Assembly: GCF_037042905.1 (NCBI RefSeq) | Contig: NC_087250.1 | Span: forward strand, 21,144,001 to 21,208,000 | DNA from: Lytechinus pictus | Taxonomy: Eukaryota | Length of the DNA: 64,000 nucleotides | Reading direction: 5' to 3' | Part shown: piece by piece, positions 1 to 64,000 of the stretch | Position numbering within the stretch: position 1 is the stretch's first letter | Layout: each line of letters starts with the position of its first letter | Notes under the pieces: generated by a model | What the model saw: the letters and a program-made list of their open reading frames with translations, nothing else | What the model was told of the DNA's origin: nothing | Database searches by the model: none | Translations under genes and position numbers: made by a program

Positions 1-520
1 CGAAATAAGATTCTAGGGTGGATAATGAGTCAACTGTATCCATTTTCAGTAAATAACGGCCATCTTGGATGCCATTTTCAAAATAACAATTTTTCTGGAT
101 GCGGTTTCTGGTAGATTTTAGTATGTTATTCCTAAGGTCAAATAGTACAAAAAACCGTTGAAAATAATTTGTTGCAATTTGTTCCGGGTAAGGTTTTTTT
201 GGTTTGTATATTGACCCGTCTATTAGAGACATAAATATTATAATGCGTTTTGCTTATATTTCAGATCATTCTTAATAACTCTCTGGTTCAGATCAAACCA
301 ACAGTAAGTCGCCCATTCTGATTTTTTTTTTTTTTTTTTTTTTTTTTTGGGGGGGGGGGTTATTGTGCTTAAAAGTCCCTTTTCTTTTATTAGATTTGAA
401 AATGTGATCAGCAATAACCTTCACAAGTGGTTGATTAAATGCAGAAGAAATTCAGTGGGAGGTTCCCCAAAAAAGGAGAAAACAAGGTTAGAAGTATGGG
501 GTTCAACCAAAGCATGAAAT

Positions 521-1334
521 GAAGAGTTTAGTTGCAAAAGGGGTTAGGTCCACTTTGGACCATCCCGAGAAAAAAAAACATGTTTTTTATTCTCATATAT
601 TGCAATATTCTTATGAGAAACTAAATTGTCATGATGTACTACCTCATCATATGAACATGAAATAGGGTATAAAAGAAATCTACCTGTCTTCAAGATTTTC
701 TATATATTAAAAAAATATATATCATTGTGGACTTAACACAAGTAAACTGAAATGAATCCAATCTCTTTTGATTAAAATAGTGATTTTTCTTTGCCACTTT
801 CATTCACGTTTTCATTTGAATTTCAAATTATCTATGGTATCATCAGAATAATTAAAAATATCGAGGTTTAGAGACAGAAAACAATAAAATTTATGAAAAA
901 TGGACCTAACCCCTTTTGACAAATGAGTTCTTCAGAAGAGTTTAGTTGCAAAAGGGGTTAGGTCCACTCCAAGAAAAAAAAAATTAATTCTCCCATGTGG
1001 CAATATTCTTATGCGAAACTGAATTCTTATGATACCCTACCATGGGAACATAACATTGGGTATAAGAGAAATCTACCTGTCTTCATATCTTTTATGATAT
1101 TATTTTCCACAAAAATTATGTGTGGACCTAACCCCTTTAGCAACTAAACTGAAATAGACCTAACCCCTTTTGAAAAAAAAGTGATTTTTCTTTGCCATTT
1201 TAGTTCACTTTTTAATAGGAATTTCAACTTTTGTTTGGTATCATCTTATAGAGCTACTAAAATTCTATACATTAAGACATAAATATCAAATTTGATGAAA
1301 AATTGATCTTACCCCTTTTGCAAGTGAGCTCTTC
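521..1334. mobile_element. Two head-to-tail copies of a ~400-bp TIR MITE (521-933, 935-1334)
   Basis: Each copy starts GAAGAGTTTAGTTGCAAAAGGGG and ends CCCCTTTTG(A/C)...GAG(T/C)TCTTC. The pair is flanked by AAAT on both sides (possible 4-bp AWWT TSD, Sola-like). Superfamily is tentative. Confidence 0.7.
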
Positions 1335-1524
1335 AAATGTGCACAATGTGCATTCACAATGAAACTTCCAAGTGGTCCATAAAACTGCTTAGAAAAATAA
1401 TTCCTTTATCTTTCTTTTTAATTTAATTTCACAACTTCAAATTTTGACAGTTTGTATTGACGCCTGTGATTTAATAGAGGACAAGAAACAGAAGGAGATA
1501 GAGAGAAAACTATAGATGATATAC

Positions 1525-2445
1525 ATTTTCAAAATATTAGAGGGCGCTATTTGTCAAAGGAATGTCCACTGATGCGTAAAACAAAGTTGGATTATGTGCA
1601 ATGATACAAGTGGCAAACCCTAAAAATATGAAACCAAAATAAATTAAAACAAGGAAGTTTGGCAATTTTATATTTTTAGACTTCAATAGAGGGCGCTATT
1701 TATAAAGGTAATGTTAACTGATGCGTAACAAACCAGTGATTTTTGAAGGATGTTACCATAAAGAAACCCTTAAAATATAATAACAAAATGGATGAAAACG
1801 AGGAAGTTATGGCATTTTTCAAATTTGCAATTTTTCAATAGAGGGCGCTTTTTCTTAAAGGTAATGTTTAGTGATGCGTAAAAAACATGTGGATTATTAG
1901 GAATGTCACAATAAACATACCCTGAAAAAACCGCGAAATGAATGAAAACAAGGAACTTATGGCCATTTTAATATTTCTTTAGTTTGCAATAGAGGGCGCT
2001 ATTTCTAAATGTAATTTTCACTGATGCGTAGAAAGCATAAAAATTATGAGAGATGATATCAGAAGCCAGCCCTGAAAATTTAAGACCGAAATTAATGATA
2101 ACAACAAAGTTATTGTCATTTTACTATTTGTTGACTTTGCAATAGAGGGCGCTATTTTTCATTTTAATGGTCGCTGATGCGTATAAATTTGTTGAATTGT
2201 AAAGGATGATACCATTAGTAAACCATGAAAATATGAGACGGAAATAAATAAAAACAAGGAAGTTTGGCCATTTTACTATTTTCGACTTTTCAATAGAGGA
2301 CGCTATCTCTAAACTTAATGGTCACTGATGCTGAAAAAAATGTTTATTTGTTAGAAATGACATTAGTAAACCATGAAAATATGAGACGAAGATGAATAAA
2401 AACAAGGGAGTTATGGCCATTTTACAATTTTCCTACTTTGCATTC
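1525..2445. repeat. Diverged tandem array, ~6 units of ~150 bp
   Basis: TAGAGGGCGCT...TGATGCGTA...AAGGAAGTT recurs at ~1538, 1688, 1839, 1990, 2143 and 2294. An isolated related unit lies at ~5440-5580. Confidence 0.85.
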
Positions 2446-3759
2446 TTAATAAATATGAAGTTTTTGAACGTAGACTATATTTGATTTAAAATTGGGGCAA
2501 GAAGACAGCACTTTGAAGGGCAGGTCGTAATTTTTATCAATCTACAGTCGTTTGTTAGAAGTCTGTAGCATGCAGGATAAGGGAGTTAGGATTGGATTAG
2601 TAATGGTATGCAAATGGACTTGAAATTTACAAAATGGCGCCTGGATGGTCATGCATGAGTGATTTTGGAAAATGAAAAAAAAAAGTTGCACAACAAGGAC
2701 AACATGTCTACCAAATTTGGAGGGATTTGGATGTGGGACGTGGCCTGGGCAGGGTGAACAAACTCTATGTGTTAAATGAATGGGAAGAAAAAGATTACGG
2801 AATAGGAATTTGGAACAAGAACAGAGCATTTTCGCCTGTAGGCTTCAATGCAATTATAATCACTCTTAGGTCCTTTTGAAAACAGTTTTCTGTATTTTTT
2901 ATATTTTTTTGTAGGAATTGAGGAGAGTTTATAAAAACAATTGTAAAAAATAAAATAATATTTTTTATGTTACAGGGCATTTAAATCATTACCACAACTG
3001 GCATTTATCTTTCAAATATATTTTATTAATGTTATTATTGATTACTTTTGTTGTATATTTTATTACAGAGTTGATGAGATAAATGTTTATCTTGAACATT
3101 TTATAAAAATGATAGTCAGTTGATTGCAATAAAATCATTAACATAATATACAATTGTGATTAATTGATTGTAATCACATATATCAATTTCACATCAAATA
3201 GCAAATATACTAGGATTACTTCATGTTGCCATCTGTTAGTAAGTCATTTGATTATCATATAGTTATGCATAGCAATTAACACAAACATCAATACTGTCAT
3301 TGATTAAGATGTTTCTTACATGATTTTTACAAATTATATTGTACATTTGTCTTTCAGAATTCTGATGTTTTAAATAGCGTTTGCAACCACGTTACTTGTG
3401 TATTGTTGATATACTTTCGCGTGGTATTTCACATAATTGAATCAAATAATCATTTTCATTCAATATTTCTTCTACTTCTGACCTCAATTTATTCTAAGGT
3501 TAGCTGGAGCTGTAGATGTCTTACATGCATTATTTGCTTTATAGCAATTGAGGAGTGTTTATAAAAACAATTGTAATAAAACGTAAAAATCATAATATTT
3601 TAGTGTTACAGGGCCCTGTACAGTAATGTAACATAGTCATTAGTACATATTTGTTGAAACTTTACTGTAAATGATTGTTATAAATAAAACATGTGTTTTA
3701 TTCAATACAATTTCCATTTCCATTCACCAATTTCTATTCGTGATGAAATACTGGTGAAA

Positions 3760-4520
3760 AGTCATGATGATCATGATGATCAAGATGATGATGATGATGC
3801 TGGTGGAGTGGTCATTTTGAGAAAGGTGGTGGTGGTGATGATTAAGGTCAAGATGGTGGTGGTTGTAACATAGGGGATGATGATCTGGTGGAGTGGTCAT
3901 TTCGAGAAAGGTAGTGGTGGTGATGATGATTAATTTCAAGATGGTGGTGGTTGTAATAAAGGGGATGATGATGATGATGCTGGTGGAGTGGTCATTTTGA
4001 GAAAGGTGGTGATGGTGATGATGATTAAGGTCAACATGGTGGTGAACATGGTGGTGGAAATGGGATGATGATGGTAGTAATTATGATAATAAAGAGGACG
4101 TTGTTAATAATTATGATGAAGGTCATGATGGTAATGGTGATGACGGTAATAATTGTAATGATTGTGATGATGATTAAACCTTAAGATGGTGGTAATTTGA
4201 TTATGATAATTGTAGTAATTGTGATGATAATATGATTAAAGGTTAAGATGGGGGTAATTGTGATGATAATGCAATAGTTATGGATGTGGTAAAAGTAATA
4301 ATGAATGATGTAGATGCTCCCCATGATGCCGAGGATGATTGAAACAGTAATCATGAAAACACTTATAATATTATTAATTGAGATGAGAGTGATAATAGTG
4401 ATGATGGTTGTAATTCTGACAAAGGTAATACTTGTAATAAAGGTGATGATGATGGGTAATGGATGTGATGAAAGAAATAATGATGAGCATGCTGCTGATA
4501 ATGACAATGATAATAATTGT
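3760..4520. repeat. Degenerate (GAT)/(GGT)/(AAT) low-complexity microsatellite
   Basis: Triplet-periodic GAT/GGT runs. The ORFs here are compositional artefacts. Confidence 0.9.
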
Positions 4521-5974
4521 AACAAGAATGATGACAAGTAGGGCGACATTTTAACAGCCTCAGCAATCATATTTGTAGTATGTGTATGCACATATTATTT
4601 ACAATTACATCAAAGAAACAACTGAAGAATTTATACTTAGTCCCGGATTTATCCCATCTCCTAATAAAACCCCCTCAAATCGGATCCTAAACACGTAATG
4701 CTGGTGCATTTTTGTTTCTTAATACCCTCCCAAATTGGACCATAAACACGTATCGATCTTTCCTAGTGAAATGGCCTATTACCTTTTATTATTTTAGACA
4801 CCCTTACGTTACGTATGTGACGTGCCTTATCTTGAAAAAGGATACAATTTTTTTGGGGGGGGGGCGCATGGTATCCCCTCATCATTGGAATTGTTCCCCG
4901 GAAGCACGTATCAGAACAATGTACGTGTATAATACATTATGATACTTTTTGAGTGAAGCCGATTGTGCCATAGACATTGTGTACGAATCTGTTGCTGATA
5001 ATGTGTGCATTGAGTAGTATACCACGTGTTCAAATCGGATTATCTCGAAATTTTCTGTTGTAACCTCTGTCAAATTTGGTATCACTGGAAAGAACATTTC
5101 AATGCGGTGACATTGCTACCACTTTTATTTGTACACAAGCAATAGACCGGAAGTAAATGAGGTTTTTCACAATAATTTGAAGCTGATGTCAGCTCTTTGT
5201 CACTTTCTGTTACAAAAGGTTGACGAACGGTTGAAGTATATATCAATACTGATAATTATATGCCAAGTTGGAAAAATTAGTCTCAATAATAAAGGAATAA
5301 GATCAAGTTGAAGTTATGCTGGCATTATAGTGCATTTTAACGTATTTTGGTGATTTTCGGGAGCATTTTTCAGATATTTCGTCAGTGGTAAGGTATATAT
5401 TTTTCTAAATGGCATGAAAGGGCATATCTTGAAGACCTTAAATCCTAAAAAGGGTACGGGTTTGGCCATGTATGACGCAATGAGGAGCATTCAAAGGTAA
5501 CAATTTTTTGACAATTTAGAGGGCGCTATTTCAATAACGGAAGGTCAGTGATGCGTATTAACTGACTGATATGTATGATGTACCTCAATAAACAATTATT
5601 GCAAGCGCAAAGCACAATAAGCTATTTTTTTACATGTAGACTGGACATTCCTTTTGCACTTTTTGTAATAATGAATACGAAGGGCATCACTACCCGATGA
5701 TGACTGGACGTTGTAAAACAATAAAGAACAAGCTGTTTATAGCGCGAACTAAATTTACTGACCTGAAAGGGAAAATTTTAAAAGCACTGTCCAACATGTA
5801 GGTAACTTGTGAAGATGAATGGAGCACTCCAAATGAATGATGCAAGCGCAAAGCGCGAGCTGAATATTTTGGCGACTTACACCTACGGCCGGGCAATTTT
5901 AAGCACTATAGGTACAAAACAATGGGTTTAATTTTTAGGCGATTTAGACCTAAAACCGGTACATTCAAATCATA

Positions 5975-8351
5975 GCCAAATTATCAAATACTACTCGTTA
6001 TGTATTTAATAGACCGATGGCTGACAGTGCAACAGTGGCGTTTGGACGATGGATATCCAATTATGACTGGCCAGAATTAAAGGACCATCTCGATGTAAAC
6101 GGCTAATGTAATTCTTTTCACTTAACGCTAAATTCTGCAATAAACACATATTTTCCTATTCGTACGGTAGTTCTTCATGTTAGGGATAAACCCTGGATGA
6201 CAGGAGAAATCAAATCTCTAATTCACAAGAGACAGATTGCATTTCATCTAGGGAAAGAAAATATTCGGAAGCGCTTGAGAAACAAAATAAATTCACTTAT
6301 AAAGAAATCAAAATTAAATTTCTACTCATCGAGGATCCAGAGACTTAAAAAAAGTAATCCTTCACGATGGTATCAAGAAATAAAGATCCTTACAAAAGGA
6401 AACCAAGCATCACTAAACATCCGGGTTGAAGGTATTGATCCTAGTGATACAGTGAAAATAGACTTCCTGATGTAACCCCATGGCAAGTTAACAAGGCCCT
6501 TTTAAAAATCAAAGGTTCAAAGGCTAATGGCCCTGACGGTATTTCAGCGCGCTTGATTCGTCTTTTTTCTGTAGAACTCTCTGATCCTTTAACGTGTATA
6601 ATCCATGCTTCTTTTAGGCAGGCTAAAGTTCCGGACTCCTGGAAACGGGCCATCGTGGTGCCGATTCCGAAAGTTAACCCTCCAAGTATTGACAAACTCA
6701 GACCTATATCTCTGACAGATCACTTTGCTAAGGTTATAGAAGGTTTTATAGCAGAATGGATGTATCAAGATATCTCTAAACACATTGATCCTTGTCAGTT
6801 TGGAAACCAAAAACATTTATCTACCTCACATTGTTTAATGAATATATTTCACCATATTTTCTTAAATGCGGAAACACTAAAAACAATATCAACTGTTCTT
6901 CTCACCGATTTCAAAAAGGCATTTGACAGAATAGATCACACAGTTGCCATTAAAAAATTAATCGAAATTGGTGTGCGCCCATCGATAGTTATTTGGATTT
7001 CAGATTTTCTGTCCGAGCGTAAACAATGTGTACGTTATCAAGGTGATCTTTCAGATTGGTGCCAAATCAAGGCAGGTGTGCCCCAGGGTACAAAAATTGG
7101 TCCCTTAATTTTTGTTATAATGATAAATGATTTCAAAACTAATGAATGTATGCATATGTTTAAATATGTTGACGATTTAACTCTGGTCGAATGTCGTAAA
7201 TCAAACCAACCTTCAAACATTCAAGAAGCAGTATTATGTCTGCATAATTGAGCTGAATCCAATAAAATGCAATTGAATCCTAAAAAGTGTATCAAAATGG
7301 ACATCTGTTTCTCTAGAAATCCAGTTAACCACTATCCACTTAACCTTGATAATTGTGTACTTGCTAGTGTGACCCAAGTAAAATTACTTGGCGTTACAAT
7401 ACAGAACGATTTAAAGTGGGAAGCACATATTTCTGACATTGAAAAGAGAGCAAATGCAAAACTATATATGCTCCGCACTTTAGGAAAATACGGTCTTTCT
7501 CACGAGGATTTAGTTGCAATTTTCATTGGCTATATTCGACCAATACTGGAATATGCTGCTCCAGTTTGGAGCGGAGGTCTCACAATTGCCCAAAGACAAC
7601 GCTTAGAAAGAATTCAAAAACTCGCCTTAAGAATTATTCTTAGAAATGATTATGATTGTTACACTACTGCTCTTACTCTGTCAAAATTACAACAATTAGA
7701 AAAACGTCGAAATGATCTGAGTGTCGTCTTCTTCAAAAAGACTTTATTATTTACAGTTCAGTTTGAACAGTTTATTCCCAACGATTTCAAACAAAAATCT
7801 ACGTAAACAAGAAAGATATACGAACCCAGATGTAAAACTAAGCGTATGTAGAACAGCCCAATCCCTGATCTGATCCGTCTGTACAATGAATACCCTTGAA
7901 TGATTATGCTTTTGGTATTGTATATAACTGTTAGGATTATTTGTCATATTCATTGCCGTAACTTGCCCTTTCTTTTTTATGTATTTGTTACGTGTCCTTG
8001 TCAGGGTCAATCTTACCCTCCCTGATGGTTTTTCTTCTTCTTCTTTTCCTACCTAAATTCTCTAACCCTGTACTCTTTCCTTGCCTTCTTCTTTCCAGAA
8101 ATCTTTCTTGATCCTGACAACACACAGTTATATATGAATGTAATTTTAATAGTTTTAATTGTATAATAAGATCAATGGTATACAGTATACTGTATTTTAT
8201 CTACTTACACACTTGAACATTGTATTGTAAAATGTATTCAATGAAATGTATACTTGTATATTTAGCTTTGTAATTCACATGCAATTCAGTTTGTTAACTG
8301 CAATATGTGGAGAATTTTAATAAATACCATTTATCTATCTATCTATCTATC
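5975..8351 (+). mobile_element. 5'-truncated CR1/L2-group non-LTR retrotransposon with a disrupted RT ORF2
   Basis: DKPWMT, KANGPDGI, WKRAIVVPIPK, LRPISLT, DFKKAFD, GVPQGTKIGP, YVDD, KLLGVTI, RPILEYAAPVW. In-frame TGA at 7249-7251 and a deletion/frameshift near 6460. 3' AATAAA followed by a (TATC)n tail at 8330-8351. Confidence 0.93.
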
Positions 8352-9612
8352 ACTCTCGGAACATGAAGCAGTTATATGGACTAGTTGGAACATTCCTTCG
8401 TGACTCAACAGTTTCTCTTTTCTTCTTTCTCTTCTTCCACCTTATTTTCCCTTCTATTTTCCCTCTCTCCCCTTATCCCGACAGTCGCGCAGATTTACCG
8501 ACGATATCCAGACTAGGGGGAGGGGGTCGCACCCCGTTAGAGACGGCCCTGTCCACAATATCGATGTTAATACAATTACACACATGCAAAAGTAATTGTT
8601 TTAAAATACACGAATTCGAGTGTTTTATGTGATGGTTGTGGTGATGATATATGACTAATAATTCAAAGGAATTAGATAGTTTCAGTGATTGGATCGAGCA
8701 CAAAACGGAACTTTCGTGATTGATAACATTTCACTATTTTTTTTTTATTCAGACTAAAATTCAGATTTATTCATTATTTCATTTTCAGTATTTTCCCCAA
8801 ATGAAGGTATAGGATGCTTCATACACGCTGAATTACTTGAGGGGCTCATAAAAAAATTATAAAGGAAATCAATAACCAACTTCCAGTTTTCAGGTAAACG
8901 ATCTAAGAGAAAAAAAACACGAAACACTGTAAGGTTCATAAAGTAATCAGGGTTGTGCAAACAAAAAATCGGCGTTTTTACTGTGATCGAAATCGGGAAA
9001 GAAATGAAAACTGAAAAAGAAAATTGATATGATTTCAAATAAGTAATGAGCGGATATGGCAGAGAAATGGAAAGCAATAAAATCCCAGTCATAAATACGA
9101 TTCTTACCCTCTTAAAAATATGCACAAGCAAAACAAATAAACAAAACCGGGACACAAAACAAACAAAATAATGTTTATGTCTTATATAGTCATGATAGTC
9201 CGGGGTCTAGGAGTTGGGATGTTTTGGGTTTGTAACTAGCTATCCCGCAGCTACCACGTGCCAAATATAGGCAAACCGGATAGGCCCCGATCGATCAGGG
9301 GTGGGGGCTATATGTTGATCGTATATAGTTTCTCGAAAGTATCCTCCGTGAAGATTGTTGATGGGAATGTCTTTGTTGGGGGAGCTCGTGGAGAACGTAA
9401 AAAACACACAAAAAACACGTATATTGTTGAACTGAATTTGATTAGATTATGATAAGTATTTAGAAAATTAGGACTTTACCTTTTACTGCATATGAAAATA
9501 GATATTTGACTAAGAGGTTCTTTTTAGATTTAAATAGCTTCTCAAAGAGGGAGGGTGTGGAGTGCTAAAGTGAGTTTATAACATATATATATATATACAT
9601 CCCTCCTCCCCT

Positions 9613-10110
9613 TCCCATCTTGGGGCTTTTTCTTTATTTTTGATTTGTTTTGCCCTTATTATTTTTTTTAGAAAAGGGCATTTTACCTCATTTTGCCCCT
9701 CTCCTAAGAATCTTGTCTCAGCCATTGCGTCACACCCAAACCCAATTCTATCCCCCTCCCAACTCCGAAAGCGAAAAACCCTTCCATATATACCCTCGTA
9801 ATATGTTATGTTGGTTCCAAGAACAATTACAGCTTTCGTTTTATTCTAATATCTCTGTCTTCGACAATATAAATTTGACATAATAACCTTTAGCAGACAT
9901 TAATTCACAAATCGCGTGCTTTACAGAGTTGGGTAAATATACTGATTATTGTTTGAATACCAATTTAATGGTTATTAACTGTTTACAGTTCGTAAAATTG
10001 TCCCAATTAAGATTTATAATTACAGATAAGGAACAAGCCGGCAAAAAGAAAGTGCAATCTCAGCAGATCAATATCTATCATTATTTTATTGCCTTGTAGT
10101 ATTTATGGGG
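9613..10110. repeat. Copy 1 of a ~500-bp direct duplication (copy 2 at 13692-14195)
   Basis: Shared runs include CAAGAACAATTACAGCTTTCGTTTTATTCTAATATCTCTG and CACAAATCGCGTGCTTTACAGAGTTGGGTAAATATACTGATT. Confidence 0.9.
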
Positions 10111-10235
10111 GCATGATATTCTTTTGTGGAAAAGAAAATTTGCTAAATGTATGCTGAAGCATCGTATTTCCATACCTCTTTGTGAATATATATTTTAAAA
10201 AAAATGATCCCTCAACTTGCCGCTTGAAAATATGT

Positions 10236-10690
10236 GGGGATGTCGTGGCCTAGTGGTTAAGACTCACGTCTTTGGTTCGATTCCCAGCCATGGTGTGTTT
10301 TCCTTCAACAAGAATGTTTTTTCACATTGTGTTGCACTGAACACGGGTGGGTGTTTCATAAAGCTGTTTGCAAGTAAAGAGCGACTTTAAGAACAACAGA
10401 TGAAGCTTTCTTACGTGCTAAATAATAATCAATGAACATATCTAATGGTGAATATCAGTTACCACAATGAAGGACCATCACCTATGCTTAAAGTAACTCT
10501 TAACTTACGGACAGTCTAGTGAAACGGCCCCCTGGTGAGGTAAATGCGTACCGACAGGAAGTACTTTCCCCCCAAAAAAAAAACCTGTGAGCACCGGAAT
10601 CGATAGACTAGGTTAGTGGGGAATATAAGAGCGCCATCATCACCTAATGATGTCCATATTTGCGCTACATAAATCCTATATTTTTATACA
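10236..10690 (+). mobile_element. Degenerate tRNA-derived SINE interrupted by a Harbinger-like MITE (~10349-10531)
   Basis: A box TGGCCTAGTGG and B box GGTTCGATTCC. The SINE body resumes at GGTGAGGTAAATG. The insert has TIRs GGGTGTTTCATAAAG / CTAGTGAAACGGCCCC. Confidence 0.75.
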
Positions 10691-11297
10691 TTTTGGGAAA
10701 AAATAAGAGGAGGTGCTTGTCTGGAAAAAAATACAACAAAAAATGAAATGATGTTATTCATAAAGAAAGTGGCAAGCAAAATATATAACAATGATTTTGA
10801 AAAAATTAATAAACAAATGAAAAAAAACTGTCATGATTGCATAATGGTTAAAAAAGTTCCCCGTCAGAAGAATGTGTAATCAGCAGGAATTGAGCAAGAT
10901 CATGTTTCATGAAGTCTTTTTATAATAACAAAAAAAAAAACACAATTCAAAGCAAGTTTACTATCAGCCAAGCAAATGGAATGATTTAAATAGCCTTACA
11001 CCGATGTCGCAGTTGTTTTTGTCATTACAATGCACAATTTCTATCTACATGTATACAAAATCAACTAATGAAATTGAAGGATTTCAGTAGCTTGAAACTA
11101 ATATAGCAAGTTATTTTGTTATTATAACAAGGTTCATGAAAGGGGCCACTGAGTGAATGACAACTTTGACAAAAAATAATGTCGGTTGGGATTTGGTTTC
11201 GTTGTTTAAATATTACATTAGATCTTCAAACGATAACTAATGTAAAAATAGCAGAAAGAATAATAATAAAAAATATGAAGGTTTGAGGAAACCCATG

Positions 11298-11604
11298 GGC
11301 CCGTATTCTGAAGTCAGGTTTAACTTAAACTCAGGTTTAAAGTTGTGGTTTAAGTATGGGAAGCCAAAAGTATCAATTTTTTTAAGTTTTACGTTTCTTA
11401 TGTTTACTGTGCTCTTTCCTGATTAATCGATGGTGAAGACAATAATCTGATATACTTCCTAGACAATTATGAATGATTTGAGAGCCAAATGAGCTGAGAT
11501 ATGATATCTCTATCGTTAGTGATTTATGTAACAATTGGCTTCCCATACTTGAACCACAACTTTAAACCTGAGTTTTAGTTAAACCCGACTTCAGAATACG
11601 GGCC
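11298..11604. mobile_element. PIF/Harbinger-like MITE
   Basis: ~65-bp TIRs GGCCCGTATTCTGAAGTC... / ...GACTTCAGAATACGGGCC with a 3-bp TSD ATG. A related copy lies at ~45972-46265. Confidence 0.85.
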
Positions 11605-12256
11605 ATGAAGATTAAGAAAGTTATTTAAATTTTAAGTTTTGCATTGTGACGTCATAAACAAACAGCTGCATATAACATAAAATACATGAATTTCATTTGT
11701 TTTTAATTGTTCCTGATGGCTCATTTTTTGAAATTTCTATTCATGATCGGGTGTGACATGATTTGTCTATTGATAGATACATGGTACAGTACAAACCATT
11801 TTCAAATTTCAGATGAAAGAGGAGATTCTGAGCTTAACAATGATAGGTAACTTGTCTATTGTATTATTGATTAAGTAATGATAAATCATCAATAAATCTC
11901 GGTTTCTTTTTTTATGGGACGCACTGTATATTGACGTTGCTTTACATTATGATGTCAATTCTTGTTTTTTCTAAAGACTTAACCGAATGGAGGAAAATGC
12001 TATGCCAAATAACTTGCGTCTTCACCACAACCTCACCCCTCGATCTCTTTATTTCCACTCTCATCCCTCCACCCTTTCATGTCTAGGCCTATTTGTTTAC
12101 CTATCTATCTATTTCCCTCTCCCTTTCCCAATCATTTTACTTTGTATCCCATCTTTGTTGTTCTGTCCTTTGGAGTATATAATAACAAACATATTTCGTA
12201 ATCTACTGATGAATATATTTGAAATCCAACAGTGCAGCCTGAGTTTGAAAGGAGCT

Positions 12257-12479
12257 GGGCCCGTTTCTTCACCCTGTTTACCGGACTTAAACAGTTGTAA
12301 TCACTAGCGTACCTACGGGGGGGGGGGGGGGGGGCAGGGGGGGCACTCTGCCCCCCCTGACGAGTCACAACCCATGCAAAAACGTATCTTTGCCCCCCCC
12401 CCTGACGGGCTTGAAAAACCTTTTTTGCCCCCCCTGACGAGCTTTAAGACCTTCAATGCCCCCCTGACGAGCTTGAAGA

Positions 12480-12519
<40 letters not shown>

Positions 12520-12564
12520 TGTCAATTTTTTTCTGGTACGAAATCCTTTATTTGTGATCGAAGA

Positions 12565-12599
<35 letters not shown>

Positions 12600-12788
12600 T
12601 GTCAAATATTTTGGCGGACGGTTTTGCCCCCCCTGTGGAAAATCCTAGGTACGCCACTGGTTGTAACTTTATCATTATGACAACTGCCAGTATAACATGG
12701 CTCTGCGGTCAATCCCAATCAATGTTATCATGGTCATGATGGCCATAATTGAAAAGTTACCATAGTTATGTCTTTACGAAACGGGCCC
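12257..12788. mobile_element. Harbinger-like MITE hosting a hAT-like MITE
   Basis: TIRs GGGCCCGTTTC / GAAACGGGCCC. Confidence 0.65.
12302..12659. mobile_element. hAT-like MITE
   Basis: TIR CACTAGCGTACCTA vs TAGGTACGCCACTG. 8-bp TSD GTTGTAAT/GTTGTAAC (7/8 match). Confidence 0.8.
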
Positions 12789-13691
12789 CGGATGTTAGCA
12801 ACGATGACACCCTAATTGTTATTCCCTCTCTATCTTTCTTTGTTGTTTCTTCCCTTGTGGTATAGCAGCAATTTACAAACTTACTCTGATTTATACTTAC
12901 TTCTTTATATATTTGAAATCCAATAGTTCTCGCAGCCTCCTTAGTAATAATGTGCGGCGGGCACAAAACCACGGACCATGAAAACGAAGCAAACTCACAC
13001 TAGGGTAGTTACAAAATCACATAATGTAGTTGAAATTGACCAGACATTCGACAATTGATTATTTAAAACGACGCTGCTCCTCTTCATGTAGCAAAATCTC
13101 AGAAGAAAATACTCTACAGGCTACGAAATATAAGATCTCCCTGTTCGATTCTCGAATTAAAGTAAGGCGCGGAGAAAAAATGAGGATTTTTGTTGATAAA
13201 CTAAATGGTGCACACCCGATTTGCTCCTCATTCTATCACGTGACCTCATTCACAGTGATCACTCAACCAATCAAAATTGATTGCAACGTTTTCGTAACCA
13301 AATATGGTCGATTCATTTCGTAGATTATTTTATGACACCATGGTAAATAAACGCCCCCTATTATTAAAATCAGGGAATATACATGTATCATCCCGTGATG
13401 TTAAACAAACATCTAGAATGATAAATGTAATATAAATTATACCCGTTAACGCAGGGATAGATTTGCACCCGAACTTCCTACGATAATGCACACCTTGTTA
13501 AAGTAAACAAAAAGTAAAATAAAAGTAGACATATAATTTCAAAGTATTTAAGGCACCCCCTCCCCATCCTTCATGAAAGGCGCTATAGTATCCAACTAAA
13601 TTGTTTTTTTAACATGAAACAAGGGATAAGAGAAATCACGGCGACACCACGAACTGTCAATGAAAGAGATTAAAAAATATCACTCTTTCCC

Positions 13692-14195
13692 TCCCATCTT
13701 GGAGATTTTTCTTTATTTTCGATTTTGTTTTGTTTTGCCTTTACTTTTTTCTTAAAAGAAAGGTCATTTTATTCTATTTAGCCCCTCTCCTAAGAAATCT
13801 TGGATCAGCCACTGCGGCACACCCAAACCAACTCCTATCCCCCTCCCCAAACCGAAAGTGGGAAACCCTTACATACCCTCAAAATATGTTGTATTGGTTA
13901 CAAGAACAATTACAGCTTTCGTTTTATTCTAATATCTCTGACTTCGACAATATAAATTTAGCAGAATAAGCTTTCATTAGCAAACATCAAGTCACAAATC
14001 GCGTGCTTTACAGAGTTGGGTAAATATACTGATTCTTGTATAAATACCAATACGGTTATAAACTGTTAAAAGTTCGTGAAAATTGTCCCAATTAAGATTT
14101 TATGATGACAGATAAGGAACAAGCGGTTAAAAAGAAAATGCAATCTCAGCAGATCAATATTTATCATTTTTTATTGCCTTGTAATATTTTTTGGG
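13692..14195. repeat. Copy 2 of the ~500-bp direct duplication
   Basis: Collinear with 9613-10110. Confidence 0.9.
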
Positions 14196-14204
14196 GGAAT
14201 TATT

Positions 14205-14949
14205 GGGGGAATTTCTTTCGGGAGATGGGGGCAGACGCGCGTAAACGCTCTCAAGTTGAAAGCGAGACAGCGAAGCGACCAAGCTTGTCATTTTGGCTTG
14301 GTCGCGTGGTTGTCTCGCTTTCAAGGTTTTTTTTTTAGAAAGTTTACGTGCGTCATGCTCCCCCCCCCCCCCTGAAAAAATTATGCGTGAGGCCATGGTG
14401 ATAATGAGAAAAAAAATATAAAAATAATGAAAATGAAAAGTATATATAAATCAATATGCCAGGCTCTTTTGAGCATGGCCGTACACATAATTTATTTCGG
14501 GGGGGGGAGCATGCGTGTAAACTCGTTCTCAAGTTGAAAGCGACACAGCGAAGCGACCAAGCTTGTCATTTGGGCACTTTTTGGAGTTTTAAAAGTGAAA
14601 TATGAAGGCTTTCGTGCACACTTTTGGTGAATTTTGTGATAATTTTCAATAGAAAAATAAGTTTTCAAAAATTTAGGGGTCATCATGCCCCCGTATTGTC
14701 GTTGCGAGCATTTTTGGGAAAAATTAACTTAACAAAAACAAAAACACAAAAAATTATAGAAAGTAGAAGGGCCTGATGCACTTACACTCACTCTCTCAGC
14801 TCATATGCACTTGATCCACTTCCATTAATGATCCGGATTTCGGGCTAAATTCCGCCCTACAGTTCCGGGGACCAACCAACGTAATATTTCGATGAAGAGC
14901 ATCTCGTCGATTCACCGGTTGTTCCCACTCACACGTATTGCGAGGTACC
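14205..14949. repeat. Block A: palindromic GCGAAGCGACCAAGCTTGTC repeat plus adjacent sequence, also present inside the neighbouring fold-back
   Basis: Direct match to ~17210-18034 and inverted match to ~16287-16900. Confidence 0.9.
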
Positions 14950-15289
14950 GTATACTAAGGTCGCACCATGAACCGCATTTTTCAGTGGATTTCTAACAAG
15001 TGGGTCTCGCGTGCTGGGATCTCACTTCTGGTGTCCACAACACGCAACTTCTATGGCTTAATTTTTCTGTGCGCGACAACATGTAATGTATGAGGCGCCG
15101 AATGTACCAATATTATATAGAACAATTATTTGTTATATAATCATTATTTATTAAATAATAACTATTATTTATATATAATTTACATTTTATTTGTAAATAA
15201 CTACTATTATATAAAATATCATTTATAATTATTTATATATAATTCCAAGTAATACTTCATTATTTGTAAATAATAATAGTTCGACATTC

Positions 15290-15645
15290 CATTATTTATA
15301 AATAATGATTATTTGTTTTTCATTATTTATAAATAATGATTATTTGTTTTTCATTATTTATAAACAATGATTATTTGTTTTTCATTATTTACAAATAATG
15401 ATTATTTGTTTTTCATTATTTATAAATAATGATTATTTGTTTTTCATTATTTATAAATAATGATAATTGGTTTTTCATTATTTACAAATAACGATTATTT
15501 GTTTTTCATTATTTATAAATAATGATTATTTGTTTTTCATTATTTATAAATAATGATAATTGGTTTCTCATTATTTATAAATAATGATTATTTGTTTTTC
15601 ATTATTTACAAATAATGATTATTTGTTTTTCATTATTTATAAATA
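15290..15645. repeat. 31-bp AT-rich minisatellite (left arm)
   Basis: Unit AATAATGATTATTTGTTTTTCATTATTTATA, containing the perfect palindrome CATTATTTATAAATAATG. Confidence 0.92.
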
Positions 15646-18600
15646 ATTTGTTGAGTTTTCCATTATTTATAAATAATGATTATTTGTTAAATAATGAAAA
15701 CGTCTACTTCATTATTTATAAATAATTTTTTCGAGTGCACCATTATTCTCATTATTTATAAATAATCATTATTTAATGTTCGAGTTTTCCATTATTTATA
15801 AATAAAGATTATTTGTTAAATAATGAAATACCTACTTCATTATTTATAAATAATAATTTTGTTTCAATATCCCATTAATCATTATTTATAAACAATTTTT
15901 ACAGTTTGCCATTATATACAAATAATCATTATTTATATACAAATAACCATTATTTATTAAATAATGCCATTATTTATTAAATAATGCCATTATTTATTAA
16001 ATAATGCCATTATTTATTAAATAATGGAAAACTCGCTATAACATGCAAATGTGGGACCGCCCATGATATGAATATTCATGATGCCATTTCCTTTTTCGTG
16101 ATTTTTCTTCACAAATTTTTGTCCATTTCCTCTTCATAATGACATTTCTTGAAGCAATTTTCTAGGGATATGGTCTGATTGTAATATTCTTCATTTTCTA
16201 TATAACTTCGTCTTCGTAGAAATATCAAAAAGTGTAATTTTATACGATTTTTCCTACAGTTCACAATCCCCATAGGCGCGCGTGTACGGTAGGGACAACC
16301 GGTGAATCGACGGAGTGCTCTTCATCGAAATACTACGTTGGTTGGTCCCCGGAAGTGGCGGGCGGAATTTAGCCCGAATCCTCGATGGAAGTCGATCAAG
16401 TGCATATGAGCTGAGAGAGTGAAATATCAGTGTACTTGTACAGGCCCTTCTACTTTTTATAAATATTTCTTGTTGCTTTTTTTGTTAAGTTAATTTTTCC
16501 TGGTGTAGAGATAAGTTTCAGTTCTAATAATGCACTTCAAATACATTTTGGAGTGTCTGTTTGAGGCGTTTGGGGCGATTTCACCCTGTCCCCAAAATGC
16601 TCGCAACGACAATACGGGGGCATGATGACCCCTAAATTTTTAAAAACTTATTTTTCTATTGAAAATTATCACAAAATTCACCAAAAGTGTGCACGAAAGC
16701 CTTCGTATTTCACTTTTAAAACTCCAAAAAGTGCCCAAATGACAAGCTTGGTCGCTTCGCTGTGTCGCTTTCAACTTGAGAACGTTTACGCGTCTGCTTC
16801 CCCCCCCCCCCCTCCTCCGAAAGAAATTATGTATACGGCCATGCTCTAAAGAGCCTGGCACATTGATTTATGTATACTTCATTTTCATTATTTTTATCTC
16901 ATTATCATCATGGCCTTACGCAGAATTTTTTACGGGGGGGGGGGGGGGTGGGGGGAGCAGGACGCGCGTAAACTTTCTCATTAAAATCTTGAAAAAGCGA
17001 AGCGACCAAGCTTGTCATTTGAGCTTGGTCGCGTCGCTGTCTCGCTTTCAAGATTTTTTTGAGAAACTTTACGCGCGTCCTAGCTGCTCCCCCCCCCCCC
17101 CCCCGGTAAAAATTCTGTGTAAGGCCATGATGATAATGTGATAAAAATAATGAAAATGAAAAGTACATATAAATCAATGTGCCATATGCTCTTTTGAGCA
17201 TGGCCGTTCACAGAATTTCTTTCGGGGGGTGGGGGCAGACGCGCGTAAACGTTCTCAAGTTGAAAGCGAGACAGCGAAGCGACCAAGCTTGTCATTTGGG
17301 CTTGGTCCCGTGGCTGTCTCGCTTTCAAGATTTTTTTTAGAAAGTTAACGCGCGTCATGCTCCGCGGCCCCGGCCCCCCTGGAAAAAATTCTGCGTAAGG
17401 CCATGTTGATAATGAGATAAAAATAATGAAAATGAAAGTATACATAAATCAATGTGCCAGGCTCTTTAGAGCATGGCCGTATACATAATTTCTTTCGGAG
17501 GAGGGGGGGGGGGATATATCGAAGCAGACGCGTAAACGTTCTCAAGTTGAATGCGACACAGCGAAGCGACCAAGCTTGTCATTTGGGCACTTTTTGGAGT
17601 TTTAAAAGTGAAATACGAAGGCTTTCGTGCACACTTTTGGTGAATTTTGAGATAATTTTCAATAGAAAAATAAGTTTTTTAAAATTTAGGGGTCATCATG
17701 CCCCCGTATTGTCATTGCGAGCATTTTGGGGCCAGGGTGAAATCGCCCCAAACGCCTCAAACAGACACTCCAAAATGTATTTGAAGTGCATTATTAGAAT
17801 TGAAACTTATCTCTACACCAGGAAAAATTAACTTAACAAAAAAAGCAACAAGAAATATTTATAAAAAGTAGAAGGGCCTGTACAAGTACACTGATATTTC
17901 ACTCTCTCAGCTCATATGCACTTGATCGACTTCCATCGAGGATTCGGGCTAAATTCCGCCCGCCACTTCCGGGGACCAACCAACGTAGTATTTCGATGAA
18001 GAGCACTCCGTCGATTCACCGGTTGTCCCTACCGTACACGCGCGCCTATGGGGATTGTGAACTGTAGGAAAAATCGTATAAAATTACACTTTTTGATATT
18101 TCTACGAAGACGAAGTTATATAGAAAATGAAGAATATTACAATCAGACCATATCCCTAGAAAATTGCTTCAAGAAATGTCATTATGAAGAGGAAATGGAC
18201 AAAAATTTGTGAAGAAAAATCACGAAAAAGGAAATGGCATCATGAATATTCATATCATGGGCGGTCCCACATTTGCATGTTATAGCGAGTTTTCCATTAT
18301 TTAATAAATAATGGCATTATTTAATAAATAATGGCATTATTTAATAAATAATGGCATTATTTAATAAATAATGGTTATTTGTATATAAATAATGATTATT
18401 TGTATATAATGGCAAACTGTAAAAATTGTTTATAAATAATGATTAATGGGATATTGAAACAAAATTATTATTTATAAATAATGAAGTAGATATTTCATTA
18501 TTTAACAAATAATCTTTATTTATAAATAATGGAAAACTCGAACATTAAATAATGATTATTTATAAATAATGAGAATAATGGTGCACTCGAAAAAATTATT

Positions 18601-18674
18601 TATAAATAATGAAGTAGACGTTTTCATTATTTAACAAATAATCATTATTTATAAATAATGGAAAACTCAACAAA

Positions 18675-19155
18675 TTATTTATAAATAATGAAAAACAAAT
18701 AATCATTATTTATAAATAATGAAAAACAAATAATCATTATTTGTAAATAATGAAAAACAAATAATCATTATTTATAAATAATGAAAAACAAATAATCATT
18801 ATTTGTAAATAATGAAAAACAAATAATCATTATTTATAAATAATGAAAAACAAATAATCATTATTTATAAATAATGAAAAACAAATAATCATTATTTGTA
18901 AATAATGAAAAACAAATAATCATTATTTATAAATAATGAAAAACAAATAATCATTATTTGTAAATAATGAAAAACAAATAATCATTATTTATAAATAATG
19001 AAAAACAAATAATCATTATTTATAAATAATGAAAAACAAATAATCATTATTTGTAAATAATGAAAAACAAATAATCATTATTTATAAATAATGAAAAACA
19101 AATAATCATTATTTATAAATAATGAAAAACAAATAATCATTATTTATAAATAATG
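18675..19155. repeat. 31-bp AT-rich minisatellite (right arm, more units than the left)
   Basis: Reverse complement of the left-arm unit. Confidence 0.92.
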
Positions 19156-19403
19156 GAATGTCCAACTATTATTATTTACAAATAATGAAGTATTACTTGG
19201 AATTATATATAAATAATTATAAATGATATTTTATATAATAGTAGTTATTTACAAATAAGATGTAAATTATATATAAATAATAGTTATTATTTAATAAATA
19301 ATGATTATATAACAAATAATTGTTCTATATAATATTGGTACATTCGGCGTCTCATAGTAATGAACCCTTGGGTTGTTCCTACGATCAGAGAGAAAATGTG
19401 AAA

Positions 19404-20714
19404 TACACGCGCGCCTACGGGGATTGTGAACTGTAGGAAAAATCGTATAAAATTACACTTTTTGATATTTCTACGAAGACGAAGTTATATAGAAAATGAA
19501 GACTATTACAACCAGACCATATCCCTAGAAAATTGCTTCAAGAAATGCCATTATGAAGAGGAAACGGACAAAAATTTGTGAAGAAAAATCACGAAAAAGG
19601 AAATCGGATCATGAATATTCATTTCATGGGCGGTCCCACATTTGCATGTTATAGCGAGTTTTCCATTATTTAATAAATAATGGTTATTTGTATATAAATA
19701 ATGATTATTTGTATATAATGGCAAACTGTAAAAATTGTTTATAAATAATGATTATTTATAAATAATGGGATATTGAAACAAAATTATTATTTATAAATAA
19801 TGAAGTAGATATTTCATTATTTAACAAATAATCTTTATTTATAAATAATGGAAATCTCGAACATTAAATAATGATTATTTATAAATAATGAAAATAATGG
19901 CGCACTCGAAAAAATTATTTATAAATAATGAAGTAGACGTTTTCATTATTTAACAAATAATCATTATTTATAAATAATGGGAAACTCAACAAATTATTTA
20001 TAAATAAAGAAATGTGCACTGACATTGTTAATAAATAATTATTTTTTATAAATAATAGAAAACTTATTTATAAATAATGGAAAAACGAATTGCAATTATT
20101 TATAAATAATGAAGTATGTAGTGTCATTATTTATAAATAATGAAAAACGAAAATCATTATTTATAAATAATAAAAGACAAATAATCATTATTTGTGAATA
20201 ATGAAAAACAAATAATCATTATTTATAAATAATGAAAAACAAATAATCATTATTTATAAATAATGAAAAACAAATAATCATTATTTATAAATAATGAAAA
20301 ACAAATAATCATTATTTATAAATAATGAAAAACAAATAATCATTATTTATAAATAATGAAAAACAAATAAAAATTATTTATAAATAATGAAAAACAAATA
20401 ATCATTATGTATAAATAATGAAAAACAAATAAAAATTATTTATAAATAATGAAAAACAAATAATCATTATTTATAAATAATGAAAAACATATAATCATTA
20501 TTTATAAATAATGGAATGTCGAACTATTATTATTTACAAATAATGAAGTATTACTTGGAATTATATATAAATAATTAGAAATGTTATTTTATATAATAAT
20601 AATTATTTACAAATAAAATGTAAATTATATATAAATAATAGTTATTATTTAATAAATAATGATTATATAACAAATAATTGTTCTATATAATATTGGTACA
20701 ATCGGCGCCTCATA
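19404..20714. mobile_element. Third copy of the ~1.3-kb minisatellite module (TACACGCGCGCC...GGCGCCTCATA)
   Basis: Direct repeat of 18035-19356. Its right flank is replaced by the Penelope insertion, so no TSD is visible. Confidence 0.85.
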
Positions 20715-21112
20715 ACAGTGAACAGATAATAGCTATTCTTTAAACTGAGTAAGGAGAATTGGGGGTAATGGGGTAATGATGAGGTGGAGTGGGTTTGACA
20801 CATAAGGGGGGGGGGTGTTCTATGGTTAACCATAACCTGAAAGGAAAAATTTCTTCTTGTGTTTACAAGTTGAAATGAGTTCTGTTCTTGAGTTTATCAT
20901 TGCTGCTTTCTTGGCCGTGATTATGTGGTACTTCTCCCACAGACACAGGTTGCACGTCTTTGTTTTGGGTGAGTAGGGCTGCGCATGCCTTACGATTCTC
21001 CATTTTACTGAATAGGGCGTTCCTTCATCCTTCAGTCTCCATATGTGCTTGCTGAGCTCAGTTTGGTGCCGTTTCCCCCGATTGGTGATGCTTGCTTTGT
21101 GGTTTGCGTACC

Positions 21113-22107
21113 ATGCCCTAGAGCAGCCGAGAACATAAAGAAGGACCTCTGCAAGAAATTTAAAGAGTTCGGACTTTCGATCACAGCCAATGCTAATGCA
21201 ACCATTGTCGTCTTTCTTGATGTGACATTCGACCTCTCCAAGAAAGAGTTCAGACCTTATTCAAAACCAGGAGACTCCCACCTATATGTACATGCCGAAT
21301 CGAATCATCCGCCGGAAGTCACCAAGAGAATACCGCAGTCCATCCAAACCCGCCTGTCCAACATTTCCAGTAGCGAAAATATCTTCAACAGTGTCAAACC
21401 AGACTACGAGAAAGCACTTCAAGATACTGGACACAAGCCCAAGCTGGTATACTCACCGAGACATTCAACAAGTGGCAGTAAAGAAACCCAACGTCAAAGA
21501 AAACGAACATAACATGGTTCAACCCACCCTACAGCAAGCATGTTAGGACGAACATCGGCAGAAAGTTCCTAGCCCTTGTGGAGCAGCACTTCCCAAAAGA
21601 ACACCAGCTCCACAAGATCTGCAACAGAAACACGCTGAAAGTCAGCTATAGCTGCATGGACAATATGGCCACAGCAATAAAGGCTCACAACAACAAGATT
21701 ACAGACACTAGCAAAGACAAAGCCAAGGACTCCTGTAACTGCAGAAAGAAAGAAGACTGCCCGATCCCTGGAAAATGCATGGCCACCAATGTCATCTATG
21801 AAGCCGAGGTAGTGACATCTAGGGACAGGAAAGTGTACATCGGGCTCACATCAACTCCATTCAAGACAAGGTACGCAAACCACAAAGCAAGCATCACCAA
21901 TCGGGGGAAACGGCACCAAACTGAGCTCAGCAAGCACATATGGAGACTGAAGGATGAAGGAACGCCCTATTCAGTAAAATGGAGAATCGTAAGGCATGCG
22001 CAGCCTAGCTACTCACCAAAAACAAAGAGGTGCAACCTGTGTCTGTGGGAGAAGTACCACATAATCACGGCCAAGAAAGCAGCAATGATAAACTCAAGAA
22101 CAGAACT
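21113..22107 (+). pseudogene. Penelope RT thumb, linker and GIY-YIG endonuclease remnant
   Basis: FLDVTFDL, YVHAESNHPP, WFNPPYS, KVSYSCM, CNCRKKEDCP, VIYEA..YIGLT, FKTRYANH, CNLCLWEK. A 1-nt frameshift lies near 21508. The ORF is cut at 22107 by a (TTG)n-led insertion. Confidence 0.93.
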
Positions 22108-23033
22108 GTTGTTGTTGTTGTTGTTATTTTAAATAGGCAAACTAGTCAGTTTTGACTATTGTTGCCTTGTAAATTTGCTTTCCCTTTTTTTTTTCAAAAA
22201 GAATAATTTCTTTGTTCAATCTATATCAGTTAAAAAAAAAATAAAGGAAAGATAGGAAAGAAAAGTTCTTAGGAAATCGTGCAAGACCACCTCTCCTGCC
22301 CTGTATTAGAACGTTATCCTGACAAGCCCACTCGAGGTACATTTCGAGGGCGTCTCAGGCGTACAAACAAATTGTACTCCCTATGTCTCTCAAACGTGAG
22401 CAGGTGGCGCTCTATCCGATACCTCGTAGAACTCCATTTAAAATTCCGCAGGTGAAAATTTATGTCAAATCGATCCGATCAATATCAACATTTTTTTTAT
22501 ATAACTTTTTAACAAAAAAAAACATTTACAGTAGAGTAAATACTGACATTCAAGGGCCATATGATAAAGTGAAAGTGACAAGAAAGGTGCACACATAGAC
22601 TATTTAGGTGAAAACATCATCGATTACATCATAAACAATTACCCCCAAGATGAATAATTATATATACACCTTGCTCAGAAAAGTATTATGGTCACGAAGT
22701 CTTGACTACACCCTGTTGTAATGGTTGCCCATTCAAGACAAGGTACGCAAACCACAAAGCAAGCATCACCAATCTTGTAAACACAAGAAGAAAATTTTCC
22801 TTTCAGGTTATGGTTAACCATAGAACACACCCCCCCCCCCCCCCGTATGTGTCAAACCCACTCCACCTCAACATTACCCCATTACCCCCAATTCTCCTTA
22901 CTCAGTTTAAAGAATAGCTATTATCTGTTCACTGTAGTCATTTATCCCCCTTACATTGTATCTTCTGTTTGTTTGCTTGACTGCACTAGAGTTATTGTTT
23001 TCTTTAGCTGTACTTTAGTTCAACATTAAATTT

Positions 23034-23085
23034 GATTTAGTTGCTGATGAACCCTCAGGGGGAAACAGTCTGTACAACTAAAATC
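23034..23085 (+). ncRNA. Minimal type I hammerhead ribozyme in the Penelope pLTR
   Basis: Stem I GATTTAGTTG/CAACTAAAATC, core CTGATGA (23044-50), stem II CCC-TCA-GGG, GAAA (23062-65), near-palindromic stem III ACAGTCTGT, cleavage triplet GTA ending at 23074. Confidence 0.8.
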
Positions 23086-23181
23086 TAAGCAACTCGCTCC
23101 ACCCTATTACTATACTACATGAAGCTCCTATGTGTACATGTAGTTGAGCACTTTTCAGTAATTGCAGTTTCGTATAGTCAT

Positions 23182-23218
<37 letters not shown>

Positions 23219-23285
23219 GTGTGTGTATGTGTGTGTGTGTGAAGTTATACATGTACAACAGCTTTGGCAACTCTTTTTATTTTAA

Positions 23286-23756
23286 ATATTGTAAAGAAAT
23301 GAATGAAGAGAACAATGGTAGGCGTAGCTTAAATCAAGGTTCCCCAGAGCTATCTACCCTTTGGAAAAATTGGTGATGCCGAAACCACTAGACCACAGAG
23401 GTATGATGTACGGTATACGTGTACTGTATCAAAGCAATAGCTTTGATCCAGCTGAGGCATGGCGGCTTGTCATTGTTCAAAACCCACCTTCACCCGACAA
23501 AGGAAATTATAATTGGTATAGTGTCGAAAATCTGTCTTATCTGACGGTCAATCGGATCGGGGTCGCCCTAGCTACTAACCCGTCTCTGTGGTCTAGTGGC
23601 TAAGGTACTGGCGTTCAAAGCTGGGGTCCCGGGTTCGATTCCCGGCAGAGACATTTTTTCGGCATCACCAATTTTTTCAAAGGGTAGATAGCTCTGGGGA
23701 ACTTTGATTTAAGCTACGCCTACCATTGTTCTCTTCATTCATTTATTTACAATATA
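23286..23756. mobile_element. Fold-back MITE whose arms contain a tRNA-like sequence, adjacent to (TA)n
   Basis: ~100-bp TIRs ATATTGTAAA...GGTGATGCCGAAA / TTTCGGCATCACC...TTTACAATAT. The left arm keeps only CCACTAGACCACAGAG of the tRNA part. Confidence 0.85.
23582..23653 (+). tRNA. tRNA-like cloverleaf with anticodon TCA (repeat-derived, probably a pseudo-tRNA)
   Basis: Acceptor GTCTCTG/CAGAGAC, D stem GTCT/AGGT, anticodon stem CTGGC/GCTGG with loop GTTCAAA, T arm CCGGG-TTCGATT-CCCGG, then TTTTTT. Confidence 0.6.
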
Positions 23757-23866
23757 TATATATATATATTTATTGCGCAGAGTAGGCCTAGATGTTTTAC
23801 ACATCGTTTCGGCCTCGTAATCATTAAAGGGGGAACAAACATGCACGATACGAGGCTGTGATAATT

Positions 23867-24498
23867 GGCAGATGCATAAAAGTAGCAATTGCTGGCAAGC
23901 AATTGCTTCAAGCGCAAGTAAACGATCATGTTTTAGCAAATTACCGCTTGGTGTCAAACTACCTTGTTTCTTTTTGATAATTCTATATATTTAACATTTG
24001 ATTTGCACTTATTATTTAAATGTTATGAATTATTATGTAAGATTTATTATGTTTATTGTCATGTTCCAAATGTAGACTGCATTATTCATGTTAAATTTGT
24101 ACAACGTGTTGTATATCATTTTGCACGGCATGTAAACAAGAAGAATTTCCAATTATGGACACTAAATAAATACTTATACTTATTAAACATGTACATGTAG
24201 GCTACGGTATATCTTGGTGTTCTCTCTTAAACATGATTAAAAAACGTGAACGCCCTGATCAAGCAAAAGCTGAAGCTATTCTGACCGTGCTTGAAAAAAC
24301 CCCAAGCAATTGCTTAAACACGCAAGCGAGATGTTTGCTTTTAGCAATAGATTAATCGTCAAGGAGATGCTAGCAGTCAGCGATGTCTTGAACTTACAGG
24401 CAAAAGCATATGCTCGCTCATGTTTATGCATATGAAACAAATCAAAAGCAAGGCAAAAGCCTAGAAAAAGCAATTGCTACTTTTTATGCATCTGACCC
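23867..24498. mobile_element. Harbinger-like MITE; its right TIR is the target of the next insertion
   Basis: CAGATGCATAAAAGTAGCAATTGCT / AGCAATTGCTACTTTTTATGCATCTG. Confidence 0.7.
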
Positions 24499-25174
24499 CA
24501 GGCGCGGATCCAGGATTTCGTAGGGAGGGGGGCCCAAATTTGACCTGATTTTGGCGCCCCTGTGTACTTTTCGGAAAAATGACGGCCCCTCCCCCAGGCA
24601 ATCATAAGTGCCTTAAATGCATGTTAAAATATCTTATTTCATAGGCACATGAAGAAGAGGCAATTGAATAATGGTTTCATAATGATGTGTTCATGAATAA
24701 ATGTAATATCACTTTAAAAAAGAATCAATGCGAGTGCGAAGCGCGAGCGATTTCTATTTTAACCATTTGATGCTTTCAATCTCGTTTAACTTCTCATCAG
24801 AGTAGGCCCTGCTAGATTTATGTGAGCGGGAGCCAGGCGCGGATCCAGGATTTCTTAGGGGGCCCTAATTTCAAGTCAAGTAATAATCGTGCCAAAATAT
24901 TGACTCCCATTGCCGAATGGGTAATGTCTAGTTACTTCACACAGAAACCTTTCTTGCATTGTATAGGCATACTTCGTTCCTCTGGGTACCCCCATTTTTT
25001 TCTTTTCTACTTTTAGTTTCAGGGCTTGAAAAATCTTACGGGGATGACGCCCCTGTATCGCCGCGTATGAACACTGGTTGTGCAATAACTAAATTGCATA
25101 TTCTGCATGAGAGAAAATTAATGTTTTATTTTGGGTAATATATTCTTGAAAAGATATACATGCTTTTTATTATA

Positions 25175-26932
25175 CAGTGCGTCCCAAAAAAAACTATACA
25201 CTTTTGAAATGGCTGCCAAATAAAAAATATATCACTTTGGGGGAAAACACTTACATATATGGAAGCCTATAAAGTCAACTTTAAAATGACACCAAGAAGT
25301 TGGAAAACTTTTCATGCTTGAGCGAGCACTGCCCACTAAAACAAAGGGTATGAAAATTAGGGTGGGCAGGAATTAGCCTTCCAATTTCTTTCAGTTTTTG
25401 AGATGCGAGTCCCTTGGAACTTGCAAAGTTGAGGATGTTTTGATAAATCAATGATCAAGCATTATCAATTTAGGTTTTTAGAGCAAATTTTAAGAATTAT
25501 TAAATTGAAATTTAATGTATGAGTGAACATGAAATACAATTTTTCACTTTTTAAGTGGATCTCAGCAATGTGTTCATGGAAGTCAGAATAGGGATAGGAC
25601 TTAGGTGGGGGAAGTAGGTTGACGGGATATGGGTCAACATAACACTTAACCCCCCCCCCCCTCTCTCTCTCTACCCCTTTCACCCCTCCTGAGAGACTAG
25701 CCTTTGCTAGGGTGAGCAGGAATTAGCCTTAATTCCATTTTTTTTTTGAGGTGAGTCCTTTGGAACTTGCAAAGTTAAGGGTGTTATGCTAAATTACTGA
25801 TAAATGGAGATCCGTTTTGGTTTCTTAAGCAAATTTCACGAGTTACTAAATTGAAATGTAATGCATGAGTAAACAGGAATTGTAATTTTAGTGTAGCATT
25901 TTTCGTTTATTATGTGGATCTTAGCAAGTGTGCTTGTGAGAGTCAGAGTAATGTGATGGTACCTGTTACATGCAAGGGGTGAGATACGGTAAGACTGGGT
26001 TAAAGGGGCATTCTTCTTTGTGTTCTCTTACAAAGTACATGTCATGTACTCACCCCGCCCTCCACCCCTTTCTTTATCTTGGTTGGTATTTAAAACTTAA
26101 AATGCCAAGTGACTGATGGTTGATGTGTCTTTCTTTTCCATTGAATGATTTATTAAGAACTTGACTAATTATGATAATCTATGAAATCATTTATTGAAAA
26201 AGCTAAATGTTTGATTGATAATTTATTGAAAAAGGTGAATATTTGATTGATGACATTGATTGAGTTTATTTACTAACAGATTGTTGATTGAATGATTGAT
26301 AGATAAAAGTTGATGATCTAATTTTCAGAATTTATTATCAAATTGACAGTCCGCTTTGCACTTACTGCGTACATGTAATAGCAATCAGTCTCAATCTCAA
26401 CAGGAGGGGGGAGGGACGGACCTGTAGGAGGGAGGCTAAACGTTCTGTTGACCCTTTTCCCATCAGCTTACTTCACACACTGAAGTCATTTCTTACCCCT
26501 ATTCTCCTGACTCCAATGAACACACTGCTGAGACCCACACTGTAAGTTAAAATGCTTCACTAAAGATTGCAATTCATGCTCACTCATGCATGGAATTTCA
26601 ATTTGATAATTCATGAAATTTGCTCTAACAATTTAAATTGATAATGAATGACCATCAATTCATCAGAACACCCTCAAGTTTGCAAGTTCCAAGGGACTCG
26701 CCTCTCAAAAACTGAAAGAAACCGAAAGGCTAATTCCTGCCCACCCTAATTTTCATACCCTTTGTTTAAGCGGGTAGTGCTCACTCAAGCATGAATAGTT
26801 TTCCAACATTTTGGTGTCATTTGAAAGATGACTTTATCGGCTTTCCCTATGTATAAGTTTTTCCCCCCAAAGTGATATACTTTTTATTTGGCAGCCATTT
26901 CAAAAGTGTATAGTTTTTTTTGGGACGCACTG
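25175..26932. mobile_element. Tc1/mariner-type non-autonomous element with long TIRs
   Basis: TA|CAGTGCGTCCCAAAA ... TTTTGGGACGCACTG|TA with inverted arms of several hundred bp. Internal direct duplication ~25360-25640 / 25710-25990. Confidence 0.9.
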
Positions 26933-26973
26933 TAGAGTTGAGATAGACTCAGTAGTCAGCACTCAGCATTTGT

Positions 26974-27225
26974 GGAAGAGCCGTGGTGTAGTGGTTCTGA
27001 CTCTCGCCTTGTAAACAGAGGGTCGTGTGTTCGAATCCCACCGCGGTCTAGCGTCATTTGGCAAGGCGTTAATCCACACTTTGCCACTCTTGATCCAGGT
27101 GCTAAATGGGTATACCCGGTAGGATGCGAAAGATATTGTATGTTTGATTTTGCCAGCGCCATAACGAGGAATGCTCCCCAGGGAGTGGAAATTGTGCATC
27201 TAAACATGCACATAAAGCACTTGTA
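26974..27225 (+). mobile_element. tRNA-derived SINE
   Basis: A box TGGTGTAGTGG, B box GTTCGAATCC, body GGCAAGGCGTTAATCCACAC...CCAGGTGCTAAATGGGTA. Confidence 0.85.
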
Positions 27226-27438
27226 ATCATGATTAACATATACCCATCTCACTAACCAAATCTTGCGAGCGCGAAGCGCGAGCTGAAAATTTAGGAAATT
27301 CAGACCTGAAGAGGGGCATTTTAAGGCTTTGTTTGTAGGAATTCACGAAGACTATACGTAGTTCACTAACCAAATGATGCGAGCGCGAAGTGCGAGCTGA
27401 AAATTTTTGATATTCAGATTAGATAGGGGACATTTTAA

Positions 27439-28012
27439 AGGAGAATGAAACTCTTGGAGCAAGTTAGCTTTTGTGAAAGCAGAAAAATCAAAGAATAAGA
27501 TCAACAAAAGTTTGAGTAAAATAGGACTAGCAATAGAAGAGTTATGAGCATTTGAATGTCGAGATCACTAATGCTATGGAGATCCTCCCATTGGCAATGC
27601 GACCAAGATCTATGATGTCACAGATGAACAACTCTCCCCTTTTGGACACTGAAAATATACCCCAAAACATTGCTTTTTGCTCATTCTAATCATATGACAA
27701 ACGATTCATCAATGATAATAATGTTGTGAAACCTCTGTACTTGTCCTCTCATAAAGATAACACCTCACCTTGTGATAGACTCTATAAAAGTGAGAATAGA
27801 AGTGAAATAAGTACTAAAGTAATGAGGGAGTTGTACGTGTGTGACATCACATATTGCCAATGGGAGGATCTACATGGCATTAGTGATCTCAATATTCAAA
27901 TGCTCATAACTTTCTTATTATTCATTCAATCTTCCTCAAACTTTCAACAATATGTTTCTTTGATTTTTCTCTTTGATATGGATTCAGCTGGTTTCAAGGG
28001 TTTCATTCTCCT
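27439..28012. mobile_element. Kolobok-like MITE
   Basis: TTAA|AGGAGAATGAAAC ... GTTTCATTCTCCT|TTAA. Confidence 0.85.
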
Positions 28013-28613
28013 TTAAGGACTAATTCTAGGAATTCATGGAGAGCAGACATATTTCACCAATCCACTACTGCGAACGTAAGCACGGACAAGAAATATTTTA
28101 TATTAAGACCTTCAAATTGGGCAATCACTTTAAGTAGTCATGAAAAAGAAGCATACTATTGTACATAAAACAATAATAACTCGAAGTGCGAGGAAATATA
28201 TTTGACAGTTTGGTGTATATTGACTTGAAAACGGGAGGTTTTAGTATAACAGGATTATATATCTCGGTAAACAGACAATGCGAGCACCAGGAACAATGAA
28301 GACATAGGCCCTGAGCAAATTATGTTTCATAAAGTCAAGAAAAAAATGTTTCTTATGTAATATAACATAACATAATTATGATATAATATAACATTATAAT
28401 GAACAGTAATGTCTTCTTTCCCACTACGTTTCTCTTCTTTTCTCCCTCTTTTTCTCCTTTTCCCCGTTTTTTTATTTTTTTTTTATTTTTTTTTTTTGGG
28501 GGGGGGGGTCAGCCGATGGGGGGGGGGGGGGGGGGGGGGCACGTGGCCCCCCATGCCCCCCGTAGTTACGCCACTGAATCAATGAATGTTCATGATTCAC
28601 CATGTGTTCCTAC

Positions 28614-28715
28614 CTCTCAAATTTTGCGGAGGTACTTGTCTAGGGAGCCAGCTTGCTTTAGCCTCTCCGCTTTTCTTTTTCGATTTTCGCAACCTGAAGA
28701 TTTTTTGCTGGCCAT
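28614..28715 (-). pseudogene. Possible remnant first exon of a hAT transposase
   Basis: ACCATGG start; MASKKSSGCENRKRKAERLKQAGSLDKYLRKI* followed by a GTAGG donor. It resembles the basic SG..RKRK..GSLDK N-termini of hAT/Tip100-like transposases and lies inside the hAT TIRs. Confidence 0.45.
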
Positions 28716-29169
28716 GGTACTTGAGAACTTTGTAGTTGGGCGTGGTCGCCTGGGCGCCATGAGTTGCAGACTGGCGAGTTTGAATTCGCGCCTTGCCCGC
28801 TTTCCAGACCATAATGCGCATGCTCGTAACTTCGAGAATTTCTCGGAAGTCTCTTCGGGACGGAATGTATGAATGCGGAAATAATAACACGAATAGTCTT
28901 GAGGCCTGAACAAGTTCTTGTAATGTGATCGAGGCGGTCTGAATATACGGTTATTATCAATTTCCACTTTCCAAATAACTATGGAGCGCAAGTTATCCCG
29001 ACCTACAACTAGCTACACGGTGGGTCATTGCTTGCTTGTTATTGGTGTTGAACGTGACGAAGTTAACATGTGCTTTGTAACCTATGCAATTATACGTATA
29101 TGGCTTAAAAAGAATGCAACTAGTTTGTATAACTTATACTAGTTGCATTCTTTTTAAGCCATACCCATA

Positions 29170-30236
29170 CACAATTCCAGCGCCCCCTCGTTCTCACATC
29201 AATTTGGCGCCCCCCTCGTTCGAGCATCAATTTGGCGCCCCTAGTTCGAACATTGAATCGGCGCCCCCCGATGTCGAACATAAATTTTGCGCCCCTACGT
29301 CGAACATCAATTCGGCGCAACCCCCCCCCCCCCCCCTACGTCGAACATCTATTTGGCCTCCCTATGTCGAACATCAATTTGGCGCCCCCAGTTCAAATTA
29401 ATAGAAATTCGGCGCCCCCTAGTTCAAACATCAATGTGGTGCCCCTAGTTCGAACATCAATTCGGCGCCCCTACATGTAGGTCGATCATCAATTCGCCCC
29501 CCCCCCCCCGTTCGAACATCAATTCGGCCCCCAGTTCGAACATCATTTTGGCATACCTTCGAACTCAATTTGCCTTCCCTAGTTCGAATATCATTTCGCC
29601 CCCCCTAGCTCGAGTTTCAATTTGGCGCCCCCTAGTTCGAACATCAATTCGGCGCCCCCTAGTTTGAGTATCAATTTGGCGCCCCCCTAGCTCGAACATC
29701 GATCCCCCCCCCCCCAGTTCGAGTATCAATTTGGCGCCCCCAGTTAGAACATCATTTTAACATTCCTTCGAACATCATTTCGGCGCCCTCCTAGTTCGAA
29801 TATCAATTCGGCGCCCCTACATGTAGGTCGATCATCAATTCGGCCCCCCCGTTCGAACATCATTTTGGCATCCATTCGAACTCAATTTGCCTTCCCTAGT
29901 TCGAATATCATTTCGCCCCCCTCGTTCGAACATCAATTTGGCGCCCCAAGTTCGAATTAATAGCAATTCGGCGCCCCCTAGTTCGAATATCAATTCGGCG
30001 CCCCTACATGTAGGTCCAACATCAATTTGGCGCCCCTAGTTCGAATATCATTTCGCCCCCCCCCTAGCTCGAGTATCATTTTGGCGCCCCCTAGTTCCAA
30101 CATCAATTTGGCGCCCCTACGTCGAACATCAATTCCCCCCCCCCCCCCCGTTCGAACATCCATTCGGCCCCCAGTTCGAACATCATTTTGACATTCCTTC
30201 GGACATCATTTCGGCGCCCTTTTGGTTCGAACATCA
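29170..30236. repeat. ~28-bp GC-rich minisatellite
   Basis: Unit approximately TTCGGCGCCCCTAGTTCGAACATCAAT, more than 30 diverged copies. Confidence 0.92.
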
Positions 30237-30237
30237 T

Positions 30238-30930
30238 TTTCTTTCTTCCCTCTTCATCTCTCTCCTTTTCCCCTCTTCCTCTCTCTTCTTTCCCCGCTTT
30301 CTCTTTTTTCTTCCCCCTCCCCCTCCCTTTTTCTTCTCTTCCTTCCCCCTCTTCCTCCTTTTTCTTTCCCCTATTCTCCTTTTTTTCTTTCTTCTCTTCT
30401 TTTTTCTTCTTTTCTTTCCCCTCTCCTTTTTCTTCTCTTCTTTCCTCCCTCTTCCTCTTTCTCCTTTTCCTTTCCCCTCTTCCTCTTTTTTCTTCCCCCT
30501 CTCCCTCCCCCTCCCTTTTCTTTTCTTTTCTTCTCTTCCTCTTTTTTCTCCTTTTCTTTCCTCTTTTTCCTCTCTCTCTTTTTCTTCTCCTTTTCCTTTC
30601 CCTCTCTTTCTTTCACCTTTTCCTCTCCCTTTTCCTTCCCTTCCTTTCCTTCCTTCCCCCTCTTCCCTTTTTCTTCTTTTCTTTCCCCCTTTCCTCTCTC
30701 TTTTTTCTCCTCTTCTTCCTTCCCCCTCTCTTTTCCCCTCTCTCTCTCTTCTCTTCTTTCCTCCTTCTTCCTCCCTTTTTTTTTCTCCTTTTCCTTTCCC
30801 CCTCTCCTCTTTTCTTTTCCCCTTTTCCTCTCTCTTTTTTCTTCCCTTCTTACTCCTCTTCCTTTCTTCTTTTTCTTATTTTCTTTCCCCTCTTCCCCTC
30901 TTTCTTTCCCTCTCTTCTTCTTTTTTTTTG
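30238..30930. repeat. Polypyrimidine (CT-rich) tract
   Basis: Nearly pure C/T. Similar tracts lie at ~50985-51350 and ~52540-53220. Confidence 0.92.
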
Positions 30931-31217
30931 CCGAAGGGGGGGGGGGCAAGGCCCCCTCGGCCCCCCCCCCCCCATGGATCCGCGCCTGTCTGACCCAATG
31001 TATCGTATTTTTTTTTTCTTTTTTTCTTTTGCCTTCAGTGCATATTGTCACGGTTCGGCGTTTCATCATATCGTAATTTCGTTATTGGCCTAACAATGTT
31101 TTTTTTACGAATTTAGTTGCGTTGTAGCGTGAGGGCTTTTTGAATGAAATCAAAGGAAAGCTATTTTTCCTTCAATTTATCAGAAGCAAAATGAAACTGC
31201 ACCCTTCTTACTTCTCG

Positions 31218-32005
31218 TTTTTGTCTCGCCTGCATAACAGAGTGAGACTATAGGCGCCGCTTTTCCGACGGCGGCGGCGTCAACACCAAATCTTAACCGA
31301 AGGTTAAGTTTTTGAAATGACAACATAACTTAGAAAGCATATGGACCTAGTTCATGAAACTTGGCCATAGGGTTGATCAAATATTACTGAACATCCTGCC
31401 TGAATTTCATGTCACATGACCAAGGTCAAAGGTCATTAAGGGTCAATGATCTTAGACCATGTTGGGGGAATCAACATCAAAATCTTAACCTAAGGTTAAG
31501 TTTTGGAAATGTCATCATAACTTGGGAAATATATACACCTAGTTCATGAAACTTAGACATAAGGTTAATCAAGTATCACTGAACATCCTGCACGAGTTAC
31601 ACGTCACATGACTAAGGTCAAAGGTCATTTAGGGTCAATGAACTTTGGCCATAATGGGAGTATCTGTTGAATTACCATCATAACTTTGAACATTTATCGA
31701 TCTGACTCATGAAACTTGGACATAAGAGTAATCAAGAATCACTGAACATCCCGTGCGAGTTTTAGGTCACATAATCAAGGTCAAAGGTCATGTAAGGTCA
31801 ATGAACTTTGGTCATGTTGGGGGTATTTGTTGAATTACCATCATATCTCTGTAAGTGTACTGGTCTCGTTCATAAAACGTGTACATAAGAGTAACCAAGT
31901 ATCACTAAACATCTTGTGCAAGTTATAGTAGTTTTCAAAGTCAGCACTGCTGCTATATTGAATCGTGTGATGCAGGTGAGACCGCCAGAGGCATTCCACT
32001 TGTTT
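31218..32005 (+). mobile_element. Helentron-associated (DINE-1/Tsp/Pearl-like) non-autonomous element
   Basis: Subterminal inverted repeats TCTCGCCTGCA / TGCAGGTGAGA, a (GGC)n microsatellite, central ~160-190-bp tandem units with GGTCAAAGGTCA, and T-rich flanks. Confidence 0.75.
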
Positions 32006-35000
32006 AATAACATTCCTTTCTATCTGGCTGGTTCTTTTGATCCAAAGCTTTACCAGGTTTACCAATGAAAAGAAGAAATAGTAAGATGAGAGAAGTGGAG
32101 AGACAGATACAGATTTGGGGGTGGGGAAAACACATGGAATACTGAGGGGAAAGCTTAGGCACGAACGATTAGGGTTACATGTCTTTCCTTATTTGTATGT
32201 CGTCTGTATAATTATATTTTAATATTTAAATGACAATAAGCATGCATTCCCAGGTTCGGCAGTAACTTTGTAGCTTATGGAAGTCAATAAAATCGTGTTT
32301 TTGCCTGGTAAACCTATTTGGGTTCAACCGAGGGTCTGGTTCGGATTCTATAAAAGTAGAGACCCTGGAACTTTACTGCTGCATCCAATATGGTATTACA
32401 TATAAACACCTGGATGATCATAGGGCCTGGGAAGCGGGATTGCTGTTGGATATTTTGTACACCACAAGCAGAACCCCTGGAAATTAGGTTGGTATGTTAA
32501 ATGTACAGATTTGACACAAATCTTCTTCATTTTTGGACAGAAAAATGTTTATGTAATTATTATTATTGTTGTAATTTTTAAAGACTAAATTTACTTCTGT
32601 GTTGGAATAAATCATTCTTTTTTCTTGTCATCTTTTTCTTCTGAACAAAATCATCTGTCATCGTGGTCATTTGAAGTGAAACCCTTTTTTCTTGGTCTTT
32701 TTAACAAACCTGCACCCCCTATTTCTAAACCTTTCCCCGGGCAGTGTGATCAATCATTTAGTGATTGAAATATGATTGAAATATTACAAAAGAGAACAAT
32801 TACATTTAGCTGGTAGACCAAGCGGCGATTCGATCCAGGAACGTTTTGCTGAGCCGTACGTATGAACGATTCAATACAAATGCAAAGAAAATGGACGACC
32901 CTCGATGACTTTGATGCTGTGCTCATTCATTTTATATATCTTTATTTTTCCACGGCATTTGCCGGCATGCATGCAACCACTAATTTCGGGGAAGGTAAAT
33001 AGTTAATAATTATAACTACAATAATTCCTTTATTTTGCTCGTATCTGTATAGACAGCCACAATAATTTGGTTACTCAGGAAAGATTGAAAAAAATGAATA
33101 AAAGTCAGTAATACTCCCTCAGAAAGTATCTCAAAGGTGTGTATAAATTGATAGGAAGACAAAGCTTAAATTATAGCCAGCTTTATCAAGCTTTCTGTTC
33201 CAAATTAACTTATTATCCATGATATTTGTTAAAGTCTTCTGGGATCACGGGGGTCCTTCGCCATATTTTAAAAGAAAAATTTTTCATATATCTATGATAT
33301 TTTTTCTTCCAGTACCCTATGAAATGTTTCCTTCCACTCATAAACAAAATTTGTCAAAGTAAACAATTTTTAGGTAAATATTTGTCCGATGAATAAAAAC
33401 GGTCTATACCAGTCAAAAATTTTATATATTTAAAACAAGAACAAAGTCGCAATTTTTGATTTTTTTTGGGGGGTCGGATAAATTCTCGATAAAACATAAT
33501 TAATCTCGGCCAATTCTTTTAAAATTGTGATCAATAATTTAATTCTTGAAGGTCCATGGTAATCAAAAGTTGAATAAAAACTTAAAAACGAAAAATTATC
33601 ATCCTCCAGATTTTCCCGGTGTAAAATTATACTGGGCCGGTCGTTGGTGTCATATACTCTCTTTTTAACATCAAATTTGCATTTGATTTCAAAGAGCGTA
33701 TATAAAGTCATAGTAAGGTACAATAAAGGCAATCTCAGACTGTTTAAAATTATAGTTAAATAATATTTTTTCTTAATAACCTTCCACATGTCTGGGTTCC
33801 TTTATTAAAAATCCGTGGGGTACATGTATGCAGTAACACAATATGTCATAAAACATGTCATAAAATGTCATAAAACAAATACAATACTTCAATACATTTT
33901 CGAAGTGAAACAAACACTCCTTAGCAAGTAATTTATACACACAGACTTAAGGCACCAAAATGAAACGAAAATAGTAAGATTGCGACGTATTTGCTAAGTT
34001 TCATACCGCCCGATTTTTGCTTGTATTTTTCTTCTATTTAAAACATGATGATACTCTGTAATTTCAAACTTATCTCTTCATGTTTATTATTGCTTTTGTT
34101 TTTCTTTCGCCAAATATATTTGGTCAAAATCTTGATGATATTTATTTTGTGGTATATTCTTTTATTTGGATCGAAATCACAAAGAGAGTTGTTAATAGTT
34201 TTAAATGGAATTGCGACCCAAAAAGAGAGTTTTTTAACTTTGAGAGAAAAATCAGACATGTCGATACATGAATGTGATGAATTAAAATAGATTTGGACTG
34301 ATGTAATTTAAATCTATTATTTGGCATGCAGGAAGTTGGTCTACATGTCAGAAAGCGTATTATAATATATTCTAAACTCATTTGATAGGATATGAAATCG
34401 GTCTAGTTTGGTCTACAATACACTTCGTCTATTATTGTATCTATTAGATTGAGTGGGTATTTTCTAACATAATAATTAGAAAATAAACCCGTTGTAAAAA
34501 AGGTTATAACAATGAAATATAATTGGACCAAGTTATCGGTATCAAGTGACAAGATGAGACAACCCAGATGGTAGAAAAGGGCATCCTAGATCCATAAAAG
34601 GTAGGGTCCATTTAACCCAATGTTTAGTGAAAATTATAACAAAGTTTTCGAACTCTCGGGTAAAATGGACCCCTTAAATTTCGTGAATTTAGGATGCTTT
34701 TTGCTCAAACGCATTTGGGTATTTGCGACTGCCCGACCCAAAGCGATAATCTGTTGTGATGGCACAAACCGTGTGGACAAGGGAATTGTACAAACAATAG
34801 TGATTGATCCGATCAATCTCATCTCTATCGATTTTTTATTCTTGTGATATTTTAAAATAGGAAATTTGTTCTTAGTAAATACAAATGAGCTCAACGATTT
34901 TTCAAGGCAAGAAATCACGTATGGGGCCACCTGTCTATACTTAAAGCCTTCCTGCAGTGGCCACTAAAACCAGGCATTTTTTCGTCGGTATGTCTATACA

Positions 35001-35009
35001 AGAACCTGT

Positions 35010-36097
35010 CTATAAGGGCAAAGAATCTTCACATGAAAATACTGATAATATTGTACTAAATGTCGTGAAGGAGAAGTTGGGAGTCAATATCGGTATCGGC
35101 GACATCGACCGAAGTCACAGAGTTGGGTCATCCGTAACATCCAACATAGGAATGAGAGTGTCCAGGGTTCGTCGTCTGCTGCTAGTGCTGTTACTGACAC
35201 CTCAACGACATCTTTGAGTTCTTCAACTTCTTCGTCGACGTCATATGCCAGCAAGTTAACACCGTCACCATCTACCTCGAAAAGGGATCGTCTTCATCAT
35301 AGAGCAAGAGTAGTCAAGCTCACCTCGTATCGTGCTCGCCAAACCATTCTCCTTTCTCGACGGAAGCTGAAAGGTACTGGAGTTTCCATCTCAGAAGATC
35401 TAACGGCTGAAAATTATGGAATACTCAAAACAGCACGACAGTCGACAAAGGTCACAGCTTCATGGTCGAGTGATGGTCGAATTTTTGTGGCGTTACCGGC
35501 TTCAAATGGCAAAACTGTCAAGAAACTCGTTAGATTACTAGAGAAAGCGAAGCAACTCTCATCATCTACTAGATCAAAATAGAGATTTGATATGACAAAT
35601 GAAATGCAATTAACTCTGGAAGTTGTTGAATTGAACAGAATATTCCGTATACTTTGATTTTTTTTCTTTGTTATATATATATATATTTTTTTTTTTTTCC
35701 TTCAGTAATGCCAAATGTCTTCTAACTGTAGCTGTGTATTATGTAGCAGGCAATGTAACTTAACTTGTAATTATTGTTTCTTATGTAGGCCTTTGAGAAA
35801 TGAACAAGAATCTGAAACTAGTTTTGATGAAAATTATGGGTACTTTGAAAATTTGATAAATAATAAATATTATACCCCTACGGAATTTGGAAATGCCTTG
35901 AAACAACATGGCTCAATAATGAGGAAGAACATGAATGTATGATTCCAGGTTATACATTTGTAGGCAAACACAGAAATAACAAAAGAGGAGGAGGCGTAGG
36001 CATGTATATAAATGATTATATAAAATATATTAAACGCCCAGACTTGGTCACATTTACTGAAAATATCGAAAGCCTGTTCATTGAAATTCCAAATTTC
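35010..36097 (+). mobile_element. CR1/Crack-type LINE 5' fragment: ORF1 C-terminal half plus an APE endonuclease fragment
   Basis: ENTDNIV..DIDRSHRVG, RRKLKGTGVSISEDLT..SWSSDGRIFV; then IPGYTFVGKHRNNKRGGGVGMYI..RPDL..IESLFIEI at ~35940-36095. Confidence 0.85.
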
Positions 36098-36114
36098 TTG
36101 GTGGAAGCTGAATG

Positions 36115-36730
36115 GTGAGGTGAAGCTCTGTCCTGCAGGAAAATCTGCCCTTGAAAGAGGGAATGTATCTGGAGGTCAGAATCTCTTGATACTGAATGCT
36201 GTCCATGTACTCTGCAGATCTTTGTTGCACCACCAGATCTGATGTAGCCCCAAGATCTGCAGAGAAGATGGGACCATTTACAGCATTAGGTTTTTAACAG
36301 ATTCTGACCTCCAGCTACATTCTTACCTACCTACAAGCATGGACCTGTCCACGGAGGATTAGTCTATTGTTACTGGGGGTGCTGAGCATTGTCACAGCAC
36401 CCCCAGTAACAATAGATAATCCTCCGTGGCCAGGTCCATGCCTACAAGGGCAGATTTTCCAGCAGGATGGAGCTCTTTGTCACACGTCAGCTTCAACCAA
36501 GAAATTTATTCATCACAAGATGATCAAATGTCTTGAAAATAGGACAGCACAGTCTCCAGACATGACTTTATTGAGCATGTATGAAGCAGAATGAGTGAGA
36601 GCACATGGAAACGAAGCCAAATAATGTGAGGGGAGTTGTGGAACACTCGTGAGGCCAACAAACTGGTACGACCCCCTCCCAAGACAAGGCCAAAATAAGG
36701 CACAGCAGATACTAAAGTGTTGATTCCTGG
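36115..36730. pseudogene. Rearranged Tc1 transposase fragments in both orientations
   Basis: Plus strand: IFQQDGALCHTS..QSPDM. Minus strand at ~36120-36270: MDSIQYQEILT and IFLQDRAS. Confidence 0.75.
36338..36440. mobile_element. 103-bp hairpin MITE, hAT-like
   Basis: Almost fully self-complementary (CATGGACCTG...CAGGTCCATG). Exact 8-bp TSD CCTACAAG. Confidence 0.9.
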
Positions 36731-36846
36731 TGTTGCAGTTAGTATGATGTTGCAAACTGGTACGACCCCCTCCCAAGACAAGGCCAAAATAAGGCACAGC
36801 AGATACTAAAGTGTTGATTCCTGGTGTTGCAGTTAGTATGATGTTG
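36660..36846. repeat. Near-perfect ~95-bp tandem duplication
   Basis: AAACTGGTACGACCCCCTCCC...GCAGTTAGTATGATGTTG occurs twice. Confidence 0.92.
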
Positions 36847-36943
36847 ATGTGATGTCAGAAGCAATGTTTGTTGATTCAGTCTGAATGATTTGTAAATTGC
36901 GACATGACTTTTGTCCAGCTGAAAAAAAGGCCTACTTGACATT

Positions 36944-37432
36944 ATTCAATTCAATTCAAATAAAACATTTATTTTCTTCTATTTCATCACATAGTTTTCT
37001 TGTAACATACATACATAAATACATAAATCAATTTGTTATGAAAAATATAAATATATACATGTTGGGTTTAAGGAAGAAGGCGTATACCCTAAAAGCTGAG
37101 GCTTGTGGCGGGATACGCCTATAGACATAAATACAATACAATCAACAATACAAAGGAAAGGGCAGAGAAAAGAAGAAAAGGAAAGGGAACAAGAGAGGGA
37201 GACGTGAGCGGGGAGGCGGGCATGAAAATAGAATGCTCAACAAAATATCAGTGGGGGGCAAAATATAAATGCCGCAACCACAATTGTCCATGGTTCATGT
37301 TATCATGTTTAAAGTCAAAAGGAAACGTAAGATGAGAAATATTTATATATAAAACGACAGAAGCAATTTTTTTCATTTTATACTTAAAGCTGGTTGTCGA
37401 TAGAGATTTTTTTATGTAATCCGGAATTTCAA
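36944..37432 (-). mobile_element. L2/Crack-type LINE 3' end
   Basis: Minus-strand (TTGAA)n tail, 3' stem-loop AGGCGTAT...ATACGCCT, ORF end EIPDYIKKSLSTTSFK. Confidence 0.7.
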
Positions 37433-38874
37433 TTTATGTCACTGTTCTCATTAGCGTAGATTAAATTTAATTTCTCTGCTGCCAAATAATATTTTTAAAT
37501 ATTAGAATTAATCTGAAAGATATCAAAGATCAGATGATTTTTGGTAAAGTTAGAAAGTGATTACTTCATCAGCAGCACCTGCGACAAGACTTATGTACAT
37601 TACAGTAATACGCTAATGGTTTTCTGCGGTTGTAATAGTTCAACTACTTGAGGTATTAATACCTTATTATGAAATACCTTACTTCGTTTTGTATATCTTT
37701 GCATTTGTTGGTCATTTGCTATTATCAGGGGAAGCGGAATTGCAATAAACTTGTACTAAATCTTTTAAAATACACGAAATACCCTTTCTGCATGGTCATT
37801 CATTAGGGATATAACTGTTTGGGGATACAATTGCATAAGGCCTATGTGTGTTACCATATATCCATATATCTCCCTAACTATGCCATCAAAATTAGAAATA
37901 ACTGCTATCGAATATTTATTTCGGCACCTTCGGAGTTGACGCTGATTAAAGGTAAAACCTGGGTCTGTTAAAAAAGCACGAACTTTGAGAGATTGTGTAG
38001 ATGAATCATCTTTAGCCTGCAACCATCATAGCACTGTCATCGAAATGTATCTATACCATATTTCATGTCGTAGATGGCGCCCTTAGGTTTTGTGACGGAG
38101 ATAACACAGAATTACGGGACATAAAATATCCGACAAAATTGTTGTTTTCTTGCAAAATTTTCAACATGTACTCATATTTACATATATTCATTCAAGAAAA
38201 GAACTATCATCGGTATTTCTCAGGCACAGAGCCTAATATAATATTCATCCATTCGGAATTTATGAAATTATGATTCAATTTTGATGATATCGTCGGGACA
38301 TGCGGTTGTATTAGGGGGTTCGGCACATTCAGACAAAACAACAACAAAAAAATCACCGAACAGATTAATTTCTCCAAACTCCGTTAATATACATTGTTAA
38401 AGACATTCATGTCAGCATAAATAGAGAAAAGTTAAAGTTAAAATCACATAAATATTTCTTTGATTATCATGATTATTATGATTATCGGGACACAAAAGGA
38501 GACACTTAAGTTTGCGAAGTATCACCATCATAATGAGTGACCTGTGCTTTTGTGCTCCTGGAAAATCTTGGTAAAAACCTAGCTTAGCCTTGAAATAACC
38601 CTCTTACTACGGTTATTGAGTCTTCAATTGAGAAGATTAACAAAAACTGACATTTGAACAAAATCAACAGGAGCAGTACTCAACCACGTAGCCAGGATTT
38701 CATTTAGGAGGGGGCGGTAAATGCACGCGAAGCATGCCAACAATTAAAGAGCGCGCGAAGCGCGCTCCCTAGGAGATTGGTGCAGGGAGGGGGAGTTTCC
38801 CCCTCCCTTGCGAAGCGCGAAGTTTTCGGTGTTTCATAAATGAAAATGAGCCGTCTCTCCTGTCTCTAGTATTA

Positions 38875-40405
38875 TATATTTGTTAGAAGTATGGATAGAC
38901 ATGATAGAGACGAAGGATTTTCGATTTAAATCTGATACATTTAAAGGAAATGTTTTTAACAATAAATTTGTACGAATTCAAGGGAAATGCATATTTAACC
39001 AAAAGGTATGTGAAAATAATATTTACAGAGTGAAAAAAATTATGGATTATGATAGAAACCTAAGGTCATTTTCGTACTTCCAAAGAGAGGGTTTAAACAT
39101 AAATGATTTTCATTTGATAGAGTCAATTTATAAAACTATTCCAGTCAGCTGGAAACGAAATATGAAAATAGATAGCAAAGAGGCTTCTCTTAGGGAAGGA
39201 ATATCATTTATGTCTGAAAAAGAATTTTGTCAATAGATCTAGAATTGTTAGTATCCAAAAGGGGGGGGGGGGTTGGGAGGTAGAACATCACTTTTTATCT
39301 TTTTTTTCTCTCTTATCATTTCAAACATCTTGTTAATATTTCATTTTGTAATTGCTGAAACGCATTAGTATTAATTTCAAGTATCTTTGAAGTTTGATGT
39401 ATAATTTGTATGATTATACTTGTTATGGTTTTATTGTATAATTTATAATCATGTTTTAAATAATATGTACAACTTGCTTATGGAATGTGAATGTGTATTT
39501 TGATTTGAGAGAATTCAATAAAACATCCTTAAAAAATATTTTAAAAAATCGAAAAGAAGTTTTGTATTTTTGCATATTTCAGTCGTTTTATTTTTCATTA
39601 GTTTGAAATCTTTTTTAATCGATTACAATATTGATTAGAGGAAGAAACATATCGCCATCTATTTTTGGAATGTGAATATGCTTGTTTGGTTTGGGATAAT
39701 TGTAAGAAGATGTTTGGTTTTAATTCGACGGGCAATTTAAGCTGGGAGGAAATTCTTGTAGGTGTAGAATTAAAGGACGAAGGAAAGGAACGTTTAGTCA
39801 ATCATTTTCTAATCTTTGTTAAATTTTTAATCTTCAAAGGGAGGGAAAAGGGTGCACTTATAACCATGGATGAAATTAAAAGGAAATTTAAAGAAGAAGA
39901 ATGGGAAGAAAGAAGGCTGGCGCTAGGTAGAGGTAAGATGTCTCTACATTTAAGGAAATGGGAAAATCTGAATTAAAAGAATATATAGGGAGAGTGAGGC
40001 AAAGGTATATATACAACGAGAGACAAAACCACAAAAAAAATACAAAAATAAATAAATACGGAGAATTGTAGTCCCTTCCATGTAGAGTATAGGCATAAAA
40101 AGGGGAGGGTGCTCCTAACCTAGGGACGGGGGGGGGGTTGGGAGGTAGAACAACACTTTTTATCTTTTTTTTTCTCTCTTATCATTCATACATCTTGTTA
40201 ATATTTCATTTTGTAATTGCTGAAACGCATTAGTATTAATTTCTAGTATCTTTGAAGTTTGATGTATAGTTTGTATAATTATATTTGTTATGGATTTATT
40301 GTATAATTTATAATCATGTTTCAAATAGTTTGTACAACTTGCTTATGGAATGTGAATGTTTATTTTGATTTGAGAGAATACAATAAAACATCCTTTAAAA
40401 AAAAT
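38875..40405 (+). mobile_element. L1/Tx1-like LINE 3' fragments with a duplicated 3'UTR
   Basis: VFNNKFVRIQGK.., EETYRHLFLECEYACLVW, ..HLRKW. The 3'UTR appears at 39260-39535 and again at 40128-40405, with AATAAA/A-rich ends. Confidence 0.75.
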
Positions 40406-40452
40406 CGTTTATAAAACAAAAATTGTTTATTAAAGAGGGAATTCACCCTTAA

Positions 40453-40911
40453 AGCGACCTTTCATTGACAAACCATGGGGAAATCAAGACCAATCTCAGA
40501 ACGGAGAAGGGTTTAAAGTCTTTCACTCGGATGTATATGCCTAGGGGTGTTACGTAATAGACGCCGGCATGCCTGGGAGGTCTAATACAGGAGAGCAATA
40601 GTTAGACTAACCAAGCAGAAGAAAAATGTGTTTTCACTTTGAAACATGTAACTTCACAAAGGTTATTTATTTTGGTTTAGCAATCAAGAGACCTGCTAAG
40701 AGTCTAGGAATTGGGATTGTTGGAAACTAGAAATGCGATAGCCCGAATTAAATAACGATCACGAGTTCGGTCGAATTCGTGTTGTCCGAACTTTTATCGC
40801 ATTAGTCCGACGGGCTCTCATGACGGACGGAATATATTATGCAAGTCAATTGGCCTTTTGCAAATTTCGTATTGATTCAATTTCCCCATGATTTGACAGT
40901 ATAAGGTCGCT
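40453..40911. mobile_element. Kolobok-like MITE nested in an older TTAA element (~40434-41297)
   Basis: TTAA|AGCGACCTT ... AAGGTCGCT|TTAA. Confidence 0.8.
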
Positions 40912-42498
40912 TTAACAGAAATGATAATACACAAATTGTAGGTTTGCCGAAAATCAATTAAAGATTAAGAAAGTGAATATCAGTTTTTGATATGTGATTT
41001 CATAACCGAGCAGCTGTTTCATATTTTGATTAATATAAAATGCCTAAATCAAAATGTTTTACTTTGTTTGAGATGACTTCTTTTTGTATTCTTTTTAGGA
41101 GCGGATGTGAAATAATTGGACTATTGATATACTCGTGATACAGAAAAACCTACATTTAAATTTTCTGAGAAAGTGGCCTTTCGCCGATTATTTTACAATA
41201 CGATATGAGGGACAACTGTTCGCATTACGTCACAAGTCAAATAATCAAAATGCTATTTTTACAATGAACGCTTTTTCAGGGTGAACCAAATTTTAATAAA
41301 TGGCTTGTAATTCTTTGGCCGGGTAGTCTATTAAAGGCGCCTGACCACACAATTCTTCATTCAAACACATGAAAATGATAGAGCATTATTTATATATTTA
41401 TGTGTGCACTTGTTTAAAAACATTGATGAATTTTATTCAGTAGAATAGAAATGGTTTTGTAGTGTTCTCCTGAATTTCACAGTCATTTGCATAATTAATC
41501 ACTTCAAATTTATTTAAAACTACTCTTCAGCCTTGTAGTTTACAGCCGGCCCTAGGCACTTTCTGCGAATTTTTGCGACTGGAACCACAAAGGTTAATAT
41601 TAATTGCTGATTGAAATGGCCTATCAAGATCATCGTTGCATGCGTATTTTATTCAGTAGACTATCGAGGAACCAATCAGAATTGTTCTTTCATATTAATT
41701 TGATCTGGTCTTGCCCATTTCAAATATGACCAAAACAGAGTGATATTCATTCTCAGACACGTTAACCAAACGCTTCAGTGCCTCAAAAAAAATAGACTTA
41801 CAATCGATTATAACTTATAAAGTATTATGACTTGCATAATATATTCCGTCCGTCATGAGAGCCCGTCGGACTAATGCGATAAAAGGGAGGGTCGGGGGGG
41901 GGGGGGGGGTATGGGACCAGGGCTGAGTTTGTATTTAAGTTTGAATTTATTTGAGTGAAGAGGCTGAGGTGATGGGTTTAACAAATATATGCCGATGGCT
42001 TCAATTCGTTTAGGTTTTAGTAATGATTTATTCTGTAATTGGAAAATCTCTTATGTTTTTTATTTGATACTGAAAAAAAAAAATTCAATATGTTGATTTT
42101 ACTGTAGACGTTTCTTCTTGATGCATATAATTATCAACAATGTTATTTATAATTATGTATTTGAAGATGTCTAACATTGTGTTTAACATTCATGAAAAAA
42201 AAAATATGTTGAATTTAGGAGTTGTCAAGGTATTTGTAAAGACATCAAAGTTCTATTTGTTTCTTATATATATTTTATTTTGTATATGAAATGAAGTTGT
42301 CAATAAAAACTACTCAATACAAAAAAAAAAAGTAAAAGAAAAAAAGCGAAAATGGAACTTGTTTATTTATAATGTGAATGTGTCCTATGAAGTTATTAAT
42401 CACTAATTAATAAGCTATCTTGGCCGATTCTTAAAAATGCAGTTTTCACAAACGAATTAATGGTAAAAACGGTTTTAATCGATTACAATATTGATAGT

Positions 42499-43378
42499 GG
42501 AGGTGCCGTGGCCGAGTGGTCTAAGGCGCCTGGCTATACATGGAAAGTCCGGGGTTCGATCCCGGCCGCGGCACCTATGCCAAGGCATTTAATCTACAAT
42601 GCTCTTTTATCCTGCTTTCGAATAAATGGAAACGCTATATGCATTATTGGCAACTAGGTGTGCACTTGTTTAAAAAAAAAAAAAAAAAAAAAAAAATAGT
42701 ATAAAATAAAAAAAAATAATATAATTTCTTTATACAAAAATAAACGGAGCCGTGGCCGAGTGGTCTAAGGCGCCTGACATCACTTTTAAATGCACTGTCA
42801 ATGATTATAAAGTAATTCATCAATCTGGGGTGATTCTTTAAAATGCAGCTTTCATAAGAAAGGTAATGGTTGAAGCAAAAGTACTTTGTTATATTAGCAG
42901 ATTTCTGTCATATTATTTATTTATTGTTGGTTTGAAATCTTTTTTAATTGATTTCAACATTGATAAAAAATTATAATTACTTTATACAAAAATAAAATAA
43001 AACAATTTTATTGTCATTGTTTTAAGGCGCCTGGCAATACATGGAAAGTCCGGGGTTCGATCCTCGGCGGCGGTACCAATGCCTGTTTTTAATCGATAAT
43101 GGTCTTTTATCCTGCATTCAAATAAATGAACATGCTATACACACTCTTGGTAACTAGGTGTGCACTTGTAAAAAAAATAGTTGATAAAATTAAAATAACA
43201 AATAAAACAAGTAACTTTAAAAATACAAAAATAAAATGAGTCATAACCGAGCGGTCTAAAGGGCCTGACAATACATGGAAAGTCCGGGGTTCGATCTTCG
43301 ATAATGGTCTTTTATCATGCATTCAAATAAATGAGAATGGTATACGCATTTTGGTAACTAGGTGTGCACTTGCTAAAA
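42499..43378 (+). repeat. Four partial tandem copies of a tRNA-derived SINE
   Basis: TGGCCGAGTGGTCTAAGGCGCCTG..TACATGGAAAGTCCGGGGTTCGATC at ~42499, 42746, 43023 and 43240; shared tail AACTAGGTGTGCACTTG. Confidence 0.8.
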
Positions 43379-43784
43379 AGAAATAAAAGCTCAAATTTGT
43401 TTCACTGTCGAAATTGTTACTTCGAACAGTCGAATGCATTGAGAAATCTGTCTCGATCCAGACCCCCATGATCAATACCATGGTTTGCTATCAACAGAAA
43501 CATGCCGATAACCAATCAATATCGTCGTCAAACGCTCAATCTGTTCCTAAGATTGGACTATCAGGCATTTAGATTTGTTCTTTCATTCTTGTGATTTAAA
43601 TGGGTAGCGAACAACACTGACTAAAACTTTGTGTAGTGTCTCATTGATTATGTTCATGTTTTAAGAATGGCTACTTTAGTAGGGTTATCCCACAAACACC
43701 TAAACACAAAATCCAATACCATACATGAATGGCTAGTCTTAAAATATACATTTTGTTAAATTAGACGAACTAAAGTTGATTTAA

Positions 43785-44379
43785 AGGGGAATCCAGCCTT
43801 GGCCATAAAATGTTGTGTTGGGAAGGAGAAAAATAAATTAAACAGAATGGTGAAAGTTTGAAAGAAATCGGACAAGCAATAAGAAAGTTATAGCTGCTTT
43901 AAAATTGAGATCACTAATACTATGTAGATTTCAAATTGGCAACTGGGTCAGTAAATTATGACAAGGGGCAAGGACAACTTTCCCACAGGCCATGTACTTT
44001 ATTATCAGGGATTTGTGGTTTTCTCCTAAGTACCCATTCCCCTGGGGTAGTTATCTAAATATAACCCATGTAGTATATTGTTTTATGTCTTCATGAAAGA
44101 AAAATATAATTTGAAATAAAACTTTTGGGAAAAATGACATTTTAGCCATAATATGTACTGGAGTACATAGAAGAGTAGTCCTTGCCTTACATCACTATGA
44201 CATCCCATATGCGGCCAATTTGAAGTCTCCATGGGTATAGTGATTACCAATAGATACAACTTTTAAAAATTCATAACTTTCTTGTTGTTTGTCCAATATT
44301 GTTCAAACTTTCACCTATCAACTTGTCTGATTTTTCTTTTCCTTATAAAAACAAGTTTTTATTTGGGTTGGATTCCCCT
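43785..44379. mobile_element. Kolobok-like MITE
   Basis: TTAA|AGGGGAATCCA ... TGGATTCCCCT|TTAA. Confidence 0.85.
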
Positions 44380-46811
44380 TTAACAAATTATTCTCTTCCT
44401 CTCTCTCCCACTTTCTTCCCCCCCTTTCCCCCACAAACACCCACGCACACAATCCAACACTATGCAATAATTTCACTTTGGGATGTATGTTTTTATTCGT
44501 GTTATTGATTATTACAACGCGCCCTCTCGCGCTCAAGATTAATTACTTATACGTTCAGTCATTTTTACACAATAATAAAACACGAATGAATTGAATAAGA
44601 TTATGAATGTGATACATCCTACTTCAACCATGAACACTGATTGTATAAAATGACCGTCATACGTACGGAATTGTTTATATTAGTTGTTTGACATTGTCAC
44701 ATTGTCTTTGTATTTTACAAACAATCTTATAACCATACGAAAAAAAGGGTAATATTTTTTTATGTACTTTTCATATTGCGATTTAAAGAGTTAAGCGTGC
44801 AAATAGTACTGTTATATTAATGAATAAAGCTAAACTCGTTATTCATGTTTGGTCATTTTCCATATGTCGTGGGTAGGACAAGAAAGAGCAGTCAAGACGC
44901 CAAAATATTGAGTTGTAGTCAATCTTTTATTTGCCAGCCAGATCAAAATGTCATGAAAATGAAACCAAAAACAAACAAAAACCCTGCAAAGACAGGATAA
45001 ATGCAATAATTAAATACACTGTACTACAAGGCAGTTATATATGTAATATGCATAGTATTGTATCGATGATTATATAATTTCTATATATGCTATTGTAGTA
45101 AGATTAAGTATTTCAATGAATATGAAATCAATTATTTCGTTAAATTCAATATACATGTATAAATGATATCAACATCCCAAGCTATAACAATACAAGTTAT
45201 TCATTAACACCCTCATCTGTATAATCAAATCGGGTAATGAATTAATATCTCGAGAACATCATCACCTCGAATGTGACATACAAACCCTCTGACTTGCTTC
45301 TCAATAGTTACTTCCTCGTTATCCTCTGATAACACTCGTCATTAAGCAAGATAACATCAAAATATATTTGGAAATATTAATCTAACCCCAACCCTTACGC
45401 TTAACTCTTTAAACCTGAAACAACTCCTAAAAATATAGTTAAATGAAATGCATACTGGAGGTAGGCTTACACATGTATATTTATAAGTTTGAGAGTATTT
45501 AGAATCATTTAAGTACATTATTGGATATTACTTATTACTATTAATACATGAACTTCCATTTCCATTTTAAATAATCTATTACAATAAAGATACCTTATAT
45601 TTTATAGAATCTTCAATGATCTGAAGCAAAAACTCTTATCAATCATCAAATTCAAAACAAGACATAAATATATCATATCATCTTCTGGTCCATAGCAAAA
45701 CTGTAATATTTACAAAACCTCATAAATAAACTCACTTGATTCAACAACATTACTCCAACTCTTAAGGCCCTGTCACATTGTATTGTATTGTATTGTATTG
45801 TATTGTATTGTATTGTATTTATTTAATCACGGTAAAACTTACATTCAGTCATAACAGACTCCTTTTCAACATTGCGATCATCATAATGGCATAAAACGAA
45901 CAGCAAGCAGGCAGCTCAAAGATTAAATCAAAATTCAAATCACCAACCTGTACTCCAACATTCAAACACTGGGGCCCGTATTCTGAAGTCAAACCACGGT
46001 CACTCTGTGCTTGAATTATGGGGAGTCGAAAATTATGTTTGTATTGTATGTCTCTTATGTTTACTATTCAGCTTCTTTTTGCTATCACAATGAAAAAAAA
46101 TACTTCAAAATACTTCAGTTATCATTCCCAGACGATTTGGGTATATAGGAGTTAATAACAATTGGATGTGCACTTTTAGGGATTCGTGCCCCAATTGGCT
46201 CTCCATAGTTAAACCACAACTTTAAACCAGGGTTTAATTTAAACCTGAATTCAGAGTACGGGCCTGATTATTTAGTATTTACAGACATAAAAATTGAATT
46301 CAAAAGATCATTTTTATCACATCTGATTTAAAGCACTATTAACATTGAACCATTTAATATCATGTTTACAAAAAATGTAGAGTCAAAGCAGGCGTGGCAT
46401 AAGTACAGTGGGTCTGCCATCTCTAAATGTCACATTTCCACTATTAAACAAAATCTAAAACCACACAATCAATACAATTCAGATCTTCCAAATAAAGTAT
46501 TAATCTTAACTTTTTGCAGTCCTGATAATACACTAACCATACTTCAGCGAAAAATGCGCCCATACGGTACATTAAATTGAGCTGACTTTGCACATTTATC
46601 ATTTTCACTTGCTCTTTAAAGAAACACACTTGTCATTAAACAAGTAATATATAATATTCAAGATGTCTAAAATCTTCCATACTTGAGAGTATTCAGTCAT
46701 ATCCTCTAATGATTTTTATCGTAATCACACATGTTCTTATACAATAAACCAAATTGTCTCTATTATTTTAGACGGCTGAGAATTTCCAAACTACAGAAGT
46801 ACTTTTGACAA

Positions 46812-47587
46812 AGGGCCTTTTCACACGTGAATCTTGAATTATCATTGCATTAATGATTGCAATTCGTCTTTAGAATCATCCGACCTTTCACACGCTCAAT
46901 CGAAAACTGTGATTTGAATTCCAATTCCGACCAAGCGAAGGTGTTTTTGGTGACTTGTCAATCAAAACACTGCATCGGTACGATGAGTGTATGACAATTG
47001 TATTATCTACGGAAGTGCCTGAAAGGACACGTAAGCTCCGACCCTAAAAGATGTTTTGGAGGTCAAGCCTTTCACACGTAAAATTCGTACCCGTCATTTT
47101 AGTGAAACTTAACTGGAATTCGCATCCGGAGTAGAATTTGAATTCGTGATTGTGATTAGCGTTCGTGATTCTAGTTTGGTTTCACACATGCTAAAAATTC
47201 GCCATTAGCCATAGTTTTCAATGGGATCATCATTCAAATTACGATTTTTTTGCCGTGTGAAAGGGCGGGTTGAGTAAGAAAGATTACTGAGTGAAACGAC
47301 TCACATACTTGGCTGCCCAAGTGCATGCCAATCTACATGTTGAATACTTGCACCTGCTCTAAAAAATGTGTGCCGTTCAGAGAATCATTAATCGCCCTTT
47401 CACACGGTCAAAAAATCAAAATCTTGAATGTAAATGATTCCATTGAAAAATAGGGCTAATGACGAATATTTAGCACGTGTTAAACCAACCTAGAACCTGT
47501 TTAGAATCACGAACGATAATCACAGTCACGATTACAATAGTAATCATCATTATAATGATGATTCAAGATTCACGTGTGAAAGGCCTT
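46812..47587. mobile_element. Two oppositely oriented Harbinger-like MITE copies (46812-47266, 47393-47587)
   Basis: TIRs GCC(C/T)TTTCACACG / CGTGTGAAAGG(G)C. The second copy is an internally deleted inverted version of the first. Confidence 0.75.
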
Positions 47588-48778
47588 AAGTTAACACAAA
47601 CAAATCTCTGCACCATATTATCTTTGTTTTCCATAACCCTGTAGCTATCCTTCGAATCTAATGATTAACGATCCAGTGTAATATGCATTGCAGTCTTATA
47701 AGGCAGTAAAAAAAATGTAGGTCTGTAAGCATAATTCCAACCCCGACACTGAAAATTTTAACTTAAACCACCACAAACATTTTCACGACTCATGAATTAC
47801 TGGCAACGTGTTGATTGCTATGATTAAATTGCTAGAAAAATTACACTATGTAGTATTTACTGTAATTCAAAACTGAACACCATTATAACTTCAAACATTT
47901 GAAAAGAAGTATGCATTTTCGAGAATAATTTGTTTTCTTCAAATATGTTATCAATGTAATTCTCTGCTTTTATGACGAATAATTTTGTATAATTCATATT
48001 GAAAATTATATTTTATGAAATTTGAAAAATGAATGTTTATTTGAATTGAATTGAAAATATTAATCATATCCGCTTTTCTGCAATTATTATACTGTCGGTT
48101 AAACTGTTACGTAATCAGGCCAACTTGAATTATGAACTCCACTGAAGTTTGAAAATGAGAACATTTATATTTACACTAATTTCATAATTATACATAAAAT
48201 GTATAATCCATGTTACAAGCATATCGTATGCCGATATTTACTTTTTTTTTTAAACAGGGTAGCCCCATCAGTAGTGACAAAGCTGTTATACTATAATGCC
48301 CTGCATAACGTAACATACATATACATAAATATACATGAAAAAACATCCAATGGTGATACGAAAGATACAAAATAATAGTGGATGCTACTTGTAAACGAGT
48401 TATAATTGAAAAAAAATATTTACAACATAATTGATGAATACAATTTTAATCTTTGGTTAAATTATGATCAACGAAAATATAATAAACAAACAGTTCATTT
48501 TAAGGCTACTAACAAATAAGACTGTAAGAAGATAAAAGACATTCGGTAGGAGCAAATCGGGTCTAAACTAGTCATATTACTTATTATATTATAATAAGCT
48601 GCTCTCAGAAATGATATTAATGAATATTATAGTAGCTATCTCTACAAAATTGGGCAAAAAAACATAAAGGCATGGAACATAGCAGTTGACTTGACGAGTT
48701 CTTGTGTTTTCAGCGTCTAAATCCATTCCATGGCGTGGTATACTATGAACCTGCTTGCATTAGGCTTTGATGGCGCAT

Positions 48779-48865
48779 TTAGGATTCAGCTTCACTCTCA
48801 TCATGCTCATCGCTCAATCGATCGATGTGGGGAATGGAGTAGGCTTCCGGAAACAACAAATCATC
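48779..48865 (-). CDS. Candidate terminal coding exon of an unidentified host gene
   Basis: Acceptor TTGTTTTGTGTCTCGTTTTAG| then DDLLFPEAYSIPHIDRLSDEHDESEAES*. Downstream AT-rich UTR-like sequence with AATAAA at 44926-44931 (minus). No homology recognised. Confidence 0.35.
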   Translation of the reverse strand, partial: DDLLFPEAYSIPHIDRLSDEHDESEAES

Positions 48866-50601
48866 CTAAAACGAGACACAAAACAATATAAATGCCACCG
48901 AGATAAACAACATTCATTAGTGATGACACATTTTTCAATTTGTATATGATTTTTAACGTAACGGGAACGGAGACAATTTTTTTGGTTGATATACATTGGT
49001 TTTGATAATTATACACCCCTTGTTTTTGTTGCCTCCTTCATTTGGTTGTAACCCTCGTCCTATTCGGAGCCCACGCCCATAGCCCTGGGAAGCGCAGGTG
49101 CTGAAGCGTCCCAATATCTATTTATTTCATGTATTTATTTAATTTATTTATTGATTTAAATATTAATTTATTTATTATCATGATTATTACTTTTCTGGGG
49201 GGGGGGGGGGTGCTGTGAATGTTATACACCATAGGCAATTCCCCCTGAAAACCACTTGGTGTGCAAATTGTAAAATACTTATTTCATTTAAAAAATAGTT
49301 CCCATGTCCCTGTCCATTCCCCTTTTTATCAAATTTTCCTACCGTCCCCTATCTCGCTAATTTGTTTAATATATCTTCATTTCGTCTATATCTTTTTATT
49401 CGTCTGCCGGTTATTGCGCTTACAATCCTCTTTATAGTATCATTTTAATCTACAATATGATTATACGATCAGATAAATAATTTTCTTTTGATAAAATGGA
49501 AAAGCGAAATATAGAATATTGGGAAAATTGGTTAGATGTTTGCTTCCTTTTGTTAGTTTCGTTTCGATTTTCAATTTTTATTTTCACGGAACGATAACGG
49601 GAAAAAAATTTAAACAAAACGAAACTTTTGTTTTGGTTTTAGCTATTGATTCTTCAATTCTTACTTTATTTTGGTGAAATGAAACTTAAATGGTCTTAAG
49701 GCACAGACACTTGTTCTTTTTTGCATAGTGCAGGGTCTGAAGCAGTTAGGCTAAAATCAATAAGTTATGTGACTGACTCTACTCTCATTTCACGCAAGAT
49801 TGGGGTCAGTGCTTGCAGACTAATATCTTAATGGTCATTTCTGGGGTTATCCTTACTTTGATCTTGTTTCTAGAAATTGGAAACTAAGTCCCTCCTATAT
49901 CAAAATGCTGTAATTTTGAATGGAATAATTTTGAGATATAATATTTCGTAGGTGGTTTTCTAGAGTCATAAAGCAACTCTTGGGGAAAATAAAATCGATC
50001 GGTTTATTCATGCATGGGTAATCAAAGATTGAATCAAAAATTATATTTTTCACAGTCACAAGTTTTTTCATCAGATTATGTAAATACAAAGTTGGGCGAA
50101 TGCTTTTCTTTTGTGGTGAGTTTTATGGTGCTTATGATGTTTCACTATCCATCATTTAGCCACTCTACATACAATTTTGATAGCGTCTGTTCATGGTTAA
50201 GTGAGCACATTTTTGTGACGCATCATCATAGGGTTTTATGGTAGTATCCTCTATAACTTAAAAAAATACACGTAAGAATTGAAAAGTGTTAGTGGCTCCC
50301 CTCCCCCAATTTCTCGCCCCCCTTCCCATTTTCAAATTCTGAATCCACCACTGATTTGTCCATAAATTTAACTGATCCTGAGAAATTGTTAGGAAATGGA
50401 TGCATTTATGCTACACAAGAGTATTCATTCCTAAGTTTTCAAGTGTAAAAAACTTCAGAAAGTGTGCGGTGATAAAAATGACTGAAGATAAAACCAACAG
50501 CAATCAAATCACATTTGAAACGGAATTTGCCCCTTTATAACCCCGCAAAATAACTGTGACATTGAAAATGCATTTTTTTCCCTCTTGGATGCGTGCTCAT
50601 A

Positions 50602-53600
50602 CCACTGAACTAGAGATACGTGGAATACGTGTCCCTATTCCCAACGTACACAAAGCCGTGCGGCAACGAAGAGCATCGGACTTCACGCTCGACTGAGCGC
50701 GCCGCCATTTTGCTAGGTCAATACTGGCTAGTCGACAAATGCTGCGTGAAGGCAGATGGGAGAAAGGAACGCAAAGAAAGTGTTCCTTGTGCTGTTTAAA
50801 GTTTTAGTTTGCTTTGTTACATCATGAAATATATGTTATTGAATACTTTCATAACTGAAAATGTTGATTTAGTCACATTTTTGTATTAAAGGGGAGTTAG
50901 GGGAGTAAATATACAGACATGAAATCATAAAAACTCGACCTTTTTCACGCGCACACTATGACAAAGAAAGGCCCAACAACAACTCTCTCTTATTTCTCCC
51001 CTTTATATCATCTCGATCTCCCTCTTTATTATTTTACCTTTCTCTTTGGCTTCTTTCTCTCTGATTTTCCTCTTCTTTTCATCTCTCTCTCTCTTACCTT
51101 CCCTTTCTATATATCCCCCTTATATCTCTCTTTTATTTCCCCATCTCCCTTATATCAAGCCCTCTTATCTCCCTCTCGTCTCGCCTTTCTCTCCTCACCT
51201 CTTTCTCATTCCTCGTCATTTCCCCCTTTCTCTCCCTCTCTCTCTTTGATCTTCCTCTTCTTTCCATCTCTTCTCGTTGATCGTCTGTTTCTTTTTTTCT
51301 CTCCGGCTGCATCTTTACCATTTTGCCTTTCTCATTTCAACTTTCTCTATATAAATTTTGAGTAAATATTCCCTTCCCTCCCTCTCATACTGTTCAATCA
51401 CACATTTAGGGTGAAAAATTTGATAGAAGTTTGAGGACAAGAAGGTTGTTACTTTTAATGAGCCTTCAAAGTTGGACCCTCGTGTGCTCAGCCATGAAAT
51501 ATCTACTAAGTACAGTGTATATAAAAATGGGCACAATATAATTTGAATTCTTATGAAATTTAATTTGGAAGAGCATGGATGTTGCACGACATGTGCTTAT
51601 ACATCAATACACCTTTACATAAAGGAAGGGGTGATGGATAAACAAATTCAACTCTAACAAGTTTACTAATTAGAGCACAGATCAGAAAAACATAGCAATG
51701 GTAATTCCATTTAAAAAGTTGTGGCACTAAATTTCGCTTATTTTCACATACCAGATAATTATATGCATATCCTGGTCAGTATATTAAATATTCCACATGT
51801 CAAAAATTGCACAAAAAGGCCACTACCTCTTGTCAAATATTTCCAGGGTGACCAGACGTCCCGTATTTCCCGGGATCGTCCCGTGTTTTGCTCCTTTGTC
51901 CCGGCGTCCCGACAAACCCTTTCCGGGACACCTATCTGTCCCGTATTTTTAAAATATTGAACAAAATGTAGTTGATACATTTAAAAGTGACGAATTTTCA
52001 TCAAATAACCTAACAGATGACGAAGCAGAGACAACAATAAATCGATAACTAAACTTTTGCAAAGTTTTGCGGGTGATTTTTATCCTAACCCAATAGGCCT
52101 ACATTGCAAACGAGCAGCTGCTGGCTTCCTGCCTGTGTGTGGCAGGCTCTATGCATGTAGGATCGGAGCAGATTCTCAATGGTGCAAACAATCTCACATG
52201 ATAAACAGTTTTTCCACCAATATAATCGCAAAATCGGCGGGAAATGTTTATGATCATATATTATAGATTCTCAGATTACTGATTTAATAGGAGGAACAAG
52301 TTTTTTAATTTTCATAACTGGATCTACATGTAGTTGTTTTAGCTTTCGTTTTGAGTCTTGTTGTGTAGGATGCCGGCGCTGTTTCCTCTAATTTGTAAGT
52401 TGACAATGTTTCACTTTGAAATTTTATTCATTTCTAAACCACTTAGTTTTTCAAAATTTTAAAGATAAAAAACACCAAATATATCATTGTTATTTCTGTT
52501 AGAAGATTGGATTGCTTTTGTTTGCTTGAAGTTTGAACTTTTTCCTCTTTCATTTTTATTCTTCATCCTTCTATCCTTCCTGCTTGCTTTTTTTGTTCCA
52601 TCTATCTTTTAATATTTCCTACCTTGCTTTCCTGATCCAGTCTGTGTGTTAATTTTCTTTCTTTCCTTCTTTCTCTTATCTGCCCTTTTTATCTACTTCC
52701 TTCTCCCTTCCTCACCTTTAATTTCTTTTCGTTTTTTCTCTCCTTCCATTATTTTTTTTTCATTCTCTCATCCCTCCAATCTTTCCTCCCTCTCTTTCAT
52801 TCTTTCTTTCATTCTTTATTCTATTTTTCCTTCTAATTCTTTCTTTCTTTCCCTCCTTTCCTTCCCCCTTCATGTTTTCTTCTTTCTTCGTTTCTTTCTT
52901 TCAAAGAATGAAAACATTTTTCTTTCCGGCATTCTTTGTTTCCCTTCTTTTTCTTACTTTTTCTTTCTCACCTTTATTTTGTCTGTCACACATCTTCCCT
53001 TTAATTCTTTCTTTTTCTTTCTTTCTATATTCAATGAATTCAACGAATGACGGAAACCTTTTATTCTCTTTTATTCTTTCTTTCATCGTCTTTTTAATTA
53101 TTCTAACTTTCTTTCATGTTTTCCCCTTCATTTTTTCTTTCTTCTTTCTCATTTCATTTCTTTTCTTTCTCTCCTTCATTCTTTCGTTCACCCTCCCTTC
53201 CAATTCTTTATATTTTTTCTCACAAGTATAATACTGTGTAGCCTTCTTTGATTATCTTTTTTTTATGGATTGTCCCGTATTTCATTTTTTGAAATCTGGT
53301 CACCCTGATTTAAACCCTTTTTTTAAACTACATGAATACCAGGTCCCAGTACATTGTGCATATAGAAATATGTTTGTACATGATTGGCTTAATGACATTA
53401 AAATACACTTTGCCACACTAAGTAGTACATCAGTATTAATCTTATATTTATAGAGAAAACATATTGCATCTTGCACATACTTTCAATTGCCTTCTACGGC
53501 GCGTTCTCGAACAATTGACCTAGCAAAATGGCGGCGGTCACGTGACTTATCGAGTTCGCCGGCGATGTTTTGCTTGGGTGAACACGACTTCCACGTATCT

Positions 53601-53612
53601 CTAGTTCAGTGG
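50602..53612. mobile_element. 3-kb non-autonomous TIR element
   Basis: 24-bp perfect TIR CCACTGAACTAGAGATACGTGGAA and subterminal IR GCCGCCATTTTGCTAGGTCAAT. CTCATA (or GCTCATAC) is duplicated at both ends. Confidence 0.85.
51844..53307. mobile_element. hAT-like non-autonomous element (nested)
   Basis: TIR CAGGGTGACCAGA / TCTGGTCACCCTG with subterminal GTCCCG motifs. No recognisable TSD. Confidence 0.75.
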
Positions 53613-53660
53613 CTCATACGAAGCCCCAAACCGGACATTTTTGACAACGAAAAAAAAAAA

Positions 53661-53816
53661 ATTATTACGTACGTACGTGGTATTACTACGTACGTACGTA
53701 GTAATTATTACGTACGTACGTAGTAATTATTACGTACGTACGTAGTATTTATTACGTACGTACGTAGTATTTATTACGTACGTACGTAGTATTATTACGT
53801 ACGTACGTAATATTAA
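53661..53816. repeat. 21-bp TACGTACGTACGTA minisatellite (also at 56571-56830 and 62412-62626)
   Basis: Palindromic core ATTACGTACGTACGTAAT in tandem. Confidence 0.95.
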
Positions 53817-54294
53817 TAAGCACCTCGCCGAACCTGTCGGGGAACCTGTATAGAGTTTGGATTAATATATGGATGCCAAATTTGTTCATTCATTTATTTC
53901 GATTTCCCCGCCTTTTGAGGGCTTTTGTGACTCCGGGGTGCGCGTGATTACATATTCACATTACAGCACATTGAATGATCGCTATGTGAGTTTGCTGGAC
54001 GATATGGGGAGAGCGGGGGCGGGGCCGGGTCACCTCTCCCACGTGTGATCGAGCCTCGTAGTCAGTTTAATGGCGTGGCAAGAATCAAAATTATCTATAT
54101 TGTACGGTCAAAGAAACATCGTCATAAAAATCCACTGGGGCCAGCATAGGCAGATCCAGGTGGTAAAGGGGCCGCCCCTCCCCCATTGCAATGGCGACGC
54201 GAAAAAAGGGGGAAAGAAAGAAAAAAAAAGGAAAGGAGGGAAGGGAAAGGAAAGGAAAGGATTTAAAAAAGAGGCAAATAAGAATAGGGAGCTA

Positions 54295-54978
54295 TTACAA
54301 TGCTATAAAACATTGGAATTCCCTTCCCAATGATATAAAGGAAATAAGAAACTTTTTGCATTTTAAGAGGAAATTGAAAGAATATCTTTCACTTGAGAGT
54401 CAAAAAGAAGATGCAAATGATATGTTGTACGGTTGATTTAGCCTGAATACTGACCTAGTTCTTTTCTCTTCTCTACTAGGTATTATTATGTATTTTACAT
54501 AGTTTGATTGAAGCTTCGATATGTCCTTTTTTCTATTCTTTCTATTTATTTTATCTCTTCCTATTCTCTTCTTCGTGTTGTTATTGTCGTCACGTTTTTG
54601 CTGTTGTTCTTCTGATTTATTTTCCTTCGTTATCAGTTTCTTCCGTCTCCTTCTACTCCTCGTCCCCTCTCTTCTTCTGTTCCTCCTCTTCCTTCTCCTT
54701 CTTTTCTTCTTCTTCGTTATATTCTTGTATATATCTTATTTATTGTCTATATATCTTATTTATTGGTAATAGTGAATTCTGATTTTTTTTCTTCATTTTT
54801 AATATGTAAATAGTATAATTTTACCATTTTATTAGCTTAATTCTGTATATTGAGGACCCCACTGGAAATAAGCTTTCGAGCTTTCATGGGTCATCCTGTG
54901 CAAGCCTGTTGTTTTAATGCTACTGTATATATGTTATGGTGACTTGCCAAATAAAATCAATCAATCAATCAATCAATC
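54295..54978 (+). mobile_element. 5'-truncated L2/Crack LINE 3' end inserted in the left arm
   Basis: YNAIKHWNSLPNDIKEI..FKRKLK, 3' stem-loop, AATAAA plus (TCAA)n tail, TSD GAGCTA. Absent from the right arm. Confidence 0.88.
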
Positions 54979-57113
54979 GAGCTAGACGAGTGAATGAAAA
55001 TAAGGTGAGGGGAAAACTTTGAAAATAAAAAAATCTTGATCATGCAGCTATATACAGTATATAAATTTTTTGCTCTTGCTCCGCGCTCTCGTTGCCTGTT
55101 ATGAGATAGGCCTACATATATCTTGCTCAACAGGCTGAAATGGAGATAAACAAAACATATTCAGCTCGGACATCGAGCTTTTATTTATTTTGTGTAATTT
55201 ACAAATTGATTTTTAAGTGCTCTGTATTTTTTTTTAATGCATGGTCTGCATCTCAAAATATCTCAGCTCGAGCTTCGCCCTCGCGCATTATTCATGTGGG
55301 AAATTAACCATCCTTTTCATGAAAATATGACTAGAGTATATAGGCCTATCCTATTTCGGGATTTAAATTTCAAACTTTGCGCTCGCATCAATCTGCCTAT
55401 ATCATGTTCATAATTATAAAAAAAGGTGCTTAGAATGTCCAGTTTTTAGGTCCGAATATCAATTTTTTGCATTTTTTTTCTCGGGCACTTTAATCTTTAA
55501 AAGGGCACCGACAAAAGTTTAAGATTTAGATAGCAGTATAACTAAACAATTTATTGATGCGAGCGGAAAAAAGTTTGAGATCGAGATCTAAAAACTGAAT
55601 ATTATATTTTTAATTATGAAAAGGATGGTTATCTTCCTTTATGAATAATGCGAGCGCGAAGGAATACAAATAATGCAACTAAACAATAATTGATGCGGCG
55701 AGCGCAAAGCACGAGCGGAAAAAGTGTGAGATTTAAGAAAACGGGATACTCTATTTTGTTACTATATATTTTTTTAACCTAGTTTTTAATTTAATGACAG
55801 GCCGAATGAGAACGCGAAATTTTGGAATTCATACAGAAGTATTCTCACTAACCAAAACACGAGCTCGCAGTGCTAGTTGATATTTTTTTACAATAAGACC
55901 TGAACAATAGACCATCTTGAGAACTTTATGGAATACACGAAGAAGGACCTAGTTCACGTTTCAAATAATGCGAGTGCATATCAGACAAAATAATGAATGC
56001 TCTATGTCTGAAATGGAATATGTTTGTGTACTGACTTAAAATTGAATATTTTAAGCTCCATATCAACCTCTATAAATTGACATGAAAGATTACTTTTTCA
56101 AAGTCTTCGACTGCCCCCCTCATTTTATTCACTCGTGACCCGTCTTCATTATTTCTTTTTACCCTCTCCTTTCCTTTTTTTTCTTTTTGAGTCCCGAAGT
56201 TTTCTTACTGCGCCGCCAATAGGGGGAAGGGGGGGGGGGCGCTTTCCTTTTCTCTTGGATCCGCCTTTGCTGACCCCTGCACTTAACAAAAAATCTTTTA
56301 GGATGTTGGTGATAATAGCAATGTTTCTATGAACGTACATTATGCTAATTTTTATGTTCTTGTTACTCCACAAACTGACTTAGCTCGATCACATAATGTA
56401 TCAATATTATAATGCCAACACTATTATGGGAGGGGTGACCCCCTTAAGTGTCCAGCAGATCTATAGTCACAAAAGGTGTGGAAATCGAAAGATTGACATC
56501 CATCAAAAGTAGTCAAAATCTATAGTCCGACTGTCATTGATCTGTTAAGATTACAGGTTCGACGAGGTGCTTATTACGTACGTACGTGATGAATATTACG
56601 TACGTACGTGATAATACTACGTACGTACGTGATAATACTACGTACGTACGTGATAATACTACGTACGTACGTGATAATACTACGTACGTACGTGATAATA
56701 CTACGTACGTACGTGATAAATATTACGTACGTACGTAATAATACTACGTACGTACGTGATAATACTACGTACGTACATAATAAATACTACGTACGTACGT
56801 AATAAATACTACGTACGTACGTAATAATTAAATGCTAAATAAATCCCTTTTGTTCAGGTCTGATTGCAAAAATATATCAGCTAGCACTACGCGCTCGCAT
56901 TTTGGTTAGTGAGAATACTTCTGTATGAATTCCAAAATTTCGCGTTCTCATTTAGCCTATTATTAAATGAAAAAAAAAATCCTTTTTATGAATTCATAAT
57001 CCTTATTGTCTCTTTTTTCAGATCGGAATATCAACAATATTTTCAGCTCGCCCTTAGGTAGAGGAACTAATAATAGTTATCCTTTTCATATGATGACAAA
57101 ATGTGCTTAGAAT

Positions 57114-59742
57114 GGTGAATTATCGGATGGTCTAATACCACATGGTCTATTATCAGTTCGTCTAACTTCACATGGTCTAAACTCATTTCGTCTACAACCA
57201 GTTCGTCTAATATCCAATTCGTCTAATTCCCACTTGGTCTAATATCCAATTCGTCTAATTTCCATTTGGGCTAATAACCAGTTGGGCTAATTTCCACTTG
57301 GTCTAATATCCAATTCGTCTAATTCCCACTTGGTCTAATATCCAATTGGTCTAATGAGCAGTTGGGCTAAAACCATTTAGTCTAATTTTCAGTTGGTCTA
57401 ACACCACTTGGTCTAATTTCCACTTTGGCTAATTTCCACTTGGTCTAATTATCACTTTGTCTAATTGCCACATGGTCTAATGACCGTTTGGTCTAATTTC
57501 CACTTGGTCTAATTTCCATTTAGTCTAATTTCCACTTGGTCTGATAGCCAAATGGTCTAATAACCAGTTGGGCTAATCGTCACTTGGTCTAATTTCCATT
57601 TGGTCTAATTCACACTTGGTCTAATGTCCATTTATTCTAATATAGCATCATTATTATTCATTTTATCTAGAATTAGCAAATATGGTACGTAATGGATAAA
57701 TACCATGCATCAGTTAATACATATCGCCAGGATCCGGAGGGGTAGAGCTGGTGGGCGAAAAAACCTCACCGTGAAGGACTATCGATGACAAGATAGTCGC
57801 TCATCAAATTAATTATTCTAATAAAATAATTCTCATAATTAGGCCTGTTTATCGATTATAAGATGATGATAAAAATTATATCATACTCATAATCATTACA
57901 TCACCGCATGCACATTTACAGAACAATAAGTTGGGGACCTTGTAGCTTATAATGGTCGAATGGCGGGGTTTCATCAGAATAAAATTATTATGAAGAAAGG
58001 AACGAAAATATAATGTAATTGATTATGTGGATACGTATCTGGTAAACATGTTTATGCCTCTTTTAAATCATTGTTATGCACCATTACGGACGATACTTGA
58101 ACTTGATGGCCTAGTTATGCAGTTTGGGGGATTCCAAAACTTACAAAGCCATTAGATCATGCAATTTTGTTATGAATATTTGTTTAGTTATTTCAATAGT
58201 AAGACCAGTTAGATATAGTTTGATAACACTATACAGGTCTATTGGGTTAGCTGCGACAACATCACTGCGACCATCTTGGTAGCAGCCACATAATTCTGAC
58301 GTGTAATAACATAGTATACATGTAGTCTACGCTTGCAGACCTTTATCAGTTATCACCACAGTAGTCATTCATCTTATATATCTTCTCATTCTGTTTTTGT
58401 TCTACTTCTTTGCCTCTTCCTTAAAATGGATTGGCAAGGTTCCCACCCCATCAGGGAAATCAAGGAAATCAGGGATTTTTTAAAAACGTTTTTCCAGTCA
58501 GGGATTGCCTCAAATCCGGGGAAAATGCCTCAAATGACGGCAAAATCAGGGAATTTTGATCGGCCCAAAAGTCGAAAGCATGATAGTCAGTGAGACTCTG
58601 TTATATTTTGTTGTATATTAAAACAACATTCATTGAATGACATGTTATGGTGGTTTTTTTTAGTGTAGCCTCTTCTACTACAATACAAGTATAGGCCTAC
58701 TGGTACATTAATTATACATGCATAACTAAACTAATAATAATACATGTAATTCACTGCAACAACTTAGAAAACATGAGAAACTGGGAATGGGTTTAAATGA
58801 TTATTAAGGAATTTTTAAACTTCATTAGAGATATCAGGGATTTTTGTTTTCTTGAAAAGTTGGGAACCATGATTGGGATAAGCCAGCGTTAACTATCTAC
58901 AGTAGATCGTATACATAGAGGTGAATAAATAAACATATTTTTCACCTCTATATTAGCATTATTTTACAGAAAAATAGCAAATTTTGTTGTTTTCACCAAA
59001 ACCTTCAAAAATCCCCTGAAACAGACAAAAAAATCCCCAAAGTTTGTTTAATCCCTAAATAATTTTTTTCGTCCCCACAGGCTCTCGAAAATCCCCATAT
59101 TTTCAAAATTCAGTTGGGGACGAAATATACGTCACTCTAACTGTACTCCAATATCGAGGGGCGCGCATGTGAAGATTCGAAGCCGGCGCGCGGAAAGTAA
59201 CTTTAAAAATTTCACCAGAAAATTGAAAAGAAGTCACCATGCAGATTTTACAAATTAGACCAAATGGCGTGTAGACGAAATGAATGTTAGACTATCTGGA
59301 AATTAGACCAAGTGGAAATTAGCCGAAGTGGAAATTAGACCAACTGCACATTAGACCAACTGCACATTAGACCAAATGAATAATAGACCAAGTGAGGATT
59401 AGACCAACTGGTATTAGACCTACTAATATAAGCCCAACCGACTATTAGACGAACTGGTATTAGACCAAATGAAATTAGACCAAGTGAAAATAAAATAAAT
59501 TAGACGAAATGGCAATTAGACCAAATGAAAATTAGACCAAGTGACGATTAGCCCAACTGGGCATTAGACCAAGTGGCTATTAGACGAAGTGGTCATTAGA
59601 CCAAGTGGCCATTAGACCAAGTGGATATTAGACCAAGTGGTCATTAGACCAAAAGAGAATTGGACTAAGTGGGTTTAGCCCGAATGTTGTTAGCCCATCT
59701 GATGATTAGACCAAGTGATAATAGACCATCCGTCAGTAAACC
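57114..59742. mobile_element. Merlin-like non-autonomous element with inverted minisatellite arms
   Basis: Imperfect GGT...ACC TIRs and exact 8-bp TSD CTTAGAAT. ~18-bp TTGGTCTAA arrays (57140-57640) face TTAGACCAA arrays (59255-59730). Confidence 0.75.
58435..58871. mobile_element. hAT-like MITE (nested)
   Basis: CAAGGTTCCCA / TGGGAACCATG with subterminal ATCAGGGA repeats. Confidence 0.65.
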
Positions 59743-60119
59743 CTTAGAATGTCCCGTTTCTATGTTAAATAAATATAGTAACAAAATAGAGTATCCCGTT
59801 TTCTTAAATCTCACACTTTTTCCGCTCGTGCTTTGCGCTCGCCGCATCAATTATTGTTTAGTTGCATATTTTGTATTCCTTCGCGCTCGCATTATTCATA
59901 AAGGAAGATAACTACCCTTTTCATAATTAAAAAATATAATATTCAGTTTTTAGATCTCAAATCTCAAACTTTTTCCGCTCGCATCAATAAATTGTTTAGT
60001 TATACTGCTATCTAAATCTTAAACTTTTGTCGGTGCCCTTTAAAGATTAAAGTGCCCGAAAAAAAGCAAAAAATTGATATTCGGACATAAAAACTGGACA
60101 TTCTAAGCACTTTTTTTAA

Positions 60120-61564
60120 AGTTGAATTAAGAAGGGGGTGAGTTTCCATAAATATAGGTTCTACACACAATATATAGTATATATAAGTAGTTCAAACAGA
60201 TAGCATGTCACAAAAATCCTCTGCCTTCTCGATATTTTGCTTTGAAAGTCTATGAAATTAGCCACCTGTCAGAGCCCGAGAGACGAGTGTACAGAAAAGC
60301 CACTCGGAGTGTGACGTCACCGGGGGGAATTTAGTATAAGAGGTGCCTGAATGTCATACAGAAATGCTATGCAGAGAGAGAAAGATATTTTACAATTTTT
60401 TTTCAAAGCAACTCAAATCAAACAAATAGGACTGATATGTACAAATCTTTACTTTCCCTGTATAAAAAACAGTATGAATAACCATCATGAACTCTTCAAT
60501 CATGATGTAAGATAGCAAACAGTGAGTTATTGAATGATATTTTCACTATTTCTTATTTATTTTATCACGATGTTCAATCAAGTGAATAGCTGGAAAGTAA
60601 TTCCGGCGGCTAGCTCAGCTCTCGCTCAGCGCGCGCTGAACGCATAATACTAGTACACACAGTACAACACCCAGGCATTGAGTGTACTGTTATGGTCTGG
60701 TATGTCGACTTAGTTCATGGCCGTGCAGCGATCCCCTGGCGTTTTTTCTTCTTTTCTTTTGTCTTTGACTCCACTTTTATATCCTCTGGATCATTTCCAC
60801 TCATAGCTCATTCCACAGAACAATCTTGAACCAAACGTATTATTCTTTCTCGGCCTTCTGAGTTGTTTTCTATATTTAATTACGCTAGGGGTCACCGTCA
60901 CACATACAAACGCAATTCGCAAGTGAGTTGAAGACAGAGAGATATAATCTATGGTTGAAGACAACAAGAAAGGTATGCGGTACGGTGTAGCTCGACAGCT
61001 AGCTGCGCCGGAGCGGGCGGCCGGTCGGCACAAAGCAATTCCGCAACCAACTGTGTTTTTTGCAAGAGCCGCGTCACACGCGGATAAATATGTCATAATA
61101 ACACGTCTGCTACGTTATCGACTGGTGAGAAGATCTCGATCAAATTTCATATTATTCACCTTGAAATTATTCCTTTAGGGTCTATGGTATCATTCTGAGG
61201 GAATTTACATATTTGGAATAATAGTACGGCCACAAATATTTTAATCATTTCCTCTTTGCAAGTTCTATGGCTCGCAGATACAACTTCAACTGCAGTTATT
61301 CCATATGAAGGCGTACAAAGCGGCACTGCCTTGTTTACTACACCGGGACCGAATACCCCCCGGTGACGTCACACTCAAAGAACACCCGTCTCGGTAGGCA
61401 TTGCAGGAGCGAACTCAGGGAAAATGGGTAGGGATAAATCGTTCAAATTCACTATTTTGAAAAAAGAAAATGGGGGGTCGAATCACCTCTTAGTGTTTGG
61501 GGGGTTGTAAGGTTGCTATTAATGTAAATATCTCAATATTTGGAATCGTCTTCTTAATTCAACT
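60120..61564. mobile_element. Kolobok-like non-autonomous element inserted in the right arm
   Basis: TTAA|AGTTGAATTAAGAAG ... CTTCTTAATTCAACT|TTAA, internal IR GTGTGACGTCACCGGGGG. Absent from the left arm. Confidence 0.88.
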
Positions 61565-64000
61565 TTAAATAATTATGATCACGATATAGGCAGATTGATG
61601 TGTGCGCAAAGTTTGAAATTTAAATCCCAAAATAGGATATAGGCCTATATTCTCTAGTCGTATTTTCATGAAAAGGATATATTTTCCCACATGAATAATG
61701 CGCGTGGGCGAAGCTCGAGCTGAGATATTTCGAGATGCAGACCATTAAAAAAATACAGAGCACTTAAAAATGAATTTGTAAATTACACAAAATAAATAAA
61801 TCTCCATGTCTGAGCTGAATATGTTTTGTTTATCTCCATTTCAGCCTGTTGAGTAAGATATGTAGGCCTATCTCATAACAGGCAACGAGAGCGCGGAGCA
61901 AGAGCAAAAAAAATTATATACTATGTAGCTGCATGATCAAGATTTTTTTATTTTCAAAGTTTTCCCCTCACCTTATTTTCATTCACTCGTCTCCCTATTG
62001 TTATTTGCCTCTTTCCTTTCCCTTCCCTCTCCTTTTTTTTTCTTTCTTTCCCCCTCTTTTCGCGTCGCCAATGGAGGAGGGGCGGCCCCTTTACCACGTA
62101 GTGGATCTGCCTATGCTGGCCCCTGGATTTTTATGACGATGTTTCTTTGACCGTACAATATAGTTAATTTTGATTCTTACCACGCCACAAAGTGACTACA
62201 AAGCTCGATCACACGTACGTGGGAGAGGTGACCCCCGCCCCCCGCTCCCCATATCGTCCAGCAAACTCACATAGCGATCATTCAATGTGCTGTAATGTGA
62301 ATATGTAGTCACACCCAGGAGTCACAAAAGGCGGGGAAATTGAAAAATTTGACATCCATAAATTAATCCAAACTCTATATACAGGTTCCTCGACAGGTTC
62401 GGCGAGGTGCTTATTATGTACGTACGTAATAAATACTACGTACGTACGTAATAATACTACGTACGTACGTAATAAATACTACGTACGTACGTAATAATTA
62501 CTACGTACGTACGTAATAATACTACGTACGTACGTAATAATACCACGTACGTACGTAATAATTACTACGTACGTACGTAATAATACTACGTACGTACGTA
62601 ATAATACCACGTACGTACGTAATAATTTTTTTTTTTTCGTTGTCAAACATGTCCGGTTTGGGGCTTCGTATGCTCATCATCCATAAATAAACAAATCGAT
62701 TTCATTTTTGCACAGAATTCCGCCCACAGGATGATAAACATTACTGTCAAATGACATTGATTAAGACAGCTTTGAAAGAAAGTTCCACCATATTAAATGA
62801 GGGGTTACTTATTCTTAAAGGTCCTATGACACCAATTCCATCTCATCTAGATACATATCTATTATTAGGTAGTTTTACTTGAAAAATACGAATTTGCCAT
62901 CGGTTCCTGTGTACGACGAACTGGTGTTGAGTTATTCCATGGAAATTAACTTCAACGGGAACGCCCACTAAAATTTTCGAAAGAGTCCGACCGATCGACC
63001 TGTCAATCATTGTGACGTCATCGAAGGAAGGCTTTCCCAGCTGTGCAGCCGGACCCCTAGTTATTGTACACGTTCCTCGTGTAGTTGCTGTTTCGAACGA
63101 GCTCATCCTTAACGGATTTTTTAAAGATTTTTATGATGTTTTGATCATGGCTGCAGCATCGTCATCAGCTGCGTCTGATTCTTCAGACTTTGAAGATTCA
63201 GGTTCTGAATATTATTCCAGCAATTCAATTTATTTACTTTGGATCCACATGTGCAACCAAAATAAACACTTCACGCTCCGAACGTGAACAACACTCAGCA
63301 GCTTCCTTCCCTGACGTCATAATTGTCACGTGATATATACGAAACCAAATCTGGCTGAATTTTTTTGGGAGGGGCGAATTTGGCTCAATTTTCAATATAA
63401 AACTGCCTTTGAACCTGATGTGGGATATTTTTGGGTAAAATTTTGATGGAATCGTAATTAGTAACTACTAAGCTAACGAATAAGTCAGCATCTTTGCTGT
63501 ATTTCATGGCACCTTTAAACATATTCACCCATAGTGTACAAAATGTATATGACAGAGGAAACCAAAATTTTAATAAAATGGAAATGAGGGTTTGTTTCAT
63601 AGACGGTTTTTGTTACTTTTGCCAACTTTTTTCCATGAAACTTTGCCCATGGCATCAGTGTGACACTATCCAAAAAGTGCGCACACTAAAATAATCATTC
63701 GGTACAGCACAGTGTGGGAACAAGGCCTTGAACTTTCTTCGTTTTTGCATAATTTTCGAATATATTGTGCTCACTGAAGCATAATGCACCGGGATTTCAT
63801 AAAAATTATATCAAATGAACTATGCAAGAAGGTTTGTGACAGATATCCATAGTTAGCAATTGCATTTTTCCCAATAGAGTAAAAAAAAAAGAGCTATTCA
63901 CATTCCTCATGTTCATTCAAGCGGGAATGTTTAATTTAAACGCCTTTGAATCACTGAAACATGTTAATTTGTCATGAACTTAACGAAAAAAAGTTGATAA

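Follow-up and report, generated by a model that had tools for sequence, protein, structure and literature searches.

A probable gene-less foldback transposon, flanked by a 6-bp target duplication and nested in an older member of its family, in Lytechinus pictus

A palindrome of about 4.3 kb in Lytechinus pictus (contig NC_087250.1) is bounded by a 6-bp repeat, and sequences resembling its arms lie on both sides of it. The locus raises the question of whether the palindrome is a composite transposon that has copied its own neighbourhood or an element of another kind. We analysed the surrounding 64,000-nucleotide stretch (positions 21,144,001 to 21,208,000, hereafter the window), which is AT-rich, animal-type DNA full of repeats. 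Pfam searches with eight frames gave one match, a reverse transcriptase at 6448-7248, outside the palindrome. We are fairly confident that the palindrome is a gene-less foldback transposon with 1.8-2.0-kb arms and a 6-bp duplication, nested in an older member of the family to which it belongs and likely mobilised by an IS3EU/GingerRoot-type transposase from elsewhere. In the list of features below, block A is the sequence that occurs as an inverted duplication within the palindrome, and the module is the 1.3-kb sequence that encloses it.

14209-14925, plus strand: older arm, inner part (outer block A of the sequence-only reading), 7.5% substitutions relative to the young arm
14926-19370, plus strand: 171-bp insert in the older arm (14926-15088 and 19363-19370), within which the young element landed
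15083-15088, plus strand: left target site duplication GTAATG, identified from the sequence and present as one copy at the empty site in record 5 of run X1
15089-19356, no strand assigned: young non-autonomous foldback element of 4268 bp with TA..TA ends and no transposase gene
15089-16030, minus strand: left arm, outer domain, with the terminus and AT-rich arrays (31-bp unit, 14.0 copies; 20-bp unit, 6.1 copies)
16031-16925, minus strand: left arm, inner non-repetitive domain, comprising block A and the 256-bp module head, which meet at the 20-bp deletion junction (16286/16287)
16926-17384, no strand assigned: middle segment of 278-bp repeat units with a hairpin at 16930-17110, found by alignment, folding and a polarity scan
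17385-18290, plus strand: right arm, inner domain, with block A, the deletion junction at 18034/18035 and the module head
18291-19356, plus strand: right arm, outer domain, with 18.0 copies of the 31-bp unit and the terminus ..CTCATA
19357-19362, plus strand: right target site duplication GTAATG, identified from the sequence and the empty site in X1
19380-20714, plus strand: older arm, outer part, with the 20 bp missing from the young arms, the third module (19404-20714) and the ..CTCATA terminus
20715-22935, no strand assigned: retroelement fragment with inverted ends, abutting the terminus of the older arm

The two copies of GTAATG directly adjoin TATGAG.. at 15089 and ..CTCATA at 19356 on the outside. 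At any two specified positions, an exact 6-bp repeat would arise by chance with a probability of 3e-4 to 6e-4. The outermost 40 bases of the element form terminal inverted repeats that agree at 39 positions. We then searched public runs with 13200-21100 as the query. Of the 24 runs listed, 14 held part of this stretch, and the ten that held almost none of its words were left unused. Because no run contained more than 0.28 of the words, the runs represent other individuals or relatives. Four of the 24 (X1, X14, X2 and X3, from four studies and all consisting of assembled contigs) were compared over 19190-19660 (471 bases), a region that covers the right terminus, the duplication, the spacer and the head of the third module. 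Contig depths were not taken as copy numbers, and loose ends were known by their last 30 letters.

The comparison revealed an empty site in one of the four runs. Record 5 of X1 (328 bp) joins letters identical to 15053-15082 to 19357-19432 with one copy of the 6-mer, and the contig continues into the third module as a simple join with no rearranged flank visible. Since this contig represents the empty site and has GTAATG only once, the insertion is polymorphic and the 6-bp duplication is real. The exact duplication reported by the sequence-only reading, and the single-copy empty site that it predicted for other haplotypes, were thus both confirmed. These results demonstrate that the palindrome is a true, polymorphic DNA-transposon insertion with a 6-bp target duplication, a length known for its family from this one insertion. 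Among the listed pieces of the four runs, there was neither a filled site nor a contig or read spanning the palindrome. X14 and X2 had zero depth at 19366-19397, which has no bearing on the site, and the X3 contig in this interval (depth 101.8) is compatible with either a filled or an empty site. Behind the CTCATA end (19356-19362), the contigs listed had differing flanks: one contig in X1, two in X14, and in X3 at least ten at 19356 (agreement 0.47) and at least six at 19357. Because the flanks vary in X1, X14 and X3, CTCATA is the true terminus of a dispersed family.

The left and right arms of the element measure 1837 and 1972 bp, respectively, and are about 99% alike, differing by 19 substitutions and five gaps. 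Two of these gaps consist of whole 31-bp units (93 and 31 bp), and the 31-bp array has 14.0 copies in the left arm versus 18.0 in the right. The arrays of the outer domains are built on a palindromic 18-bp motif, and by analogy with Galileo these AT-rich repeats beside the ends are likely transposase-binding sites. Each module comprises the AT-rich outer domain and 256 bp of plain sequence, after which block A follows inward. The two module copies, at 15089-16286 (minus strand, 1198 bp) and 18035-19356 (plus strand, 1322 bp), differ by 11 substitutions in 1198 aligned bases (0.9%). Block A is inverted-duplicated within the element, where its copies differ by 1.3%, and has a homologue outside. 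The arrangement of two inverted 1.3-kb modules around an inverted block A, as previously described, was therefore seen, but TACACG does not mark a transposon terminus.

The young element showed no sign of coding, and its ATG frames of at least 60 aa numbered three (75, 121 and 97 aa). No DDE transposase gene was found inside it, two of its three long stop-to-stop frames were scanned with Pfam and gave no match, and Rfam returned 0 matches over 13000-23500. The element thus combines long inverted arms, divided into outer tandem-repeat and inner non-repetitive domains as in the definition of foldback elements given in PMC4079207, with a non-coding middle, a target duplication and dispersed copies that have other flanks in other samples.

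We next considered the sequences beside the insertion. A third copy of the module (19404-20714) starts 41 bp past the right duplication and differs from the young copies by 3.0-3.4% substitutions. On the left, block A had been placed at 14205-14949. A homologue is indeed located there, but the homology spans 14209-14928 and has diverged by 7.5% (53 substitutions in 709 aligned bases), with 18 gap events including one of about 90 bp; measured against both inner copies, the divergence ranges from 6.5 to 7.5%. The boundary at 14949 was rejected as a chance 7-base match within the 171-bp insert. The insert lies between two identical 9-mers in direct orientation (14917-14925 and 19371-19379), which occur nowhere else in the window. 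In an alignment of the flanks to the young arm, with the young element and the insert removed, 115 bases contain 4 substitutions, and a single 20-bp gap falls exactly at TACACG. Because this alignment crosses the junction, the module's inner end marks a deletion in the young subfamily, with block A forming the arm's inner domain. These alignments indicate that a single older arm of the same family, 3-7% diverged, comprises both the outer block A and the third module, and that the young element inserted into it.

Within the window, the other end of the older copy was not found. Its outer terminus is abutted by the retroelement fragment at 20715-22935, which is presumably Penelope-like; the frame at 21482-22132 had no Pfam match, and its look-alike clusters, at 0.95-0.97, included some with GIY-YIG on 19-35% of their members. 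Because this fragment abuts the terminus, the target duplication of the older arm is unreadable, and the six bases past the fragment showed no match that would give the third module a duplication. A target duplication was found for 0 of 3 single modules, the third being uninformative with the retroelement adjoining. The divergence between old and young sequences is uneven (53/709 in block A versus 42/1252 in the module; Fisher P = 7e-5). One split does not explain this pattern, and exchange among copies would have to be assumed. A single-step copying of the local arm into the young element was ruled out by this unevenness together with the family letters in the young arms.

These family letters were identified in the other samples. 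Among the loose ends listed at 19404, the only one was the block-A junction, letter-identical to 18005-18034, and it occurred in X14 and X2, which belong to two studies; the contigs carry 458 and 512 upstream letters, respectively, 30 of which were compared. In X3, a contig with a depth of about 493 (594.8 at 19397 minus 101.8) runs from block A to 19392 without the 20-bp deletion. Block A and the module, joined both in the contigs of other samples and, with the two insertions removed, in the window, are therefore one continuous arm of a repeat family. The head of the third module differs from the young copies at eight sites. At six of these, X1, X2 and X3 carry the young letter at full depth; X14 carries it at five of the six, with 39.7 of 122.9 depth at 19623, and the remaining two of the eight sites were absent from the variant rows listed. 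Since other samples carry the young letters, the local third module was not the template of the young arms. At 19226 and 19244, X3 has mostly the letter of the old arm and X1 and X2 the young letter, and these letters distinguish two subfamilies. A letter absent from X1, X14, X2 and most of the X3 depth is common to the two young arms at 19220, a single site that hints at arm-to-arm copying.

These data bear directly on the sequence-only reading, in which a stand-alone 1.3-kb IS3EU element would have undergone alternative or sister-chromatid transposition at this locus and generated a composite that captured the neighbouring block A. We regard this as highly improbable, even though block A and the third module lie about 160 and 41 bp from the insertion, respectively, an inverted duplication with a target duplication also characterises the maize composite insertions described in bioRxiv 2020.01.07.897926, and the inner end of the module happens to start with TAC. 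That inner end, however, is the point of a 20-bp deletion inside a longer continuous arm, so the module does not stand as a two-ended element, and the two alike ends supposed to have acted together are simply the terminal inverted repeats of one element. Two elements, each with its own two termini, were not found, and neither was the second kind of terminus that the maize insertions have. Because the outer block A is 6.5-7.5% diverged with many gaps and the inner copies differ by 1.3%, the latter are not a fresh copy of the neighbourhood; block A is the family's own sequence, and the notion of a unit carrying copies of its neighbouring DNA had to be abandoned. No fresh copy of donor-flanking DNA was seen: the block-A junction recurs in the runs of two other studies and its undeleted form in a third, and the young arms carry the letters of the family instead of those of the local copy. 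The empty site, a simple join without sign of a rearranged flank, argues in the same direction. We conclude that no host DNA was captured here and that alternative transposition is unneeded.

Long palindromes are hard to assemble, and the listed pieces of the four runs included no contig spanning the filled site. Both points would suit an assembly artefact, arising from a long read that folded back into a chimera or from repeats joined wrongly. Against this, the arms differ by 19 substitutions and four whole 31-bp units, the centre is asymmetric, unique flanks resume on both sides exactly at the family terminus, exactly six bases are duplicated relative to the empty site, and the letters match a subfamily in other samples, not the adjacent old arm. 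We give an artefact very little credence, because the arms differ in biological ways and exactly six bases have been added at a family terminus compared with the empty site.

The assignment to a superfamily was examined on the basis of the ends and the duplication. IS3EU elements have TA..TA ends and usually 6-bp duplications, and they form one lineage with GingerRoot according to PMC10045372 and PMC6839031. The young element has TA..TA termini (15089 and 19356), terminal inverted repeats and a 6-bp target duplication, and it is likely a non-autonomous derivative of IS3EU/GingerRoot, an assignment made from its ends and duplication length. The earlier claim that TAY...RTA ends and a 6-bp duplication constitute the IS3EU signature agrees with the published TA..TA and 6-bp features. 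The motif TAYGG..CCRTA of rust-fungus IS3EU was not found, since the ends read TATGA..TCATA, but in PMC12730594 it is stated for fungal IS3EU families only. A search for the terminus pattern in metagenome contigs, an uninformative set for an animal repeat, gave 0 matches. The window also contains a second, unrelated element at 53617-62670 with TA..TA ends, arms of about 640 bp and palindromic arrays, and it shows an exact 6-bp duplication after removal of a 3-kb element from its left edge.

The same element and history could also involve another transposase that makes 6-bp duplications, such as that of hAT6 or Ginger2, in place of an IS3EU/GingerRoot enzyme. Duplications of 6 bp are described in hAT6, Ginger2, Polintons and some LTR elements (PMC12730594, PMC6839031), long arms have little value for classification, having evolved in several superfamilies (PMC3573991), and the fungal ends are unmatched past the third or fourth base. 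This nevertheless seems unlikely to us, as TA..TA termini belong to IS3EU/GingerRoot, whereas the reported Ginger ends are TG..CA and Polinton ends AG..TC (PMC10045372, PMC6839031), and the combination of TA..TA with 6 bp is common to two unrelated families in the window.

The centre of the palindrome consists of about 460 bp of the 278-bp unit, which is itself a hairpin. The hairpin at 16930-17110 folds with -79.9 kcal/mol (z = -14.2), and 0 of 200 shuffles were as good. The polarity scan located the switch of strand at about 16989-17000, in the left stem of this hairpin, and the right half of the centre holds one extra 278-bp unit. Short inverted repeats can prime large palindromes, as reported in PMC7999016, and a published parallel comes from Galileo copies whose two arms have both taken up internal sequence (PMC3573991). 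Two routes of formation are consistent with this centre, fold-back priming at the hairpin and recombination between hairpin units in the opposite arms of a longer parent, and the data do not separate them.

The observations comprise the element's ends and its duplication, the empty site, the unbroken passage of block A into the module, the presence of the family in other samples and the switch point in the hairpin. From these we infer the following course of events. A DDE enzyme of IS3EU/GingerRoot type, encoded elsewhere, would mobilise the young element in trans by cut and paste; it may bind the palindromic AT-rich arrays beside each end and would bring the two ends together like any regular pair of terminal inverted repeats. 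The palindrome was probably made earlier in the history of the family, by a template switch or recombination inside the stem of the 278-bp-unit hairpin that would have extended the inner sequence of one arm to the other side, comparable to the 'recombinant-TIR' copies of Galileo described in PMC3573991. Later arm-to-arm exchange may have kept the arms about 99% alike. A more specific proposal is that the hairpin repeat primed fold-back synthesis, converting a single-ended arm into a two-ended palindrome, and that the family then homes to its own older arms, its transposase being tethered by their palindromic arrays. We consider this doubtful: the polarity switch does sit in the hairpin stem, but the same junction would result if a longer parent lost sequence separating its two arms, and local hopping accounts for one nested copy.

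The foldback transposon favoured here has parallels in several known systems. With IS3EU/GingerRoot, as described in PMC10045372, PMC6839031 and PMC12730594, it shares TA..TA termini, terminal inverted repeats, a 6-bp duplication, many unpaired ends in the genome and presence in aquatic animals. It differs in having arms of 1.8-2.0 kb with tandem arrays, whereas the published GingerRoot terminal inverted repeats are 100-150 bp (PMC6839031), and in containing neither a transposase nor a gene fragment. A literature search of open full texts, with Repbase outside its scope, found no paper on long-armed IS3EU elements. The foldback anatomy has long been known (PMC4079207), and the sea-urchin TU foldback elements are cited in the same article. 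Tetris (PMC4079207) and the recombinant-TIR copies of Galileo (PMC3573991), both from Drosophila, likewise have arms with outer tandem-repeat and inner domains, a non-coding middle and a number of repeats that varies from arm to arm. Further shared features are the uptake of internal sequence by the arms and the occurrence of solo arms and of chimeric copies. By description, Tetris makes duplications of 8-10 bp (Mutator-like) and Galileo of 7 bp (P superfamily), compared with 6 bp and TA..TA ends in the young element. The composite insertions of Ac/Ds resemble it in the inverted duplication of transposon ends, the target duplication and a related copy nearby (bioRxiv 2020.01.07.897926). According to the same source, each of those insertions arises as a single event from a 5' end acting together with a 3' end; DNA of the donor site is copied as it forms, and the flanks undergo large duplications or deletions. 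The content of the young element, in contrast, is older family sequence shared with other samples.

The young element is thus a gene-less element of a fairly ordinary kind. By description, TU elements also have modular arms with outer repeat and inner domains and middles of dispersed repeats, but they have an 8-bp duplication and another repeat unit. The locus is not evidence for alternative transposition or host-DNA capture. What it provides is a clean, polymorphic element, likely of IS3EU type, with foldback anatomy, a combination unmatched in the open full texts searched, and a record of where such a palindrome switched, namely in a hairpin stem. The insertion can be used as a presence/absence marker, and the family is suited to counting self-insertion. 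If the doubtful proposal of fold-back birth and homing were true, foldback elements could arise directly from solo ends, and the family would in addition target itself.

We identified a second long-armed element in the window, together with further elements:

6107-7806, broken reading frames of a LINE-type reverse transcriptase (Pfam RVT_1, E 1.5e-21)
14926-15088 and 19363-19370, an insert of 171 bp bounded by a 9-bp direct repeat whose two copies are identical
20715-22935, a retroelement fragment with inverted ends
25173-26934, an inverted-arm element with arms of ~490 bp and TA at its start and end
50600/50602-53612, a 3-kb element that has terminal inverted repeats and lies as an insertion at the second long-armed element's left edge
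53617-62670, the second long-armed element, with TA..TA ends

The second long-armed element is unrelated in sequence to the young foldback element, and the terminal bases 1-14 of the two are similar. Its arms are ~640 bp long and contain arrays of a palindromic 21-22-bp unit, and several nested inverted blocks were found inside it. We also observed an inverted pair of 16-bp tandem arrays within it (57112-57643 and 59251-59742), which probably form the two arms of a further nested element. When the 3-kb element was set aside, the 6-bp flank repeat of the second element was exact. The 3-kb element can be read either way: it may have a 6-bp duplication that overlaps the first two bases of the second element, or it may be TA-ended, with four bases gone from its right end.

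The young foldback element landed in the older arm. The 171-bp insert within this arm showed no clear inverted ends, and no further copy of it was found within the window. A dispersed repeat, present in two copies that are 84% alike (13679-14196 and 9599-10111), adjoins the start of the older arm and may or may not be part of the older element. The retroelement fragment, which is probably Penelope-like, starts exactly at the older arm's terminus. The inverted-arm element at 25173-26934 is presumably Tc1/mariner-like, judging by its end motif.

Follow-up and report, generated by a model that had tools for sequence, protein, structure and literature searches.

Architecture of the element

The window, the whole stretch of 64,000 nucleotides of Lytechinus pictus that was analysed (contig NC_087250.1, positions 21,144,001 to 21,208,000), holds a real, gene-less transposable element at 53617-62670, with a core of about 4.28 kb and two mirror-image arms. 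The earlier note had given these coordinates and TAYGA.GC termini, and both are borne out: TACGAAGC stands at 53617, and its complement closes the element at 62670. The description of a giant palindrome does not hold, as most of the 9.05 kb consists of three later nested insertions (about 4.8 kb). The core (~4278 bp) is made up of arms of 1.6-1.7 kb around a 0.94-kb centre, which holds an older end without its tip. From the outside inwards, the arms consist of a 43-bp tip, an array of 21-22-bp units with an (ACGT)3 core, an inner domain of about 0.45 kb, and about 0.93 kb of recruited inner sequence. The parts are as follows.

53617..53659, plus strand: left terminal domain, 43 bp, starting TACGAAGC
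53660..53815, plus strand: left array, 7 units with (ACGT)3 core, 21-22-bp period
53816..54292, plus strand: inner domain, left arm (414 bases aligned to the right arm, 17 of them mismatched)
54983..55910, plus strand: left recruited segment (blocks A, B and C), dispersed-repeat sequence
55911..56094, unstranded: unpaired central sequence (bridged by contig X13 record 10)
56095..56830, minus strand: internal relic end in right-end orientation, inner domain plus 12-unit array, no terminal domain
56831..57113, minus strand: junction to the inverted copy; includes block C' (56847-56974) and the larger part of a 148-bp stretch absent from the left arm (junction spanned by contig X3 record 25)
59751..60119, minus strand: right recruited segment, block B' (9 mismatches in 356)
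61569..61991, minus strand: right recruited segment, block A' (19 mismatches in 420)
61992..62410, minus strand: right inner domain
62411..62627, minus strand: right array, 10 units
62628..62670, minus strand: right terminal domain

The two ends had been called identical, and 42 of the 43 bases of their terminal domains are alike, but the arms as a whole differ by 2.5-4.5% plus many indels, including 13 gap events in the inner domain. Inverted inner sequence of the kind described as kb-scale cargo is also present, but the arms cover only 3346 of the 9054 bp (37%). Long terminal inverted repeats (TIRs), a tandem-repeat outer domain, an inner domain, a variable non-coding middle and a target duplication are all found, as in foldback elements. 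No second full copy was seen, and among the contigs listed none spans the element.

Subterminal arrays

The cores of the arrays are conserved and may be transposase binding sites. Arrays lie at 53660-53815 and 62411-62627, with a third in the relic end at 56571-56830. They had been described as arrays of palindromes of about 18 bp. The arrays are there, but the quoted 18-bp form is exact in only 2 of the 29 units. The usual perfect palindrome is 12-14 bp because the core consists of three ACGT words, and (ACGT)n is palindromic by construction. All 29 cores have exactly three such words, with no slippage variants. Changes affect 2 of 348 core bases and 15 of 208 spacer bases (P 1.7e-5, which is overstated because array units are not independent). 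The period of 21-22 bp is about two helical turns. The idea that the arrays are candidate binding sites fits the conserved cores and has an experimental precedent in Muta1, in the portion of that work consulted (PMC5499845). Single-strand folding of the left end is strong (z -7.2), which is due to the tandem palindromes and carries no information on function. No Rfam matches were obtained for 50000-64000.

Target duplication and later insertions

The element, then about 4.28 kb long, inserted into a dispersed repeat with duplication of 6 bp on the longest exact reading, and four unrelated elements later hit it or its left junction. Each nested element has its own target duplication.

50594..50599, plus strand: TGCTCA, the original left copy of the 6-bp target duplication, moved away by the neighbour insertion (empty-site contig ends agree)
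50603..53611, unstranded: later non-coding TIR element, CA..TG ends, 8-bp duplication 50595-50602 = 53612-53619 (TIR 28 of 30)
54293..54978, plus strand: later insertion, 5'-truncated tail ending in (AATC)n, 4-5-bp duplication, missing from the right arm (10 X2 contigs continue upstream of 54293)
57114..59742, unstranded: later insertion, unrelated foldback, GG..CC ends, 8-bp duplication, non-palindromic 16-bp arrays
58435..58871: MITE of 437 bp with a 5-bp duplication, inside the foldback at 57114-59742
60120..61564, unstranded: later non-coding insertion, AG..CT ends in a TTAA duplication (X1 record 6 with foreign flank)
62671..62676, plus strand: right copy of the 6-bp target duplication

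The 6-bp flank duplication that had been proposed matches at only five of six positions in place, because the neighbour of about 3 kb at 50603-53611, which we take to be hAT-like from its end type, inserted across the left junction. Once this neighbour is removed the duplication is exact, with a chance probability of 4e-4 at window composition. For the neighbour itself, CC..GG ends with a 6-bp duplication were also considered and replaced by CA..TG ends with 8 bp. Among the nested elements, the tail at 54293-54978 appears to be LINE- or SINE-like, and the element at 60120-61564 is presumably Kolobok-like. The foldback at 57114-59742 fits Mutator-like foldbacks, which have an 8-9-bp duplication and G-starting ends. 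Empty-site contigs confirm the joined flanks in all four runs compared, out of 17 (X1, 1 contig; X13, 4; X3, 58; X2, 39). The empty-site form is one base longer than the right flank in the window.

Comparison element and class membership

The ends of two elements in the window point to the IS3EU/GingerRoot type. The second is the 15-19 kb element, with which the element at 53617-62670 had been said to share a plan in spite of unrelated sequence.

14209..20714, unstranded: older copy, of the same family as the comparison element and host to it (14209-15088 + 19363-20714), source of the "third end"
15089..19356, unstranded: comparison element of 4268 bp with 31-bp arrays and TA..TA ends; its 6-bp duplication is exact
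25173-26934: CAGTG-ended element with 508-bp arms, foldback plan with another end type

The absence of sequence relationship is upheld, in that no BLASTN hit at E<=1 (dust on) was found between the 14209-20714 region and the element at 53617-62670; nonetheless 10 of the first 14 terminal bases agree (binomial P 7e-4). Of the common plan, the TA..TA ends and the palindrome-cored arrays in long inverted arms stand; the 6-bp duplication is clear in the comparison element and is the longest of three equally exact readings at 53617-62670. The 31-bp units of the comparison element, whose arms differ at 6 of 774 positions, have a period of three helical turns. The third end-like module does not belong to the shared plan. 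In the 15-19 kb case it lies outside the element and is the intact right end of the older host copy, so this part of the plan fails; at 53617-62670 it lies inside the element, is 17% diverged from both arms and lacks the terminal domain. We also considered that the 15-19 kb element had captured flanking sequence, and dropped this for the reading that it is nested in an older member of its family.

In the accounts consulted (PMC10045372, PMC6839031), IS3EU/GingerRoot is recognised by TA..TA ends and a 6-bp duplication. The comparison element has both, and the element at 53617-62670 has them on its longest exact reading, in agreement with the proposed assignment. Membership is assigned from the ends alone, because no transposase is present: none of the 89 frames taken from both elements, the insertions in them and the neighbour reached the Pfam cut-off. 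Among 93 frames searched only the control LINE frame passed, and two weak hits below the cut-off were dropped. Scans for the terminal motif gave no matches in viral contigs (two scans) or prokaryote genomes. Two matches in metagenomes were taken as chance, as they lie in contigs of 49-59% GC with no similarity beyond 20-24 bases.

A different class, with CA..TG ends and a 2-bp duplication (EnSpm/CACTA-like or unclassified) and a superficial likeness to the 15-19 kb element, seems very improbable. The duplication is equally exact as 2 bp (CA..TG ends), 4 bp (A..T ends) or 6 bp, and BLASTN similarity to the comparison element is absent beyond the tip. However, 6 bp is the longest exact duplication, and with it the ends read TA..TA and the tip is in register with that of the comparison element, for which 6 bp is likewise the longest exact duplication with complementary ends. 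EnSpm/CACTA elements have CAC-starting termini and a 2-3-bp duplication, while the 2-bp reading gives ends that start CAT. No exact duplication of 7 or 8 bp was found (shifts -2 to +2), which separates the element from Galileo and the P superfamily (7-8 bp), and it does not have the 8-9-bp duplication with G-starting ends of Mutator-like foldbacks. Its ends start TA and not AG, the type described, in the part consulted, for Polinton/Maverick elements with their 6-bp duplication (PMC6839031).

The foldback plan, which had suggested a recurrent mechanism for building palindromes in these elements, is not particular to the TA..TA end type, because a foldback with GG..CC ends, an 8-bp duplication and 16-bp arrays sits inside the element; the CAGTG-ended element has the plan as well. 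It would be a long shot that IS3EU/GingerRoot in this lineage has a recurring route of its own by which ends become duplicated head to head, linked to nicked or broken tips left by an integrase-type transposase, with each family binding a helically phased array of its own palindromes (periods of 21-22 and 31 bp, ATTA..TAAT-like outer half-sites in both). Such a mechanism, and not chance, would then account for the near-equal cores (4268 and ~4278 bp) and for the insertions exactly on tips.

Origin of the arms

The relic end and the collinear arms suggest that the arms grew by copying of inner sequence. We give a probability of roughly 0.6 to the joint reading that the element is a cut-and-paste DNA transposon, non-autonomous and of foldback architecture, whose ends are of IS3EU/GingerRoot type, and that it arose as follows. 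The ancestor would have been a simpler element of roughly 2.5 kb, consisting of left end, middle and right end. Its right tip, or a site close to it, would have broken and been repaired by inverted copying of the left end and the adjacent middle. This inverted copy would have been joined to the outer margin of the old right array, resulting in two left-type ends. Later exchange may have kept the outer arm blocks alike, while the innermost block, past the 148-bp indel, drifted. The enzyme that cuts the tips and loads on the arrays would be a transposase acting in trans, presumably of the integrase-type DDE kind.

Several observations argue for this route, along with the conserved cores. The relic end is homologous to the arm ends (score 8; none of 20 shuffles scored above -256), and its inner domain is about 17% diverged and equally far from both arms (64/374 and 65/377). 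The arms are collinear across the junction of inner domain and recruited segment, and over about 1.4 kb their blocks come in the same order. Another run also has the junction of array and inverted segment, with about 90% identity (X3 record 25), which shows that this junction is old and did not arise in assembly. A joint of 53647 to 56594 in X2 and X3 contigs (side 31) could place the start of shared sequence at 53617; as its short side is ambiguous, it is not counted as evidence. The same route (TIR1-F1-F1-TIR2) has been proposed for Galileo. However, the Galileo model, in the portion consulted, overwrites the old end (PMC3573991), while the element at 53617-62670 retains it.

The higher divergence of the innermost block is equally compatible with two source copies. 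Block C, which lies beyond the 148-bp indel between the arms, differs at 14 of 128 positions (11%), compared with 45 of 1190 positions in the outer blocks (Fisher P 0.001). This and the many indels between the arms would fit two related elements placed tail to tail by double insertion or a local hop, with their inner tips deleted, so that the symmetry is that of sister copies and not of end copying. A 5/6 match to the target word at the junction (56833-56838) would fit as well, but such a word is expected by chance about once per six such searches (an estimate from a rate of 0.007). No trace of a terminal domain was found near the junction (up to 12 edits in 31), nor any remnant of a second relic end. 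Double insertion is rather unlikely on this evidence.

It is also improbable that the structure is one-off repeat debris, in which an abundant repeat landed independently more than once in an ordinary short-TIR element and gave the inner blocks, and the arrays grew as neutral microsatellites. The recruited segments do resemble repeats at 27247-27440 in the window (68-87%), and their summed contig depth in X2 is far above that of the inner domain (7,437-15,668 versus 136-191), a hint only and not a copy number. Against this, the arms share the inner-domain junction and the block order, and the cores lack slippage variants in 29 of 29 cases.

Known systems and significance

Mirror-image arms are a familiar design in other transposon groups, and this is no new kind of system. 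The TU foldbacks of sea urchins are non-coding, with long TIRs comprising a flanking domain, a tandem-repeat outer domain and an inner domain around a variable middle. Tetris and FB share this plan as far as described in the source consulted (PMC4079207). The element at 53617-62670 differs from all three in its end type, 6-bp duplication, short palindrome-cored units and the relic end kept in the middle.

Galileo, of the P superfamily, is similar in TIR growth by array change, in inverted recruitment of inner sequence and in nested elements, and one 9-kb copy is made of two TIRs. In the portions consulted, it differs in its 7-8-bp duplication, its P-type transposase and the replacement of the old end in its model (PMC3573991, PMC4168063). 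Muta1, a Mutator-like foldback, has 12-bp subterminal repeats with variation confined to the linkers, and its arrays raise transposase binding and excision. Unlike the present element it is autonomous, with an 8-9-bp duplication, GG..CC ends, a 145-bp TIR and a palindrome that lies at the tip instead of in the repeats, according to the part of the report consulted (PMC5499845). Repeat arrays in long arms, arms that grow by copying inner sequence, and arrays serving as transposase sites are already published for Galileo, Tetris and Muta1.

Within IS3EU/GingerRoot, the TA..TA ends and the 6-bp duplication are as described in the sources consulted (PMC10045372, PMC6839031, PMC12730594). Fungal families with TAYGG..CCRTA ends also start TAYG, though the fifth base is A here and not G. 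The clubmoss GingerRoot TIRs described are 100-150 bp, in contrast to the 1.6-1.7-kb arms with minisatellite arrays and no transposase seen here. The group is poorly studied, and no biochemistry was found in the literature searched.

The locus illustrates how nested insertions mask a target duplication and inflate apparent size, and the retained relic end would be a rare snapshot of arm growth. If non-autonomous IS3EU/GingerRoot elements carry phased, palindrome-cored arrays, the view that foldback structure arises repeatedly in unrelated superfamilies would be extended, and the arrays would be ready substrates for studying how the transposase recognizes its ends.

Structure and setting

The stretch 53617-62670 is a non-coding unit that inserted with target duplication and was later invaded by other elements. 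Three later insertions lie inside it, each with its own duplication. These and one coding feature of the window are as follows.

6448-7248, LINE reverse transcriptase (Pfam profile search of reading frames)
54293-54978, LINE-like tail, own duplication
57114-59742, GG..CC foldback with 16-bp arrays, 8-bp duplication
60120-61564, AG..CT element in a TTAA duplication

The core without the insertions is 4276-4278 bp, a size that depends on which insertions are removed. Arms of 1608 and 1738 bp, together 37% of the 9054 bp that the element spans, flank a centre of 936 bp. No Pfam cut-off was reached by any of 89 frames from this element, the comparison foldback at 15089-19356 (the 15-19 kb element), their insertions and the neighbouring element, and an Rfam search of 50000-64000 gave no match. 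The unrelated 15-19 kb element has a core of nearly equal size (4268 bp), probably by chance.

The window is animal-like, with many mobile elements and 31-45% GC outside the arrays. The nested 57114-59742 is a TU-like foldback with imperfect tips (22/30); its 16-bp arrays have about 33 units in one case and 24 in the other, and a 437-bp MITE flanked by a 5-bp duplication lies within it. At 29172-30950 a minisatellite with some 30 units of 26 bp leads into a long pyrimidine tract, and two mutually related short TIR elements lie in TTAA duplications at 27439-28012 and 43785-44379.

Ends and target duplication

The termini at 53617 and 62670 are alike at 42 of 43 bases. The earlier note reported a 6-bp flank duplication. 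In place, the six-base words on either side match at only five positions, because a neighbouring element (50603-53611), which we take to be hAT-like, inserted at the left junction. Its inverted ends share 28 of 30 bases. The exact 8-bp duplication that it made (50595-50602 = 53612-53619) spans five left-flank bases and the first three bases of the main element. Excluding the neighbour leaves an exact 6-bp duplication (chance 4e-4). Contigs confirm this join: in all four runs examined, of 17 listed, contigs matching from 62677 onward continue back into sequence like 50571-50599 (1, 4, 58 and 39 contigs; among the matches listed, 24 of 3913 loose ends). The element entered a dispersed repeat. 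Two results count against a clean duplication call: the empty-site form is one base longer than the right flank in the window, and readings of 2 and 4 bp are as exact as 6 bp, since the target word starts with TG and ends with CA. The 6-bp reading is preferred because it is the longest and brings the tip into register, with 10 of 14 bases identical (P 7e-4), with that of the 15-19 kb element, which has a clear 6-bp duplication of its own.

The neighbour's target (50595-53619) overlaps the left junction; counting a second case at 20714/20715, two of five such tips in the window directly adjoin another element.

Arms and third module

The arms differ at 17/414 bases in the inner domain, and within the recruited segment at 19/420 in block A, 9/356 in block B and 14/128 in block C. 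Block C, situated past a 148-bp indel, has diverged more than the remaining blocks (P 0.001). The arms of the 15-19 kb element differ at 6/774 bases, and by this measure that element appears much younger.

The main element has an internal third module (56095-56830), oriented as a right end, which lacks the terminal domain and is 17% diverged from each of the arms (30 gap events). Contigs from other runs link its parts (55828-56236 and 56346-56604 in X13, 56005-56286 in X2; among the matches listed, 32 of 18248 pieces). Its array-to-inverted-segment junction (56805-57096) is present, among the matches listed, in an X3 contig that differs at 27 letters and has 14 gaps over 284; 26 letters of the stretch fall within the array. 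This shows that the junction is old, and the contig may be either an orthologue or a further copy. For the 15-19 kb element, 14209-14928 and 19404-20714 align in the same order to 17213-19356, differing by 3-11%, so this element sits inside an older member of its family. The third end thought to be shared by the two elements is thus a tip-less internal module in one and an older host copy in the other.

At 20714/20715 an inverted segment, presumably Penelope-like from ORFs at 21012-22132, starts right at the last base of the host copy's right tip. In this one case the orientation is what cDNA priming from a nicked transposon end would give. The centre of the 15-19 kb element (16733-17588) consists of units of about 277 bp in both orientations.

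Origin of the arms

The recruited segments are similar to repeats elsewhere in the window. The inner junction and block order common to both arms count against independent insertions as their source and for a single duplication or a pair of sister copies. The main rival has sister elements lying tail to tail that lost their inner tips by deletion; it accounts for the same anatomy, and there is only one copy of the element to judge by. Under the proposed duplication, which is the most likely route, the left and right ends of an ancestor had diverged, and a break would have occurred near its right tip. Repair would then have copied the left end and adjacent middle in inverted orientation, attaching them to the old right array on its outer side, and later exchange between the arms may have kept the outer blocks similar.

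Relationship to known elements

IS3EU families belong to a single lineage together with GingerRoot; their ends are TA..TA, and their duplications are usually 6 bp (PMC10045372). Clubmoss GingerRoot TIRs are 100-150 bp (PMC6839031), and fungal families end in TAYGG..CCRTA (PMC12730594). By its IS3EU-type ends the main element is a putative member of this group. No description of IS3EU elements with foldback arms was found among the papers listed for IS3EU and GingerRoot; Repbase, subscription journals and supplements may contain such families. Elements with foldback architecture occur in sea urchin as well as in flies and plants, and the design is regarded as having arisen independently in several lineages (PMC4079207).

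The window also has foldbacks of other end types (57114-59742 and 25173-26934), which weakens the case for a recurrent mechanism particular to the IS3EU-type group. Overall, the observation in the earlier note was partly confirmed and its interpretation partly supported. The foldback at 25173-26934, presumably Tc1/mariner-like, has 508-bp inverted arms (83%) and starts with CAGTG after TA; its duplication is not clean.

Arrays and their possible role

The arrays of the main element have 7, 12 and 10 units with a period of 21-22 bp, and three ACGT words form the core in all 29 units. Changes affect 2/348 core bases vs 15/208 spacer bases, a comparison whose P value is overstated since the units are not independent. 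The 18-bp palindrome quoted previously is present exactly in two units, the usual length being 12-14 bp. In the 15-19 kb element, palindromes of 16-20 bp recur with a 31-bp period, and the arrays of 57114-59742 have no palindrome of at least 10 bp. Palindromic units thus occur in both TA..TA elements of the window and not in its one other array-bearing foldback, numbers too small to generalise. Arrays within 53660-62630 hold 85 CpG in 636 bp, and the only two core changes are both at CpG; the window CpG observed/expected ratio is 0.83.

The periods of 21-22 and 31 bp would correspond to two and three helical turns, respectively, and the arrays may be transposase-binding sites. Muta1 repeats increase binding and excision (PMC5499845). 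Galileo TIRs lengthen when their arrays change, when they recruit inner sequence and when other elements nest in them, and grow up to a 9-kb two-TIR copy (PMC4168063, PMC3573991). The main element probably works much as Galileo and Tetris foldbacks do, with a transposase supplied in trans that would recognise the tips and load on the arrays.
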